Position numbers and translations under genes: made by a program. Shown piece after piece: positions 1 through 49,668 of a DNA stretch of 49,668 nt (positions are counted from its first letter, which is position 1; each line of letters opens with the position of its first letter). The notes under the pieces were generated by a model. That model was given only the letters and a program-made list of their open reading frames with translations. It searched no databases and was not told where the DNA came from. The DNA comes from Candidatus Puniceispirillum sp. (GTDB lineage Bacteria; Electryoneota; RPQS01; DYHQ01), in contig DYHQ01000003.1 in NCBI GenBank assembly GCA_020724065.1, positions 1 through 49,668 of the forward strand, given 5' to 3'.

Positions 1-72
1 GCATTCTGGTCGTCGTGGGTCACTTCAACGGAAAATCCCCGGCTCTTTGCGCGTAATAGAGCTCCATTGTGG

Positions 73-92
73 ATTCCCGCTTTCGCGGGAAT
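73..92. repeat. Short GC-rich perfect hairpin (attcccgc-tttc-gcgggaat), REP-like intergenic palindrome
   Basis: 8-bp perfect inverted repeat with a 4-nt loop, read directly. It lies in the non-coding leader upstream of the first gene. Confidence 0.5.
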
Positions 93-328
93 GACCCCAC
101 GGATTATATGATGGTTTGCTCAGGCAGACACGCCAGATGCATGCCGCGGCGGAAATGACTTGCTCAACAGAACTTGTCAACTCGATTTCTAAGTACCTCA
201 AAACTAATGAAAAACATTAAGACAGCTGTGGTGTGTCACCTGCCCGGAAGTTGTAGTCGTTTTTGCCAAGACAGAAAACGCTTTTTGATTCAAACCAAAC
301 CCTAATCAAGTCCGGGAGGACAATCACC

Positions 329-1849
329 ATGACATCGCGTTACTTCTCTCTCACGGCGGGCCTTTTGCTTTTGGCCTGCGTTGGCGTCGCGACGGCCGCC
401 AATATCACCTTTCAGGTGAACATGGCCGTCCAGGAGCGCCTTGGAGACTTCAATCCCGCTGTTGACACCGTCCTTGTTCGCGGGAGTTTCAACGGTTGGG
501 GTGGCTACACCGACATCTTGACGACCGTAGCGCCCGACAGCGTCTATCGTATTACGGTTGTCATTGCCACAGGGAACATCGAGTACAAATTCGTAATGGC
601 CAATCGCGCCGCAGGCGACGACCGGTGGGAGGGTGTAAACAATCGCATCTATACGGTCACCACTGAAGACGACACGCTCGATGTTGTCTATTTCAACAAC
701 CAAAGCTCCTCCGCCGTCTTTGACCTTGAGGTCCTCTTCCGTGTAGACATGCGGGTGCAGATTCTCATGGGCACTTTCGATCCCGTGGCGGATGTTGTGA
801 TGGTTCGTGGCGGCACGCCGCCGCTGGAGTGGGGAGGCAGCAACAATCAACTTCCGCAGGTTACGGGCTCGCCGGGACTCTATGCTGACTGGATCGAATT
901 CGATAACCTGCCCTATCCGGGTGAGATTCAGTACAAATTCGTATCTCTTATTGGCGGGGATCCAAATAATCCGCGTTGGGAACAAGTGCCGGGGGGTGGC
1001 AATCGCATCTGTGCATTCACAGGAACCGAGCCTGATGACCTTCCACCGCCCGGTGGCAACGGCTACCAGGAAATCCAACTGGACACTGTTTTCTTCTCTG
1101 ATGTTTCCTTTGAGGACATTACGCAGAATCCGGTGGATGTCACTTTCACCTGCGATGTGCGGCCAGCCTACTACAAAATTATTGAAATCGGCTACCTCGT
1201 AGATATTCAGACGGGAGACACGATCTGGTCGGTCGAAGGTGTCGGCGTCAATGGACTTTTCGACCAGTGGACTTGGGGCAGTATCCCTGAATCGCAGCAG
1301 TTGCATGACGATGGTGTAGCTCCGGACGAAGTGGCTGGCGACAGTATCTGGACCGTTACTGTGAATATTCCTGCCGGTTCTCAGCGCAGCCACCCCTACA
1401 AATACGGGGTCAATGACTACGACAATGAAGCGGGCTATGAGCAGGACCACCGCCTCATCGTGGACGACGCCAATCCGACGCAGGTGCTTCCCGTGAACTG
1501 TTTTGGTGAACTCGGGGACCTCTATGATCCCTACCTCTGGGTCTGTAGTGAAGCGGCCGAACCTACGGCTGACATCGCCATTCCCGACGAGTTGACGCTT
1601 TATCAGAATTATCCCAATCCATTCAATCCGGCGACGCAAATCGTCTTCGCCCTGCCGACTCCCGAGAAGGTCACACTGCAAATTCTCAATATTCTCGGTC
1701 AAGAGGTGGCGGTGATGGATTTGGGACGCCTCTCGGCAGGGCGTCATCAGGTCACCTTCTCGGCGAAGGATCTCAGCACGGGTATCTATTTCTATCGTGT
1801 CGAAGCCGGGACGATGGTAGCCGTGCGCAAGATGTTGATATTGAAGTAG
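329..1849 (+). CDS. Secreted non-catalytic starch-binding protein: three CBM20-like modules plus a T9SS C-terminal sorting domain
   Basis: ATG at 329 is preceded by GGGAGGA (314-320); the ORF-track TTG at 263 looks like an over-extension. Signal peptide MTSRYFSLTAGLLLLACVGVATA. Three repeats follow the pattern F.V...V.VRG....W.....EYKF.....WE...NR. The C-terminus (1592-1846) reads YQNYPNPFNPATQIVFALP...GIYFYRVEAG...RKMLILK. No catalytic motifs seen. Confidence 0.85.
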   Translation: MTSRYFSLTAGLLLLACVGVATAANITFQVNMAVQERLGDFNPAVDTVLVRGSFNGWGGYTDILTTVAPDSVYRITVVIATGNIEYKFVMANRAAGDDRWEGVNNRIYTVTTEDDTLDVVYFNNQSSSAVFDLEVLFRVDMRVQILMGTFDPVADVVMVRGGTPPLEWGGSNNQLPQVTGSPGLYADWIEFDNLPYPGEIQYKFVSLIGGDPNNPRWEQVPGGGNRICAFTGTEPDDLPPPGGNGYQEIQLDTVFFSDVSFEDITQNPVDVTFTCDVRPAYYKIIEIGYLVDIQTGDTIWSVEGVGVNGLFDQWTWGSIPESQQLHDDGVAPDEVAGDSIWTVTVNIPAGSQRSHPYKYGVNDYDNEAGYEQDHRLIVDDANPTQVLPVNCFGELGDLYDPYLWVCSEAAEPTADIAIPDELTLYQNYPNPFNPATQIVFALPTPEKVTLQILNILGQEVAVMDLGRLSAGRHQVTFSAKDLSTGIYFYRVEAGTMVAVRKMLILK

Positions 1850-1924
1850 CCCTCCGGCGACTCATTTTCCAAATCGGAGTTCTTCGTGTAGGGTTTGAAC
1901 TTGTCTACCGCGAAATCCGCCGAG

Positions 1925-1941
1925 CAGGGTCCCCGACCCTG
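1925..1941. repeat. Intergenic hairpin cagggtc-ccc-gaccctg
   Basis: 7-bp perfect stem with a 3-nt loop, between the stop of gene 1 (1849) and the SD/ATG of gene 2. No U-tract follows. Confidence 0.4.
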
Positions 1942-1969
1942 ACGGAATTTCTCGATGTGAGGTGAAATC

Positions 1970-4900
1970 ATGGACATTCGTATGAGATGCTTTGGCTTGT
2001 TTTTTTGTTTTCTGTTCGGAGCGGCTGCATTTGCTCAGCATGTCTGGTGGGAGCCGGAAGCCCCTGTGGTCGGCCAGGCTTTTGCCATCTATTATGATTC
2101 GCGTATCGGTCCTTTGGGTCCGAATGTTGCTCAGCTCTGGCTGCATTGGGGTGTCGTGGATCCGAATAGCGGTGGTTGGTCGGCTCCTCCGGAGAGCATC
2201 TGGCCTCCAGGCTCGCATATCTCGCCCGACGGCTATGCCTGCCAGAGTCCGATGAATGAAGGAGTGGATACCGTTTGGTCAATCTCCATTGATCCGGATA
2301 CGAGCATCCGCCACCTCGCGTTCGTTTTCACCGACATGGCGAACAATTGGGACAACAACAACAACCAGAATTGGCGCATTGATTTCATCACCGGCGATGT
2401 CGTGGCATGGTGGTCACCTGAAGAGCCCGTGCCCGGCGACCTCGTGACCATTTTCTACAATACGATTCCCGGTGCCCTTCCCGATGGCGCGCAAGATGTC
2501 ACTCTTCACTGGGGCATCAACGAGATCTATTTTGGTGCTTGGCAAGTGCCGCCCGAAAGCATGTGGCCGCCCGGAACCGTCCTGTTTGGGGATAATCATG
2601 CCGTTGAGACGCCCATGAATTCGTTGGGGAGTGGAATTTGGTCATTGGCTATCCAGACGAACGACACCACTTTCACGCTCCACTTCGTGACGCGCTCGGG
2701 TGACTCATGGGACGGCAATTCCGGCGCAAATTGGAATATCATCCTCGAAGAACCGCCGCCGCCCATTTTGGCTCATCATACCTTTGCCTACGATCCGCGC
2801 TCCGCTTTCGTCGGATACTTTGGGACCATCAGCTCGGCCAGCGTTGCGGGGACTTTTAACGGCTGGAGCACGACGCACGACCCGCTCCAAGTACCCAATG
2901 AAAACGGTGTCTGGATGAAGGAACTGAGTATTCCTGCAGGGACGCACGAATACAAATTCGTCCTGAACAGCAACAACTGGCAAAATGATCCGGACAATCC
3001 GAATTTCGAGCCAAGCGGCTATCATAATAATGTCATGAACGCCATTCTGGACACGATGCCTCAAATCTACCATCTGTTTCCTTCGGAGGGCGAAGTCTAT
3101 CGCGGTGCCAGTGCACAGATTTCCGCATGGGCAAAGGTTCGGCGAGGCGACCGCGGGCCGGGTCTTCAGGGCGCTCCGAGCGCCACATGGGACGATGCCC
3201 CTGTGGCTTCAACCTGGTATGCGGCAAGCGAAAGTCTTGCCATCTCGCTGATAAACGCACTTCCGGGTCGCCATGTTATCGCTGTTTCGGCCACGGACAG
3301 TGCCGGACGAAACCGAATCAGCACCACAACCGTCGCTGTGATTGATTCCGAGCATGGGTTCTATGCCATTGACCCTGAGGGAGACGATTTCGGACCCGGC
3401 ACCTATATTGATCCCTATGGTGAGGGCGAAGCGGATTTGCTCGCCTTCTCGATCAATGAAGCGGCGAACGGCGACTCGCTGGCGTTCGAGATCGAACTTG
3501 CGGCAATTACACCGAAAACGCGCGTGGCCGTTCACATCTTGAGCGACATTGCTCCACCCTATGCACCGACAGCTACTTTCAATCTGGAAATGGATTTCCC
3601 CGATTGGAATGGGCGCGGCATAGCTTTCGTTCTGGGTGACATAACAATCGGTGAGCCGAGCCCGGCGCTGCTGAATACTCTCTACATGTCTCGCGCTCCC
3701 TTAACCTACGGGGCGCCAATCGAGCTGGACCTGCAAGCCTATACCGACGGCCGTTTTGTCTTCCGTCTTGCGCGGGCCGACCTTGAAGCGGTGATGGGCA
3801 ACTATCAGTCTCCATGGTTCTTCGCTTGCTGCGCTTTCTTGGCTAATTCCACTGACGGCGATGCCTATGAGGTGGATTCCTTGAACGGCGGAAGTGATGC
3901 CACGGGCGAACCCGACATATACGACGCTCTCTTCTGGCCGCCGCGACTGCAACGGGTGATGCTTCGCAACTGGTCAGGCAACCGCACGGCGACTTTCGAT
4001 GCGGCGGGCCGAGGCTTTGCCGCGGTGCATCCCGATTCGATTGGCCCGAATGTTTTGCATAGTGGGCCGGTCGTTCAAATTCTCACCAAAGGAACGCATG
4101 TCGCGCCGACGATTCTGCCTGACAAGGAACTAATTTGCACCTTCCACAGTGACACAACGCTTGTCGCCCTCAATCTGTACCAGAATGACAATCCGCCTGT
4201 CAGTCTGCCCATGACCGACGACACTTTCTCCGTGGATGTGACATTGGAGGAAGGCGTGAATCTCTTCTGGCTGGAAGGGATTGATGCCAACGCAGACACC
4301 GGTCGCTCAGCACAAACCGTCTTGGAACTTGCGGTCAATCATCAGCCTGATCCGGTGATTACTCCGAGTGTCGAGGCTGGCGAAGGGATCTTGGATGGTT
4401 CCGGCTCGACCGATCCGGATAGCGATGATCTCACTTTCGTCTGGACCGCTGATACAGCCAATCCAGAGGAGGTGACGATTATCAATCCGAACGCTTCCAT
4501 CGCCTCTTTCGCCCTTCCGTCAACAGTGGGCGAATATTACTTCCAGCTTGAGCTTAGCGAACCTGTTGGCCCCGGCTCGATCGGTCGAACGCTTTTCACG
4601 ATTTATCCCGATTCGGCTCATGCCTTCGATTGGAACGAATCTACGCAGAATGTGCGCGACGCCATCATCTACGAGATTTATCCGCGTTCCTATTCGGCGA
4701 GTGCGGAGCTTGCGGCAATCACGGCGGACATCGAGCGAATTCAAGGTCTCGGAGTGAATTATATCTACCTTATGCCCATCTTTGAGGGTCCTTCAGGGCA
4801 TGGTTATGAAATCACCGACTACTACAGCATCGAAGAAGACTACGGAACGGAACAGGATTTGCGCGACCTGATTGAAGCCGCCCACGCGCGCGGCATGCGT

Positions 4901-6271
4901 GTCATTCTCGATATGGTGATTAATCACAGTTCCATTCAGCATCCTTTTATGCAGAACGCCATGCGATACGGGCGTTATTCGCACTATTGGGATTATTACG
5001 ACCGTGATGCGAACGGGAACTACACCTACTACTACGACTGGGCCAGTTTGCCGAATCTGAATTATGACAATGCGGATGTTGAGGATTACTTCATTGATGT
5101 GGCCAAATATTGGGTTGAGGAGTTCGGCGTGGATGGCTATCGCTGTGATGTAGCCTGGGGGCCGCAAAATCGAACGCCCACCTTTTGGCCCAAGTGGCGA
5201 ACTGCCCTCAAGAAGATTCGTCCGGATTTGCTATTGCTTGCCGAAATGGACGCCACTAATTTCAATAACTTCGACCGTCGTTTCGATGTCATCTATGACT
5301 GGGCGCTTCACCATGCCGGTATCGAGAATTTCGCCAATATGTTCCAGCAAGGCATTCCGAACATCAACAACCTCCATACGGTTATCACGAACTACGGCTA
5401 CAACTATCCGGCCTATAAATTCCCCTACCGGTTTCTGGAGGACCATGACCACGGCCGCTACATCTCCTACAATACAGTTGAGCAGACGAAATTGGCGGCG
5501 GTTCTTCTTTTCACTATCAATGGCGTGCCGCTGATTTATGCGGGGCAGGAAGTCGGCGAGCCGTCGCAACGCGACCTGATTGATTGGGCAGGCGGCCCAC
5601 CGGGCCTCAGTCATTTCTACTACAGGCTTTGTCAGCTCCGCAATCAGTTCCCCGCGACAAGAAGCTCTCTTGTCGAGCGATTGACAAACAATCAACCGAG
5701 CGTTGTCTATTCCTACATGCGGCGCAGGACGAACAAGCTCCCGATTCTTTGTGCATTGAACATGGCGCCAAATTCCCAAGTCGTTACGGTGACGGTTCCG
5801 ACGACCGAATTGGGTTTGCATCCGGATTCGACCTACTATTTGAGCGAACTTCTAACCTCCACCTACATCCAACGCACCGGCAGCGAGCTCCAAAATGTCG
5901 TAACGAGCCTAAGTGCGTATCAAACTCGCGTGTGGACGATTGCGCGCGAACCTGTCGAGCTTGCCGCACCTGAGCCACCGCAGGAGTTGCCAAAGATTTT
6001 TGCACTCGGACAGAACTATCCGAACCCATTCAATCCCGTCTGCACGGTTCCCTTTGAACTGCCCAGCCGCAATCGCGTGACCATCGCTGTTTTCAACCTG
6101 TTGGGTCAACGAGTGGCCGTCTTGACGGACGCCGTTTACCCGGCAGGGATCCATCGCGTGTCGTGGGATGGGCACAATGACCTGGGCGCTCCCGTGACCT
6201 CGGGTGTCTATTTCTACCAAATCCGTGCAGGCGACTTCGTCGCGACGCGCAAAATGCTCCTGCTGCGATAG
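1970..6271 (+). CDS. Large secreted GH13 alpha-amylase/pullulanase-type enzyme with multiple carbohydrate-binding modules and a T9SS sorting domain
   Basis: SD GAGGTGA lies 6 nt upstream of the ATG. Signal peptide MRCFGLFFCFLFGAAAFA. Two CBM25-like repeats (HWG...W..PPES.WPPG...F.F......WDNN..NW). CBM48/E-set-like block AGTFNGWS...HEYKFVLNSNNWQNDPDNP. Glucodextranase-C-like block IDPEGDDFGPGTYIDPYG. PKD-like block DGSGSTDPDSDDLTFVW. GH13 regions I-IV are VILDMVINH, GVDGYRCDVAW, LLLAEMD and FLEDHDH. T9SS CTD at 5999-6268. Confidence 0.95.
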   Translation: MDIRMRCFGLFFCFLFGAAAFAQHVWWEPEAPVVGQAFAIYYDSRIGPLGPNVAQLWLHWGVVDPNSGGWSAPPESIWPPGSHISPDGYACQSPMNEGVDTVWSISIDPDTSIRHLAFVFTDMANNWDNNNNQNWRIDFITGDVVAWWSPEEPVPGDLVTIFYNTIPGALPDGAQDVTLHWGINEIYFGAWQVPPESMWPPGTVLFGDNHAVETPMNSLGSGIWSLAIQTNDTTFTLHFVTRSGDSWDGNSGANWNIILEEPPPPILAHHTFAYDPRSAFVGYFGTISSASVAGTFNGWSTTHDPLQVPNENGVWMKELSIPAGTHEYKFVLNSNNWQNDPDNPNFEPSGYHNNVMNAILDTMPQIYHLFPSEGEVYRGASAQISAWAKVRRGDRGPGLQGAPSATWDDAPVASTWYAASESLAISLINALPGRHVIAVSATDSAGRNRISTTTVAVIDSEHGFYAIDPEGDDFGPGTYIDPYGEGEADLLAFSINEAANGDSLAFEIELAAITPKTRVAVHILSDIAPPYAPTATFNLEMDFPDWNGRGIAFVLGDITIGEPSPALLNTLYMSRAPLTYGAPIELDLQAYTDGRFVFRLARADLEAVMGNYQSPWFFACCAFLANSTDGDAYEVDSLNGGSDATGEPDIYDALFWPPRLQRVMLRNWSGNRTATFDAAGRGFAAVHPDSIGPNVLHSGPVVQILTKGTHVAPTILPDKELICTFHSDTTLVALNLYQNDNPPVSLPMTDDTFSVDVTLEEGVNLFWLEGIDANADTGRSAQTVLELAVNHQPDPVITPSVEAGEGILDGSGSTDPDSDDLTFVWTADTANPEEVTIINPNASIASFALPSTVGEYYFQLELSEPVGPGSIGRTLFTIYPDSAHAFDWNESTQNVRDAIIYEIYPRSYSASAELAAITADIERIQGLGVNYIYLMPIFEGPSGHGYEITDYYSIEEDYGTEQDLRDLIEAAHARGMRVILDMVINHSSIQHPFMQNAMRYGRYSHYWDYYDRDANGNYTYYYDWASLPNLNYDNADVEDYFIDVAKYWVEEFGVDGYRCDVAWGPQNRTPTFWPKWRTALKKIRPDLLLLAEMDATNFNNFDRRFDVIYDWALHHAGIENFANMFQQGIPNINNLHTVITNYGYNYPAYKFPYRFLEDHDHGRYISYNTVEQTKLAAVLLFTINGVPLIYAGQEVGEPSQRDLIDWAGGPPGLSHFYYRLCQLRNQFPATRSSLVERLTNNQPSVVYSYMRRRTNKLPILCALNMAPNSQVVTVTVPTTELGLHPDSTYYLSELLTSTYIQRTGSELQNVVTSLSAYQTRVWTIAREPVELAAPEPPQELPKIFALGQNYPNPFNPVCTVPFELPSRNRVTIAVFNLLGQRVAVLTDAVYPAGIHRVSWDGHNDLGAPVTSGVYFYQIRAGDFVATRKMLLLR

Positions 6272-6320
6272 GCACTGCTCACGCGATAATTTTGCCTACA
6301 CTACCCTAAAGGAGTCATCG

Positions 6321-6348
6321 CCGCCGGAGAGTTCCCTTTCTCCGGCGG
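6321..6348 (+). terminator. Possible intrinsic terminator or mRNA-stabilising hairpin after the GH13 gene
   Basis: 10-bp perfect stem ccgccggaga / tctccggcgg with an 8-nt loop, 50 nt after the stop. It is followed by tctcattc, only a weak T-tract. Confidence 0.45.
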
Positions 6349-6367
6349 TCTCATTCAGAAAGCCATA

Positions 6368-9300
6368 ATGAATTGCCTACGAACATTTGCCATTTTTCTT
6401 GCCATGACAAACATGTCTCTTGCCGGTGAAGTCCTTCTGCGCACTTATCCCTTACCCTCGGCTCAACCGGCCGGTCGCGGCTACATCCTCTCCGGCGATG
6501 AGCGTTCCTTTTTCTTCGGCACAACGGCTGCGCTCCGAGATAGTCCTTTCATGGGATTGACCGTTTCAGGGGAGAAGCTCTTCGATGACTTTCGCTTGTG
6601 GCAAGGCGACCGACTTTTCGATCGTGCTGCAGCGAAGGCCGATTTCTGGGCGCAGGGCGTAAGTCTCACCACCGAGTCCGTCACATTCGTCCTCGATATG
6701 GCCGCCCAAGATTTCCTTCGCATTCTCGCGCTCTCGAAAGCAGAGCAGGATTTCTCGCTCGAGCTGATTTTTTCACCGAACGGCCTGAGCGAGCGCCGAG
6801 TACGACATTATTCCGATGCGATGACGATTGCCCCAACGGAAAATGGCAACTATTTCCTCGGAGTGGCTTGGCCGTCTCCCGATATCCTCCAAAACCGCCC
6901 CAGAGAAATCGCAAACTTGCCACCGGATAGCCTCTTCTCTTTCGGCTCATTCTACGGTAAGCTCCGAGATCATACGATTACCCCGAATTGGGTCATTGCG
7001 TACGGTACTTCTGAGGATGAAGCTCTGATGGCGGCAAGGCAACTGGTGACGGAGCGGGGAGCGAGCTCTCTGATGCGGCGCAATTTGGTGTTTGCGGCAC
7101 TTGAGCATTCCTCCTTTCGCACCACCGATTCAGCGGTTGGAGATGCTCTCCGTTGGGCGAAGAAATCGGTGCTCGATTTGCAGGCAGCAGGTGGAACGGA
7201 ACTATGGGCAGGATTTCCATGGTTCGCCGAAGCATGGGGACGCGACACTTTCATTTCACTCCCCGGAGCTTTTCTCGTAACCGGGAACTATGACGCGGCT
7301 CGTCAGATTCTGCTTCAATTCGCCAAATGGCAGGATAAGGATTCGACATCCTCCACTTTTGGTCGCATTCCGAATCGTGCGCGACCTGACGAAATCGTCT
7401 TCAACACCGCCGACGGTACGCCTTGGTGGATTCGTGAGATTTACGAATACGGTCTCTATTCCGGTGACTGGGAGCTTTGGGAACAGCTCGTGGCGGCTGA
7501 ACCGTCGCGGAAAACTGAGCAAGTTGAAGGCGCGGTGCGTCTTGCCTTGCGTGGCGCGATCGCGCACATGGATTCATTGGGCTTTGTTCGTCATGGCGAT
7601 GCGGAAACTTGGATGGACGCCGTCGGCCCGGAAGGCGCATGGACTCCGCGCGGAGATCGCGCCGTCGAAGTGCAGGCGCTGTGGCATGCGGCGTTCGATG
7701 CCGCGCTCCGCATGGCGGCTACTTGCACAACCAAAATTCCCGACAGTGAATTCAAAGCATGGTTTGATGCACGCGAACTTCTGGCAAAGAGTTTTGCACG
7801 GCATTTCGTTCGACCCGACGGCCTCGGTCTCTATGATCACTTGAATTCTGACGGCTCACCCGATTTGCAGGTGCGGCCAAACCAAATTTTTGCCCTCACC
7901 GTTCCGCTGACGCCGCTTCTTTCCGAAGAAGTCGCGCAAACTGTCTTGCGCACGGTTGTCGAGAGATGCACATATCCTTATGGGGTTGCCTCACTGGTGC
8001 AGAAAGATGCGAACTTCCATCCATTTCATGTGCATCCGAATTACCCCAAAGATGCCGCGTATCACAATGGCACAGTCTGGCTTTGGCTCTCGGGTCCGGT
8101 GAAAAGCATCCTGGCTTCCTCAGGGCACGGCGATCTCGCGTGGCAAATCGCGCAGGTCGAGATGAATGAAATTCTGCATGGCCAGACCGTCGGGACACTG
8201 CCGGAGCTCTATAACGCGATCCCAGAAAAAGGAGAGACCGTCCCGCGTCCATCAGGTTGCGTTTCACAAGCCTGGTCGTTGGCCGAATTCTGTCGCGTCT
8301 TCTATCAAGATTTTCTTGGGATTCGACCAATTCAAGTGCGAGGGGAAAAGCAGGCGCTTTGGCGTATTTTCCCTCGCGTTCCGCCCGAATGGGGACACAC
8401 GGAGACGCAAGCTTCCTTCGGTGAAACATCCGTGCGAATTGCACTCGATTCCAATCCCGATTCTGTCCGAATCGTGCTTCAGGCGTTGCAGATTCCGGCC
8501 CAGCCCATTCCACTCGAATTTTTTGCCTATCCCGATGGCGTGCGCGGGCTGCTCAAAGGAACTGAAAAGCTGCAAGTGGTGTGGAGAAAAGGCGAGAGCA
8601 CAATCGAAGTTGACGGTTTTCCGACGACACATGCGACTCTCGAGGGCTGGCCCTATGCCACATCTGCGGAAGAGCTGAGTTTCTTGAGGCCAGCAATCCG
8701 CCCGGGACTCGCCGCATTGCAGGAGCCAAAACATGAGCGCTTTTCCGGAGAAGAAGTCACGCGCCGAAATCCTGACGCGAAACTGATTGTTTCTTTCGAT
8801 GATCCCGAAGGCGACGATGTTGGCGACGGCGATTTTACCTATCCGACCGAGTCTCATTTCGAGCCCGGCATTCTCGATTTGACCAACTTCGAACTTCGAG
8901 CTGACAAAGACGATTGTTACTTCACACTGCGTTTCCGAAATCTTGTTCAACCCGCTTGGCATCCAGAATATGGATTCCAACTGACTTTCGCTGCCATTGC
9001 GATCCGCTGCGGAGATTACTCACAGAAGAATCCTTGCACAGACGCCGTCGGTGCTAACGCGGGCGTTGGATTGCCCGAAGGCTATGAAGCTGACCGCTTC
9101 GTCTATGTGGGCGGCGGCTTACGCGTGACCGATGGCCGACACAAAATTCTGGCTGAGTACATTCCGACCGATCCGCACTGTCCCATTGGCGATGTTGCGC
9201 AAAAGGAGGTTCGATTCGCACTCCCGCGCCGTTTGTTCCGCGGTGATCCAAGCCAGTGGAAAATCTCGATTCTCGTCGGTGGACAAGATGATCACGGCGG

Positions 9301-9412
9301 CGCAGGCCTCGGCGAGTTTCGCGCTGTTGAGAAGGTCGCGGGGCGTTGGGTCGGTGGCGGAGGCGATGGCACCAGCCGCGTCTATGACTCCGCCTTCTGG
9401 CTGCCGAAATAG
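6368..9412 (+). CDS. Secreted amylo-alpha-1,6-glucosidase (glycogen debranching enzyme C-terminal type) with a glucodextranase-C-like C-terminal domain
   Basis: Signal peptide MNCLRTFAIFLAMTNMSLAG. GDE_C-type core GFPWFAEAWGRDTFISLPGAFLVTGNYDAARQILLQFA ... HNGTVWLWLSGP ... SQAWSLAEF. C-terminal block DDPEGDDVGDGDFTYPTESHFEPGILDLTNFELRADKDDCYFTLRFRNL. Confidence 0.9.
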   Translation: MNCLRTFAIFLAMTNMSLAGEVLLRTYPLPSAQPAGRGYILSGDERSFFFGTTAALRDSPFMGLTVSGEKLFDDFRLWQGDRLFDRAAAKADFWAQGVSLTTESVTFVLDMAAQDFLRILALSKAEQDFSLELIFSPNGLSERRVRHYSDAMTIAPTENGNYFLGVAWPSPDILQNRPREIANLPPDSLFSFGSFYGKLRDHTITPNWVIAYGTSEDEALMAARQLVTERGASSLMRRNLVFAALEHSSFRTTDSAVGDALRWAKKSVLDLQAAGGTELWAGFPWFAEAWGRDTFISLPGAFLVTGNYDAARQILLQFAKWQDKDSTSSTFGRIPNRARPDEIVFNTADGTPWWIREIYEYGLYSGDWELWEQLVAAEPSRKTEQVEGAVRLALRGAIAHMDSLGFVRHGDAETWMDAVGPEGAWTPRGDRAVEVQALWHAAFDAALRMAATCTTKIPDSEFKAWFDARELLAKSFARHFVRPDGLGLYDHLNSDGSPDLQVRPNQIFALTVPLTPLLSEEVAQTVLRTVVERCTYPYGVASLVQKDANFHPFHVHPNYPKDAAYHNGTVWLWLSGPVKSILASSGHGDLAWQIAQVEMNEILHGQTVGTLPELYNAIPEKGETVPRPSGCVSQAWSLAEFCRVFYQDFLGIRPIQVRGEKQALWRIFPRVPPEWGHTETQASFGETSVRIALDSNPDSVRIVLQALQIPAQPIPLEFFAYPDGVRGLLKGTEKLQVVWRKGESTIEVDGFPTTHATLEGWPYATSAEELSFLRPAIRPGLAALQEPKHERFSGEEVTRRNPDAKLIVSFDDPEGDDVGDGDFTYPTESHFEPGILDLTNFELRADKDDCYFTLRFRNLVQPAWHPEYGFQLTFAAIAIRCGDYSQKNPCTDAVGANAGVGLPEGYEADRFVYVGGGLRVTDGRHKILAEYIPTDPHCPIGDVAQKEVRFALPRRLFRGDPSQWKISILVGGQDDHGGAGLGEFRAVEKVAGRWVGGGGDGTSRVYDSAFWLPK

Positions 9413-9429
9413 TATCCATCATGTTGTAG

Positions 9430-9451
9430 GGGCAGACCAATGTGTCAGCCC
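9430..9451. repeat. Imperfect intergenic hairpin inside a tgtaggggcagacc...gtcagccc element
   Basis: gggcagac / gtcagccc pair with one A-A mismatch and a 6-nt loop. The element sits between the debranching-enzyme stop and the malK-type SD. Confidence 0.35.
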
Positions 9452-9497
9452 GTGATTGAAGATCGCAAGACTTCCGCACCAAGGGAGAATATGATTC

Positions 9498-10574
9498 ATG
9501 GCTCGCGTTATCTTAGAGCAAGTCACCAAGATTTTTGAAGGGGGCGTGGTCGCCGCGCGAGATATTTCCTTCACCGCCGAGGAGGGCGAATTTGTCGTGC
9601 TCGTGGGGCCGTCGGGCTGCGGCAAATCCACGGTCTTGCGCATGATCGCCGGCCTCGAAACAGTCACCGAAGGCCGCATCTTCATCGGCGAGCGCGTGGT
9701 CAACGATGTTGCGCCCAAAGACCGCGATATTGCGATGGTCTTTCAGAACTATGCGCTCTATCCGCATCTTTCCGTCTATGAGAACATGGCGTTTGGTCTT
9801 CAGATGCGCAAATTCCCCAAAGCGGAAATCGAATCGCGCGTGAATGCCGCAGCCGAAATTTTGGAGCTGAGTGATTTCCTGGAGCGCAAGCCGAAAGCGC
9901 TGTCAGGTGGTCAACGCCAGCGCGTCGCTTTAGGTCGCGCTATCGTGCGTCATCCGCAAGTCTTTCTCTTCGATGAGCCACTCTCGAATCTCGACGCAAA
10001 GCTCCGTGTTCAAATGCGCACGGAACTTGCGAAGCTCCATCATCGCCTCGGCGCGACAATGATCTATGTCACGCACGATCAGGTCGAAGCCATGACCATG
10101 GGAAATCGCATCGTCGTTCTGAAAGATGGCGTCGTACAGCAAGTGGACACACCGATGAATCTCTATCAACATCCGGCGAATCGCTTCGTCGGGGGATTCA
10201 TCGGCTCACCCGCCATGAATTTTTTCACCTGCGATGTTCGCAATCGAATTCTGAAACTCGCTGAAAAGGACATTCCTCTCGTGTCCGAACTTCGGCAGCG
10301 CGTGGAGGAAAGCAAGCAAATCATTCTCGGTATTCGTCCGGAGCATTTCATCGCAGCAAATGAAGCGGCGGCAAGTGTGGTTCGCATTGAGCCGCAGATT
10401 GAAGTGGTCGAGCCGATGGGCAGTGAGATCTATCTGCATTTTAATTTGAATGGCTTGCCGGGCGTCGCTCGGCTGCCCGCGGACACGATCGCTCATCAGG
10501 GAAGATCCTTTGGCCTCGCCTTCGACCTTACTCGCTGCCATTTCTTTGATGCCCAAACCGAGCGCGCGCTATGA
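9498..10574 (+). CDS. Sugar ABC transporter ATP-binding protein (MalK/MsmX/UgpC type)
   Basis: SD AAGGGAGA upstream. Walker A GPSGCGKST, Q-loop, signature LSGGQRQRVALGRAIV, Walker B FLFDEPLSNLDA, H-loop VTHDQ, and a C-terminal regulatory (TOBE-like) domain. Confidence 0.95.
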   Translation: MARVILEQVTKIFEGGVVAARDISFTAEEGEFVVLVGPSGCGKSTVLRMIAGLETVTEGRIFIGERVVNDVAPKDRDIAMVFQNYALYPHLSVYENMAFGLQMRKFPKAEIESRVNAAAEILELSDFLERKPKALSGGQRQRVALGRAIVRHPQVFLFDEPLSNLDAKLRVQMRTELAKLHHRLGATMIYVTHDQVEAMTMGNRIVVLKDGVVQQVDTPMNLYQHPANRFVGGFIGSPAMNFFTCDVRNRILKLAEKDIPLVSELRQRVEESKQIILGIRPEHFIAANEAAASVVRIEPQIEVVEPMGSEIYLHFNLNGLPGVARLPADTIAHQGRSFGLAFDLTRCHFFDAQTERAL

Positions 10575-10632
10575 AGTGGCAACGATAGAAAGAGAATCAG
10601 GCACTGCTTGTTCAATCAGAAGGAAGAAGGGA

Positions 10633-12105
10633 ATGAAAGCTTTGAATCTCGTTTCAATCCTCTTGGCAATCACGCTGCAGTATGCTCTCGCAATGGCACA
10701 ACCTGGTCCGCCAGACAGCCTCTGGAGCCGGACTTATGGGGGTGCTGGCGACGATGTATGCTTTGCCGCTGAGAAGACGATGGGTGGCGGCTATATTCTT
10801 GCAGGAATTACATCTTCTTTTGCAGCTGAACGATGCGATTTATGGCTGGTGAAGATGGATGCCAACGGAAATCCACTTTGGACACGTACCATTGGCGGCA
10901 CCTATAATGAAGCAGCGTTCTCGGTTCAGCAGACGAGCGACACCGGATATGTCGCAGCGGGATACACCACATCTTATGGAGACGGTTATGATTTTTACCT
11001 CGTGAAGACGAACGACTCGGGTGATACGCTGTGGACACGAAACTACTCCGCTTTCGATCTTGGAGTAGCCTATTCGGTTCGGCAGACTACGGATGGAGGA
11101 TACATTATGGGGGGATTTGGCTGTTCAATCTTTGGACAGTTCACTGCACTGTGGGTTGTGAAGACTGATGCTCAAGGTGAGAGGCTCTGGACGAGCTCCC
11201 CCGGATGGCCTGGATATGGTAGCAGTGGCCGTGTCGAGTCCGTTCAGCTAACGAGCGATGGCGAGTATATCCTGGCCGCATGGTTGATCCCAGCTTGGGG
11301 GCGCGACAGCGCATTCCGTCTTGTGAAGATGAGCAGCGGTGGATCCGAGCGATGGACTCGCATCTTTGGAGGCAGCCACATGGACAGGGCAAAAGCAGTT
11401 GAGGAGACGACGGACCGCGGCTTCATTGTGGTGGGATACACCTATGCCTCTGGGGCGGGTGGCGCCGATTTCTTCCTTGTGAAAACGGACATGGCTGGCC
11501 ATCTGCTCTGGTCACGCACCTATGGAGGTGCCAATGATGATCTGGCGTATTCCGTTCATCAAACGATGGATGGGGGGTATATTATGGCGGGAGAGACCAA
11601 TTCTTTCGGTGCGGGAAATCGCGATTTCTATCTTGTGAGGACAGACGGCTCGGGCAACCCACTTTGGACTCGCACTTTGGGAGGATCCCGTGACGAGGAA
11701 GCTCGTTCGGTTCTACAAACAAGCGATGGAGGATATGTTGTTGCCGGATATACTTCTTCTTTCGGCATCGGCGGCAAGGATCTCTGGCTCGTGAAGACGG
11801 GGCCGGAACTGGATGCACAGCCAATAGATATTTCTTTGCCGATGCAATATGCGCTTCATCCAAACTGGCCGAATCCCTTCAATCCGTCCACGCGGATTGC
11901 CTATGACCTTCCAAAGACGGTTTATGTGACATTAACGGTCTTCGACCTCTTGGGACGACAAGTTGAAACGATTGTCAATGACATGCAAACGGCAGGAAAT
12001 CACACGACTATTCTTGACGGCTCACACCTGCCATCGGGAATCTACTTCTGCCGCATGCAAGCGGGGGATTTTGTAGACGCGAAGAAAATGGTGCTGCTGA
12101 AGTAG
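10633..12105 (+). CDS. Secreted seven-bladed beta-propeller repeat protein with a T9SS sorting domain
   Basis: ATG at 10633 follows AGGAAGAAGGG, and the ORF-track start at 10450 overlaps malK. Signal peptide MKALNLVSILLAITLQYALAMA. Seven repeats of about 52 aa: LW.RTYGG..DD.A.SV.QT.DGGY..AG.T.SFG.G..D..LVKTD..G. CTD at 11848-12102 (NWPNPFNPSTRIAYDLP...GIYFCRMQAG...KKMVLLK). Confidence 0.85.
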   Translation: MKALNLVSILLAITLQYALAMAQPGPPDSLWSRTYGGAGDDVCFAAEKTMGGGYILAGITSSFAAERCDLWLVKMDANGNPLWTRTIGGTYNEAAFSVQQTSDTGYVAAGYTTSYGDGYDFYLVKTNDSGDTLWTRNYSAFDLGVAYSVRQTTDGGYIMGGFGCSIFGQFTALWVVKTDAQGERLWTSSPGWPGYGSSGRVESVQLTSDGEYILAAWLIPAWGRDSAFRLVKMSSGGSERWTRIFGGSHMDRAKAVEETTDRGFIVVGYTYASGAGGADFFLVKTDMAGHLLWSRTYGGANDDLAYSVHQTMDGGYIMAGETNSFGAGNRDFYLVRTDGSGNPLWTRTLGGSRDEEARSVLQTSDGGYVVAGYTSSFGIGGKDLWLVKTGPELDAQPIDISLPMQYALHPNWPNPFNPSTRIAYDLPKTVYVTLTVFDLLGRQVETIVNDMQTAGNHTTILDGSHLPSGIYFCRMQAGDFVDAKKMVLLK

Positions 12106-12170
12106 TTGCGGGCGGGTCGGGCGACCGCGTCGGCGAAAAACCACCGCGGCGGCGAATCTCCCGATTCGCC
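12106..12170. repeat. Two GC-rich hairpin elements in the spacer after the propeller gene
   Basis: 12106-12128, ttgcgggcgggtcgggcgacc-gc, is a degenerate copy of the element at 15816-15840 (one substitution and one missing C). 12151-12170, ggcgaatc-tccc-gattcgcc, is a perfect 8-bp stem. Confidence 0.5.
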
Positions 12171-12204
12171 CCAAATCTTGTCGCAGAAATTGTTGAGGCG
12201 CCAG

Positions 12205-14394
12205 ATGATGAAACTTTGTTGCATATTATTTCTTGTGTGCGTGACTTCGGCATTCGCTCAACCGCAAGCAACGGCGAACGGCATTCTCTTTGTCTATGAA
12301 AATGAAACTGCCAAGCGCGTTTGTATCGGTGCCGATTGGAACGGATGGACGCCGGAGAATTTGCCTATGGAAAAGGCCGAAGGCATTTGGCGCGTCGTTG
12401 TCAATCTCAAGCCTGGCGTTTATCACTACAAATTCGTCGTGGATGGCAACTGGTTGCCCGACCCCAAGAATCCCGCGCGTGTGGATGATAACTATGGCGG
12501 ATTCAATTCCGTGTTCACGGTGACCGAAAGCGGCACAGTGAAATTGGAGGGATACAAGACCCAGCCGACGGTCGTGAGCGATGATTACGAGACGCGCGGC
12601 CGAACACTCTATTTGAATATCATTTGGCATCAGCATCAGCCTTCGTATCTGGATCCGGCCAAAGATCAACTTCGAGGCCCATGGGTGCGCACGCATGCCA
12701 CAAAAGATTACTACGATATGGCCGCCATGCTTGCCGAGTTTCCGGATGTGCACTGCACGATTAATCTGACTTCATCGCTTCTTTGGCAACTTCAGACCTA
12801 CTATGTCGAGCGGCTCTCGCCATTTCTCACAACAGGGCCCACAGGGAAAGCGGCGATTGACGCTGACAATTACTTCAAGAAGTGGAGTGCAAAGACGGAT
12901 CCATGGATTGATATTGCATTGACGCCCGCCGAGAAGCTCGATAGCACAGCGCGAGCTCATCTTTTGACGAACAATTGGAACGCATTCGGCATTTCACCCG
13001 TGATGCTCGAGCGCTTTCCACAATATGAAGCGCTGCACGAGAAGCCGCTTGATACATTCACGACAGATGACTTGCGGCAGCTCAAGGGATGGTTCTTCCT
13101 CGCCTATTTCGACCCCGATTTTCTACGCGGTACGGGTGTCAGTCAACGCATCGGCGTGGACCTGTCGGATCTCCTGCGGGAGGAAGATGGCAAGTTCTAC
13201 TTGAATCGGCCGATTTCCGAGATGGACTGCAATCGCCTCGTTGCGGAAGCGGTGAAAGTGTGCCAAGCGATCGTGTCAATCCACCGAGAGCTTATGTATG
13301 ATCCGGAAGCAGGTACAGGACAGATTGAGGTGGTGACGACGCCGTTCTATCATCCGATTCTGCCACTCATCTACGATTCGGATTTGGCGAAAGTGGCGAT
13401 GCCGGATGCGCCAATGCCATCGCGCTATCATTTTCCCCAAGATGCCAATGCGCAGGTCGTGAGGGCGGTGAATTTCTATGAGCAGCTTTTCGGGCAGAAA
13501 TTGCGCGGTATGTGGCCGGGCGAAGGCTCAGTCGCGCGAGAAATTGTTCCCATTTTGTCACACAACAAGATTCAGTGGATTGCGACGGATATAGGCGTCT
13601 TGTCCAAGTCAACGCCGCCCAATCAGCCGCTCTATTATCCCTATTTTGCGGAAGGTGACAGTGCAACAGGTGTGGTCGTTGTCTTTCGCGAGACCGACCT
13701 TTCGGATCGCATCGGTTTCCGCTACCAGCAGTTTGCAGGAGAAGCAGCGGCGGATGATTTCATTCGTGGGTGCCTGCATTATGCGCCGGCCGAAGGCGAA
13801 ACCAACCGGTTGCTGACGGTTATCCTCGACGGTGAAAACGCGTGGGAGTGGTATCAGAAGGACATGGACGGCAAAGAATTTCTGCGCGCCCTCTATCGCA
13901 AGCTCTCGCATCTTCATGAGACGCGACAAATCGTTACGGCGACGCCATCGGAATATCTTCGTGGCAATCCTTCCCGATGGGTTCCATCGCATGCGCCGGA
14001 ATCACTGCCACATCTTACACGCCTGTGGCCGGGCTCGTGGATTCATGCGAATTTCGACACATGGATTGGCGAGGACGAAGAGAATCGCGCCTGGGAGATG
14101 CTGCGGCGAGCGCGGATGGATTTGGCGGTTTATTTCCCCGAAGCGTCGGCTCCGAAGAGCGAGCGGCCGAAATTGGATGAGAAGCGACAGGCCATCTGGG
14201 ACGCCTACGAAGCGATGTATGCTGCCGAAGGCTCGGATTGGTTCTGGTGGTTTGGTGCTGACCAAGAAGTGCCGACAGGGGACCAACCTTTTGACGACGG
14301 ATTTCGGATTCTGCTGCGAACGGTCTATGAGAAAATGCGCCTCGCTGGAGCACCTGTGGAAGTGCCTGAGTTGTCGCCGATTATTAGGAAATAG
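12205..14394 (+). CDS. Secreted GH57-family alpha-glucan-active enzyme (amylase/amylopullulanase type) with an N-terminal CBM48/E-set-like module
   Basis: ATG at 12205 gives the signal peptide MMKLCCILFLVCVTSAFA. N-terminal module GADWNGWTPENLPMEKAEGIWRVVVNLKPGVYHYKFVVDGNWLPDPKNP. All five GH57 regions are present: WHQHQP, GQIEVVTTPFYHPILPL, WPGEGSV, ILDGENAWEW and AEGSDWFWWFG. Confidence 0.93.
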   Translation: MMKLCCILFLVCVTSAFAQPQATANGILFVYENETAKRVCIGADWNGWTPENLPMEKAEGIWRVVVNLKPGVYHYKFVVDGNWLPDPKNPARVDDNYGGFNSVFTVTESGTVKLEGYKTQPTVVSDDYETRGRTLYLNIIWHQHQPSYLDPAKDQLRGPWVRTHATKDYYDMAAMLAEFPDVHCTINLTSSLLWQLQTYYVERLSPFLTTGPTGKAAIDADNYFKKWSAKTDPWIDIALTPAEKLDSTARAHLLTNNWNAFGISPVMLERFPQYEALHEKPLDTFTTDDLRQLKGWFFLAYFDPDFLRGTGVSQRIGVDLSDLLREEDGKFYLNRPISEMDCNRLVAEAVKVCQAIVSIHRELMYDPEAGTGQIEVVTTPFYHPILPLIYDSDLAKVAMPDAPMPSRYHFPQDANAQVVRAVNFYEQLFGQKLRGMWPGEGSVAREIVPILSHNKIQWIATDIGVLSKSTPPNQPLYYPYFAEGDSATGVVVVFRETDLSDRIGFRYQQFAGEAAADDFIRGCLHYAPAEGETNRLLTVILDGENAWEWYQKDMDGKEFLRALYRKLSHLHETRQIVTATPSEYLRGNPSRWVPSHAPESLPHLTRLWPGSWIHANFDTWIGEDEENRAWEMLRRARMDLAVYFPEASAPKSERPKLDEKRQAIWDAYEAMYAAEGSDWFWWFGADQEVPTGDQPFDDGFRILLRTVYEKMRLAGAPVEVPELSPIIRK

Positions 14395-14412
14395 TGAGGA
14401 AAAGAACCTTTG

Positions 14413-15792
14413 ATGCGCAGACATCGCTCACTGGCGTTGTGGCTCGTTCTACTTCTTTGTCCGATTAGCCTCGGAACAAGCAAATCTTCCATAGGAGCAT
14501 CACCCTCTTCACCTGTCGTCAGCACGGTCAAGCATCCCGAGTGGAGTCGGAATCTGAGTATTTATGAAGTGAATCTGCGACAATACACACCGGAAGGGAC
14601 ATTCAAAGCTTTCGAGAGCCATTTGCCTCGACTGAAGGAGATCGGCGTCGGTATTCTTTGGCTGATGCCGATTCATCTCATTGGCGAAAGGAATCGAAAG
14701 GGTGGATTAGGTAGCTATTACTCGGTGAAAGACTATCTTGCTGTGAGTCCCGATTATGGCACCATGGAGGATTTCAAAGCACTCGTCGGGAAGATTCACG
14801 AATCAGGCATGTATGTCATTCTCGATTGGGTAGCCAATCACACGGCGTGGGACAATCCACTGACCATCGAACATCCAGAATGGTATGCACGGGATTCGAG
14901 CGGGAATTTCGTCCCACCCGTCCCGGATTGGAGCGATGTCATTGATTTGAACTATGAGAATCGCGGACTCTGGGAGTACATGATACATGCGATGAAATTC
15001 TGGGTGGAGGAGGCGGATGTTGACGGATTCCGATGCGATGTGGCCGGGATGGTGCCGATGGAATTTTGGAATGAAGCGCGGGCTGAGCTGGAAAAAGTGA
15101 AACCGGTTTTCATGCTGGCCGAAGCGGAGGGGCCTGAGTTTCACGAGCATGCCTTCGATATGACTTATAGCTGGAACTTCTACTATCTCATGCGCGACAT
15201 CGCGGTCGGCAAGAAAAATGCGAGCGACATGGTGGCCTATTTCGACGAGGAGACAGCGCGTTATGCTGCGGATGCCTATCGAATGCGATTCATTACGAAT
15301 CATGACGAGAATTCATGGAATGGGACCGTGTCTGAGTGCTTCGGCGATGCCGCGGAGGTTTGCGCAATTCTGATGGGAACGGTCCCAGGGATGCCGCTTC
15401 TCTATAGCGGACAAGAGGCCGGGCTGAACAAGCGACTCTCCTTTTTTGAGCGAGATCCAATCGAATGGAAAGGATATTTGCACGCTCAATTGTATATGAC
15501 GCTTCTGAATCTCAAAAAAGGATCTCCGGCATTGTGGAATGGAGCAAGTGGCGGCGATCTGTTTCGTGTTCTGACATCAAATGACAGTACCATTTTCTGT
15601 TTTGTAAGGCAAAAAGAGGATGAAAAAGTACTCGTTGTGACAAATTTGTCAGATAAGGAGCAAGATTTCTCTTTGACAGGGGCACATTTTCCTGGTGACT
15701 ATGTGGATGCAGTCACGGGCGAGAAAATTTCATACTCACCCGGTCAACGAGTGGAGTTGAAAGCGTGGGGATATCGAGTTCTTGTGAAGTGA
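14413..15792 (+). CDS. GH13 alpha-amylase, exported (signal peptide or lipoprotein)
   Basis: GAGGA lies 12 nt upstream. N-terminus MRRHRSLALWLVLLLCPISLG. GH13 regions are VILDWVANH, GFRCDVAGMV, FMLAEAE and FITNHDEN. Confidence 0.93.
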   Translation: MRRHRSLALWLVLLLCPISLGTSKSSIGASPSSPVVSTVKHPEWSRNLSIYEVNLRQYTPEGTFKAFESHLPRLKEIGVGILWLMPIHLIGERNRKGGLGSYYSVKDYLAVSPDYGTMEDFKALVGKIHESGMYVILDWVANHTAWDNPLTIEHPEWYARDSSGNFVPPVPDWSDVIDLNYENRGLWEYMIHAMKFWVEEADVDGFRCDVAGMVPMEFWNEARAELEKVKPVFMLAEAEGPEFHEHAFDMTYSWNFYYLMRDIAVGKKNASDMVAYFDEETARYAADAYRMRFITNHDENSWNGTVSECFGDAAEVCAILMGTVPGMPLLYSGQEAGLNKRLSFFERDPIEWKGYLHAQLYMTLLNLKKGSPALWNGASGGDLFRVLTSNDSTIFCFVRQKEDEKVLVVTNLSDKEQDFSLTGAHFPGDYVDAVTGEKISYSPGQRVELKAWGYRVLVK

Positions 15793-17078
15793 TGTCACTC
15801 AATAGCAAACCATCATTGCGGGCGGGTCAGGCGACCCGCCTCCGCGAGAAGGCAAAACATCGGTGGCTGCTATCGGTCTTTTTTCTGCTGGCGACTTGTT
15901 CGTGCGCCAGCCACAAAGGCCCTGTCCGAATGCAGGTGTGGCATCAGATGCAGCCGACGGATCGAGCCGTGCTCGAACGCGCAGTGAAAGTGTGGGACGC
16001 GCAGCATCCGGAAGCAACAGTAACCGTGCTCTATAAAGAAACCGAGGAGTTGCGTACGACCTTTCAAACGGCGGCCTTGGCAGGGCTCGGTCCCGAGCTT
16101 ATCTTCGGGCCTTCGGATCAAGTCGGGCCACTCGCGATAATGCGCTTCATTCAACCGATGGAACCCTTCTTCACTGAGGAGGAGCTTGCCGAGTTCGATT
16201 CGGCTTGCTTGGTCCATTTTCGCGGGCATCTCTTCCAAGTGGCCGACCGAATCGGCAATCATTTGACTCTGATTTACAACAAACGCCTTTTGCCTGAGCC
16301 GCCGAAGGACTCCGATGAGCTGATTCGTGTGGGAAAGGAACTTACAAAGGATTTTGATGGCGACGGTCGAATTGACCAATGGGCGCTCGTTTGGAATTAC
16401 ACCGAGCCTTTCTTTTTCATTCCCTTTCTTGGTGGTTTCGGCGGATGGGTGATGGATGAGGAAGGGAAGCCGACCTTGAACACGCAGGGAGCCGTGGCGG
16501 CGTTTGAGTTTGTCAAATTCCTGCGCGACAGTGCTCGAATCATTCCTCCCGAGAGCGATTACAACGCCGCCGATGTCTTGTTCAAAGAGGGCCGCGCCGC
16601 GATGCTCATCAATGGCCCCTGGTCGTGGGGAGGCTACGCAGAAGCCGGCGTGGATTTTGGGTTGGCGCGCATTCCCAAGATCACGAAGACAGGCCTTTGG
16701 CCGTCTCCCATGGTTTCGCCGGTCGGTTATTCGATAAACGCGAATGCCGAAGGAAAACGGTTGGAACTTGCTGCGGAGCTTCTGAAATATCTTCTCTCTG
16801 CTGAGGTGCAACTGGAGTATGTGAAAGCGAGCAGTGTCATTCCTTCGAGACTTGCGGCGCGGCGAGACTCCAATTTCATAGAGAATCCGTGGATGGCGGG
16901 CGCCGTGGCACAGCTTGAAGTGGGTCGTCCGATGCCGATTGTTCCTGAATTGCGGGCTATCTGGGATGCGATGCGTCCCTCATATCAATTGGTCTTGTCG
17001 GGGGCAATCCCGCCTGCCGAGGCCGCACGCCGCATGCAAGATGAAGCCCTGCGCAAGATCCGGGAGATGAACGAATGA
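15792..17078 (+). CDS. Sugar ABC transporter substrate-binding lipoprotein (MalE-like)
   Basis: The ATG shares one base with the upstream TGA (tgATG). Lipobox FFLLATC. Family-1 solute-binding-protein pattern (AAMLINGPWSWG, IPPAEAARRMQDEA). The stop overlaps the next start (ATGA). Confidence 0.88.
   Translation: MSLNSKPSLRAGQATRLREKAKHRWLLSVFFLLATCSCASHKGPVRMQVWHQMQPTDRAVLERAVKVWDAQHPEATVTVLYKETEELRTTFQTAALAGLGPELIFGPSDQVGPLAIMRFIQPMEPFFTEEELAEFDSACLVHFRGHLFQVADRIGNHLTLIYNKRLLPEPPKDSDELIRVGKELTKDFDGDGRIDQWALVWNYTEPFFFIPFLGGFGGWVMDEEGKPTLNTQGAVAAFEFVKFLRDSARIIPPESDYNAADVLFKEGRAAMLINGPWSWGGYAEAGVDFGLARIPKITKTGLWPSPMVSPVGYSINANAEGKRLELAAELLKYLLSAEVQLEYVKASSVIPSRLAARRDSNFIENPWMAGAVAQLEVGRPMPIVPELRAIWDAMRPSYQLVLSGAIPPAEAARRMQDEALRKIREMNE
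15816..15840. repeat. GC-rich hairpin repeat ttgcg-ggcgggtc-aggc-gacccgcc, located inside the 5' end of the binding-protein gene
   Basis: Perfect 8-bp stem with a 4-nt loop. Near-identical to 12106-12128. Confidence 0.5.
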
Positions 17079-17968
17079 CAAAATATTCTCCCGTCGCACT
17101 TCGGCGATTTGCTTACATCCTTCTCCTACCTGCGGGTTTGGTGGTTGCTGTGGTCGTTGTGTATCCCTTCATCTACAACCTGATTCTGTCGCTTTCCAAT
17201 ATGAGCCTTTTGCATCTTCGTGATTGGCAACTAATCGGGCCAAGACAATACGAGAAGGTCTTCAGTGAACCGGGGCTCTACAGTGTCTTTTTCAAAACCG
17301 TGCTGTGGACGGTTGTCAATGTGACATTCCATGTGGGCATTGGCATCTTTCTCGCGCTGTTATTGCACAACAAATTTCGCGGCCGCGCGATTTTTCGCAC
17401 GCTCTTGATTCTCCCCTGGGCGGTGCCGCCGGTGGTCACCGCGCTCACCTGGCGCGGCATGTTTCATTATGAATATGGAGCGGTGAATCTGATTCTGACC
17501 AAAGCGTTTCATCAAACGCCGATTCAGTGGCTGAACGATCCCATCGGGACTTTCGCCGCATGTATCATCACGAATGTCTGGCTCGGCTTTCCGTTCATGA
17601 TGGTCGTCGCGCTCGGCGCACTGCAGAGCATCCCGAAAGAGCTCTATGAAGCCGCGGATATTGATGGCGCGGGTGCATGGAAAAAGTTGCGAATTATCAC
17701 TCTGCCGCTCATTCGCCCTGTGATGATTCCGGCAATTACTCTGGGTCTCGTGTGGACTTTCAACAAACTCGATATTGTCTGGCTTGTCTCGAATGGCGGC
17801 GAGCCGGCTGATTCGACACATATCTTGGTCTCGTTTGTCTATAAGGCGGCCTTTGTGCTTTATCGTTATGGCTACGCGGCGGCGCTCTCGACGGTGATTT
17901 TTGTGATTCTGCTCATTTTTGGGCTGTTCTTTCTGAAGAAGACGAGAGCGGCCGAGGCGGCCTACTGA
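17075..17968 (+). CDS. Sugar ABC transporter permease (MalF-like)
   Basis: Six predicted TM segments. EAA loop EAADIDGAGAWKKLRIITLPLIRP. ATGA overlap with the upstream gene. Confidence 0.93.
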   Translation: MTKYSPVALRRFAYILLLPAGLVVAVVVVYPFIYNLILSLSNMSLLHLRDWQLIGPRQYEKVFSEPGLYSVFFKTVLWTVVNVTFHVGIGIFLALLLHNKFRGRAIFRTLLILPWAVPPVVTALTWRGMFHYEYGAVNLILTKAFHQTPIQWLNDPIGTFAACIITNVWLGFPFMMVVALGALQSIPKELYEAADIDGAGAWKKLRIITLPLIRPVMIPAITLGLVWTFNKLDIVWLVSNGGEPADSTHILVSFVYKAAFVLYRYGYAAALSTVIFVILLIFGLFFLKKTRAAEAAY

Positions 17969-17983
17969 TAGGAGAGAGACCTC

Positions 17984-18799
17984 GTGAAGAAATTGCTTCT
18001 CTATATTTTCCTTATTCTTTTCACTGCAGCGACGCTCTATCCTATCGTCAATGTTGTCTCCATTTCGCTGCGGCCCGGAGATCGTTTGTTGACGACCTCG
18101 CTGGCGTTCATTCCGCCCGATGCTTCCTTCGATTCCTATCGGCGGCTGTTCACCGAAAATCCATTCGTGAGATTGCTCCTGAATAGCACATTGGTGGCGC
18201 TGGCAGTCACGGTGACAGGCGTGGCTCCTGCCTCGACGGCGGGTTACGCGTTCTCACGATTTCGATTTCGAGGGCGTGGCTTTGGCATGGCGATGCTGCT
18301 GACGACGCAGATGTTTCCCGCAACCATGCTGCTACTGCCGCTTTTCGTGATGCTGGCGAAATTGCACCTCATCAACAGCTATTTCGGGATTATTGTCGTC
18401 TATGCGGCGACCGCACTCCCCTTCTGCATTTGGCAGATGAAGGGCTATTATGATACGATTCCGCCTTCATTGGAGGAGGCGGCGTTGATTGATGGCTGCA
18501 CGCGTTGGCAGGCGTTTTTCAAAATCATCTTGCCGCTGGCTGCCCCTGCGCTCGTCATCACCGCTCTCTTCTCCTTCATGACGGCTTGGAGCGAATATGT
18601 CGTCGCCGCGCAGGTCTTGCAGAGCGAGGAGATGTTCACTTTGCCGCTGGGGCTCAAGCAATTCCAATCGAATATGACCACCGAATGGGGTCTCTATGCG
18701 GCGGGGTCGGTGCTCATCAGCATTCCTGTAATCGCACTTTTCCTCTTCTTGACGCGCTGGCTTGTCTCTGGCCTGACTTTGGGCAGCGTGAAAGGGTAG
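17984..18799 (+). CDS. Sugar ABC transporter permease (MalG-like)
   Basis: GTG start 15 nt after the MalF-like stop. EAA loop EAALIDGCTRWQAFFKIILPLAAP. Six TM segments. Confidence 0.93.
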   Translation: MKKLLLYIFLILFTAATLYPIVNVVSISLRPGDRLLTTSLAFIPPDASFDSYRRLFTENPFVRLLLNSTLVALAVTVTGVAPASTAGYAFSRFRFRGRGFGMAMLLTTQMFPATMLLLPLFVMLAKLHLINSYFGIIVVYAATALPFCIWQMKGYYDTIPPSLEEAALIDGCTRWQAFFKIILPLAAPALVITALFSFMTAWSEYVVAAQVLQSEEMFTLPLGLKQFQSNMTTEWGLYAAGSVLISIPVIALFLFLTRWLVSGLTLGSVKG

Positions 18800-18846
18800 G
18801 CTTTGTGTGTGACGCGGTGTTGGAGGACGGCGCTGTAGGGAGGAGA

Positions 18847-19281
18847 TTATGGATTCCCGGAGTCTTTCGCGGCGCCTTGGCTTATCCAGTTGCGAACGAG
18901 TTCGATAGTCTCCGAGGGCAGAGGAGCACCCGTGGCTGGCATTCGCTGCAATCCATTGGAGCCTTCGAGGCGCCAAACGAGCTCGCTGGAATCCGGCTTG
19001 CCTGCGACGACATAAGGATTGCCTGAACTGCTTGTTGCGTGAATCCATGCATCGAAATTGACGATATCAAAGTCGCCATTCGGCGTGGCTCCACTATGGC
19101 AACTCAGGCATCTATCTTCGAGCAGCGGCCAAATGTCGCTCTGCCAGGTGAGCGAGTCATTGGGCGACCGGAGAACCTTGTCGCCAAAGTCGCTGCAACT
19201 CCATAGGGCGAGCAGCCCCGTGAGAAGAGTGACCGCAAAGGTAAGCGCTTGTTTTCCACCCTTTTCTGTCGGCCCTTTCAT
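18847..19281 (-). CDS. Small lipoprotein with a single CxxCH haem-binding motif (planctomycete cytochrome c / PSCyt1-like domain)
   Basis: Signal/lipobox LTGLLALWSC. Domain block WPLLEDRCLSCHSGATPNGDFDI...MPATGAPLPSETIELVRNWI. Starts 3 nt after the YceI-like stop. Confidence 0.75.
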   Translation of the reverse strand: MKGPTEKGGKQALTFAVTLLTGLLALWSCSDFGDKVLRSPNDSLTWQSDIWPLLEDRCLSCHSGATPNGDFDIVNFDAWIHATSSSGNPYVVAGKPDSSELVWRLEGSNGLQRMPATGAPLPSETIELVRNWISQGAAKDSGNP

Positions 19282-19284
19282 TGG

Positions 19285-19920
19285 CTACTCCCCCACTGTC
19301 TCGCGAGCAATGAATTGCACTTTCACATCTTGCTCTTCGGCGAGTTTCAAGAAAAGGAATTGCGGGCGGGCAATATGGTATTCCTGCAGCTTCACTTTGA
19401 ATCGTGCTGTGACTTGAAGTGTGCTGTCGGCTGAGTCGAACACGGCGGTTAGCTCCGGCTCGATGGTTCGTGTCATGCCATGCAGAGTGAACTTGCCGCG
19501 GGCCTTCAACGTGATGGATTGCTTATCCGGAATTGAGGTCGCAGGCGGAGCAACGATCTCCTCCAAGACAAACTCAATGGTCGGAAAGACATCGGGATGC
19601 AGGTGGTTCTCCCGCATGTGCTGGTTGCGCAGTCCGATGCCCGTGTCGAGAGACAGGACATCCGCCACGAGCTTTCCCCCGACCTGAGCGTTCAGGTCCT
19701 CGGGGTCGAAGTAAAATTGCCCAAAAATTTCGCGTGTGTGACCCTCAAAGGTTTCGCCGGTCGCGCGTGAAATGAAGACGACTTCGTTCGATTCACTCGG
19801 CTCAACCGCGAAATTCTTCGATGCCGCCCCAACGGCGACGGCAGCGAGCAAGAGACCCGCCAGAGCGAGCGCTGGAGTCATCGTTCTGAATCGGTTGTTC
19901 ATGGATGATTTCCTCATCAT
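19285..19920 (-). CDS. YceI-like periplasmic (polyisoprenoid-binding type) protein
   Basis: The ATG at 19920 overlaps the upstream TGA (ATGA). Signal peptide MTPALALAGLLLAAVAVGAA. YceI-like pattern FEGHTREIFGQFYFDP...LDTGIGLRNQHMRENHL..DVFPTIEF. Confidence 0.8.
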   Translation of the reverse strand: MMRKSSMNNRFRTMTPALALAGLLLAAVAVGAASKNFAVEPSESNEVVFISRATGETFEGHTREIFGQFYFDPEDLNAQVGGKLVADVLSLDTGIGLRNQHMRENHLHPDVFPTIEFVLEEIVAPPATSIPDKQSITLKARGKFTLHGMTRTIEPELTAVFDSADSTLQVTARFKVKLQEYHIARPQFLFLKLAEEQDVKVQFIARETVGE

Positions 19921-21016
19921 AACCAAAGATGCAACTGCAGCTCGCCGGTACCGTATTCATCCCCGCGGTCGTCATGATTCCATTCGAGGGCTGGAGTTAG
20001 TGAGAAATAGCCGCGTGGGATAACATCACTCGACAGCCTTGTTCGCCAGTAGAAACCAGTTTGGTGGTCGAGATCGGGATCGAAGAACTCGTAATAGACA
20101 TTGAAATACAAACCGCGTTTTGCCATGCATCGAAGCTGGTGAGTTGCAACAACACCGGCCGTGCTTTCGTCCACCATGTCTGTCTCTCCGAGGAAAGTCC
20201 ATCGGCTCCAATGCATTCCATAAAACGCACCCCAGAATTGCGGCGAATGCTTCATGTCTCCGATGTCTTCGACTCGATAGCTTCCTCCAAGCGAGGTGTT
20301 GAGAGTGCCAACCGTAATACGCCTGGCGAGGCGTGCCAACATCGCTCTACCGTGAGTCCCCGCGACGCCATTGATGAGCCCGAGCGTCATGTCCCAACTC
20401 TGCGGATAGAAGCCTATTTCAATCCCCGTATCGTATGCTTTCGTTCCCGCGCCCTGGGAGCCGCCGTAGTCCAGAAAGCGGCGACTGAAAAGCTTATGAT
20501 CAGCGAATCGCCAGCCATAAGCAGGCATGAACTTTCCGACTCGCACAACACCCGACATCGGCAGTCCTTGGAACAGAGCGTAAGCCTCCTGCAAGCCGCG
20601 ATTCGACACATCAAGACAAACTTGGGTGGGCTCGCTTAGCGTGTAGGCGAGATAGAAAGAGGCCTGCATGAGAACGAAACGATTGTCATCTTGTTGCAGT
20701 CTCGTGCTGTCATTCTTCTTGAGATCGTCTTGCGCATAATAGAGGCCGCGCAAATCGAGGCCGACCTGAAGACTCTCGTTGATGCGTGGCTTGACTCTCT
20801 CGATGTCCTCCAGACTCAGTGTTTTTGCGGCAAGGTCTGTGTAGCTGACGAATTGCGCGCCATACAGAGTCCGCATCCCGCCCCCTGTGGCGTTGCAATG
20901 ACAAAGCCCACAGTCTGCTGATAGCGCATCTGATACTCGGGCAAGGCCAGCAGGGTTTGATGGGGTGCTGCAATTGTCAGCAACAGAGCAACGCATCCAA
21001 GGCACCATGGTCTCAT
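19917..21016 (-). CDS. Putative outer-membrane beta-barrel protein with an N-terminal CxxCH motif; reading frame broken between the signal peptide and the mature part
   Basis: ATG at 21016 with a strong SD (GGAGGAAGC-ATG) encodes MRPWCLGCVALLLTIAAPHQTLLALPEYQMRYQQT in one frame. The long ORF (CGLCHCNATGGGMRTLYGAQF... with alternating amphipathic strands, ending ...LHLWL) runs in the -1 frame. Confidence 0.65.
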
Positions 21017-21161
21017 GCTTCCTCCATGATTTCACGATTCTCGTAGTGAAAGCGTTCCAGCAGATCGCTTTTGCACAGCCAGGGGAAGAACCCATGCTGT
21101 TTCATATAATATAGGAAACTTAGACTTTTTCACAAAGCGCAGTCAACGAAATAGGAGAGTG

Positions 21162-21515
21162 ATGAAGGTTGTAAAACTAAGTCAAGGAGAAACCTATCAG
21201 CCCGAGCTCAACTGGAAGCGTGTCAGTTTGGCGGGGAGTACTGAGATTTCCGTCGAGTATTTCGAAAAGCCTGCAGGGCACAGTTCTCCAATGCACAGTC
21301 ACCCCAGCGAGCAGGTGAGCATCGTCATCAAAGGGAGAATGAAGGTGGTCAGCGGAGGTGGAGAAGAGGAAGTCCTCGATGTGGGTGATTCCGCGTGGTT
21401 TGCACTGAACGAGCCCCATCGTATTGAGAACCCGGGAACCGAACTGGCGGTTGGCGTGGATATTTTCGTTCCGGCGCGAAGTTTCGACTTCTGGACGAGG
21501 AAGCTGGGTCAGTAA
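21162..21515 (+). CDS. Cupin-domain protein
   Basis: AGGAGAG SD. Cupin motifs HSHPSEQVSIVIKG and EPHRIEN. Confidence 0.75.
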   Translation: MKVVKLSQGETYQPELNWKRVSLAGSTEISVEYFEKPAGHSSPMHSHPSEQVSIVIKGRMKVVSGGGEEEVLDVGDSAWFALNEPHRIENPGTELAVGVDIFVPARSFDFWTRKLGQ

Positions 21516-21619
21516 TGATAAAATCGTTGCTTTTTAACTGATACTATCTTATCTTATGGTTAGAGTAGTCTGCGCGCGCTGAGGAAAGACGGTATTCTCC
21601 GAAGTTAGAGAGGCGTGTC

Positions 21620-24142
21620 ATGAAAAGGATCATGATCATTCTGTGCTTGTGCGGATTTGTCAGTGCTCTGTCAGCGAAACCCGCACTGGTGATTGTGCAA
21701 CGAGATGCCCTGAAGGGCCTGGAGGACAAGGTTACCATCTTGCGAGACTTGCGCGAGACGGCTTTTGCGGCAGCGGAGCTCGCGGATTTGGACGCTGCCC
21801 AGATTCCCTATCAGCTGATTGACAGAGAATATGTGCCTGGCCACTACCTGCTTGTCCAAGGGGCGAGGCAGGCTGCGAAGAAAGGATTGCCGATTCTGTG
21901 GCAGGATAGGAAAGGCGCGCTCTTGCGGTTGGACAGACCTCTCGATGAAGCAATCTCCGAGCGAGTAGGCGGCGAGGAGCCGCTCGAATCAAGAACACCC
22001 GCAGTTCGTGAGTCAAATCCGATTCTGCATCTCGATGACCCAAATCTGGATGCATGGCTTCAGACTCTCGCGAATCAGGTGAATGCTGATTCACTTTTCG
22101 GATGCGTCTCCACACTCGCCTCATACAACCGTTACACGCGCTGGACTTCGAATGATGCAGCGGCGGCGTGGATCTTGAACAAATTCATCAGCTATGGGGT
22201 GGACTCGGCCTACTATCACGAGTTCACCGCCACGGGAAGCGGGTGGAGTCGAACGGCAAAAAATGTCATCGGCGTGAAGACGGGCGTTGTGTATCCGGAT
22301 TCGATTATTCTCATTGGCGGGCACATGGACGCGACTTCGCAGAATCCCTCGCTGGCCGCACCCGGGGCCGAGGACAATGCGACCGGCACAGCCGCGGCAA
22401 TTGAGGCCGCTCGCTTGTTCCAACAGCATGAATTCTCGCACACGATTATGTATGTCGGATTCAATGGTGAGGAGCAGGGACTTCAGGGCAGCGAGGCATT
22501 GGCTGATGCGATGGCCGCAGCGGGGCGCAAAATCGGGGCGGTCTTCAACTTGGATATGGTAGGGTATTATGATCCGGCAGACGAAGACCTCTTCATTGAG
22601 GGTTTCTACACCGGCGTCAGTTCGGTCTGGTTGATGGATCTTCTGGAGGACAATTGCCTTCAGTTTACGACGCTGATTCCCTACATCTACGGCAGCAACG
22701 GTTGGGGCAGCGACCATGTGTCGTTCCACAGCGCAGGCTACCCGGCAGTGATGTCCATCGAAAATGAATATGATTCGTATGCGTGCTACCATAACACCTG
22801 CGATTTGCCGGATCAAATCACACCCAGTTTCTTGCGTCAAATGGCTTTGGTGAGCATCGTTTCCGCGGCGGAGCTTGCAGGGCCGCAAGGCGCGGCGAGC
22901 ATCTCTGGCACTGTGACGCTTGAGGGAATTTCCGATTATTCAGGTGTGACGGTCTCGGTGGTTGAGGGAACGGAGAGCACGGTGAGCGCGGTGAATGGAT
23001 TCTACCGAGTGGAGCATCTGCTGGGAGGCACTTATGCTCTCGCTTTCTCAAAAGCAAGCTGGCTCTCTGATACACTGACCGGTATCATGGTGGCCGCCGG
23101 TCAGGAAACACCGGGGCAAAACATCTTTCTCTATGCGGCGACTCCCGGTTCCGTCTCGGGAACAATCGCGCTTTCCGGCGGCAGCGGCACGCTTGCGGAT
23201 GCAATTGTTTATGTCAATGAGACTGTCTCGCCCGTAGGCAGCGATGGAGCGTTTCATGTGGCGCCGGTCTATGCAGGACAACATGTATTGACGGCTGCAC
23301 TGGACGACTATGCGCTTGCATCGCAGGTTATCATCCTTGGCGACGGCGAGAATCTGACAGGGGTTACCCTAACGGTCTATCCCTTCTGGGATTTTGAGGC
23401 ATCGAACTATGGCTTGAATAATGACGGCACGAATTGGGGCTGGGGAACGGATGCGACGGCGGGTTACCATTCGGCGACGCAAGTTTGGGGGACGGCGCTC
23501 GGTACCAACTACGCCAATTGCACGGATTATCGGCTCATCATGCCTCCGGTTTGCCTGGCGAACCTCGATTCGGCGCGCTTGGTTATTTGGCATTGGTATG
23601 ATATTGAAGCGTCGGGGCCGACAGTGGACTATGACGGCGCCAATGTCAATCTCGCTCCGTTTGGCACGGAAAACTGGCAAGTAATCAATCCCGTTGGTGG
23701 TTATCCTCAGGGGGCGGGTTACACCTGCAATCCAATTCAGAATCAGCCCGCGTACAACGGCCAAACCGGAGCGTGGGCGCAGGCGATATTCAATTTGAAT
23801 TCATTTCTCGGTCAGAATATCAAGATACGATTCCGTTTGGGCACGGATGTGGGCGTAACGAAGCGCGGATGGTACTTGGATGACATGGCGCTTGTCGGCT
23901 GGCCGAGTGTCGTCGTGCCACAGCCAGTTGATGACCTTGTCATCTATCCTGTTGGAGAGAGTGTACAGCTTTCATGGAGCGCGGCGAGCGGCGCGACCAA
24001 CTACAAAATTTATCGAGGGACGGAGCCTTTCCAACCCATCGAATCAATGACACTGCTCAGTACACAGGTGGAAACGACTTACATTGATGAAGATGCCCCC
24101 GGTTTCATGACGGCTTTTTATGTTGTGGTTGCAGCAAATTAG
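21620..24142 (+). CDS. Secreted M28-family metallopeptidase with carboxypeptidase-regulatory-like, MAM/lectin-like and C-terminal FN3-like domains
   Basis: Signal peptide MKRIMIILCLCGFVSALSA. M28 ligand blocks GGHMDATS, AEDNATGTAAAIEAARLF, FNGEEQGLQGSEA, NLDMVGY and SDHVSFHSAGYP. Repeated GTVTLEG/GTIALSG beta-sandwich modules. FN3-like tail at 23918-24139. Confidence 0.9.
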   Translation: MKRIMIILCLCGFVSALSAKPALVIVQRDALKGLEDKVTILRDLRETAFAAAELADLDAAQIPYQLIDREYVPGHYLLVQGARQAAKKGLPILWQDRKGALLRLDRPLDEAISERVGGEEPLESRTPAVRESNPILHLDDPNLDAWLQTLANQVNADSLFGCVSTLASYNRYTRWTSNDAAAAWILNKFISYGVDSAYYHEFTATGSGWSRTAKNVIGVKTGVVYPDSIILIGGHMDATSQNPSLAAPGAEDNATGTAAAIEAARLFQQHEFSHTIMYVGFNGEEQGLQGSEALADAMAAAGRKIGAVFNLDMVGYYDPADEDLFIEGFYTGVSSVWLMDLLEDNCLQFTTLIPYIYGSNGWGSDHVSFHSAGYPAVMSIENEYDSYACYHNTCDLPDQITPSFLRQMALVSIVSAAELAGPQGAASISGTVTLEGISDYSGVTVSVVEGTESTVSAVNGFYRVEHLLGGTYALAFSKASWLSDTLTGIMVAAGQETPGQNIFLYAATPGSVSGTIALSGGSGTLADAIVYVNETVSPVGSDGAFHVAPVYAGQHVLTAALDDYALASQVIILGDGENLTGVTLTVYPFWDFEASNYGLNNDGTNWGWGTDATAGYHSATQVWGTALGTNYANCTDYRLIMPPVCLANLDSARLVIWHWYDIEASGPTVDYDGANVNLAPFGTENWQVINPVGGYPQGAGYTCNPIQNQPAYNGQTGAWAQAIFNLNSFLGQNIKIRFRLGTDVGVTKRGWYLDDMALVGWPSVVVPQPVDDLVIYPVGESVQLSWSAASGATNYKIYRGTEPFQPIESMTLLSTQVETTYIDEDAPGFMTAFYVVVAAN

Positions 24143-24182
24143 CGCCGCTTCTGTCGGCTCATACGGTACCACGGCATCGAAC

Positions 24183-24212
24183 GGCCCGGCTAATGCAAGT
24201 CGGGCCTTTTTT
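24183..24212 (+). terminator. Rho-independent terminator of the M28 peptidase gene
   Basis: ggcccg-(12-nt loop)-cgggcc followed by TTTTTT, about 40 nt after the stop. Confidence 0.7.
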
Positions 24213-24324
24213 CTTCAAGGCGGATTCTTCTTTGATTGCCGTTTGACTTTTGCTCGAATTGGATTAAATTATTCATGGTGCGCGCTGCCCTCTCTCCAAG
24301 AACCTTCAAAGGAATCAGCGTGGA

Positions 24325-24744
24325 ATGGCTTCACGAATCTACATGAGTCAATCGAAACATGTTGCAACACATCCTATCGTTGACGACGATCCCATCGTAG
24401 CCCGAACCCTTGCCGAACAACTCGAGGTCTTGGGATTCAAATCAGCCACCGCGTCGGATGCCGAAACGGGAGATCGCAGTCTGCGGTCGGGAAGCCTTAA
24501 TTTGGTCTTGCTGGACTTGAGTCTACCTGACCGCAGCGGACTTGACCTCCTGCGTCGCTGGCAAGACGAGTTGGTTCAAGCTCCGACGATCATGATTTCA
24601 GGAACGGCCACCATTCCCGATGCCGTTGAGGCTCTCAAGCGCGGTGCTGTGGATTTCCTCGTGAAGCCGATTGACATGCGCCTGCTGGAGGTGGTCGTAA
24701 ACCGCACTTTGAGTTCGCAGAGACTGCGCAAGGAGAACCTGTGA
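24325..24744 (+). CDS. Response-regulator receiver domain (N-terminal part of an NtrC-family regulator, ended by an in-frame TGA)
   Basis: REC residues are present: IVDDDP, LVLLDLSLPDRSG, MISGTA and VDFLVKP. The ORF ends ...LRKENL-TGA in the same frame as the next ORF. Confidence 0.8.
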   Translation: MASRIYMSQSKHVATHPIVDDDPIVARTLAEQLEVLGFKSATASDAETGDRSLRSGSLNLVLLDLSLPDRSGLDLLRRWQDELVQAPTIMISGTATIPDAVEALKRGAVDFLVKPIDMRLLEVVVNRTLSSQRLRKENL

Positions 24745-24765
24745 CTGCGAGAGCTCACGCAGGCG

Positions 24766-25704
24766 ATGCCCGTCGAGTTTCTCGGAAGAAGCGATGCGAC
24801 GCGACGGTTGCTTGCAGAAGCCGCGAAGATCGCTCCGAGTGACCAACCGGTTTTGATCGAAGGCGAAACCGGTACGGGGAAGCAGGTTCTGGCGAGATTT
24901 GTTCATGCGCGTTCGGAAAGAGCCAACGAGCCTTTTGTCAGTGTGAACTGTGCCGCGATTACCGAATCGCTGTTCGAATCCGAGTTGTTCGGGCATGAAA
25001 AAGGAGCATTCACAGGAGCCATTGGTCGAAAGCCAGGCAAATTGGAGCTTGTGGGCAACGGAGTGCTCTTCCTGGATGAATTGGGTGAGTTGCCTCACAA
25101 CTGTCAAGCCAAGTTGCTCACTGCTCTGGAGGATCGAGTCTTTGAGCGGGTGGGAGGGACGCAGTCCTTGGAGTTCGAGGGACGAGTGATTGCAGCGACG
25201 AACCGAAATCTCCATCAGGAGACCGAAAAGGGAGCATTCCGCAAAGATCTTTTCTATCGCTTGAACACCTTCCGCCTGCAAATCCCTCCCTTGCGCGAGC
25301 GACCTGACGACATTCCGTTGTTCGTCGAGAAGACTGTCGAGCAATGTCGCCGCAAATATGGTCGCAAATTCACTCTGCCGGACGAAGAGACGATGGACGC
25401 TCTGAAACATTATGCCTGGCCCGGCAATGTGCGCGAACTTTTTCATCATGTGGAGCGCATCGCTCTCTTGAGCGAGTCGGCTGAAATTCCGAAGCGGATG
25501 TGGCTCTCCTTTCCTTCATCGCTGCTCGGAGCCAGTTCTGCGAAGACCGAGGACCTCCGTGCGGCCGTCGAGGCGTTTAAGAAGCAGCACATTCTCATGA
25601 TCGTGCAAAGTTGCAATGGGAATCAGACGGAAGCCGCGCGGCGACTGGGCATCGAGCGAACTCACCTGAATCGTCTCTTGGCCGACTATGAGGGCCGAAG
25701 ATGA
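24766..25704 (+). CDS. Sigma-54 interaction (AAA+) and Fis-type HTH domains of the same NtrC-family regulator
   Basis: Walker A GETGTGKQ, ESELFGHEKGAFTGA (GAFTGA loop), Walker B VLFLDELGEL, RKDLFYRLN, GNVREL, and HTH NQTEAARRLGIERTHLNRLL. In frame with 24325-24744. Confidence 0.85.
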   Translation: MPVEFLGRSDATRRLLAEAAKIAPSDQPVLIEGETGTGKQVLARFVHARSERANEPFVSVNCAAITESLFESELFGHEKGAFTGAIGRKPGKLELVGNGVLFLDELGELPHNCQAKLLTALEDRVFERVGGTQSLEFEGRVIAATNRNLHQETEKGAFRKDLFYRLNTFRLQIPPLRERPDDIPLFVEKTVEQCRRKYGRKFTLPDEETMDALKHYAWPGNVRELFHHVERIALLSESAEIPKRMWLSFPSSLLGASSAKTEDLRAAVEAFKKQHILMIVQSCNGNQTEAARRLGIERTHLNRLLADYEGRR

Positions 25705-27626
25705 AACGCACGGCTTTCATCGAACGCGCAGTGCTGATCGTCTTCTTGCTGTGCGTTGCTGTTGTGGGAACCTCCAATCTGGCGCAACGACGCGAGCTCG
25801 CCGTCAGCATAGCTCGTGATGAGAAGAATATCATCATTGAAACAGTTTGTCCTGGCAGCCACGCCCAAAAAGCCGGCATCCGAAAAGGAGATGTTGTCCG
25901 TGCGATTCGCGGCCGCACCATTGAGGAAGTGGCCTGTGCGGATTGGGAGGTGCGTCGTGCTCTGCCCAGCGAGACGCTCGCGTTCACTATTCAAAGGGGA
26001 GATTCTCTTTTCAGGGTCGGTTTGAAGGCCGAGCAGCCGATGACTCCTGGATTTCTTTTTCTGAACCAAATGATCGGACTGATCTTCGCGGTATTGGGCA
26101 TCGCGGTGTGGTGGGCGGGAGGTCGGGATCCGACCGTATGGGCATTTCTCAGGTTGAATATTCTTGCGGCTGTGGCCATATTGCTTGACTCGCAGTATAG
26201 CGTCTTCGCGTCGGTTGCACCGCGCACGCTTTATGGTGTTGCATGGCTGGGCGCCTATCTATTTCTTCCCGCGTCATTGGTAGATTTTCTGTTCCGCTTT
26301 CCACGCTTCACCTCGTTCAGGCGCACAGTACGCCTCTTGCTATTCTATGCACCCTTTGCATTCGTTTTGGTCCTCGCGGGCATCTCGTACATTGCTGCGC
26401 AGGTGAGCGGTCAGCTTGGATGGGTTTTGCGGTTCAGCTTTCTTTTCCGCATAGTCTTCGGGACCCTCTTGGTGTTCTATGTGCTGCTGTCTTTGGGCAG
26501 GTTGATTTATGTGGCATGGCGTCCTCTGAATGAATCGGAAAAGAATCAGAATCGTTGGCTGCTGCTCTGCACTGTGGTCGGCATTTCGCCTTTCATCTTT
26601 CTGCATAAACTCCCCACGGTGTTTGGGTGGCCACCCCTGTTGGCCAGCACGGCCGCCATCAGCTTTCTACTTGTTGTCCCGGTCGGTTGGGGCATGGCCG
26701 TCGCCTCCTTTCGCATGCTCAAGGTGGAGTGGACTCTGTCGAGATCAATGGTCTACCTGTTATCCGCGGGAATTGCACTCTATGCTGCGGCAGCGATGCT
26801 GATTCTGAGTTCCCGCGGTCTTCATACGAAGCTGCTCTTCTCTTCCGCTCTGCTATGGGGAATGGCGGGATTGCTTCTTGTGCTCGCGGCTCTGGCATTG
26901 GCAGATCGTCTCAAGGGACTCTTGGATCGGTTCTATTACGGCGATTGGTTTAGCCTTCAGCGGGCCCTGCAGGACCTGAGCGGCAAACTCTCCGGCACAT
27001 TGCTCGAGCGGGACATCGTGCGAATCCTCACAGAGGAATTGCCGGTTCTGCTCAAAATGGACAAGGCCCTGTTGCTCACGGTCTCGTCCGAGCAAATTCA
27101 GATTGCATCAGAGCCCTCGCCCAAGATCGAAGAACTCCGTCGAACGATTTCGACGGAATCGTTTCAACAGGAGTTGCGTCGTCTCTATGGTTCAGGCACG
27201 GGAATGCGTGTGCTGACTTCCGACGATCCCATGGCGGCGCTGGGTCATCAGTTGGCCGTGCCTCTGATCCATGCCGGAGAGCTGAAGGGCTGGCTTCTGC
27301 TCGGGCGGAAATTGTCGCGGGCACCTTATGGTCAGCGCGACTTCCAGTTGCTCGAGACCTTGCCGACGGTGGCGGGGCTGGCGCTCTCGAATGTGGAACT
27401 AAACAGTCGGCTTCTGGCGCAGGAGCGTCGCACGATGGTGGCGACCTTGGCGGGCGGAATCGCCCATGAGATTAACAACGCCCTCTATCCCGTTCTCGGC
27501 CAGGCGCAGCTCATCGAAGTGGCCGCATCAAAGAGCTCCGGAGAGGTGCAGCGGACAAGGTCTCTCAATCCGCTCAGATTATTGGAGACATGTGCGCTCG
27601 AATCAAACGAATCGCGGATAATCTGA
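25701..27626 (+). CDS. Sensor histidine kinase, N-terminal part: TM, PDZ, polytopic membrane domain, GAF and H-box
   Basis: ATGA overlap with the regulator stop. PDZ block IIIETVCPGSHAQKAGIRKGDVVRAIRGRTI. About 8 TM helices. GAF-like block ending AVPLIHAGELKGWLLLGRK. H-box GGIAHEINNAL. The reading frame degenerates after the H-box. Confidence 0.85.
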   Translation: MKRTAFIERAVLIVFLLCVAVVGTSNLAQRRELAVSIARDEKNIIIETVCPGSHAQKAGIRKGDVVRAIRGRTIEEVACADWEVRRALPSETLAFTIQRGDSLFRVGLKAEQPMTPGFLFLNQMIGLIFAVLGIAVWWAGGRDPTVWAFLRLNILAAVAILLDSQYSVFASVAPRTLYGVAWLGAYLFLPASLVDFLFRFPRFTSFRRTVRLLLFYAPFAFVLVLAGISYIAAQVSGQLGWVLRFSFLFRIVFGTLLVFYVLLSLGRLIYVAWRPLNESEKNQNRWLLLCTVVGISPFIFLHKLPTVFGWPPLLASTAAISFLLVVPVGWGMAVASFRMLKVEWTLSRSMVYLLSAGIALYAAAAMLILSSRGLHTKLLFSSALLWGMAGLLLVLAALALADRLKGLLDRFYYGDWFSLQRALQDLSGKLSGTLLERDIVRILTEELPVLLKMDKALLLTVSSEQIQIASEPSPKIEELRRTISTESFQQELRRLYGSGTGMRVLTSDDPMAALGHQLAVPLIHAGELKGWLLLGRKLSRAPYGQRDFQLLETLPTVAGLALSNVELNSRLLAQERRTMVATLAGGIAHEINNALYPVLGQAQLIEVAASKSSGEVQRTRSLNPLRLLETCALESNESRII

Positions 27627-28162
27627 ATCATCTCTCAGAGCCTTTTGCCCTCAAGACGGTCTTGTTCTCTTTGAACGATACGGCGCGAGATGCGCTGAGG
27701 CTATTGGGGGAAACGGCCGGACGCATCAAGCGGTTTGAACGCGACAATCCTCAAGCTCAGTTCCGACTTGTGACGGTGTTCGATAAGCAGCTTCCGCAGA
27801 TTCGAGGCGACCCTGACCAACTGAGCCAAGTTTTCGTCAATCTTATCCTCAATGCCGCGGATGCTATGGAAAGCCGAGCCCACGGAGTCCTGACTGTCGG
27901 GACTCATCTCGCGGATGACCAACGACATGTCGTCGGTTTTGTCGAGGACACCGGCGCGGGCATCCCGCACGAGCTCCACGACAAGATATTCCAGCCTTAT
28001 TTCACGACTAAGCCACGAGACAAAGGCACCGGCCTTGGGCTTGCTATGGTCCGCTCCATTATTGATGCTCACGGTGGCTCCGTACGGTTGAATTCCATAC
28101 CCGGTGTGGGCACGCGCGTCGAGTTTCTTCTCCCAATCCCTCCTTCTTTCTCTTCTCACTAA
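27590..28162 (+). CDS. Histidine kinase C-terminal part (end of DHp helix plus HATPase_c), in the -1 frame relative to 25701-27626
   Basis: N box VFVNLILNAADAM, G1 EDTGAGIP, F box, and G2 GTGLGLAMV. This frame is open from 27476 and reads ...DKVSQSAQIIGDMCARIKRIADNLNHLS upstream of the listed ATG. Confidence 0.8.
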   Translation: MCARIKRIADNLNHLSEPFALKTVLFSLNDTARDALRLLGETAGRIKRFERDNPQAQFRLVTVFDKQLPQIRGDPDQLSQVFVNLILNAADAMESRAHGVLTVGTHLADDQRHVVGFVEDTGAGIPHELHDKIFQPYFTTKPRDKGTGLGLAMVRSIIDAHGGSVRLNSIPGVGTRVEFLLPIPPSFSSH

Positions 28163-28270
28163 GCTCGCTTCACGCTTGTATGCGTGGCCGCACACGGTAT
28201 GCGGTCTGTGTCACACTTGCCATCGGCGACTCTCTCCTCTATTCCTTTGCCCAGTCAGCAGTTGCGGGAC

Positions 28271-28285
28271 TGGCACGCACCTTGA
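28271..28285 (+). promoter_or_regulatory. Candidate sigma-54 (-24/-12) promoter, imperfect -12 element
   Basis: TGGCACGcaccTTGAt. The GG-N10 spacing is correct, but the -12 element is GA rather than GC. It lies 55 nt upstream of an AAGGAG SD and the ATG at 28340, directly downstream of the sigma-54 activator and kinase genes. Confidence 0.3.
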
Positions 28286-28339
28286 TTATGAAGCTCAGCG
28301 AAAAGGCAATCAGCCAGGCTTGAAATCAAGGAGTCCAAC

Positions 28340-29095
28340 ATGGTCCCGACAATCATTCCCCAGCATGCCCAACTGATTCGCTATCTGTTCTTTTTCGCCT
28401 CTGGGCTTATTTCCGCACATTCAATCGTGGTCGGACGCATCCATTCAATTGCTGAATGGCTTGCTTCCTCGGGCTATGCAAGACAAGCTCACAAGCCCGG
28501 ACTTAGACCATGCGTGCGGGTGCTCGTCATTTTCCTTATGGCGCTGCCTTCTCTTGCCTATTCAGCGAACTCCGCATTCGGCGAGGAGCACAAGCCTGCT
28601 CAGGTGACGAGCGGGTGGTTCACGGGAGGAGTTGGCGGGGGAGCGGGGACGAAAAACCTGTCGGGAATCGGCAGCTATGTCGCTCTGAGTTTGGCTTTGA
28701 ATGAGAATCGCTTGCTCTCTTTTCGGAGCAGTGGAGTCACCGAATTCGACATCTTTGGCTCAATCAGTCCAGACGAAAGTTCCACCGACTACGGCGTTCT
28801 ATACGGAATGCGCACATCGGGTCAGCACTTGGGTTACCTGTCCGTGTCTGCAGGCCTTTCACTCGTAAGCAGCGTGAAAAGAGGTCGCTTCCTCTCGTCT
28901 TCGGGAGGCTGGCTCTTCGGAACCAGCTCTTACGAGACCGTTCAGAAATACACGATCGGGATACCCTTTGAAGGGCAAGCGGTATTCAAGCCTTTTGACT
29001 TCATCGGCGTGGGGCTTGTCTGTTTCGGAAACATCAATCCCGAAAGGTCATTCGTCGGCGCAGCATTAGGATTGTACCTGGGTGACTTGAGGTAA
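28340..29095 (+). CDS. Hypothetical exported or membrane protein, possibly a small beta-barrel
   Basis: AAGGAG SD 7 nt upstream. Two N-terminal hydrophobic segments, the second ending LPSLAYSA. The rest is Gly/Ser-rich with alternating hydrophobic residues (GYLSVSAGLSLVS, IGVGLVCFGNI, VGAALGLYLG). No family recognised. Confidence 0.55.
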   Translation: MVPTIIPQHAQLIRYLFFFASGLISAHSIVVGRIHSIAEWLASSGYARQAHKPGLRPCVRVLVIFLMALPSLAYSANSAFGEEHKPAQVTSGWFTGGVGGGAGTKNLSGIGSYVALSLALNENRLLSFRSSGVTEFDIFGSISPDESSTDYGVLYGMRTSGQHLGYLSVSAGLSLVSSVKRGRFLSSSGGWLFGTSSYETVQKYTIGIPFEGQAVFKPFDFIGVGLVCFGNINPERSFVGAALGLYLGDLR

Positions 29096-29183
29096 CAATT
29101 CGATACTTCGTTTTACATTTCCACGCGAGCACGAACTGAAGCGTAATCCCAGCTCCGCAAAGACGAAAATCCTGAGGATTTCT

Positions 29184-30179
29184 ATGGGAAGACAAATGAA
29201 CGCTTCAACAGTTCGGTATGTACCCCACGGCGGTTTCTTGTCTGCCTATTTCGTGACAATGCGGCCTTATCTACTTTTCGTGTCGGGTTCGGCGGGAGCT
29301 GTGGGGTTTTCTTTTGCGCATGGTGCCCCGTGGACAGATGTCCTGCCTGGGTTTATTGTCCTGTTTCTATCCTATGGTTTTGGCCATGCGCTGACGGACT
29401 GTTTCCAGACGGATACGGATGCGATTTCATCTCCTTATCGCCCGCTCGTTCGTGGCCTCATCACGCGGCGGCAGGTCATGGCGACCAGTCTGCTCGGGCT
29501 CGCGCTTTCCGCGGTGGTTCTCACCGGGCTGAATCCGATGCTTCTTCTCTTGGGTGCAATGGCTGTTCTTGGATTGATTGCCTATACACCCTTTAAGCGT
29601 CGCTGGTGGGGCGGGCCGCTCTGGAATTCGTGGATTGTCGCGCTGCTACCCATTATCGGCTGGCTTTCGGACCCACGCAACCGTCTGGCAGATCTGTTCC
29701 AAATGCTCAATCCGATTTCCTTGCCTTTCTGGGCAGGTGTCGCAACGGTGTTTTTCGGTTATGCGAATTTCGTGGTCATGGGCTACTTCAAGGACATTTC
29801 AGCAGATCGCAAGACGGGCTATCAGACACTTCCTGTTGTTTTCGGCTGGCGAACCACTGCCATCTGCAGCGACATTCTCGCGGCGGCTGCCGCTCTGTCT
29901 GCAGGCGTGTCGGTTGCTGCTCGGACGCATGCTCGGATTGTTCCAATGGCCGTTTTGGGATTGGGCCTCTTATTCAGCATCACGGCACAGGTCGGCATTC
30001 ATCGCGTGCGAGATGAGATGCGCGCACACAAATCCATCTCGCATGTAGTGCGAGTCTTCATGCTCTATTCTCTGACCATCATTACCAGTAATGTGCCTTC
30101 GTGGCTTCCGCTTGGCATTCTCTATTATCAGCTTTTTGAGTTCGCGCTCCAGTCGCGGCCGGAAAAATCGCAGGTGTAG
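29184..30179 (+). CDS. UbiA-superfamily prenyltransferase (motifs closest to the ChlG/BchG/DGGGP-synthase branch)
   Basis: GAGGA SD. 8-9 TM helices. First Asp-rich motif LTDCFQTDTDAISSPYRPLVRG. Second motif YFKDISADRKTGYQTLPVVFG. Confidence 0.85.
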   Translation: MGRQMNASTVRYVPHGGFLSAYFVTMRPYLLFVSGSAGAVGFSFAHGAPWTDVLPGFIVLFLSYGFGHALTDCFQTDTDAISSPYRPLVRGLITRRQVMATSLLGLALSAVVLTGLNPMLLLLGAMAVLGLIAYTPFKRRWWGGPLWNSWIVALLPIIGWLSDPRNRLADLFQMLNPISLPFWAGVATVFFGYANFVVMGYFKDISADRKTGYQTLPVVFGWRTTAICSDILAAAAALSAGVSVAARTHARIVPMAVLGLGLLFSITAQVGIHRVRDEMRAHKSISHVVRVFMLYSLTIITSNVPSWLPLGILYYQLFEFALQSRPEKSQV

Positions 30180-30180
30180 C

Positions 30181-31122
30181 ATGCTTATTTTCCTGAATCC
30201 CAAGGCGCGCGCGGGTGCCGGTATGGAACGATGGGAAGCTGCCCGCGAAAAACTTCGGGAGCGAGGGCCGACGGAGTCGTTTGAAATCATCACCGATGCG
30301 GAGAAACTCTCTCAAGGCGTTGTAAGGGAATCCGAATGCGGTGATGGCCGCGTTGCCGCGGTCGGCGGGGATGGGACTGTGAATCGGCTCGTTGATGTAA
30401 TCATGCATCTCTCGCAACCGATGCGCGAGGGACTCATTTTGGGCGCTGTCGGCATCGGATCAAGCAATGATTTTCACAAACCCTATCAGCTTTCAGACTG
30501 CATTGTACCGGGCGTTCCGGCGCGGCTTTGTTGGAGTCCTCCACAATCGCACAATGTGGGTCAGGTAGATTGTCTGGGCGCAGATAAGAAGTGGTATCGT
30601 CAGTACTTCGTGGTGAACAGCAGCCTCGGGGTGCTGGCAGCAGCCAATCAGCTCTTTAACAGGCCTTGCGGTCTCGTGGCTTGGCTGAAACCGCGATGGT
30701 TGAACCTATCCATTTGGTATGCAGGATTGAAAACGCTAATGACCGAACCCGCATTTGAAGCAGTGATTCAAGATTCAACCATGTCATTTCGCGGCGCAAT
30801 TGTCAATTTGAGCATTCTAATCAATCGGCATATCAGCGGAGGATTCACCATAGATATTCCTGTCTCGTCCTCCCCTGCATCGTTTGGAATTGCGATGTGC
30901 GAAAGGATGAGCAAGCTACGCCGCTTGCGCACCCTGGCGGCCATGGCACACGGTCATTTCGTGGGCTTGCCAGGCACACGCACACTGCAAGCCGAAGAAA
31001 TCGCAATTCAAACGAATCGCCCAGTGCCGCTCGAACTGGATGGAGAGGTCTTCATGACGACACAGATTCATGTGGAACTTTTGCACGGAGCAATTCAAGT
31101 ATGTTCACCCGGAAGCCATTGA
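30181..31122 (+). CDS. Diacylglycerol-kinase catalytic-domain lipid kinase (YegS/LCB5-like)
   Basis: ATG 1 nt after the UbiA stop. MLIFLNPKARAG..., the GGDGT motif (VAAVGGDGTVNRLV), and a C-terminal LELDGE block. Confidence 0.85.
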   Translation: MLIFLNPKARAGAGMERWEAAREKLRERGPTESFEIITDAEKLSQGVVRESECGDGRVAAVGGDGTVNRLVDVIMHLSQPMREGLILGAVGIGSSNDFHKPYQLSDCIVPGVPARLCWSPPQSHNVGQVDCLGADKKWYRQYFVVNSSLGVLAAANQLFNRPCGLVAWLKPRWLNLSIWYAGLKTLMTEPAFEAVIQDSTMSFRGAIVNLSILINRHISGGFTIDIPVSSSPASFGIAMCERMSKLRRLRTLAAMAHGHFVGLPGTRTLQAEEIAIQTNRPVPLELDGEVFMTTQIHVELLHGAIQVCSPGSH

Positions 31123-32159
31123 ATGAAGGCTCTATCATAGAGCGATTCACGCGGAGTCAATCACGAGCACCGAATCAAATCAACCAGCTCCATGAGTCCG
31201 ATGCGGAGCTTGTGGACATTGGCGCCGAGTGTGGTGAGCTTCTTGCCATCACTTCGGATTCCATCGCAGAGGAAATCGCCAGCGGACTCTATGATGCTCC
31301 GTGGCTGATGGGATGGATGACGGCTATGGCCAATTTCTCGGATTTGGCGGCGGTCGGTGCGAAGCCTCTCGGCCTTCTGACCGCGGTTACGCTTCCAAAG
31401 GATGTGGATTCGGAGTTCGTAGATGAGCTTGGCGCCGGGATCGCCGCCGCCTGTCAGCACAGCGAGACTTTTGTTCTCGGCGGCGACACGAACTTCGCTG
31501 ATAACCTCGGCCTTACAGCCTCGGCCGTTGGAATGGTGCCGCGCGGCAAACAGATGATGCGTACAGGCTGCTCGATCGGCGACAAGCTATTCCTCAGCGG
31601 CCCGGCGGGAGCGGGAAATGCCTTTGCATTCATGCGTTTGATGGGCGGGCAGTCTGACACATCTTTCTTCCGTCCGGCTGCAAGGATTGCGGAAGGCATC
31701 GAGCTTCGAGAATTCGCAAGTTGCTGCATGGACACAAGCGATGGAGTGCTCGTCACACTGGATACACTGATTCGTCTGAATCGCTGTCGCTTCGTGATTC
31801 GCGAGGAGTGGGAGCAAATCCTATATCCCGAAGCACTCAAATTATGCCAGCGGCTTGAGCTTCCTCCGTGGGCGGCTTTGGCGGGAATTCACGGCGAATA
31901 TGAACTCTGCTTCTGCGTGAAAGCTGAGCGCGAGCGACCTTTCTTGGCTCGTGCGGAGACAGTAGGTTGGCGACCCATTCTCTTGGGCGAAGTGGTCGAG
32001 CGAGCAGGGATCTTTTTTGAGCGCGGGGAGAAGGCGCTGCCTCTAAATTTGGATTCGTACCGTGATTTGTCAAATGGGGTTTCTGCAAATCCAATCGAGT
32101 ACATAAAGGCACTCAGCGATTGTGCTCGAGCCATGGAGACGAGGTGGTATCATGTCTAA
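31101..32159 (+). CDS. AIR-synthase-related (PurM/ThiL/SelD/HypE superfamily) ATP-dependent enzyme, ThiL-like
   Basis: ESDAELVDIG...LAITSDSI, GWMTAMANFSDLAAVGAKP, VLGGDTN and CMDTSDGVLVTL. Overlaps the upstream kinase gene by 22 nt. Confidence 0.8.
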   Translation: MFTRKPLNEGSIIERFTRSQSRAPNQINQLHESDAELVDIGAECGELLAITSDSIAEEIASGLYDAPWLMGWMTAMANFSDLAAVGAKPLGLLTAVTLPKDVDSEFVDELGAGIAAACQHSETFVLGGDTNFADNLGLTASAVGMVPRGKQMMRTGCSIGDKLFLSGPAGAGNAFAFMRLMGGQSDTSFFRPAARIAEGIELREFASCCMDTSDGVLVTLDTLIRLNRCRFVIREEWEQILYPEALKLCQRLELPPWAALAGIHGEYELCFCVKAERERPFLARAETVGWRPILLGEVVERAGIFFERGEKALPLNLDSYRDLSNGVSANPIEYIKALSDCARAMETRWYHV

Positions 32160-32595
32160 CCATTCAATAATGGGTCGCAGGTTATGGCTGCTTGTCTTGC
32201 TTGAACTGGCGGTCGCGGCAGGAATTGTGGCTTATTGGGCATACTTCTTCATAGTTGGAGCGCCGAGGTCTATTTGCGGGCAGCTTGGAGATGGATACCT
32301 TATGTATGAAAGAGCATTTCCCGCTGCGGATGGCCTGCTCTGTCTTGCTCTGATCAACAGCGCCGTTGGGCTTCTGCGGAAACGAGCCTACGGGCCGATT
32401 CTCTCCATCGCGGCGGGCGGGGCGTTGGTCTTTCTTGGAGTTCTGGACGCCACATTCAATCTGACAAATGGAATCTTCTCTTTGGGGATCTGCGAGGGAG
32501 TTGTTAATGCTCTGATGAATCTCGCATGTGTTGCTTGTGGATCGGCGATGCTGCACCTTCCGATTCCGAAGCGGCCGATTAGAGTGGATAAATAG
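32152..32595 (+). CDS. Small four-TM membrane protein, unknown function
   Basis: GAGGTGG SD 4 nt upstream of the ATG at 32152. 8-nt overlap with the upstream gene. Four hydrophobic helices. Confidence 0.65.
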   Translation: MSNHSIMGRRLWLLVLLELAVAAGIVAYWAYFFIVGAPRSICGQLGDGYLMYERAFPAADGLLCLALINSAVGLLRKRAYGPILSIAAGGALVFLGVLDATFNLTNGIFSLGICEGVVNALMNLACVACGSAMLHLPIPKRPIRVDK

Positions 32596-32669
32596 GATTC
32601 AAATTTCGTATATTATCAAAGGGAAGAGTCGCACTCTGACGGTTAGTCAAAGCGATTGGTGGTGCAGTC

Positions 32670-33548
32670 GTGACAGAGCACGAACAGACGACCTGCTTCT
32701 TCGTATCGGATCTGCACGGACGGACACAACGATACCTGAAGCTCTTTGAGGCAATCGCGCGCGAGTGCCCGCGCGTTGTTTTTTTGGGTGGAGATATTTT
32801 GCCTCATGGATTCGCTTCCTTAGTGAGTGGCGATAGAGGTCATCGCAGTTTCATCGAAGATTTTCTGGCAATCGAGTTCGGCAAGTTGCGCAACGCCTTG
32901 GGTCAGGCCTATCCTCGGATTTTGGTCATTCTTGGAAATGACGACGGTCGCTTCGAAGAAAAGGCCATTTTGAATGGGGAGCGACAAGGGTTGTGGGAAT
33001 ATGTTCACAGGGCAAAGACAAACATTGGGAAGTATTCAGTCTATGGATATGCTTGCGTACCTCCCACGCCATTCCGGCTGAAGGATTGGGAACGCTATGA
33101 TGTTTCCCGCTATGTGGATCCCGGTTGCCTCTCACCTGAAGAGGGCTGGCGGACCGTGCCCGTGCCACAGAATGAACAGAAATACTCCACGATTCAGCAA
33201 GACCTTGACGAGCTTGCGCGTGATGTCAATCTGGAACACGCCGTCTTTCTGTTTCACACTCCGCCTCACAAGACGCATCTTGATCGTGCGGCATTAGACA
33301 CGAGACAGATTGATCATGTGCCACTGGATGTACATGTTGGAAGTGTCGCCGTGAGGCGTTTCATTGAATCGCGACAACCGCTGCTCACGCTTCACGGGCA
33401 TGTGCATGAATCGGCGCGGCTAACGGGCTCCTGGCGTGGCCATATTGGCAGAACCGCTATGTTCACCGCGGCTCATGACGGGCCGGAGCTCGCTCTCATT
33501 CGTTTTTCGCTGGAGAATCCAGAGGACGCTACTCGCGAATTGATGTAG
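32670..33548 (+). CDS. Calcineurin-like metallophosphoesterase
   Basis: Motifs FVSDLHG, FLGGDILPHG, ILGNDD, FLFHTPP and LHGHVHE. GTG start. Confidence 0.85.
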   Translation: MTEHEQTTCFFVSDLHGRTQRYLKLFEAIARECPRVVFLGGDILPHGFASLVSGDRGHRSFIEDFLAIEFGKLRNALGQAYPRILVILGNDDGRFEEKAILNGERQGLWEYVHRAKTNIGKYSVYGYACVPPTPFRLKDWERYDVSRYVDPGCLSPEEGWRTVPVPQNEQKYSTIQQDLDELARDVNLEHAVFLFHTPPHKTHLDRAALDTRQIDHVPLDVHVGSVAVRRFIESRQPLLTLHGHVHESARLTGSWRGHIGRTAMFTAAHDGPELALIRFSLENPEDATRELM

Positions 33549-36500
33549 GATTCTTGGCGGGACTTTTCAGGGGTAGCGGACGCGCGGCGTCGGTAACTGC
33601 TCCGATTTTTGCAGCAAAAGAGCTGCGCTTCGCAATGTCCTCATCACTCACAAAGTGCACATCGAGCAATCTGCCACAGCGGTAGCCTGTGTGCAAATAG
33701 TTCATTTCATCCAAGCAACGGCTCCAGCCCTCCAACCACTGCTCCAATCCTTCCCTCTGTTGTTCCGAGCCTGCAAAGTGAATCAGCAAATCAATGTCAC
33801 TTCCCGGGCCAGCCGAAGCGTTTTTTACACTCCCGAAAACATAGAGTGCTCGGACTCCAAAACGGTCGGGCTCCAGATGCTCCGCGATGCGTTCCGCCAT
33901 TTGCAGTCGCCAACGCCAATGTTCTTCCACATGCTGCTCCTGGGCAAAAGGTTTCTGCTCGCTCCTTTGTTCTGCAGCGGCAGCGGGCGAAACGAGGAAG
34001 CCCACCGCTTCGTCCAGGTCAGCATTCATCAGGACGCGAAGGACTCGACCGTCCGCTGCTCTTGGCACATCAATGACCCTCACACAGTCGGCAAGGTGGG
34101 CCGCTTCGGGAATAATATCCGGGAGGATATTATGTTCGGCGGTCAAAAAATGTTCATTGAAAATCACTTCTTTGTCATCGGGATAGAGCGGCAAGTAACG
34201 GATAGAAGCTTCCACCATGTCCTGAAAAAAATGCGTTCCAAATGAAAGATCAGGAACATAATTTCCGCGTTGTCGTGCGATCTCAATCAGCATCGCGGTG
34301 TTGTTGATGTCGGAATAAGTCACACTGACGCCGAGCTTGATATCACCGCGGCTGCCCCAACGACCCGGGCCCATGAGAATGAAGCTTCGTTTAGGCAGCA
34401 TTTTGTTAAGCTGACCCACAACTCGCCCGATGTCTTTCAGAGTGGGCAAATCACTGACCTCGCTGTAGCGCTGGGGGTCCACATAGACAATGTGGGTAAT
34501 GTCAGCGACTTTGCCGTTGGAAACATAGCGATTCGCCGAGAAGATGACATCGCGAGGCGGCATGTCCTTGGGAATCGGCATCGGTACGCAATCTTCGGCA
34601 TAGCTTTGCGGACGGCACTGGAGCAAATAGAAATCGCTGCCGTCGGAAGCGAACTCGATATCCACTGGCGTGCCCAACTTCTCTTGAAGGACGCTCAGAA
34701 TCGTTTGCACTTGCTTGACGAAGGGAGTGCGTGAGACAAGTCCTTCGAAAGTGACGACAAAATCCTCTGGCTTGAGGTCGAGCAAGAAACCTGTTGGCGA
34801 TTGAATATCATGGTCGCGACAGATGGAAATAGCCTGATTCAGCCACGGAAGGTCATGGGCATGCTCGCCCAAGAAGACATCAGCGTCAATCGTTTCAAAT
34901 CGGTTGGTTTCGAGATTGATGACATCCAATTTTCTTGGCGAATAGCGCACCACCTCTTCCGCCGTAATATTGACCCGAAGGCCGGGTTGACCGGGTGCAA
35001 CAAGAACCGGGTAGTCGTCGCTGAGTCGGTCCACGGCGCGGGTGCCAAGGCCGGGCACCATGCGAATCAAGCCGTCTTCGCGGCGAATCCGCGGCGACCA
35101 CCGGAACTCATTGTTGCTGAAGGCCACTCCGGCAAAAGCCGGCAAGAAATATTTTCCCACCTGCGTGCCGACAACCTCCTGAATCATGATGCCCATTTCT
35201 TCACGAAAGTCCAAAAGACCTCGCTCCGCACGGTATTGAATGGGGTCAGGGCCGAAAGTGGACGAATAAACCTCGGCTACGGCGTCCATCAGCGCTTCAA
35301 GGCGTTCTCGCTTTGTCCCTTGATTGGCGAGAAACAGGCTCTTGTATTTTCCGGAGAATGCGGCCCCAAATCGGTCTTCGAGAAGACTGGAGCTGCGAAC
35401 GATGAGTGGTCGTGCCTCAAAATCGTCGAGGGCCATCGAGAGTCCCTGCGTGATTTCCGGTGTGAAGCTGGAATGCTTGAAGACCTGCACGAGCTGATCA
35501 TATTCTCGGCGAATCTCGTCAATCTCTCTGTATTTGTGTTCGACGAGTTCTTCCAGATTATTATAGGTTACGAAGCTAAGCAAACCGTCCGAGGTGATAT
35601 ACCAGGTTTTGGGAATCTTGATGCTGCGCAGGATTTCCAATTCACGGCTCATTTTTTCTATGATGTGGGAAGCCAGAAAAAGTCCTGCGCTTTTCCCTCC
35701 GAGTTTTCCATGACTGCCCATCGGAAAGACGATGCGCTGCGAGAGATCAGAGAAGTCGCTGAAGTCCACATACTCTTTGGCGACATTGATGTATTCCAAT
35801 TGGTCGGTGAAGAATCGCCGAATCAGTGACACTCGCAGCTCCTTATCCGTCGTCGGTGAGAGTTCGGCTCCCTCGGCCGAAATGTGGGCGAAACGACGCA
35901 TGGCGTCGGTAATTTCCCGCAACGATGTGCCAAAACTTTCGAGGGCTGTAACCAAGAAACTCGACTTGTCCTCTTGGATCCATTTTTGAATCCAGGACAG
36001 GATCTCCGGATCGCTGAAGTAGGTCGCCGCCATATCGAGTATGGTCTCGCCAAGTTCCACGGAAACATCAAAGGCTCGCTTTCGAATCGGCTGATTCTCA
36101 TCCTCCGGAGTGCCGCCTTCTGACTGCATACGCTCCTGCAGGATCTCTGCCTCGCGGATACCGCTGGAGCAGAGACGAACGAACATTTTTCGCAAAATTC
36201 GGCGATAGAGATTCTGGTCTGTTCGGTGCAATAGCCCAAGCGCGACACGCCATTCTCCCTTTCCGCTCTCGGTCAGGTCTCGCTTAGCGGATTGCCAATC
36301 GTCGTGCATGCGCCGAAGCTGTTGATACTGGATGAAATGCCCCAATCGGTCGGCGATCGTGTTAATCAGTTTCGCCTCTTCGGAGAGGAAGGGTCCCACG
36401 GCCGCCGGCGGCATCTCGCGTGTGTAATAGACGCCGATCGTTCCGACGACTTCATCTTGGACAATGATGTCGGCGAATTGCGCCCACGGCGTCTCCTTGA

Positions 36501-36726
36501 AATTCGGCGGAACATAGACGGTGCCATCATAGGTGATTTTGGCTTGGCACACATCCGGATACTGCCAGCCCGGAGGAATCGCCTGCACAACGCCGTGAAA
36601 AATCCGTTCGAGGCTGGCGTCGGGATCCGTCAGAAGCTCCTCGATCTTGTACAGGCAATTCAGTTCCTTCGCTCTCTCGTGCAATGCGGAGAGTAGTTTG
36701 CCGATTGGCCGCTCGTCTTCATTCAT
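33529..36726 (-). CDS. Multidomain protein: GAF-like sensor, PEP/pyruvate-binding (PPDK_N-type ATP-grasp) domain and C-terminal MNT-type nucleotidyltransferase
   Basis: N-terminus ERAKELNCLYKIEELL...VGTIGVYY. PPDK_N blocks GKLGGKSAGL and LIVRSSSLLEDRFGAAFSGKYKS. Shared C-terminal blocks GPGRWGS and FGTHFF. NTase signature FGSVKNASAGPGSDIDLLIHF (G-S-x10-D-x-D) near 33790-33834. Confidence 0.9.
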   Translation of the reverse strand: MNEDERPIGKLLSALHERAKELNCLYKIEELLTDPDASLERIFHGVVQAIPPGWQYPDVCQAKITYDGTVYVPPNFKETPWAQFADIIVQDEVVGTIGVYYTREMPPAAVGPFLSEEAKLINTIADRLGHFIQYQQLRRMHDDWQSAKRDLTESGKGEWRVALGLLHRTDQNLYRRILRKMFVRLCSSGIREAEILQERMQSEGGTPEDENQPIRKRAFDVSVELGETILDMAATYFSDPEILSWIQKWIQEDKSSFLVTALESFGTSLREITDAMRRFAHISAEGAELSPTTDKELRVSLIRRFFTDQLEYINVAKEYVDFSDFSDLSQRIVFPMGSHGKLGGKSAGLFLASHIIEKMSRELEILRSIKIPKTWYITSDGLLSFVTYNNLEELVEHKYREIDEIRREYDQLVQVFKHSSFTPEITQGLSMALDDFEARPLIVRSSSLLEDRFGAAFSGKYKSLFLANQGTKRERLEALMDAVAEVYSSTFGPDPIQYRAERGLLDFREEMGIMIQEVVGTQVGKYFLPAFAGVAFSNNEFRWSPRIRREDGLIRMVPGLGTRAVDRLSDDYPVLVAPGQPGLRVNITAEEVVRYSPRKLDVINLETNRFETIDADVFLGEHAHDLPWLNQAISICRDHDIQSPTGFLLDLKPEDFVVTFEGLVSRTPFVKQVQTILSVLQEKLGTPVDIEFASDGSDFYLLQCRPQSYAEDCVPMPIPKDMPPRDVIFSANRYVSNGKVADITHIVYVDPQRYSEVSDLPTLKDIGRVVGQLNKMLPKRSFILMGPGRWGSRGDIKLGVSVTYSDINNTAMLIEIARQRGNYVPDLSFGTHFFQDMVEASIRYLPLYPDDKEVIFNEHFLTAEHNILPDIIPEAAHLADCVRVIDVPRAADGRVLRVLMNADLDEAVGFLVSPAAAAEQRSEQKPFAQEQHVEEHWRWRLQMAERIAEHLEPDRFGVRALYVFGSVKNASAGPGSDIDLLIHFAGSEQQREGLEQWLEGWSRCLDEMNYLHTGYRCGRLLDVHFVSDEDIAKRSSFAAKIGAVTDAARPLPLKSPAKNPTSIRE

Positions 36727-38473
36727 AGTTAATCACACCTCGTCCGGTTCGCCCGTCAACCTTCATCTGCAACGGGGACGACAGACGGACATGTCGAAGG
36801 TAGCGTGTTTCAACGATTTTGTCCTGTCGCTCCAGCCATTTCCACTGAATCTTGTACGGACTGTCGTGGTGGACAGAAAAATAGCTAACGCGAAAACTTG
36901 TGAGATTGTGGAAGAAGTGAGACCCTTGACTGAGCTCGATATTCATCTGAGGCAGCGTCGCTTCCACAATCACTCTGGCCGCGGATACTTGGCTCCAACT
37001 CACGGGAATACCCAGCCAGGGGTCCGAACTTCCCCATCGGCCAAAACCAATCAGCAGGTAGGGGTGCCTCTCAGCGGCCAAGTTCTTATTGAGCTCGGTG
37101 AGTTCATCGGCGATAATGCGCGTGTGTTTTGCCTCAAAAATTTCGGGCTTCACATAGATAATGTCTCGGATCGTGTTGAGCGTGCCGTTGCCCATGACCG
37201 ATTCGGAGGCTAGCAGGACTTTCTCGCCCATGAGGCTCGCCTTGTCTATTTCGACGGGCTCATTCGAGACAACCATCGGCCGGACTTGAAGAAATCCGAA
37301 TCGTGCCGGAAGACCATGCGCGGAGTCCAATGTCATGGCAAATTCAATCTCCACGGAGGCGCCTGACGCCTGCTCGCAGAGCTTCAGCAGTGTTGTGAGC
37401 AGTTGGTTCAAGGGGATGGCTTCCAGTTGAAGGATTGGGGCGAAAGTGAGAACGCGAGGACCCTGCCCACCGGTTCCGGGAGACAAGCGGTCTGACTGAG
37501 GATCATAAGTGGATGCAATGAACCGCAGCGTCTCATCCTGTTCGGCGTCCGCCAGGCGGGGTTGGACGAGATACTCCGTTTCCCGAATAGGATCATAAGC
37601 CGGTGGTTTTCCCATGTTCACAGCCCAGAACTCCACTTGCGTCTGCTCGAGCATGTCGCGCACGGATCCAAAGGGCGGGTTGATCGCGGGAAATGCCGGA
37701 GAGTATGTCCAGCACAGACTGCCCTCCACAACCGTTTTGCCCAAACCCAGAGCCAAATCAACGACACCCCCCTCGGGTTTGGCCTTGCCCATCGGATAGA
37801 AATTGTACGACCGCGCCACGCCGGACAGGGTCGGGTAGAAACGGTCGTGATGCCGCTCGCCAAGAATCTCCTGAATAATCACCGCCATTTTTTCATTTTC
37901 GATTTGGCGTTCCGCGCTATCAATGTAGGCCTTCGCCTTTTGGAAATAAGTGGATGCGTAGACGAACTTGATGGCTTCAATCAGCTTGTGAAAACGGGTT
38001 TCCACATCAAACGAGTTATTGGGAATCATTTTTGTTGCGTAAACGCCGGCAAAGGGATGATGCATCTCGTCTTCCAAGACACTCGAAGAACGGACGGCCA
38101 GCGGTTGATGCACTTTGGCAACTAATGCCATCAAATCGCCAATGTGCGCTGCGGGAAATTCAGCCTTCTGAAACGCGTGGGCGATGTGGTCATCGGACAA
38201 GTCGGAAAGTGCGACATGGGAAAGGTCATTCCGTTCTATGAATGCATCAAAGACATCCGTGGCCAACACGCAGAACCGCGGAATGCTCACCGTGATTCTT
38301 GGAAAGTCGTTTGGATGAACACCTTCGGCAAGCGTATCGCGGATGGATATCAATCCATTGGCCTTGCCGCCCAGTCCACCGGAACCGATACGCGAGAATT
38401 CCTTGCTGCTGGTGAAGAATTCTCGATCGAAGGGTGGAATCTCCATGTAGGTGACTTTTGGTTGTTCGGTCAT
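36719..38473 (-). CDS. PEP/pyruvate-binding (PPDK_N-type) domain protein, paralogue of 33529-36726, with no swivel or PEP-utiliser domain seen
   Basis: GGLGGKANGL, LAVRSSSVLEDEMHHPFAGVYATK, GFGRWGS and QGSHFF. Its stop overlaps the downstream start by 8 nt (ATGAATGA). Confidence 0.9.
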   Translation of the reverse strand: MTEQPKVTYMEIPPFDREFFTSSKEFSRIGSGGLGGKANGLISIRDTLAEGVHPNDFPRITVSIPRFCVLATDVFDAFIERNDLSHVALSDLSDDHIAHAFQKAEFPAAHIGDLMALVAKVHQPLAVRSSSVLEDEMHHPFAGVYATKMIPNNSFDVETRFHKLIEAIKFVYASTYFQKAKAYIDSAERQIENEKMAVIIQEILGERHHDRFYPTLSGVARSYNFYPMGKAKPEGGVVDLALGLGKTVVEGSLCWTYSPAFPAINPPFGSVRDMLEQTQVEFWAVNMGKPPAYDPIRETEYLVQPRLADAEQDETLRFIASTYDPQSDRLSPGTGGQGPRVLTFAPILQLEAIPLNQLLTTLLKLCEQASGASVEIEFAMTLDSAHGLPARFGFLQVRPMVVSNEPVEIDKASLMGEKVLLASESVMGNGTLNTIRDIIYVKPEIFEAKHTRIIADELTELNKNLAAERHPYLLIGFGRWGSSDPWLGIPVSWSQVSAARVIVEATLPQMNIELSQGSHFFHNLTSFRVSYFSVHHDSPYKIQWKWLERQDKIVETRYLRHVRLSSPLQMKVDGRTGRGVINYE

Positions 38474-38479
38474 GATTTG

Positions 38480-41400
38480 CTAACCGGATTTCTCCGGCAG
38501 TGATTGCACGATTCGAACTGTTTCGAGGCTCACTCGGATGACTTGACCGACGAGGCGCACGATGTATTCGGGGTTGTCGTCGCGGTTCGGATCCGAGACA
38601 ATTCCGGAGCGTTTGTCGGTCTTGATTTGATACTGGTCAATGACCCATTCCAGCGCACTGCGATTGCCCAGGCGATATTGGAAGGTTTCCGGAGGAATAC
38701 CCACGACGGAGATCGAGTCATTGATCTTGAGTTCGCGCTTATCTTTCGACAGCCGCATCTTTTCCACCCGCCAATCGAGCCGCTTCTTCTCATCGAACAC
38801 GAGACAACATCCGGTGCCGTGTCGGCTGCTTGCAGCCGACCGCGACTTCTTCGCCGAGGCGGATCCCCCTCCGCGGGCGGGGGGGATAGGGGGGGTCTCT
38901 TCCCAGATCGGCGGCAACTTCTCATAATTCAAATGCAATTCCGCGAGCTTCTTGCCCGCGTCAGCGAAAGCCCAGAAATCGGGAGCAAAGGGAATCCGCG
39001 GCAGTTCGCGCTTCAGATTATCAGCGAATTTCTCGCGATAGCCCGGATGGTGGAGCAAGCCGTAAACATAATAGAAGATATCCCATTTCCCAATTTGCCG
39101 TAGGGGCGGTCGCAGACCGTCCCCTACACCGCCGCCGTACCTCTGCCGGAACTGCCCCAACGCCCAATCCGTGATATTCTCCCGCCTTCCGCTGCCATCC
39201 TCGTTATAGACATAGAACGGGAAGCACTGGCAAGCACTCCCAAAGCCAACGAATGCATAATTTGGTATTGAATCAACAGCAAGTGAATAGAAATCCTTTT
39301 CGGCTGCGACGCCTGCCAAGCAGATTGCGATATTTTCTGATTCAGAGTGCGGTGTCGGGAACAAATGGGGCTGTAGGTAGCGCCGCTCTATCCAAAGATC
39401 ATCGAAATAAGCATACTGTTTGTCAAATGGTCTGTAGATCGAGCGCCGTAGCCACTTTTCCTCGAACTGGCTACTCGCGAGTTTCTTGGCTGATTCCTTT
39501 GTGCGGTGACTCCACTTAATCCGCGGATCGTTCACATCAATGAGTGACTCGGGATCAGTCTTTCCATGTTTGCGTTTCAGCTTGTCCACAGTTTCGTTAT
39601 AAGCTTCAACGAATATCTCGGCTCGCTTTGCCAACGTTTCTAAGCTGTGGGAGTATGAGTACGAGTCTCGAGCAGTGACGATGCCGCATGAATGGATCTT
39701 GAAGATGGTCTCTGCGTCCTTTCCTTTGGCGGCTTTTGCCTCTTTCGAGCCGATGGAGACAAAGGATTCGAATTCATCAGTGTGCGCTGCGGTCAGCCAG
39801 TTGTGGCGGGAGTCGGGCTTGACAGACTGCCACTCAATCCCACCTACCATCTTGGCCTCGTTCAGTAGCTGGAACTTCTGAACACGGATCCAGCGGAAGG
39901 GGACATCGGAGTAAAAAAGTTGCCGTTTCACTCGATTGCGGTGTTTAACTAACACGCTTATGCTCACTCCGACCATCGTCGAGAGGCCAAATACCGTGTG
40001 CAACTCGCCGAGAGGAATCCCGTCTCGCATTGAGTCTTTGCGGATATTACCCTTAAGATCCAAGATGTACAATGAATCAAAGTCTTGAACAAGATGTTTT
40101 CTCATTCCGTCGAAAGCGATCTGGTCAATGAAGCTGTTATTGCTGACAAAGCAGACGATGCCGTCCCGGTCCCCTAATCGGTCGGTGGCCCAGCGGAAGA
40201 ATTTGACATAGGGGTCGAAGAGTTTGTTGCGCAAAGTTGCCTTGGAGTCACGGACATAAGTCTCACGCAGACGTGCTTCGAGTCGCTCATAGGTTCGATT
40301 TTTGTTGTTGTCATTTTCGTTGACCTGGCCCATGTTATATGGCGGATTGCCGATGACAACAGTGATCGGAGCTTTGCGTTGCCTCTCGACGCGCTCGGTA
40401 TTCTTGGGGGCGAACAAATCGGCGTGGGCTTTCTGCTTTCGAATATCCTCCTCGACCAAATCAAGCGTATCCACGAAGCATAGGCCTTCGAACGGTTCGT
40501 ATTTACTCGTTCGCTCGTAGTAGGCGTGTTCGATGTTGAGCGCGGCGATGTAATAGGGCATCAGCATCACTTCATTGGCGAAAAGCTGCCCTCGATAGAC
40601 GCGCTCGAGGTCTTGGGAGGGAATGCGATGGATGAGGTTGACGATGAAATTGCCCGTGCCCGTGCAAGGGTCAATGATAAACACATCCTCCGAGCCGAGA
40701 GTCTTGCCGAACTCGGACTTCAGCACCTCCTCGACTGACGCGCACATGAAATCCACAATCGGCTGAGGGGTGTACACAATCCCGTGCGTGTCCGCCACTT
40801 TGACGGAAACCCCTTGAAAGAATCGCTCATAGATGCTGTTCAGGAAATGTTGCTTGTCGCTGAAACTCTCGATGGTGCGCGCCGCTTCTTCGATGGCTTT
40901 GTAGAATCGGTCGAGGGAAGCCAGAAACTCCTCCCGATTGAAGTAGGGACCGACCAGGGAGTCAATCACCTTCTCCACTTCGGCGGCAATCACATTTCGG
41001 CGCGTGAATTCGGGTTTATTGAAGATAGTGCGGATCAAGCGTTCGGTTAGTAGATGCTGAACGAGCATCTCCTTGACGGCATCCTCGCGGATATTCGGAT
41101 TGAGCGAACGCTGGCAGAGCTCAAAGAAACTCCCGAAGGCCGCCTGAAATTTCTTGTTCTTCTGCAAGCCCTCTTCAATTTTGCCAAGAAGCCCTTTGCC
41201 GAGCTCCGGCACATGTTCCTTGAACTGCACGACGGCCTGCTCAAAGCTCTCGATGTTCGGCTGCGTATATTCGTAGAAAGCATTGAGAAGGGAGGCGAGT
41301 TGCGTGGCATTCGAGACATCTGCCTCGCCGGCCTTGCGACGACTTCGAAAGAGAATCGCGCGCTGACTGTCCTCGAAGATTGTGTTATCGGTGGGATAGC

Positions 41401-41689
41401 CTTTGCCGATTTTGATTTGGATTTCCTTTTCGAGATCATCGTGCTCGTCTTTCGATTCCCACCATCCGCGCGTCATTGAAAACTGATCCTTGAAAGTACC
41501 GTCCGGACGAATGCGTTTGCCGGGGATGGTCTCCTCCGTGATCAGCGTCCAACTCACGGAGCGAGCGGTGTTCGAAAGGAGCGCTTGAAACGCAGAACGC
41601 AAGCCCCCTTCGTGCTTGACGCCATGGCCGCGCAAGCTCGCACGTGCCTCGTGGAACTCCTTAATGGCTTTGTGAGTCGGTTTGATCAT
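38480..41689 (-). CDS. Single-polypeptide restriction-modification-type enzyme: N-terminal PD-(D/E)xK-like nuclease, gamma-class N6-adenine methyltransferase and type ISP-like C-terminal domain (type IIG/IIL-like)
   Basis: Nuclease-like RIRPDG-x14-ESK (about 41452-41506). GIVYTPQPIVDFM. SAM motif FIIDPCTGTGNF (about 40645-40675). Catalytic VIGNPPY (about 40337-40357). C-terminal GLLHHPGYREKFADNLKRELPRIPF...LHLNYE...WRVEKMRL...GNRSALEWVIDQYQ...SGIVSDPN. No helicase motifs. Confidence 0.92.
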   Translation of the reverse strand: MIKPTHKAIKEFHEARASLRGHGVKHEGGLRSAFQALLSNTARSVSWTLITEETIPGKRIRPDGTFKDQFSMTRGWWESKDEHDDLEKEIQIKIGKGYPTDNTIFEDSQRAILFRSRRKAGEADVSNATQLASLLNAFYEYTQPNIESFEQAVVQFKEHVPELGKGLLGKIEEGLQKNKKFQAAFGSFFELCQRSLNPNIREDAVKEMLVQHLLTERLIRTIFNKPEFTRRNVIAAEVEKVIDSLVGPYFNREEFLASLDRFYKAIEEAARTIESFSDKQHFLNSIYERFFQGVSVKVADTHGIVYTPQPIVDFMCASVEEVLKSEFGKTLGSEDVFIIDPCTGTGNFIVNLIHRIPSQDLERVYRGQLFANEVMLMPYYIAALNIEHAYYERTSKYEPFEGLCFVDTLDLVEEDIRKQKAHADLFAPKNTERVERQRKAPITVVIGNPPYNMGQVNENDNNKNRTYERLEARLRETYVRDSKATLRNKLFDPYVKFFRWATDRLGDRDGIVCFVSNNSFIDQIAFDGMRKHLVQDFDSLYILDLKGNIRKDSMRDGIPLGELHTVFGLSTMVGVSISVLVKHRNRVKRQLFYSDVPFRWIRVQKFQLLNEAKMVGGIEWQSVKPDSRHNWLTAAHTDEFESFVSIGSKEAKAAKGKDAETIFKIHSCGIVTARDSYSYSHSLETLAKRAEIFVEAYNETVDKLKRKHGKTDPESLIDVNDPRIKWSHRTKESAKKLASSQFEEKWLRRSIYRPFDKQYAYFDDLWIERRYLQPHLFPTPHSESENIAICLAGVAAEKDFYSLAVDSIPNYAFVGFGSACQCFPFYVYNEDGSGRRENITDWALGQFRQRYGGGVGDGLRPPLRQIGKWDIFYYVYGLLHHPGYREKFADNLKRELPRIPFAPDFWAFADAGKKLAELHLNYEKLPPIWEETPPIPPARGGGSASAKKSRSAASSRHGTGCCLVFDEKKRLDWRVEKMRLSKDKRELKINDSISVVGIPPETFQYRLGNRSALEWVIDQYQIKTDKRSGIVSDPNRDDNPEYIVRLVGQVIRVSLETVRIVQSLPEKSG
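38821..38895. repeat. GC-rich palindrome plus paired homopolymer tracts inside the RM-type gene linker
   Basis: gtcggctgc-tt-gcagccgac is a 9-bp perfect stem (38821-38840). G7-ATA-G7 lies at 38879-38895 (C7-TAT-C7 on the coding strand, encoding PPIPP). The segment encodes the low-complexity stretch PPARGGGSASAKKSRSAASSRHGTGCC. Confidence 0.5.
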
Positions 41690-41774
41690 ATATCTGATTG
41701 CCCCCTTCTATGCCCCGTAAACGGGGGGATTCCTTCTCGTCGGCGCCTTGCGCCCGAAATCTCAGGTCTTCAAG

Positions 41775-43073
41775 TTACACCCATCCCCGGTCCTTGCATG
41801 CCTGAGCAACACGGCTTACCGCAATCACATAGGCCGCGTCGCGCATGAACAATTTCCGTTGACGAGCGAGTTCACTGACAGCCAAATACGCCGCCGTCAT
41901 CTTCACATCTAACTTGCCCAAGACCTCATCCTTCTCCCAGAAGTAATTCATGTTGCTTTGCACTTGCTCGAAGTAGCTGCAGGTGACGCCGCCTGCATTC
42001 GCGAGAAAGTCGGGGATCAAAAAGATGCCGCGCTCGGCAATCACCTTATCCGCTTCCGGCGTCGTGGGGCCATTCGCGCCTTCCGCAATGAGTCGCACAC
42101 GCTTGCTGATTTTCTGCACATTCTGGGCGGTGATTTGATTCTCGATTGCATTCGGCATGAGAATATCCACATCTTGTTCAATCCAGGCATCTCCCGGCAG
42201 CGCTTCGTAACCCAACTCGCGAGCCTTACCCTTGTCAATCCCGCCAAAACGATCTGTAATTCGCAGTAACGCGTCGAGATTGATTCCATCCTTCTTTCGG
42301 TAAGTATAGGATGACTGGTCTTTTTGATCCCAGCAGGAGACGCAAATAACCTTGCCGCCAATCTGATGATAAAGCTCGATGGCATACTGAGCCACATTGC
42401 CGAAACCTTGTACGCTCGCGGTGGTCCCGTCAGGACGAATGCCCATCTCTTTCAAGGCCTCTCGAATGGCGAAGACCGCCCCATAGCCGGTGGCTTCGGT
42501 GCGGCCCAGTGAGCCTCCCATGCCCACGGGTTTGCCGGTGATGAAACCGGGATAATGGCCCCCGTGAATCAACTCGAATTCGTCCAGCATCCACAGCATG
42601 TGCTGGCCGCTGGTCATGACATCCGGCGCGGGAACATCCACAACATGTCCCACGACTTTCGCCAATTGGCGCACCCAGCCGCGGCAGATTTGCTCTTGCT
42701 CGCGGGCGCTCAGGTTATGCGGATCGCAAATGACTCCACCTTTCCCGCCTCCCAGCGGAATATCCACCACGGAACATTTCCATGTCATCCACATTGCAAG
42801 GGCGCGCACGGTGTCAATGGTTTCTTGCGGGTGAAAGCGGATACCGCCTTTGCACGGGCCACGTGCATCGTTGTGCTGAACCCGAAATCCACGGAACACT
42901 TTCATCGAACCATCGTCCATGTGAATCGGAATGCTGAAATGAAACTCTCGAAACGGGTGTCGTAACAACTCTCGTGTCGCCGTATCCATTTGGAGAATAT
43001 CAGCGACTTTGTCGAACTGGGTTTGCGCCATTTCGAACGGATTGAATGATTTGCGAGAAATCGTAGGTTCCAT
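41775..43073 (-). CDS. gdhA: Glutamate dehydrogenase (NAD(P)-dependent, hexameric GdhA type)
   Basis: CKGGIRFHP (catalytic Lys region), PLGGGKGG, and dinucleotide fold VQGFGNVAQ. Full length, 432 aa. Confidence 0.95.
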   Translation of the reverse strand: MEPTISRKSFNPFEMAQTQFDKVADILQMDTATRELLRHPFREFHFSIPIHMDDGSMKVFRGFRVQHNDARGPCKGGIRFHPQETIDTVRALAMWMTWKCSVVDIPLGGGKGGVICDPHNLSAREQEQICRGWVRQLAKVVGHVVDVPAPDVMTSGQHMLWMLDEFELIHGGHYPGFITGKPVGMGGSLGRTEATGYGAVFAIREALKEMGIRPDGTTASVQGFGNVAQYAIELYHQIGGKVICVSCWDQKDQSSYTYRKKDGINLDALLRITDRFGGIDKGKARELGYEALPGDAWIEQDVDILMPNAIENQITAQNVQKISKRVRLIAEGANGPTTPEADKVIAERGIFLIPDFLANAGGVTCSYFEQVQSNMNYFWEKDEVLGKLDVKMTAAYLAVSELARQRKLFMRDAAYVIAVSRVAQACKDRGWV

Positions 43074-43784
43074 CGAAAACCTTTCCTCTTCTGTCTATTT
43101 TGTATCAGCCTTGTTCGTGAACGATCGCGGAGAAACTAATCCATTTCGAGTCGGAAATCAAGCAAACAGGCCCTCCCAAGACTGCTTGTCTCCATCCCAG
43201 ATTCAGTATAATTTACAGTATAGCGACACCAAAAGCAATACGCAACGAAAAGCAATCGGCAGGTGAACTGTCGGCAGGAATCACCAGAGATTGAGGCACC
43301 GTGCGTGCCGTCTCCAGGCTGGCACGACTGTTCATCTAACACCAACTCGGTATCATGGATTAATTTGTTTTCAAGAAGTTACCGACTCCCTGGCCGTCGT
43401 GCACTATGAAGACTTCCACAAATTGCCCTCTGGATGCACCGAAAGAAGAGAGGCATGGCGTCTCCTCAAAGGCCCGTGCCCAACGCTCTTCTGCATGCTC
43501 TCACAACTTCCAATTGCTATCAGGCGATTTTATGTGAACTTGCGCGAAAGCGGTGGTGGCAGTGGCGGGAGGGTAGGCCGCGAGAATCCTGGCCGCGTGC
43601 TTTTTTATCTTGATTTTTCCGAGATACACCAATATGTTATACGATGCGGGTTAAGGCTGGGCAAAGGGTGAGATTCCGCGGGTAGGTGGACTTGTCAAGC
43701 CACTTGGTTGCCGCCAGCCATTTTACTGATTGCCATGGCGAACTTCATTGGAAAAATTAGTAATTCTCCCAAAGAGGTGAAATC

Positions 43785-45206
43785 ATGAGGTATTCTCGTT
43801 GGATTTTTGGATTCAGCTTGGCGGCTCTTGTATTGATTTCCACAGCTTGGGCCGTGCCGCTGAACGAGAGCTTCTCGTACACGAACTTTCCGCCCATCGG
43901 ATGGCAGAACCTTCAAAACGGGGATGGTGCGAGGGTATGGGACAGGAGTACTATGAACACGCTCACAACGCCTGGATGCGCGAGGTCGGAATATGAGGAC
44001 TTATCCGTGGGTCTGATTTCGAAGCGGTGGTTGATTACGCCACAGCTATCCGTGGATAATGCGACGGACAGCGTCACTTTCTGGGTCAGGACTCTCTATT
44101 CCTTCGTCGCGGGGGATGACTCTCTTTTTATCTTAGTGAGCACAACCGGATCCAATCCGGCTGATTTCACCGACTTGCTTGCTGGCTATGACCCGGGTTC
44201 GGGCGGCGATTTCGATACGGCCTATGTGCGTTATGCACACAGCCTCGAGCCTTATGTGGGCGAGGATATCTACATCGCTTTCCTCCATGCAGACCCGGAT
44301 GATGGCGACAACCGTGTCTATATGGATAATGTGACGGGACCGGAGCTGCTTGAAGCGCCGCAACCTCCATCGAATCCGCAGCCGGCCGACGGGGCCGTGA
44401 GTATCGGCCCTGACACGGTTTTGCATTGGACAAATGGCGCCGGAACCGACTCGATTGACCTCTATCTGGCCACCACGGAGGATTCAGTTCTGAACAAGGA
44501 GCCGGCGGCACGGAAAGTCCTCAACCAGCTTGTCGAGTCGTATGACCCGCCTGGCAATTTGCCGTCGAACCAAATCTACTACTGGCGTGTCGTGACCAAG
44601 AATCAATTCGGTTCGACCGACGGCGATGTGTGGGATTTCACGGTCATAGGACTTCCGCTGCCCGGTTCGTGTGACATCGGCGGCGGGAATAACGACTACG
44701 CCGACTTCAACGAAGCGGTGGCAGCTCTCGAAAGTAACGGCATTTCGGCCAGTGTGACCTTTAATGTCTATGGCACAACCTACTATGAGTATTTTGTCAT
44801 CCATTCCATTGCTGGTGCCAGTGCGACCGACACCATCCTGTTTCGAGATGCCTCGGGAACGGCGCTAATCACCTACAACCATTACCTTGGCGCTACGGAG
44901 GGGATTGTTCGGCTCGATAACGCGGACTATATCACTTTTGATGGTATTGATATCGCCGCTATTGATTCTGCGTTCAAGTGTGTCAGCATTCACAACGGTG
45001 CAACCCACAACCGGTTCCAGAACGCAACATTCACGCAAGATCTTTCCGGCGGGGTTCCCGTAGCTACGAGTGTCCTTTACTGCGTTTATGTCTGGGGTTC
45101 ACAGACCAACTATAACACCCTCGACAATCTGACTTTGAAAGCCGCAAAACCGGGGTGTACATGGCCAGCTCAACTGTCGGCAATGTCGTGCAGCACTGCG
45201 TTATAG
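43785..45206 (+). CDS. N-terminal part of a giant secreted beta-helix repeat protein (choice-of-anchor-J-like N-domain plus first repeat), cut short by a frame break
   Basis: SD GAGGTGA 6 nt upstream, identical to the gene at 1970. Signal peptide MRYSRWIFGFSLAALVLISTAWA. LNESFSYTNFPPIGWQN. The first GSCDIGGGNNDYADFNEAV module begins at 44664. Homology to the later repeats continues in the -1 frame from about 45149. Confidence 0.85.
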   Translation: MRYSRWIFGFSLAALVLISTAWAVPLNESFSYTNFPPIGWQNLQNGDGARVWDRSTMNTLTTPGCARSEYEDLSVGLISKRWLITPQLSVDNATDSVTFWVRTLYSFVAGDDSLFILVSTTGSNPADFTDLLAGYDPGSGGDFDTAYVRYAHSLEPYVGEDIYIAFLHADPDDGDNRVYMDNVTGPELLEAPQPPSNPQPADGAVSIGPDTVLHWTNGAGTDSIDLYLATTEDSVLNKEPAARKVLNQLVESYDPPGNLPSNQIYYWRVVTKNQFGSTDGDVWDFTVIGLPLPGSCDIGGGNNDYADFNEAVAALESNGISASVTFNVYGTTYYEYFVIHSIAGASATDTILFRDASGTALITYNHYLGATEGIVRLDNADYITFDGIDIAAIDSAFKCVSIHNGATHNRFQNATFTQDLSGGVPVATSVLYCVYVWGSQTNYNTLDNLTLKAAKPGCTWPAQLSAMSCSTAL

Positions 45207-48200
45207 ATAGCGTTTGGCGAGGCGTATATGTGGACAACGGAAACGATATACACATCCGCGACAATGACATTGAGCTCGACCGCGCCGGGAATACGGGTAG
45301 CGCATGGGGGCTCGAGGTCGGCAGCAGCCTCGCGGCAGGAAACACGATCTACTTCTACCGCAACAAAGTCCACAACATTGTGAGCACCAGTTCCTCTGGT
45401 TCCGGTATGGCAAGGTCGAATGGGGATCTGGGTGGTGTCACCGTAATCTACAACAACTTCTGCTACGACTTCCAGACGACGGGCTCTGCCCAGGTTCGCG
45501 GGATAGAAACCTACGGTGACAGCAAGATCTATTTCAATAGCATTCGAGTCAACGATGTCTCGTCAACGGGCACCGTGTACACGGTCTATCTGGGTGCTTA
45601 TGAGCATACAGAAGACATTCGGAACAACATTTTCTATAACGGTGAGGCAACAGCCACCGCGTACAATCTCTATGCTTCCAGCTCTTCTTATTTCCCGGAC
45701 ATCCTCGATTACAACGCTTATTATGGTTCGGGCACCGGATACAACTTGGCCAAGCTCGCTACTCCGGTCTATGCCAACCTGCAGGCGCTGCAAAACGCTA
45801 CGACCTATGAGGATCACGGCGTAGAAGGGGATCCGGGCTTCACCAGCCCCACGGATCTGCATATTCTGAACACGGCTGCTCTTGTGCATAACAACGGGGT
45901 GGCCATTGCAGGAATCAGCGACGACTATGATCTTGAGACACGGTTAATCACTCCCGACATCGGAGCCGACGAGTATACCTATCTGGCTCCGGCGGCGGAC
46001 TATGCGGCACGGGAGTTCATTGGTGTGCAGTACCTGTATCCTGAGCTGACGTCCGTGACGATTCAAGTCTATATTCAGAATCGCGGCTCATCGGCGCAGA
46101 CGGATGCTCCAGTGCGACTATTCTACGATGGTGTCCAGCAGGATGAAATCCTTGTTTCTTTGGATGCCTACGGTGTGGACACGATTGCTTTTGATTGGAC
46201 AACTCCGGCAGCTCGCGACACGGGCATTTTGGAAGCGCAATGCTTCCTTGATGGAGATGCTGTCCCAGCCAATGACAGTGTGGTAACGCAAGTGGTCGTT
46301 ATCGGACAACCGATGCACGGCACCTATGATATCGGAGGCGGCGCCAACCACTACGCGAACTTCACTTTGGCTGTGGACGACATCCGGTTGCGGGGCGCGG
46401 ACGGAGCGGTGATTTTCGATGTCTATGGCACCACCTACACGGAAGCCATCTCTATTCCAGAGATTCCCGGAGCTTCGGCGACCAATACGATTACTTTCCG
46501 TGAGCACACGACTCTGGACGAACCTGTGGTCATCACCTATGGTTCGGGCTCGGGGACCGTCGGAATCAACGGTGGCGACTACATCACTTTTGATGGGATT
46601 GACATTGTCGCCACGGGCAGCAATACTCGCGCCCTCGAAATCCTCGGAGGAGCTGACTATAACACAGTCAAGAACTGCAACATTACCGGCGCCTCCGTCT
46701 CCGGTACATCAAACTATGGGGCTTACATCACAGGAGGCGGAAATGACTACAACAAGCTGGAAAATGTCACCGTCAGCGGCGGCTATTATGGCGTCCGCAT
46801 TTCGGGGACTTCCTCCGCTGCAGATGTTGGCAACGAGATGAAAGATTGCGCCGTGACCGAAGGGAAATATGGTGTCTATTCGGAGTATCAGTACAACTTG
46901 CGAGTTCATGATTGCGACATCCAAGTGGGCTGGGGCGGTGCCGCGACCGAAGTCTATGGCTTCTACGCGGGCTCGCATTCGGCAAGTTGCACGACATTCT
47001 TCTACGCGAATGAGATTCACAACCTCCGAACCAGCGGATCTTCGGCCTCCAATGGCATCTACACGACCACGTCGAGTGGGCGCCTTGTGGCCTATAACAA
47101 TTTCATCTATGATTTTCAGGTGTCAGGCACCGGCCCGCTCTATGGATTGCGCGTACCGGGCGGCAGCGCGGAACTCTACTTCAACAGCGTCTATATTGGC
47201 GATGTCGGCACCACGGGTGGTACCACTGGAATCAATGGCTTCTATGAGGCCGGCAGCACCACGATTGTTATCCTGCAGAACAACATCATTCAGATGAGCG
47301 AGCCAACCAACGCGTGTTGGGGTATCAACCGCTCCGCCGGAACACTGACAAGCAATTACAACTGCTTCTACGGCACGGGCTCAGCCTACAATATGGGCCG
47401 TGATGGCACCACAGCGTATGCGACACTGGCTTTGTGGTATGGTGGAACCGGACGCGATGCTAATTCGGTTGAGGGAAATCCGGGATTTGTCAGCGGCATC
47501 AATCTTCACATCCATCCCTCATTTGATCTTGTGGACAGTGCAGGCGTTTCCATCACGGGCATCACGGACGACATTGACCACAATCTGCGAGCCGGAGTGC
47601 CCGACATCGGCGGGGATGAGTACACCTATATATCCATTCCGCACGATTTAGGCGTCAATGGCTTCGTGGATTTCATCACCGTCTACAATGCCAATTTGCC
47701 CTATGTCATCAAGGCCGAGCTGGAAAATTACGGGGCGAATACGGAAACGGATGTGCCTGTGGTGCTTTACTATGATGGCGCGCCGCAAGACACGGCCCTA
47801 CTTTCTTTGCCCTTCAGTCAGAAAGACACCGTGGAACTCGATTGGTTGACACCGAATGTGGAGTTCGAGCAAGGTGAGCTGGAGGTGCAGGTCTTCTGTC
47901 CGTTGGACGGCTACTTGGACAATGACAGCGTGACCGCGAATGTGGCGGTCATTGCAGGCCCAATGTCTGGCACCTATGACCTGGGAGGTGGCAGCATGGA
48001 CTTCGCCAATTTCACCGAGGCGGTGACCTCGCTCACCCTGCGCGGGATTGACGGGGCGGTGACGATTGATTGCTATGGGGGAACCTACCAGGAGAACATT
48101 GGGGTTCCCGAGATTGACGGAGCATCCTTTGCTGATCGGGTCACCTTCCAGGCGCACGGAAGCGATGTTGTTACTCTGACGGCTGCCAGCGGTGATTCGG

Positions 48201-49270
48201 TGTTGAGCATGAATGGAGCGGATTTCATGATTTTCGACGGCATCAATGTTACAGCAACCGGTGCAGTGAATACCTCCATTTTGCTGAGAGATGATGCCGA
48301 CTACAACACATTCAAGAGACTGACGGTGAGAGGACGCGACAGTCTAAGTTCCTCCATAAGAGGAGTCAGAATTCGCTTCCTGAGCAACGACAACAACCTG
48401 TTTGACAGCGTGACCGTGGCCGGATGCTATTACGGAATTCGCAACGAAGGCGGAGGCAGCTATGACTCCAGTTTCGCCTTGGAGATCCGCCATTGCACGA
48501 TTCTGAACGCTCGCTACGGAGTCTATCTGGACAATGTGCACAATGCGCTGGTGCACGATAACGATATTCAGCCCGGGTCAGACGCCGACAACAACGCCCA
48601 CAGCTATGGAATCTATGTCTCTTCGCTTGAAGGGTCGCATGTCGCCTACATCTATAACAACCGGATTCACAACTTGCGCAATGGCTATCACACGAGTTTC
48701 CCGACGGTGTCAGCGATAGAAACGCATCCGACGGGGAATGCGCAAGCCTACATCTACAACAACTTCATCTACGATTTCACCGTGCCGAATGCCGAGATTC
48801 ATGCGATTCATATCGGCTCCGGAACCAGCCACTTGTATCACAACAGCATCCACCTCAATGATGTGGACGCCACTTATGAGATCGTGGGTGTTTATCTCAG
48901 TACGGGAACGGGTGAGCTTGTGAACAACATCATCGTGGTTGAAGAAGCCACGGACACCTGCTACGGCATCTGGCGTGCCGGTGGCACTCTGGCGAACAGC
49001 GATTACAACTGCTTCTACGGAACGAGTCCAGAGTTCAGGGTGGGTCGCGATGGGGCGACGGATTGTCCGACCCTCCCGCAATGGCAGGGCTTCGGTTATG
49101 ACCCAAACAGCATCGTCGGAGATCCGGGATTTTTCAGCGCGACAAACCTTCACATTGATCCAACGAGCACCCTGGTGGACAGCGCGGGGATTTACTTAGC
49201 AACCGTAACGACAGATATTGACGGGGATGTGCGCGATGATCCACCGGACATCGGTGCAGATGAATATGAT
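44664..49270 (+). repeat. Three tandem intragenic repeats of about 1.65 kb (about 550 aa) in the giant protein gene
   Basis: Repeat starts marked by G(S/T)(C/Y)D(I/L)GGG at 44664, 46319 and 47969. The spacings are 1655 and 1650 nt; the first is not a multiple of 3 because of the frame break. Confidence 0.7.
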
Positions 49271-49567
49271 TGGACTCCGCCTCCGGGACCTGTCACCGAC
49301 TTGACCGTCTACCGCGACACGGGGACGGATAATGTGATTTTGCGCTGGAGCGCGGTGCTCAATGCGAACAGTTACAAGATCTACGCAGGTGATTCCGTCG
49401 GGTTTGTCGTCGGTCCGAGCACTTATCTCGGAACGACAGGGAACACTTTCTACACTCATACCGGCGTTGTCCTGGCGGCAAACATGAAATTCTATGTCGT
49501 GCTTGCTTCATCGTCGTTGCCCAGCGCCGTCATCATTCCTCCTGCGGAAAATCGGCGTGATCAGTAG
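45155..49567 (+). CDS. Remainder of the giant beta-helix repeat protein (repeats 1-3 plus a C-terminal FN3-like domain)
   Basis: Parallel beta-helix-like repeats (NN.I.N, YGVY, N.IYDF). Recurring blocks GTYD(I/L)GGG, DPGF.S..NLHI...VDSAG...TDDID...PDIG(A/G)DEY. FN3-like tail at 49277-49519. Confidence 0.88.
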   Translation: MYMASSTVGNVVQHCVIDSVWRGVYVDNGNDIHIRDNDIELDRAGNTGSAWGLEVGSSLAAGNTIYFYRNKVHNIVSTSSSGSGMARSNGDLGGVTVIYNNFCYDFQTTGSAQVRGIETYGDSKIYFNSIRVNDVSSTGTVYTVYLGAYEHTEDIRNNIFYNGEATATAYNLYASSSSYFPDILDYNAYYGSGTGYNLAKLATPVYANLQALQNATTYEDHGVEGDPGFTSPTDLHILNTAALVHNNGVAIAGISDDYDLETRLITPDIGADEYTYLAPAADYAAREFIGVQYLYPELTSVTIQVYIQNRGSSAQTDAPVRLFYDGVQQDEILVSLDAYGVDTIAFDWTTPAARDTGILEAQCFLDGDAVPANDSVVTQVVVIGQPMHGTYDIGGGANHYANFTLAVDDIRLRGADGAVIFDVYGTTYTEAISIPEIPGASATNTITFREHTTLDEPVVITYGSGSGTVGINGGDYITFDGIDIVATGSNTRALEILGGADYNTVKNCNITGASVSGTSNYGAYITGGGNDYNKLENVTVSGGYYGVRISGTSSAADVGNEMKDCAVTEGKYGVYSEYQYNLRVHDCDIQVGWGGAATEVYGFYAGSHSASCTTFFYANEIHNLRTSGSSASNGIYTTTSSGRLVAYNNFIYDFQVSGTGPLYGLRVPGGSAELYFNSVYIGDVGTTGGTTGINGFYEAGSTTIVILQNNIIQMSEPTNACWGINRSAGTLTSNYNCFYGTGSAYNMGRDGTTAYATLALWYGGTGRDANSVEGNPGFVSGINLHIHPSFDLVDSAGVSITGITDDIDHNLRAGVPDIGGDEYTYISIPHDLGVNGFVDFITVYNANLPYVIKAELENYGANTETDVPVVLYYDGAPQDTALLSLPFSQKDTVELDWLTPNVEFEQGELEVQVFCPLDGYLDNDSVTANVAVIAGPMSGTYDLGGGSMDFANFTEAVTSLTLRGIDGAVTIDCYGGTYQENIGVPEIDGASFADRVTFQAHGSDVVTLTAASGDSVLSMNGADFMIFDGINVTATGAVNTSILLRDDADYNTFKRLTVRGRDSLSSSIRGVRIRFLSNDNNLFDSVTVAGCYYGIRNEGGGSYDSSFALEIRHCTILNARYGVYLDNVHNALVHDNDIQPGSDADNNAHSYGIYVSSLEGSHVAYIYNNRIHNLRNGYHTSFPTVSAIETHPTGNAQAYIYNNFIYDFTVPNAEIHAIHIGSGTSHLYHNSIHLNDVDATYEIVGVYLSTGTGELVNNIIVVEEATDTCYGIWRAGGTLANSDYNCFYGTSPEFRVGRDGATDCPTLPQWQGFGYDPNSIVGDPGFFSATNLHIDPTSTLVDSAGIYLATVTTDIDGDVRDDPPDIGADEYDWTPPPGPVTDLTVYRDTGTDNVILRWSAVLNANSYKIYAGDSVGFVVGPSTYLGTTGNTFYTHTGVVLAANMKFYVVLASSSLPSAVIIPPAENRRDQ

Positions 49568-49668
49568 TTCGTTGTAGAGTTCAATCTGAAGAATGGGGCC
49601 GACTCAGAAGTAGCTGGGTTGGCCTTTCGTTTTATGTATGTGATTGGTGTCGAGGAGTGAAGGGATAG

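Follow-up and report, generated by a model that had tools for sequence, protein, structure and literature searches.

The locus analyzed here raises two questions: which of its five consecutive, co-directional genes belong together, and what could a membrane transferase, two kinases of different folds, a small membrane protein and a phosphoesterase make in common. In the window, by which we mean the whole analyzed stretch of 49,668 nucleotides from the host genome (G000, 88.7% complete), the five genes lie on the forward strand. They encode a UbiA-superfamily transferase from a distinct uncharacterised clade (29184-30179), a divergent lipid kinase of the DAGK_cat/YegS fold (30181-31122), a ThiL-like kinase of the PurM superfamily (31101-32159), a 147-aa 4-TM protein (32152-32595), and a calcineurin-like metallophosphoesterase (PF00149; 32670-33548). 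A single nucleotide separates the UbiA and DAGK-like genes, the DAGK-like and ThiL-like genes overlap by 22 nt, the ThiL-like and 4-TM genes overlap by 8 nt, and a 74-nt gap precedes the metallophosphoesterase gene. These ORFs, their spacing and the domain families assigned by Pfam and NCBIfam models agree with the initial annotation, including its description of two different ATP-dependent kinases as partners of the UbiA protein and its statement that tetrapyrrole and quinone genes are lacking nearby (none was found in the window by domain search). The conserved unit, however, is made up of four genes and not five, namely the cassette from UbiA to the 4-TM gene (29184-32595). This four-gene set, common to many uncultured bacterial phyla, probably makes an undescribed membrane lipid.

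Conservation of the cassette and its extended clusters

Relatives of the window UbiA were identified in 328 GTDB species genomes, the carriers being labelled as Aminicenantes, WOR-3, Eisenbacteria, Zixibacteria, Cloacimonadota, Ignavibacteria, Gemmatimonadota, and others. We compared gene neighbourhoods in 80 GTDB loci and 80 metagenome loci (160 together), counting for each gene only the loci where it could be assessed. The DAGK-fold kinase gene adjoins the UbiA gene in the same direction in 76 of 78 GTDB loci and in all 72 metagenome loci that could be assessed. A co-directional ThiL-like gene is present as well in 68/73 and 55/55 assessable loci, respectively. The UbiA-DAGK-ThiL-like triad is kept across many phyla, which bears out the earlier proposal of an uncharacterised, conserved lipid-type gene set around UbiA. 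Correlated loss was observed at two loci (L016 and L040), where the DAGK gene is truncated and the ThiL-like gene is gone. The 4-TM gene is an accessory member that was seen in 20/80 and 19/80 loci of the two sets, with homologues downstream of the cassette in L105 (63%) and G120 (60%); its product has four hydrophobic segments in a crude hydropathy scan and matches no Pfam or NCBIfam family. Among close relatives the cassette is patchy, being present in 2 of 30. One relative of the window UbiA (P0121, 45% identity) is fused to an SDR. Clean fusions of kinase to kinase or of a kinase to UbiA were not found, and the sole candidate (P0122) consists of truncated domains on one contig.

In most other phyla, the cassette lies within a larger cluster that also contains a B12-radical SAM protein, SDRs, an oxoamine synthase, and an acyl-CoA ligase. 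The best model for the oxoamine synthase at these loci is the CFB-type serine palmitoyltransferase (474 bits vs a cut-off of 640), and the SDRs match the KDS-reductase model with scores of 139-142 vs a cut-off of 400. In the Aminicenantes-type clusters, as at the host locus, the oxoamine synthase gene does not lie beside the cassette, and G000 has only homologues of 45-47% identity located away from the cassette (one of them, at 46%, on contig C152). By holding an oxoamine synthase, SDRs and a DAGK_cat kinase, the extended clusters resemble the route that leads from SPT through 3-ketosphinganine reductase to sphingosine or ceramide kinase. In contrast to that route, their oxoamine synthase and SDRs score below the cut-offs and are absent from the window locus, and the UbiA, ThiL-like and B12-radical SAM partners are without counterpart in known sphingolipid pathways. 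We infer that the window cassette represents, in its smallest version, a membrane-lipid gene cluster that is widespread and as yet undescribed; our literature searches found no account of this cluster. The larger cluster of the other phyla had not figured in the earlier reading of the window.

The transferase and the two kinases

The window UbiA matches PF01040 with 101.2 bits (gathering score 34.2), which places it in the UbiA superfamily, and it falls far below every curated NCBIfam cut-off for UbiA families. The top, though weak, NCBIfam matches are DGGGPS-type models, with scores of 59.6 for NF009521 (cut-off 296), 59.4 for NF009523 (269), and 50.7 for NF009522 (353), and the ChlG/BchG models NF005742, TIGR01476 and TIGR02056 score 45.8, 40.7 and 37.9 (cut-offs 313, 212.3, and 436, respectively). 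When the family profile was compared with the PDB, the best match was the chlorophyll synthase 9sau (E 1e-11), and the DGGGPS 6m31 matched at E 1.6e-8. Both searches agree with the earlier view that the protein is nearer to the ChlG/DGGGPS branch than to the quinone or haem O branches, and both motifs quoted for that view were found in the protein. Cassette UbiA proteins and ChlG/BchG (9sau) have in common the stretch D-x-D-A-I-x-x-P-Y-R-P, but the window protein stays at 38-46 bits vs cut-offs of 212-436 and has no tetrapyrrole genes around it in the window; in the class of carrier G007, none of 51 genomes had a BchG-model match at E <=1e-30. The cassette proteins belong to the same fold family as the archaeal DGGGP synthase (MjDGGGPS, 6m31) and have kept its second DxxxD, its loop lysine and the arginine of P-x-R-P.

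In the tree, which contained 11 probable Thermoplasmatota DGGGPS (best matches at 230-287 bits, just below the model cut-off of 296) and no ChlG reference, the 64 cassette rows (the window protein and 63 homologues) form one clade with an SH-aLRT support of 99 and a stem length of 6.03, and all fall outside the archaeal proteins. On the sequence level, the cassette UbiA is therefore its own clade, distinct from the probable archaeal DGGGP synthases. The first Asp-rich motif also differs, reading T-D-x-x-Q-x-D-x-D vs N-D-x-x-D-x-E-x-D in the archaeal enzyme: T replaces N in 63/63 rows and Q replaces the central D in 62/63, with an added D77. Residues D72, D79, R86, K138, and D204-x3-D208 are kept in 63-64 of 64 rows. 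UbiA-family enzymes use diphosphate donors, which they bind through two Asp-rich motifs (NDxxDxxxD and DxxxD) and basic residues, and since the canonical N and central D are lost from the first motif, diphosphate binding may differ in the cassette proteins.

The DAGK-like kinase matches PF00781 (47.4 bits) and PF19279 (32 bits), both above the cut-offs. With 65.9 bits on TIGR00147 (cut-off 118.65), it stays below the threshold of the YegS/BmrU subfamily model. Invariant residues are G62-G63-D64-G65, E285, D287 and G288, and T66 and the nearly invariant E289 each reach a conservation of 90% or more. A PDB search with the single sequence found no relative, whereas the family profile retrieved lipid kinases only, namely DgkB (2qv7), YegS (2bon), BmrU (3t5p), AGK, and SphK1 (E 5e-3), with which the cassette kinase shares the catalytic domain, the YegS_C beta-sandwich, and the GGDG motif.

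Within the PurM superfamily, the ThiL-like kinase (PF00586) comes closest to ThiL. Its best PDB match is ThiL 5dd7 (E 4e-31), and with ThiL (5dd7, 3c9t) it shares a PurM-type fold built of AIRS N and C domains. Its score on the thiL model TIGR01379 is 153.8 bits vs a cut-off of 184.15, and the cassette copies of four other carriers with a full-length gene score 148-177. In contrast to ThiL, it is fixed beside a membrane transferase and a lipid kinase. Because a separate canonical ThiL (248-278 bits) is present elsewhere in the genome in three of five other carriers, the cassette gene is a paralogue of thiamine-phosphate kinase; no other ThiL above the cut-off was found in G000, G002, and G003, and the other PurM-fold genes in G000 are SelD and HypE only. 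ThiL converts a phosphate monoester to a diphosphate, and the same chemistry is probable for the cassette kinase. PMC6416309 describes the distal part of the ThiL substrate as solvent-exposed, so that a lipid tail could fit.

Candidate pathways

The reading that we tentatively prefer, giving it somewhat less than an even chance, is that the two kinases act in succession on a lipid alcohol and so supply UbiA with a lipid diphosphate. The DAGK-fold enzyme would phosphorylate the hydroxyl of the lipid alcohol, which could be a prenol or a sphingoid-type amino alcohol, the latter supplied by the oxoamine synthase and SDR genes found with the cassette in other phyla. By analogy with ThiL and its substrate thiamine phosphate, the ThiL-fold enzyme would add the second phosphate to give the lipid diphosphate. 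The membrane-embedded UbiA, binding the diphosphate through its Asp-rich motifs, would then take the lipid diphosphate as alkyl or prenyl donor, and transfer of the lipid chain to an acceptor would release pyrophosphate.

The cassette kinases are soluble, with no hydrophobic segment in the hydropathy scan. In this they differ from the prenol kinase VTE5 and the prenyl-phosphate kinase VTE6 of phytol/prenol salvage, which depend on CTP and are integral to the membrane. The proposed order of steps is like that of VTE5/FOLK and VTE6 as outlined in PMC9782597, where an alcohol is converted through its monophosphate to the diphosphate used by the UbiA-family transferases VTE2/ChlG. This source presents two-kinase prenol salvage as known biochemically, with genes known only for other families, and describes VTE5/FOLK as modestly similar to dolichol kinase and VTE6 as resembling COG1836; going by these family descriptions, the cassette kinases, with their DAGK_cat and PurM folds, are set apart from VTE5, FOLK, and VTE6. 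Counting against the lipid diphosphate as donor, G000 holds IspH and two polyprenyl synthases, and the kinases are thus not needed for prenyl diphosphates. Neither a saturated nor a sphingoid diphosphate is an allylic donor, and to our knowledge UbiA chemistry on such a donor is without precedent. Gene order does not reveal the sequence of steps, and the kinases could instead modify the UbiA product or its acceptor.

A less probable alternative, which we regard as possible, builds on the latter idea and has a prenylated lipid (pyro)phosphate as its product. The DAGK-fold kinase would phosphorylate a single-chain lipid alcohol, which would be either a sphingoid base or a ceramide-like compound. 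Sphingosine and ceramide kinases share the DAGK_cat fold (hence the SphK1 match given above), and the extended clusters provide an SPT-like oxoamine synthase, KDS-reductase-like SDRs and an acyl-CoA ligase, although the oxoamine synthase is absent from many cluster forms, the G000 locus included. UbiA would add an ordinary prenyl chain, taken from GGPP or a similar donor, to a free OH or NH2 of this lipid phosphate, as DGGGPS does on GGGP. This fits the nearest solved or curated UbiA relatives (9sau, 6m31, and the DGGGPS-type NCBIfam models), which O-prenylate, and the prenyl diphosphates would be made by G000 itself; given that an N-acyltransferase is absent from most extended clusters, UbiA could supply the second chain. 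The last step, in which the ThiL-fold kinase would make the head-group phosphate a diphosphate, tells against the scheme, as we know of no case in which a PurM-fold enzyme makes a lipid-diphosphate head group, nor of one in which a lipid pyrophosphate is a stable product.

The metallophosphoesterase could be thought of as a pathway phosphatase that strips phosphate or diphosphate from the product, in line with the five-gene operon of the initial annotation. Following two kinases, a phosphatase would make chemical sense, and the gene is co-directional, only 74 nt behind the 4-TM gene, with no convincing terminator found between the two. Its distribution nevertheless makes this role improbable. 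A metallophosphoesterase homologue was present in 0/160 related loci, and at that position L105, the next relative, encodes an SRPBCC-type secreted protein. Moreover, the nine of 30 relatives with a metallophosphoesterase are all cassette-free, the two of 30 with the cassette both lack the metallophosphoesterase, and in the cassette-free G122 and G125 the gene lies against the downstream PPDK_N-nucleotidyltransferase gene and is convergent with it, as it is in the window. The unit proposed earlier is thus limited to the four genes from UbiA to 4-TM; the metallophosphoesterase is phyletically uncoupled from the cassette and is a neighbour outside it.

We consider it very unlikely that the UbiA is a bacterial DGGGP synthase that serves to make archaeal-type diether lipids, an idea put forward for FCB-group bacteria. 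The cassette carriers are mostly FCB-group lineages and the DGGGPS-type models top the list, but the scores (50-60 bits vs cut-offs of 269-353) are low, the cassette clade stands apart from the probable archaeal DGGGPS by a branch length of ~6, and the N and central D of NDxxDxxxD are substituted; the suggested link to archaeal ether lipids was thus not upheld by the placement of the protein or by its deviant first motif. Of 14 other carriers, five have a PcrB/GGGPS gene; none was found in the remaining nine or in G000, which is 88.7% complete. In the single-contig carriers G001 and G002 it lies ~0.2 and ~0.4 Mb from the cassette, and the other three PcrB carriers have the two genes on separate contigs. 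The cassette UbiA has no obligatory GGGPS partner and is accompanied by two kinases, a pairing not shared by DGGGPS. In addition, the archaeal MAG G006 holds a DGGGPS-type gene (179.9 bits) as well as a cassette UbiA (43.3 bits). In the published Cloacimonetes case, as set out in PMC7852524, GGGPS and DGGGPS are co-localised, an arrangement not seen here.

It is likewise highly improbable that unrelated housekeeping genes simply travel together, with the ThiL-like protein as the cell's thiamine-phosphate kinase and the DAGK-like protein as a general diacylglycerol kinase: in G000, G002 and G003 no gene matches the ThiL model better than the cassette copy, which could therefore also serve thiamine metabolism there, but the adjacency is kept over many phyla with translational overlap, the cassette is patchy in close relatives, a canonical ThiL is present too in three of five carriers, and no ThiE was found in G000.

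Upstream genes and a candidate promoter

A candidate sigma-54 promoter and a sigma-54 activator had been placed just upstream of the five genes. A sigma-54-like element and an activator gene do exist, but the element is not directly before UbiA, since a 251-aa ORF (28340-29095, forward strand) intervenes. The candidate promoter is a -24/-12-like element, TGGCACGCACCTTGAT (28271-28286, forward strand), located 54 nt upstream of this ORF; it is the sole match in the window to the pattern TGGCAC-N5-TTGA at <=1 mismatch. At <=2 mismatches, the window contains 24 matches vs 26.4 expected, with no excess over chance. The pattern counts over all loci (10 vs a shuffle mean of 5.0 and maximum of 11) are not clearly above the shuffles. 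The exact pattern occurs at the equivalent upstream position in L005, L058, L063, and L069. The 251-aa ORF carries hydrophobic segments at its N-terminus and matches no Pfam or NCBIfam family. Conservation was seen only in L005 (57%) and, weakly, in G120 (25%); the ORF is possibly the first gene behind the element, and its membership in the cassette is uncertain.

Further upstream (24325-28162, forward strand), domain search identified a two-component system that may act as regulator, consisting of an NtrC-type receiver and sigma-54 AAA+ activator followed by a PDZ-GAF histidine kinase. An in-frame TGA at 24742-24744 splits the receiver from the AAA+ part, and the histidine kinase is frameshifted near 27560-27626 compared with the single ORF in L005. 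Sigma-54 control of the cassette is plausible, and in our best explanation its expression is probably sigma-54 dependent. Histidine kinase/response regulator or sigma-54 activator genes are also found beside the cluster at other loci, with family c8 in 14 loci and family c13 in four.

Gene content and conservation of the cassette

The five consecutive ORFs described in the initial annotation were recovered with the same spacings (+1, -22, -8 and +74 nt). They encode a UbiA-family protein (29184-30179; PF01040, 101 bits), a DAGK-like kinase (30181-31122; PF00781 and PF19279), a ThiL-like kinase (31101-32159; PF00586), a protein with four hydrophobic segments and no Pfam match (4-TM ORF; 32152-32595), and a metallophosphoesterase (32670-33548; PF00149). 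The crude hydropathy scan that gave these four segments found none in the two kinases, and an atlas search with the 4-TM protein matched only hypothetical membrane proteins. As had been noted for the vicinity of these genes, there are no tetrapyrrole or quinone genes in the whole window. Its other content comprises starch-utilisation genes, type IX secretion cargo, a two-component system, two PPDK_N proteins, a Type ISP restriction enzyme and glutamate dehydrogenase.

Homologues of the UbiA protein are numerous, with 2,127 proteins at E <= 0.001 among the 8,000 candidates scored. Each of the 120 matches listed aligns over 92% or more of the query at 51% identity or higher, and MAGs with labels such as WOR-3, Aminicenantes, Eisenbacteria and Cloacimonadota have copies that are 50-57% identical. 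When every GTDB species was represented by a single genome, relatives were found in 328 stretches, and in the best 80 of these, taken with 7-kb flanks, the presence of neighboring genes was determined by tblastn. The DAGK-like gene adjoins UbiA and is co-directional with it in 76 of these 80 GTDB loci; two of the remaining four stop at the UbiA gene, and the other two (L062 and L070) truly lack it. The ThiL-like gene was found in 68 loci, was not assessable in seven, and is absent from five (L016, L040, L062, L070 and L072), all of which extend for 2.2 kb or more downstream. In L016 and L040 the DAGK-like gene is truncated as well, so loss affects both kinases together. Among 80 metagenome loci, the DAGK-like and ThiL-like genes were present in all assessable cases (72/72 and 55/55, respectively), and the proposed check of neighborhood conservation thus supports a conserved triad. 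The 4-TM gene follows the triad in 20 GTDB and 19 metagenome loci (of 80 each), and is present in nearer relatives of the window, namely locus L105 (63% identity) and genome G120 (60%). Among 30 relatives of the window's genome, only G120 (68%) and G149 (44%) have the cassette ThiL-like gene. This patchy distribution suggests gain or loss of the cassette as a unit.

No homologue of the metallophosphoesterase, which had been counted as the fifth member of the unit, occurs in the 160 loci. In L105, where UbiA is 67% identical, the 4-TM ORF is followed by a gene for a secreted SRPBCC-type protein rather than a phosphoesterase. The phosphoesterase is present in nine of the 30 relatives (54-71% identity), and this set does not overlap with the two relatives that have the cassette. 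In two cassette-free genomes, G122 and G125, it is convergent with a homologue of a 1065-aa PPDK_N-nucleotidyltransferase, an arrangement that matches the window. Because it is absent from the related loci, uncoupled from the cassette and paired with the PPDK_N gene, the phosphoesterase is assigned to the downstream synteny block. A single-sequence PDB search with this protein gave no match.

Family assignment of the three enzymes

None of the three enzymes encoded by the triad is a member of a curated family. For the UbiA protein, the best NCBIfam matches are DGGGPS-type models, at 50-60 bits versus cut-offs of 269-353, followed by the ChlG/BchG models at 38-46 bits versus cut-offs of 212-436. 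The DAGK-like kinase scores 65.9 against a cut-off of 118.65 for the YegS/BmrU family, and the ThiL-like protein 153.8 against 184.15 for ThiL. The same genome has three other UbiA paralogues: MenA and a DPPR-synthase-like protein, both above cut-off, and one weak match.

The 64 cassette UbiA proteins form one clade (SH-aLRT 99, stem length 6.03) in a 78-row tree built with the IQ-TREE 'quick' setting. The tree includes proteins from 63 of the 80 GTDB loci and the window, 11 probable DGGGPS of Thermoplasmatota, and the three paralogues; 17 GTDB loci were lost by the ORF picker, and one of 12 archaeal loci had no matching ORF. With no ChlG/BchG among its rows, the tree tests only DGGGPS, MenA and the DPPR-synthase-like paralogue, and the placement of the paralogues is unreliable because their branches are very long. 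The BchG model had no match at E 1e-30 or better in 51 genomes of the class that includes genome G007. In an archaeal MAG (G006), a DGGGPS-type gene (179.9 bits) coexists with a cassette UbiA gene (43.3 bits). The first Asp-rich motif reads N-D-x-x-D-x-E-x-D in the DGGGPS rows, whereas in the cassette proteins it is T-D-x-x-Q-x-D-x-D, with the T conserved in 63 of 63 aligned rows and the Q in 62 of 63. The cassette proteins retain D72, D79, R86, K138 and D204-x3-D208.

PcrB (GGGPS) was not found in the window's genome (88.7% complete; 2.33 Mb in 168 contigs), and only five of 14 other carriers of the cassette have it. In the two single-contig carriers with PcrB (G001 and G002), the cassette and the PcrB gene are approximately 0.2 and 0.4 Mb apart. 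A published FCB-group case has co-localised GGGPS and DGGGPS (PMC7852524). The separate clade, the altered motif and the lack of a PcrB match in this genome therefore do not bear out the suggested link to archaeal-type ether lipids via DGGGPS. The labels DGGGP synthase and 4-hydroxybenzoate prenyltransferase, currently given by sources, are not appropriate for the UbiA proteins of this clade.

The ThiL-like protein is nearest to solved ThiL structures (E 4e-31). Three of five other carriers encode a canonical ThiL (248-278 bits) elsewhere in the genome, and where the cassette gene is full length, in four of these five carriers, its product scores 148-177 bits. The cassette gene is a paralogue of ThiL and should not carry the ThiL annotation. 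Neither ThiE nor a ThiL above cut-off was found in the 88.7% complete genome of the window, where SelD and HypE make up the other PurM-fold genes; this organism may obtain thiamine diphosphate from outside or use another route. The distal part of the ThiL substrate is solvent-exposed (PMC6416309), so room for a lipid tail would exist. The DAGK-like family retains the GGDG motif. Its profile matches only lipid kinases in PDB (DgkB, YegS, BmrU, AGK and SphK1), and a single-sequence PDB search gave no match.

A putative two-kinase route and the accessory genes

The fixed triad combines a membrane transferase of the diphosphate-using type, a kinase of the lipid-alcohol type, and a kinase of the phosphate-to-diphosphate type. 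The best inference from this combination is a relay, in which the first kinase would convert a lipid alcohol to a lipid phosphate, the second would convert this phosphate to a lipid diphosphate, and the UbiA enzyme would then use the diphosphate. In the main rival explanation, the first kinase would instead supply UbiA with a phosphorylated acceptor for prenylation, and the head group would be extended afterwards by the ThiL-like enzyme.

In the 80 GTDB loci, ORFs were called with a crude picker and clustered all-against-all. Four more families were repeatedly found around the triad, namely an alpha-oxoamine synthase (44 loci), a radical SAM protein with B12-binding domain (41 loci), SDRs (38 loci, often in two copies) and an acyl-CoA ligase (15 loci); histidine-kinase/response-regulator pairs or sigma-54 activators are likewise recurrent. 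A full cluster of the L041 type has genes for the oxoamine synthase, UbiA, the DAGK-like kinase, the ThiL-like protein, the acyl-CoA ligase, an SDR and the radical SAM protein, in this order. The best model for the oxoamine synthase is the CFB-type serine palmitoyltransferase (474 bits versus a cut-off of 640), and the SDRs score 139-142 bits with the ketosphinganine-reductase model (cut-off 400). A search for gene fusions identified one SDR-UbiA fusion (P0121, 616 aa), which links the SDR and UbiA steps. Another candidate (P0122, 726 aa), with truncated UbiA and DAGK parts and a full AIRS/ThiL-like part, was discounted as odd and limited to a single contig; it may be an assembly or gene-calling artefact.

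The relay resembles prenol salvage, known biochemically as successive polyprenol and polyprenyl-phosphate kinase activities, for which few genes have been identified, all in families other than those of the cassette kinases (PMC9782597; PMC9385802). A simple prenol-salvage reading is opposed by the presence of IspH and two polyprenyl synthases in the window's genome, and by the accompanying oxoamine synthase and SDR genes, which in many lineages point to an alcohol of the sphingoid type. A third point against it is that a non-allylic donor would have no known precedent in the UbiA family.

None of the four main accessory genes (oxoamine synthase, radical SAM, SDR and acyl-CoA ligase) was found next to the window cassette. 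Elsewhere in the genome, the oxoamine synthase has only a 46% identical homologue (contig C152, beside an acyl-CoA ligase and a fab operon), and the radical SAM protein a 38-40% identical one (contig C40), versus mostly 61-89% identity to the reference for cluster-linked copies in other phyla. The window thus holds a minimal form of the cluster. In Aminicenantes-type carriers, oxoamine synthase homologues elsewhere in the genome are only 45-47% identical.

Taken further, the relay from alcohol to diphosphate would be a hitherto unrecognised way to make lipid diphosphates with two ATP-dependent kinases. We advance this only tentatively, and consider it somewhat unlikely in its full form: a DAGK-fold alcohol kinase followed by the first PurM/ThiL-fold enzyme known to act on a lipid phosphate would make the donor for a new UbiA clade with a modified metal-binding motif, leading to an undescribed class of membrane lipids in many uncultured FCB-group and Acidobacteriota lineages. 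Our literature searches found no published description of the cassette, and its carriers, which span at least 328 GTDB species genomes, belong to phyla with almost no cultured members. If a ThiL-fold kinase does act on a lipid phosphate, the PurM superfamily would be extended to lipid substrates, and the supply of a non-standard lipid diphosphate to a prenyltransferase-type enzyme would be accounted for. Confirmation would provide a concrete candidate for environmental lipids of unassigned origin in anoxic sediments; were the alcohol a prenol, the triad would contain the long-sought bacterial genes for prenol and prenyl-phosphate kinases.

Outside the window, contig C152 (458-14454) carries, in order, the SPT-like oxoamine synthase (410 aa), a 380-aa ORF of no known family, a ComM-like gene, the acyl-CoA ligase and a plsX-fabH-fabD-fabG-acpP-fabF operon, and may be this organism's own start of sphingoid or aminolipid synthesis. 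In a few WOR-3- and Planctomycetota-labelled loci, genes for a protein with DUF3419, a domain associated with the betaine-lipid enzyme BtaA, and for a GNAT acyltransferase are inserted between the oxoamine synthase and UbiA genes (L007, 5933-6967; L034, 4851-5945; L073, cluster c18), which hints at lineage-specific head-group or N-acyl chemistry.

Possible upstream regulators and flanking regions

Both the candidate sigma-54 promoter and the sigma-54 activator reported upstream of the cassette exist, but the promoter-like element (28271-28286, the sole window match with at most one mismatch) precedes a 251-aa ORF, and the activator is interrupted by a TGA codon. In four other loci (L005, L058, L063 and L069), the exact pattern lies shortly before the first gene of the cluster. 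Over 1.59 Mb the pattern occurs 10 times, not clearly above chance (mean 5.0 and maximum 11 in shuffled sequences), so it is the positions of these four matches, and not their count, that are suggestive.

The NtrC-type regulator (24325-25704) is split into a receiver (24325-24744) and a sigma-54 AAA+/HTH part (24766-25704) in the same frame, with the TGA at 24742-24744; homologues in other loci, for instance L029, consist of one ORF each, about 450-470 aa long. In the adjacent PDZ-GAF histidine kinase (25701-28162), the HisKA region and HATPase_c are separated by a frameshift near 27560-27626, and its L005 homologue is one ORF. These interruptions could be assembly errors or reflect decay to pseudogenes.

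Downstream of the cassette (32670-38473), the phosphoesterase and PPDK_N-nucleotidyltransferase genes overlap by 20 nt at their 3' ends (33529-33548), and both genes are conserved as a pair in G122 and G125, with 62-75% identity. The following segment (38480-41689), with a Type ISP restriction-modification enzyme (PF18135, PF22240 and N6_Mtase) and a second PPDK_N gene, separates the nucleotidyltransferase gene from that of glutamate dehydrogenase. It looks like an insertion, since the dehydrogenase gene comes directly next in G122. At the opposite end of the window, a large block for starch/glycogen utilisation (263-18796) encodes alpha-amylases, GH57, a debranching enzyme, proteins with CBM20/AMPK-CBM domains and an ABC sugar transporter, and several of its proteins have type IX secretion C-terminal sorting domains.
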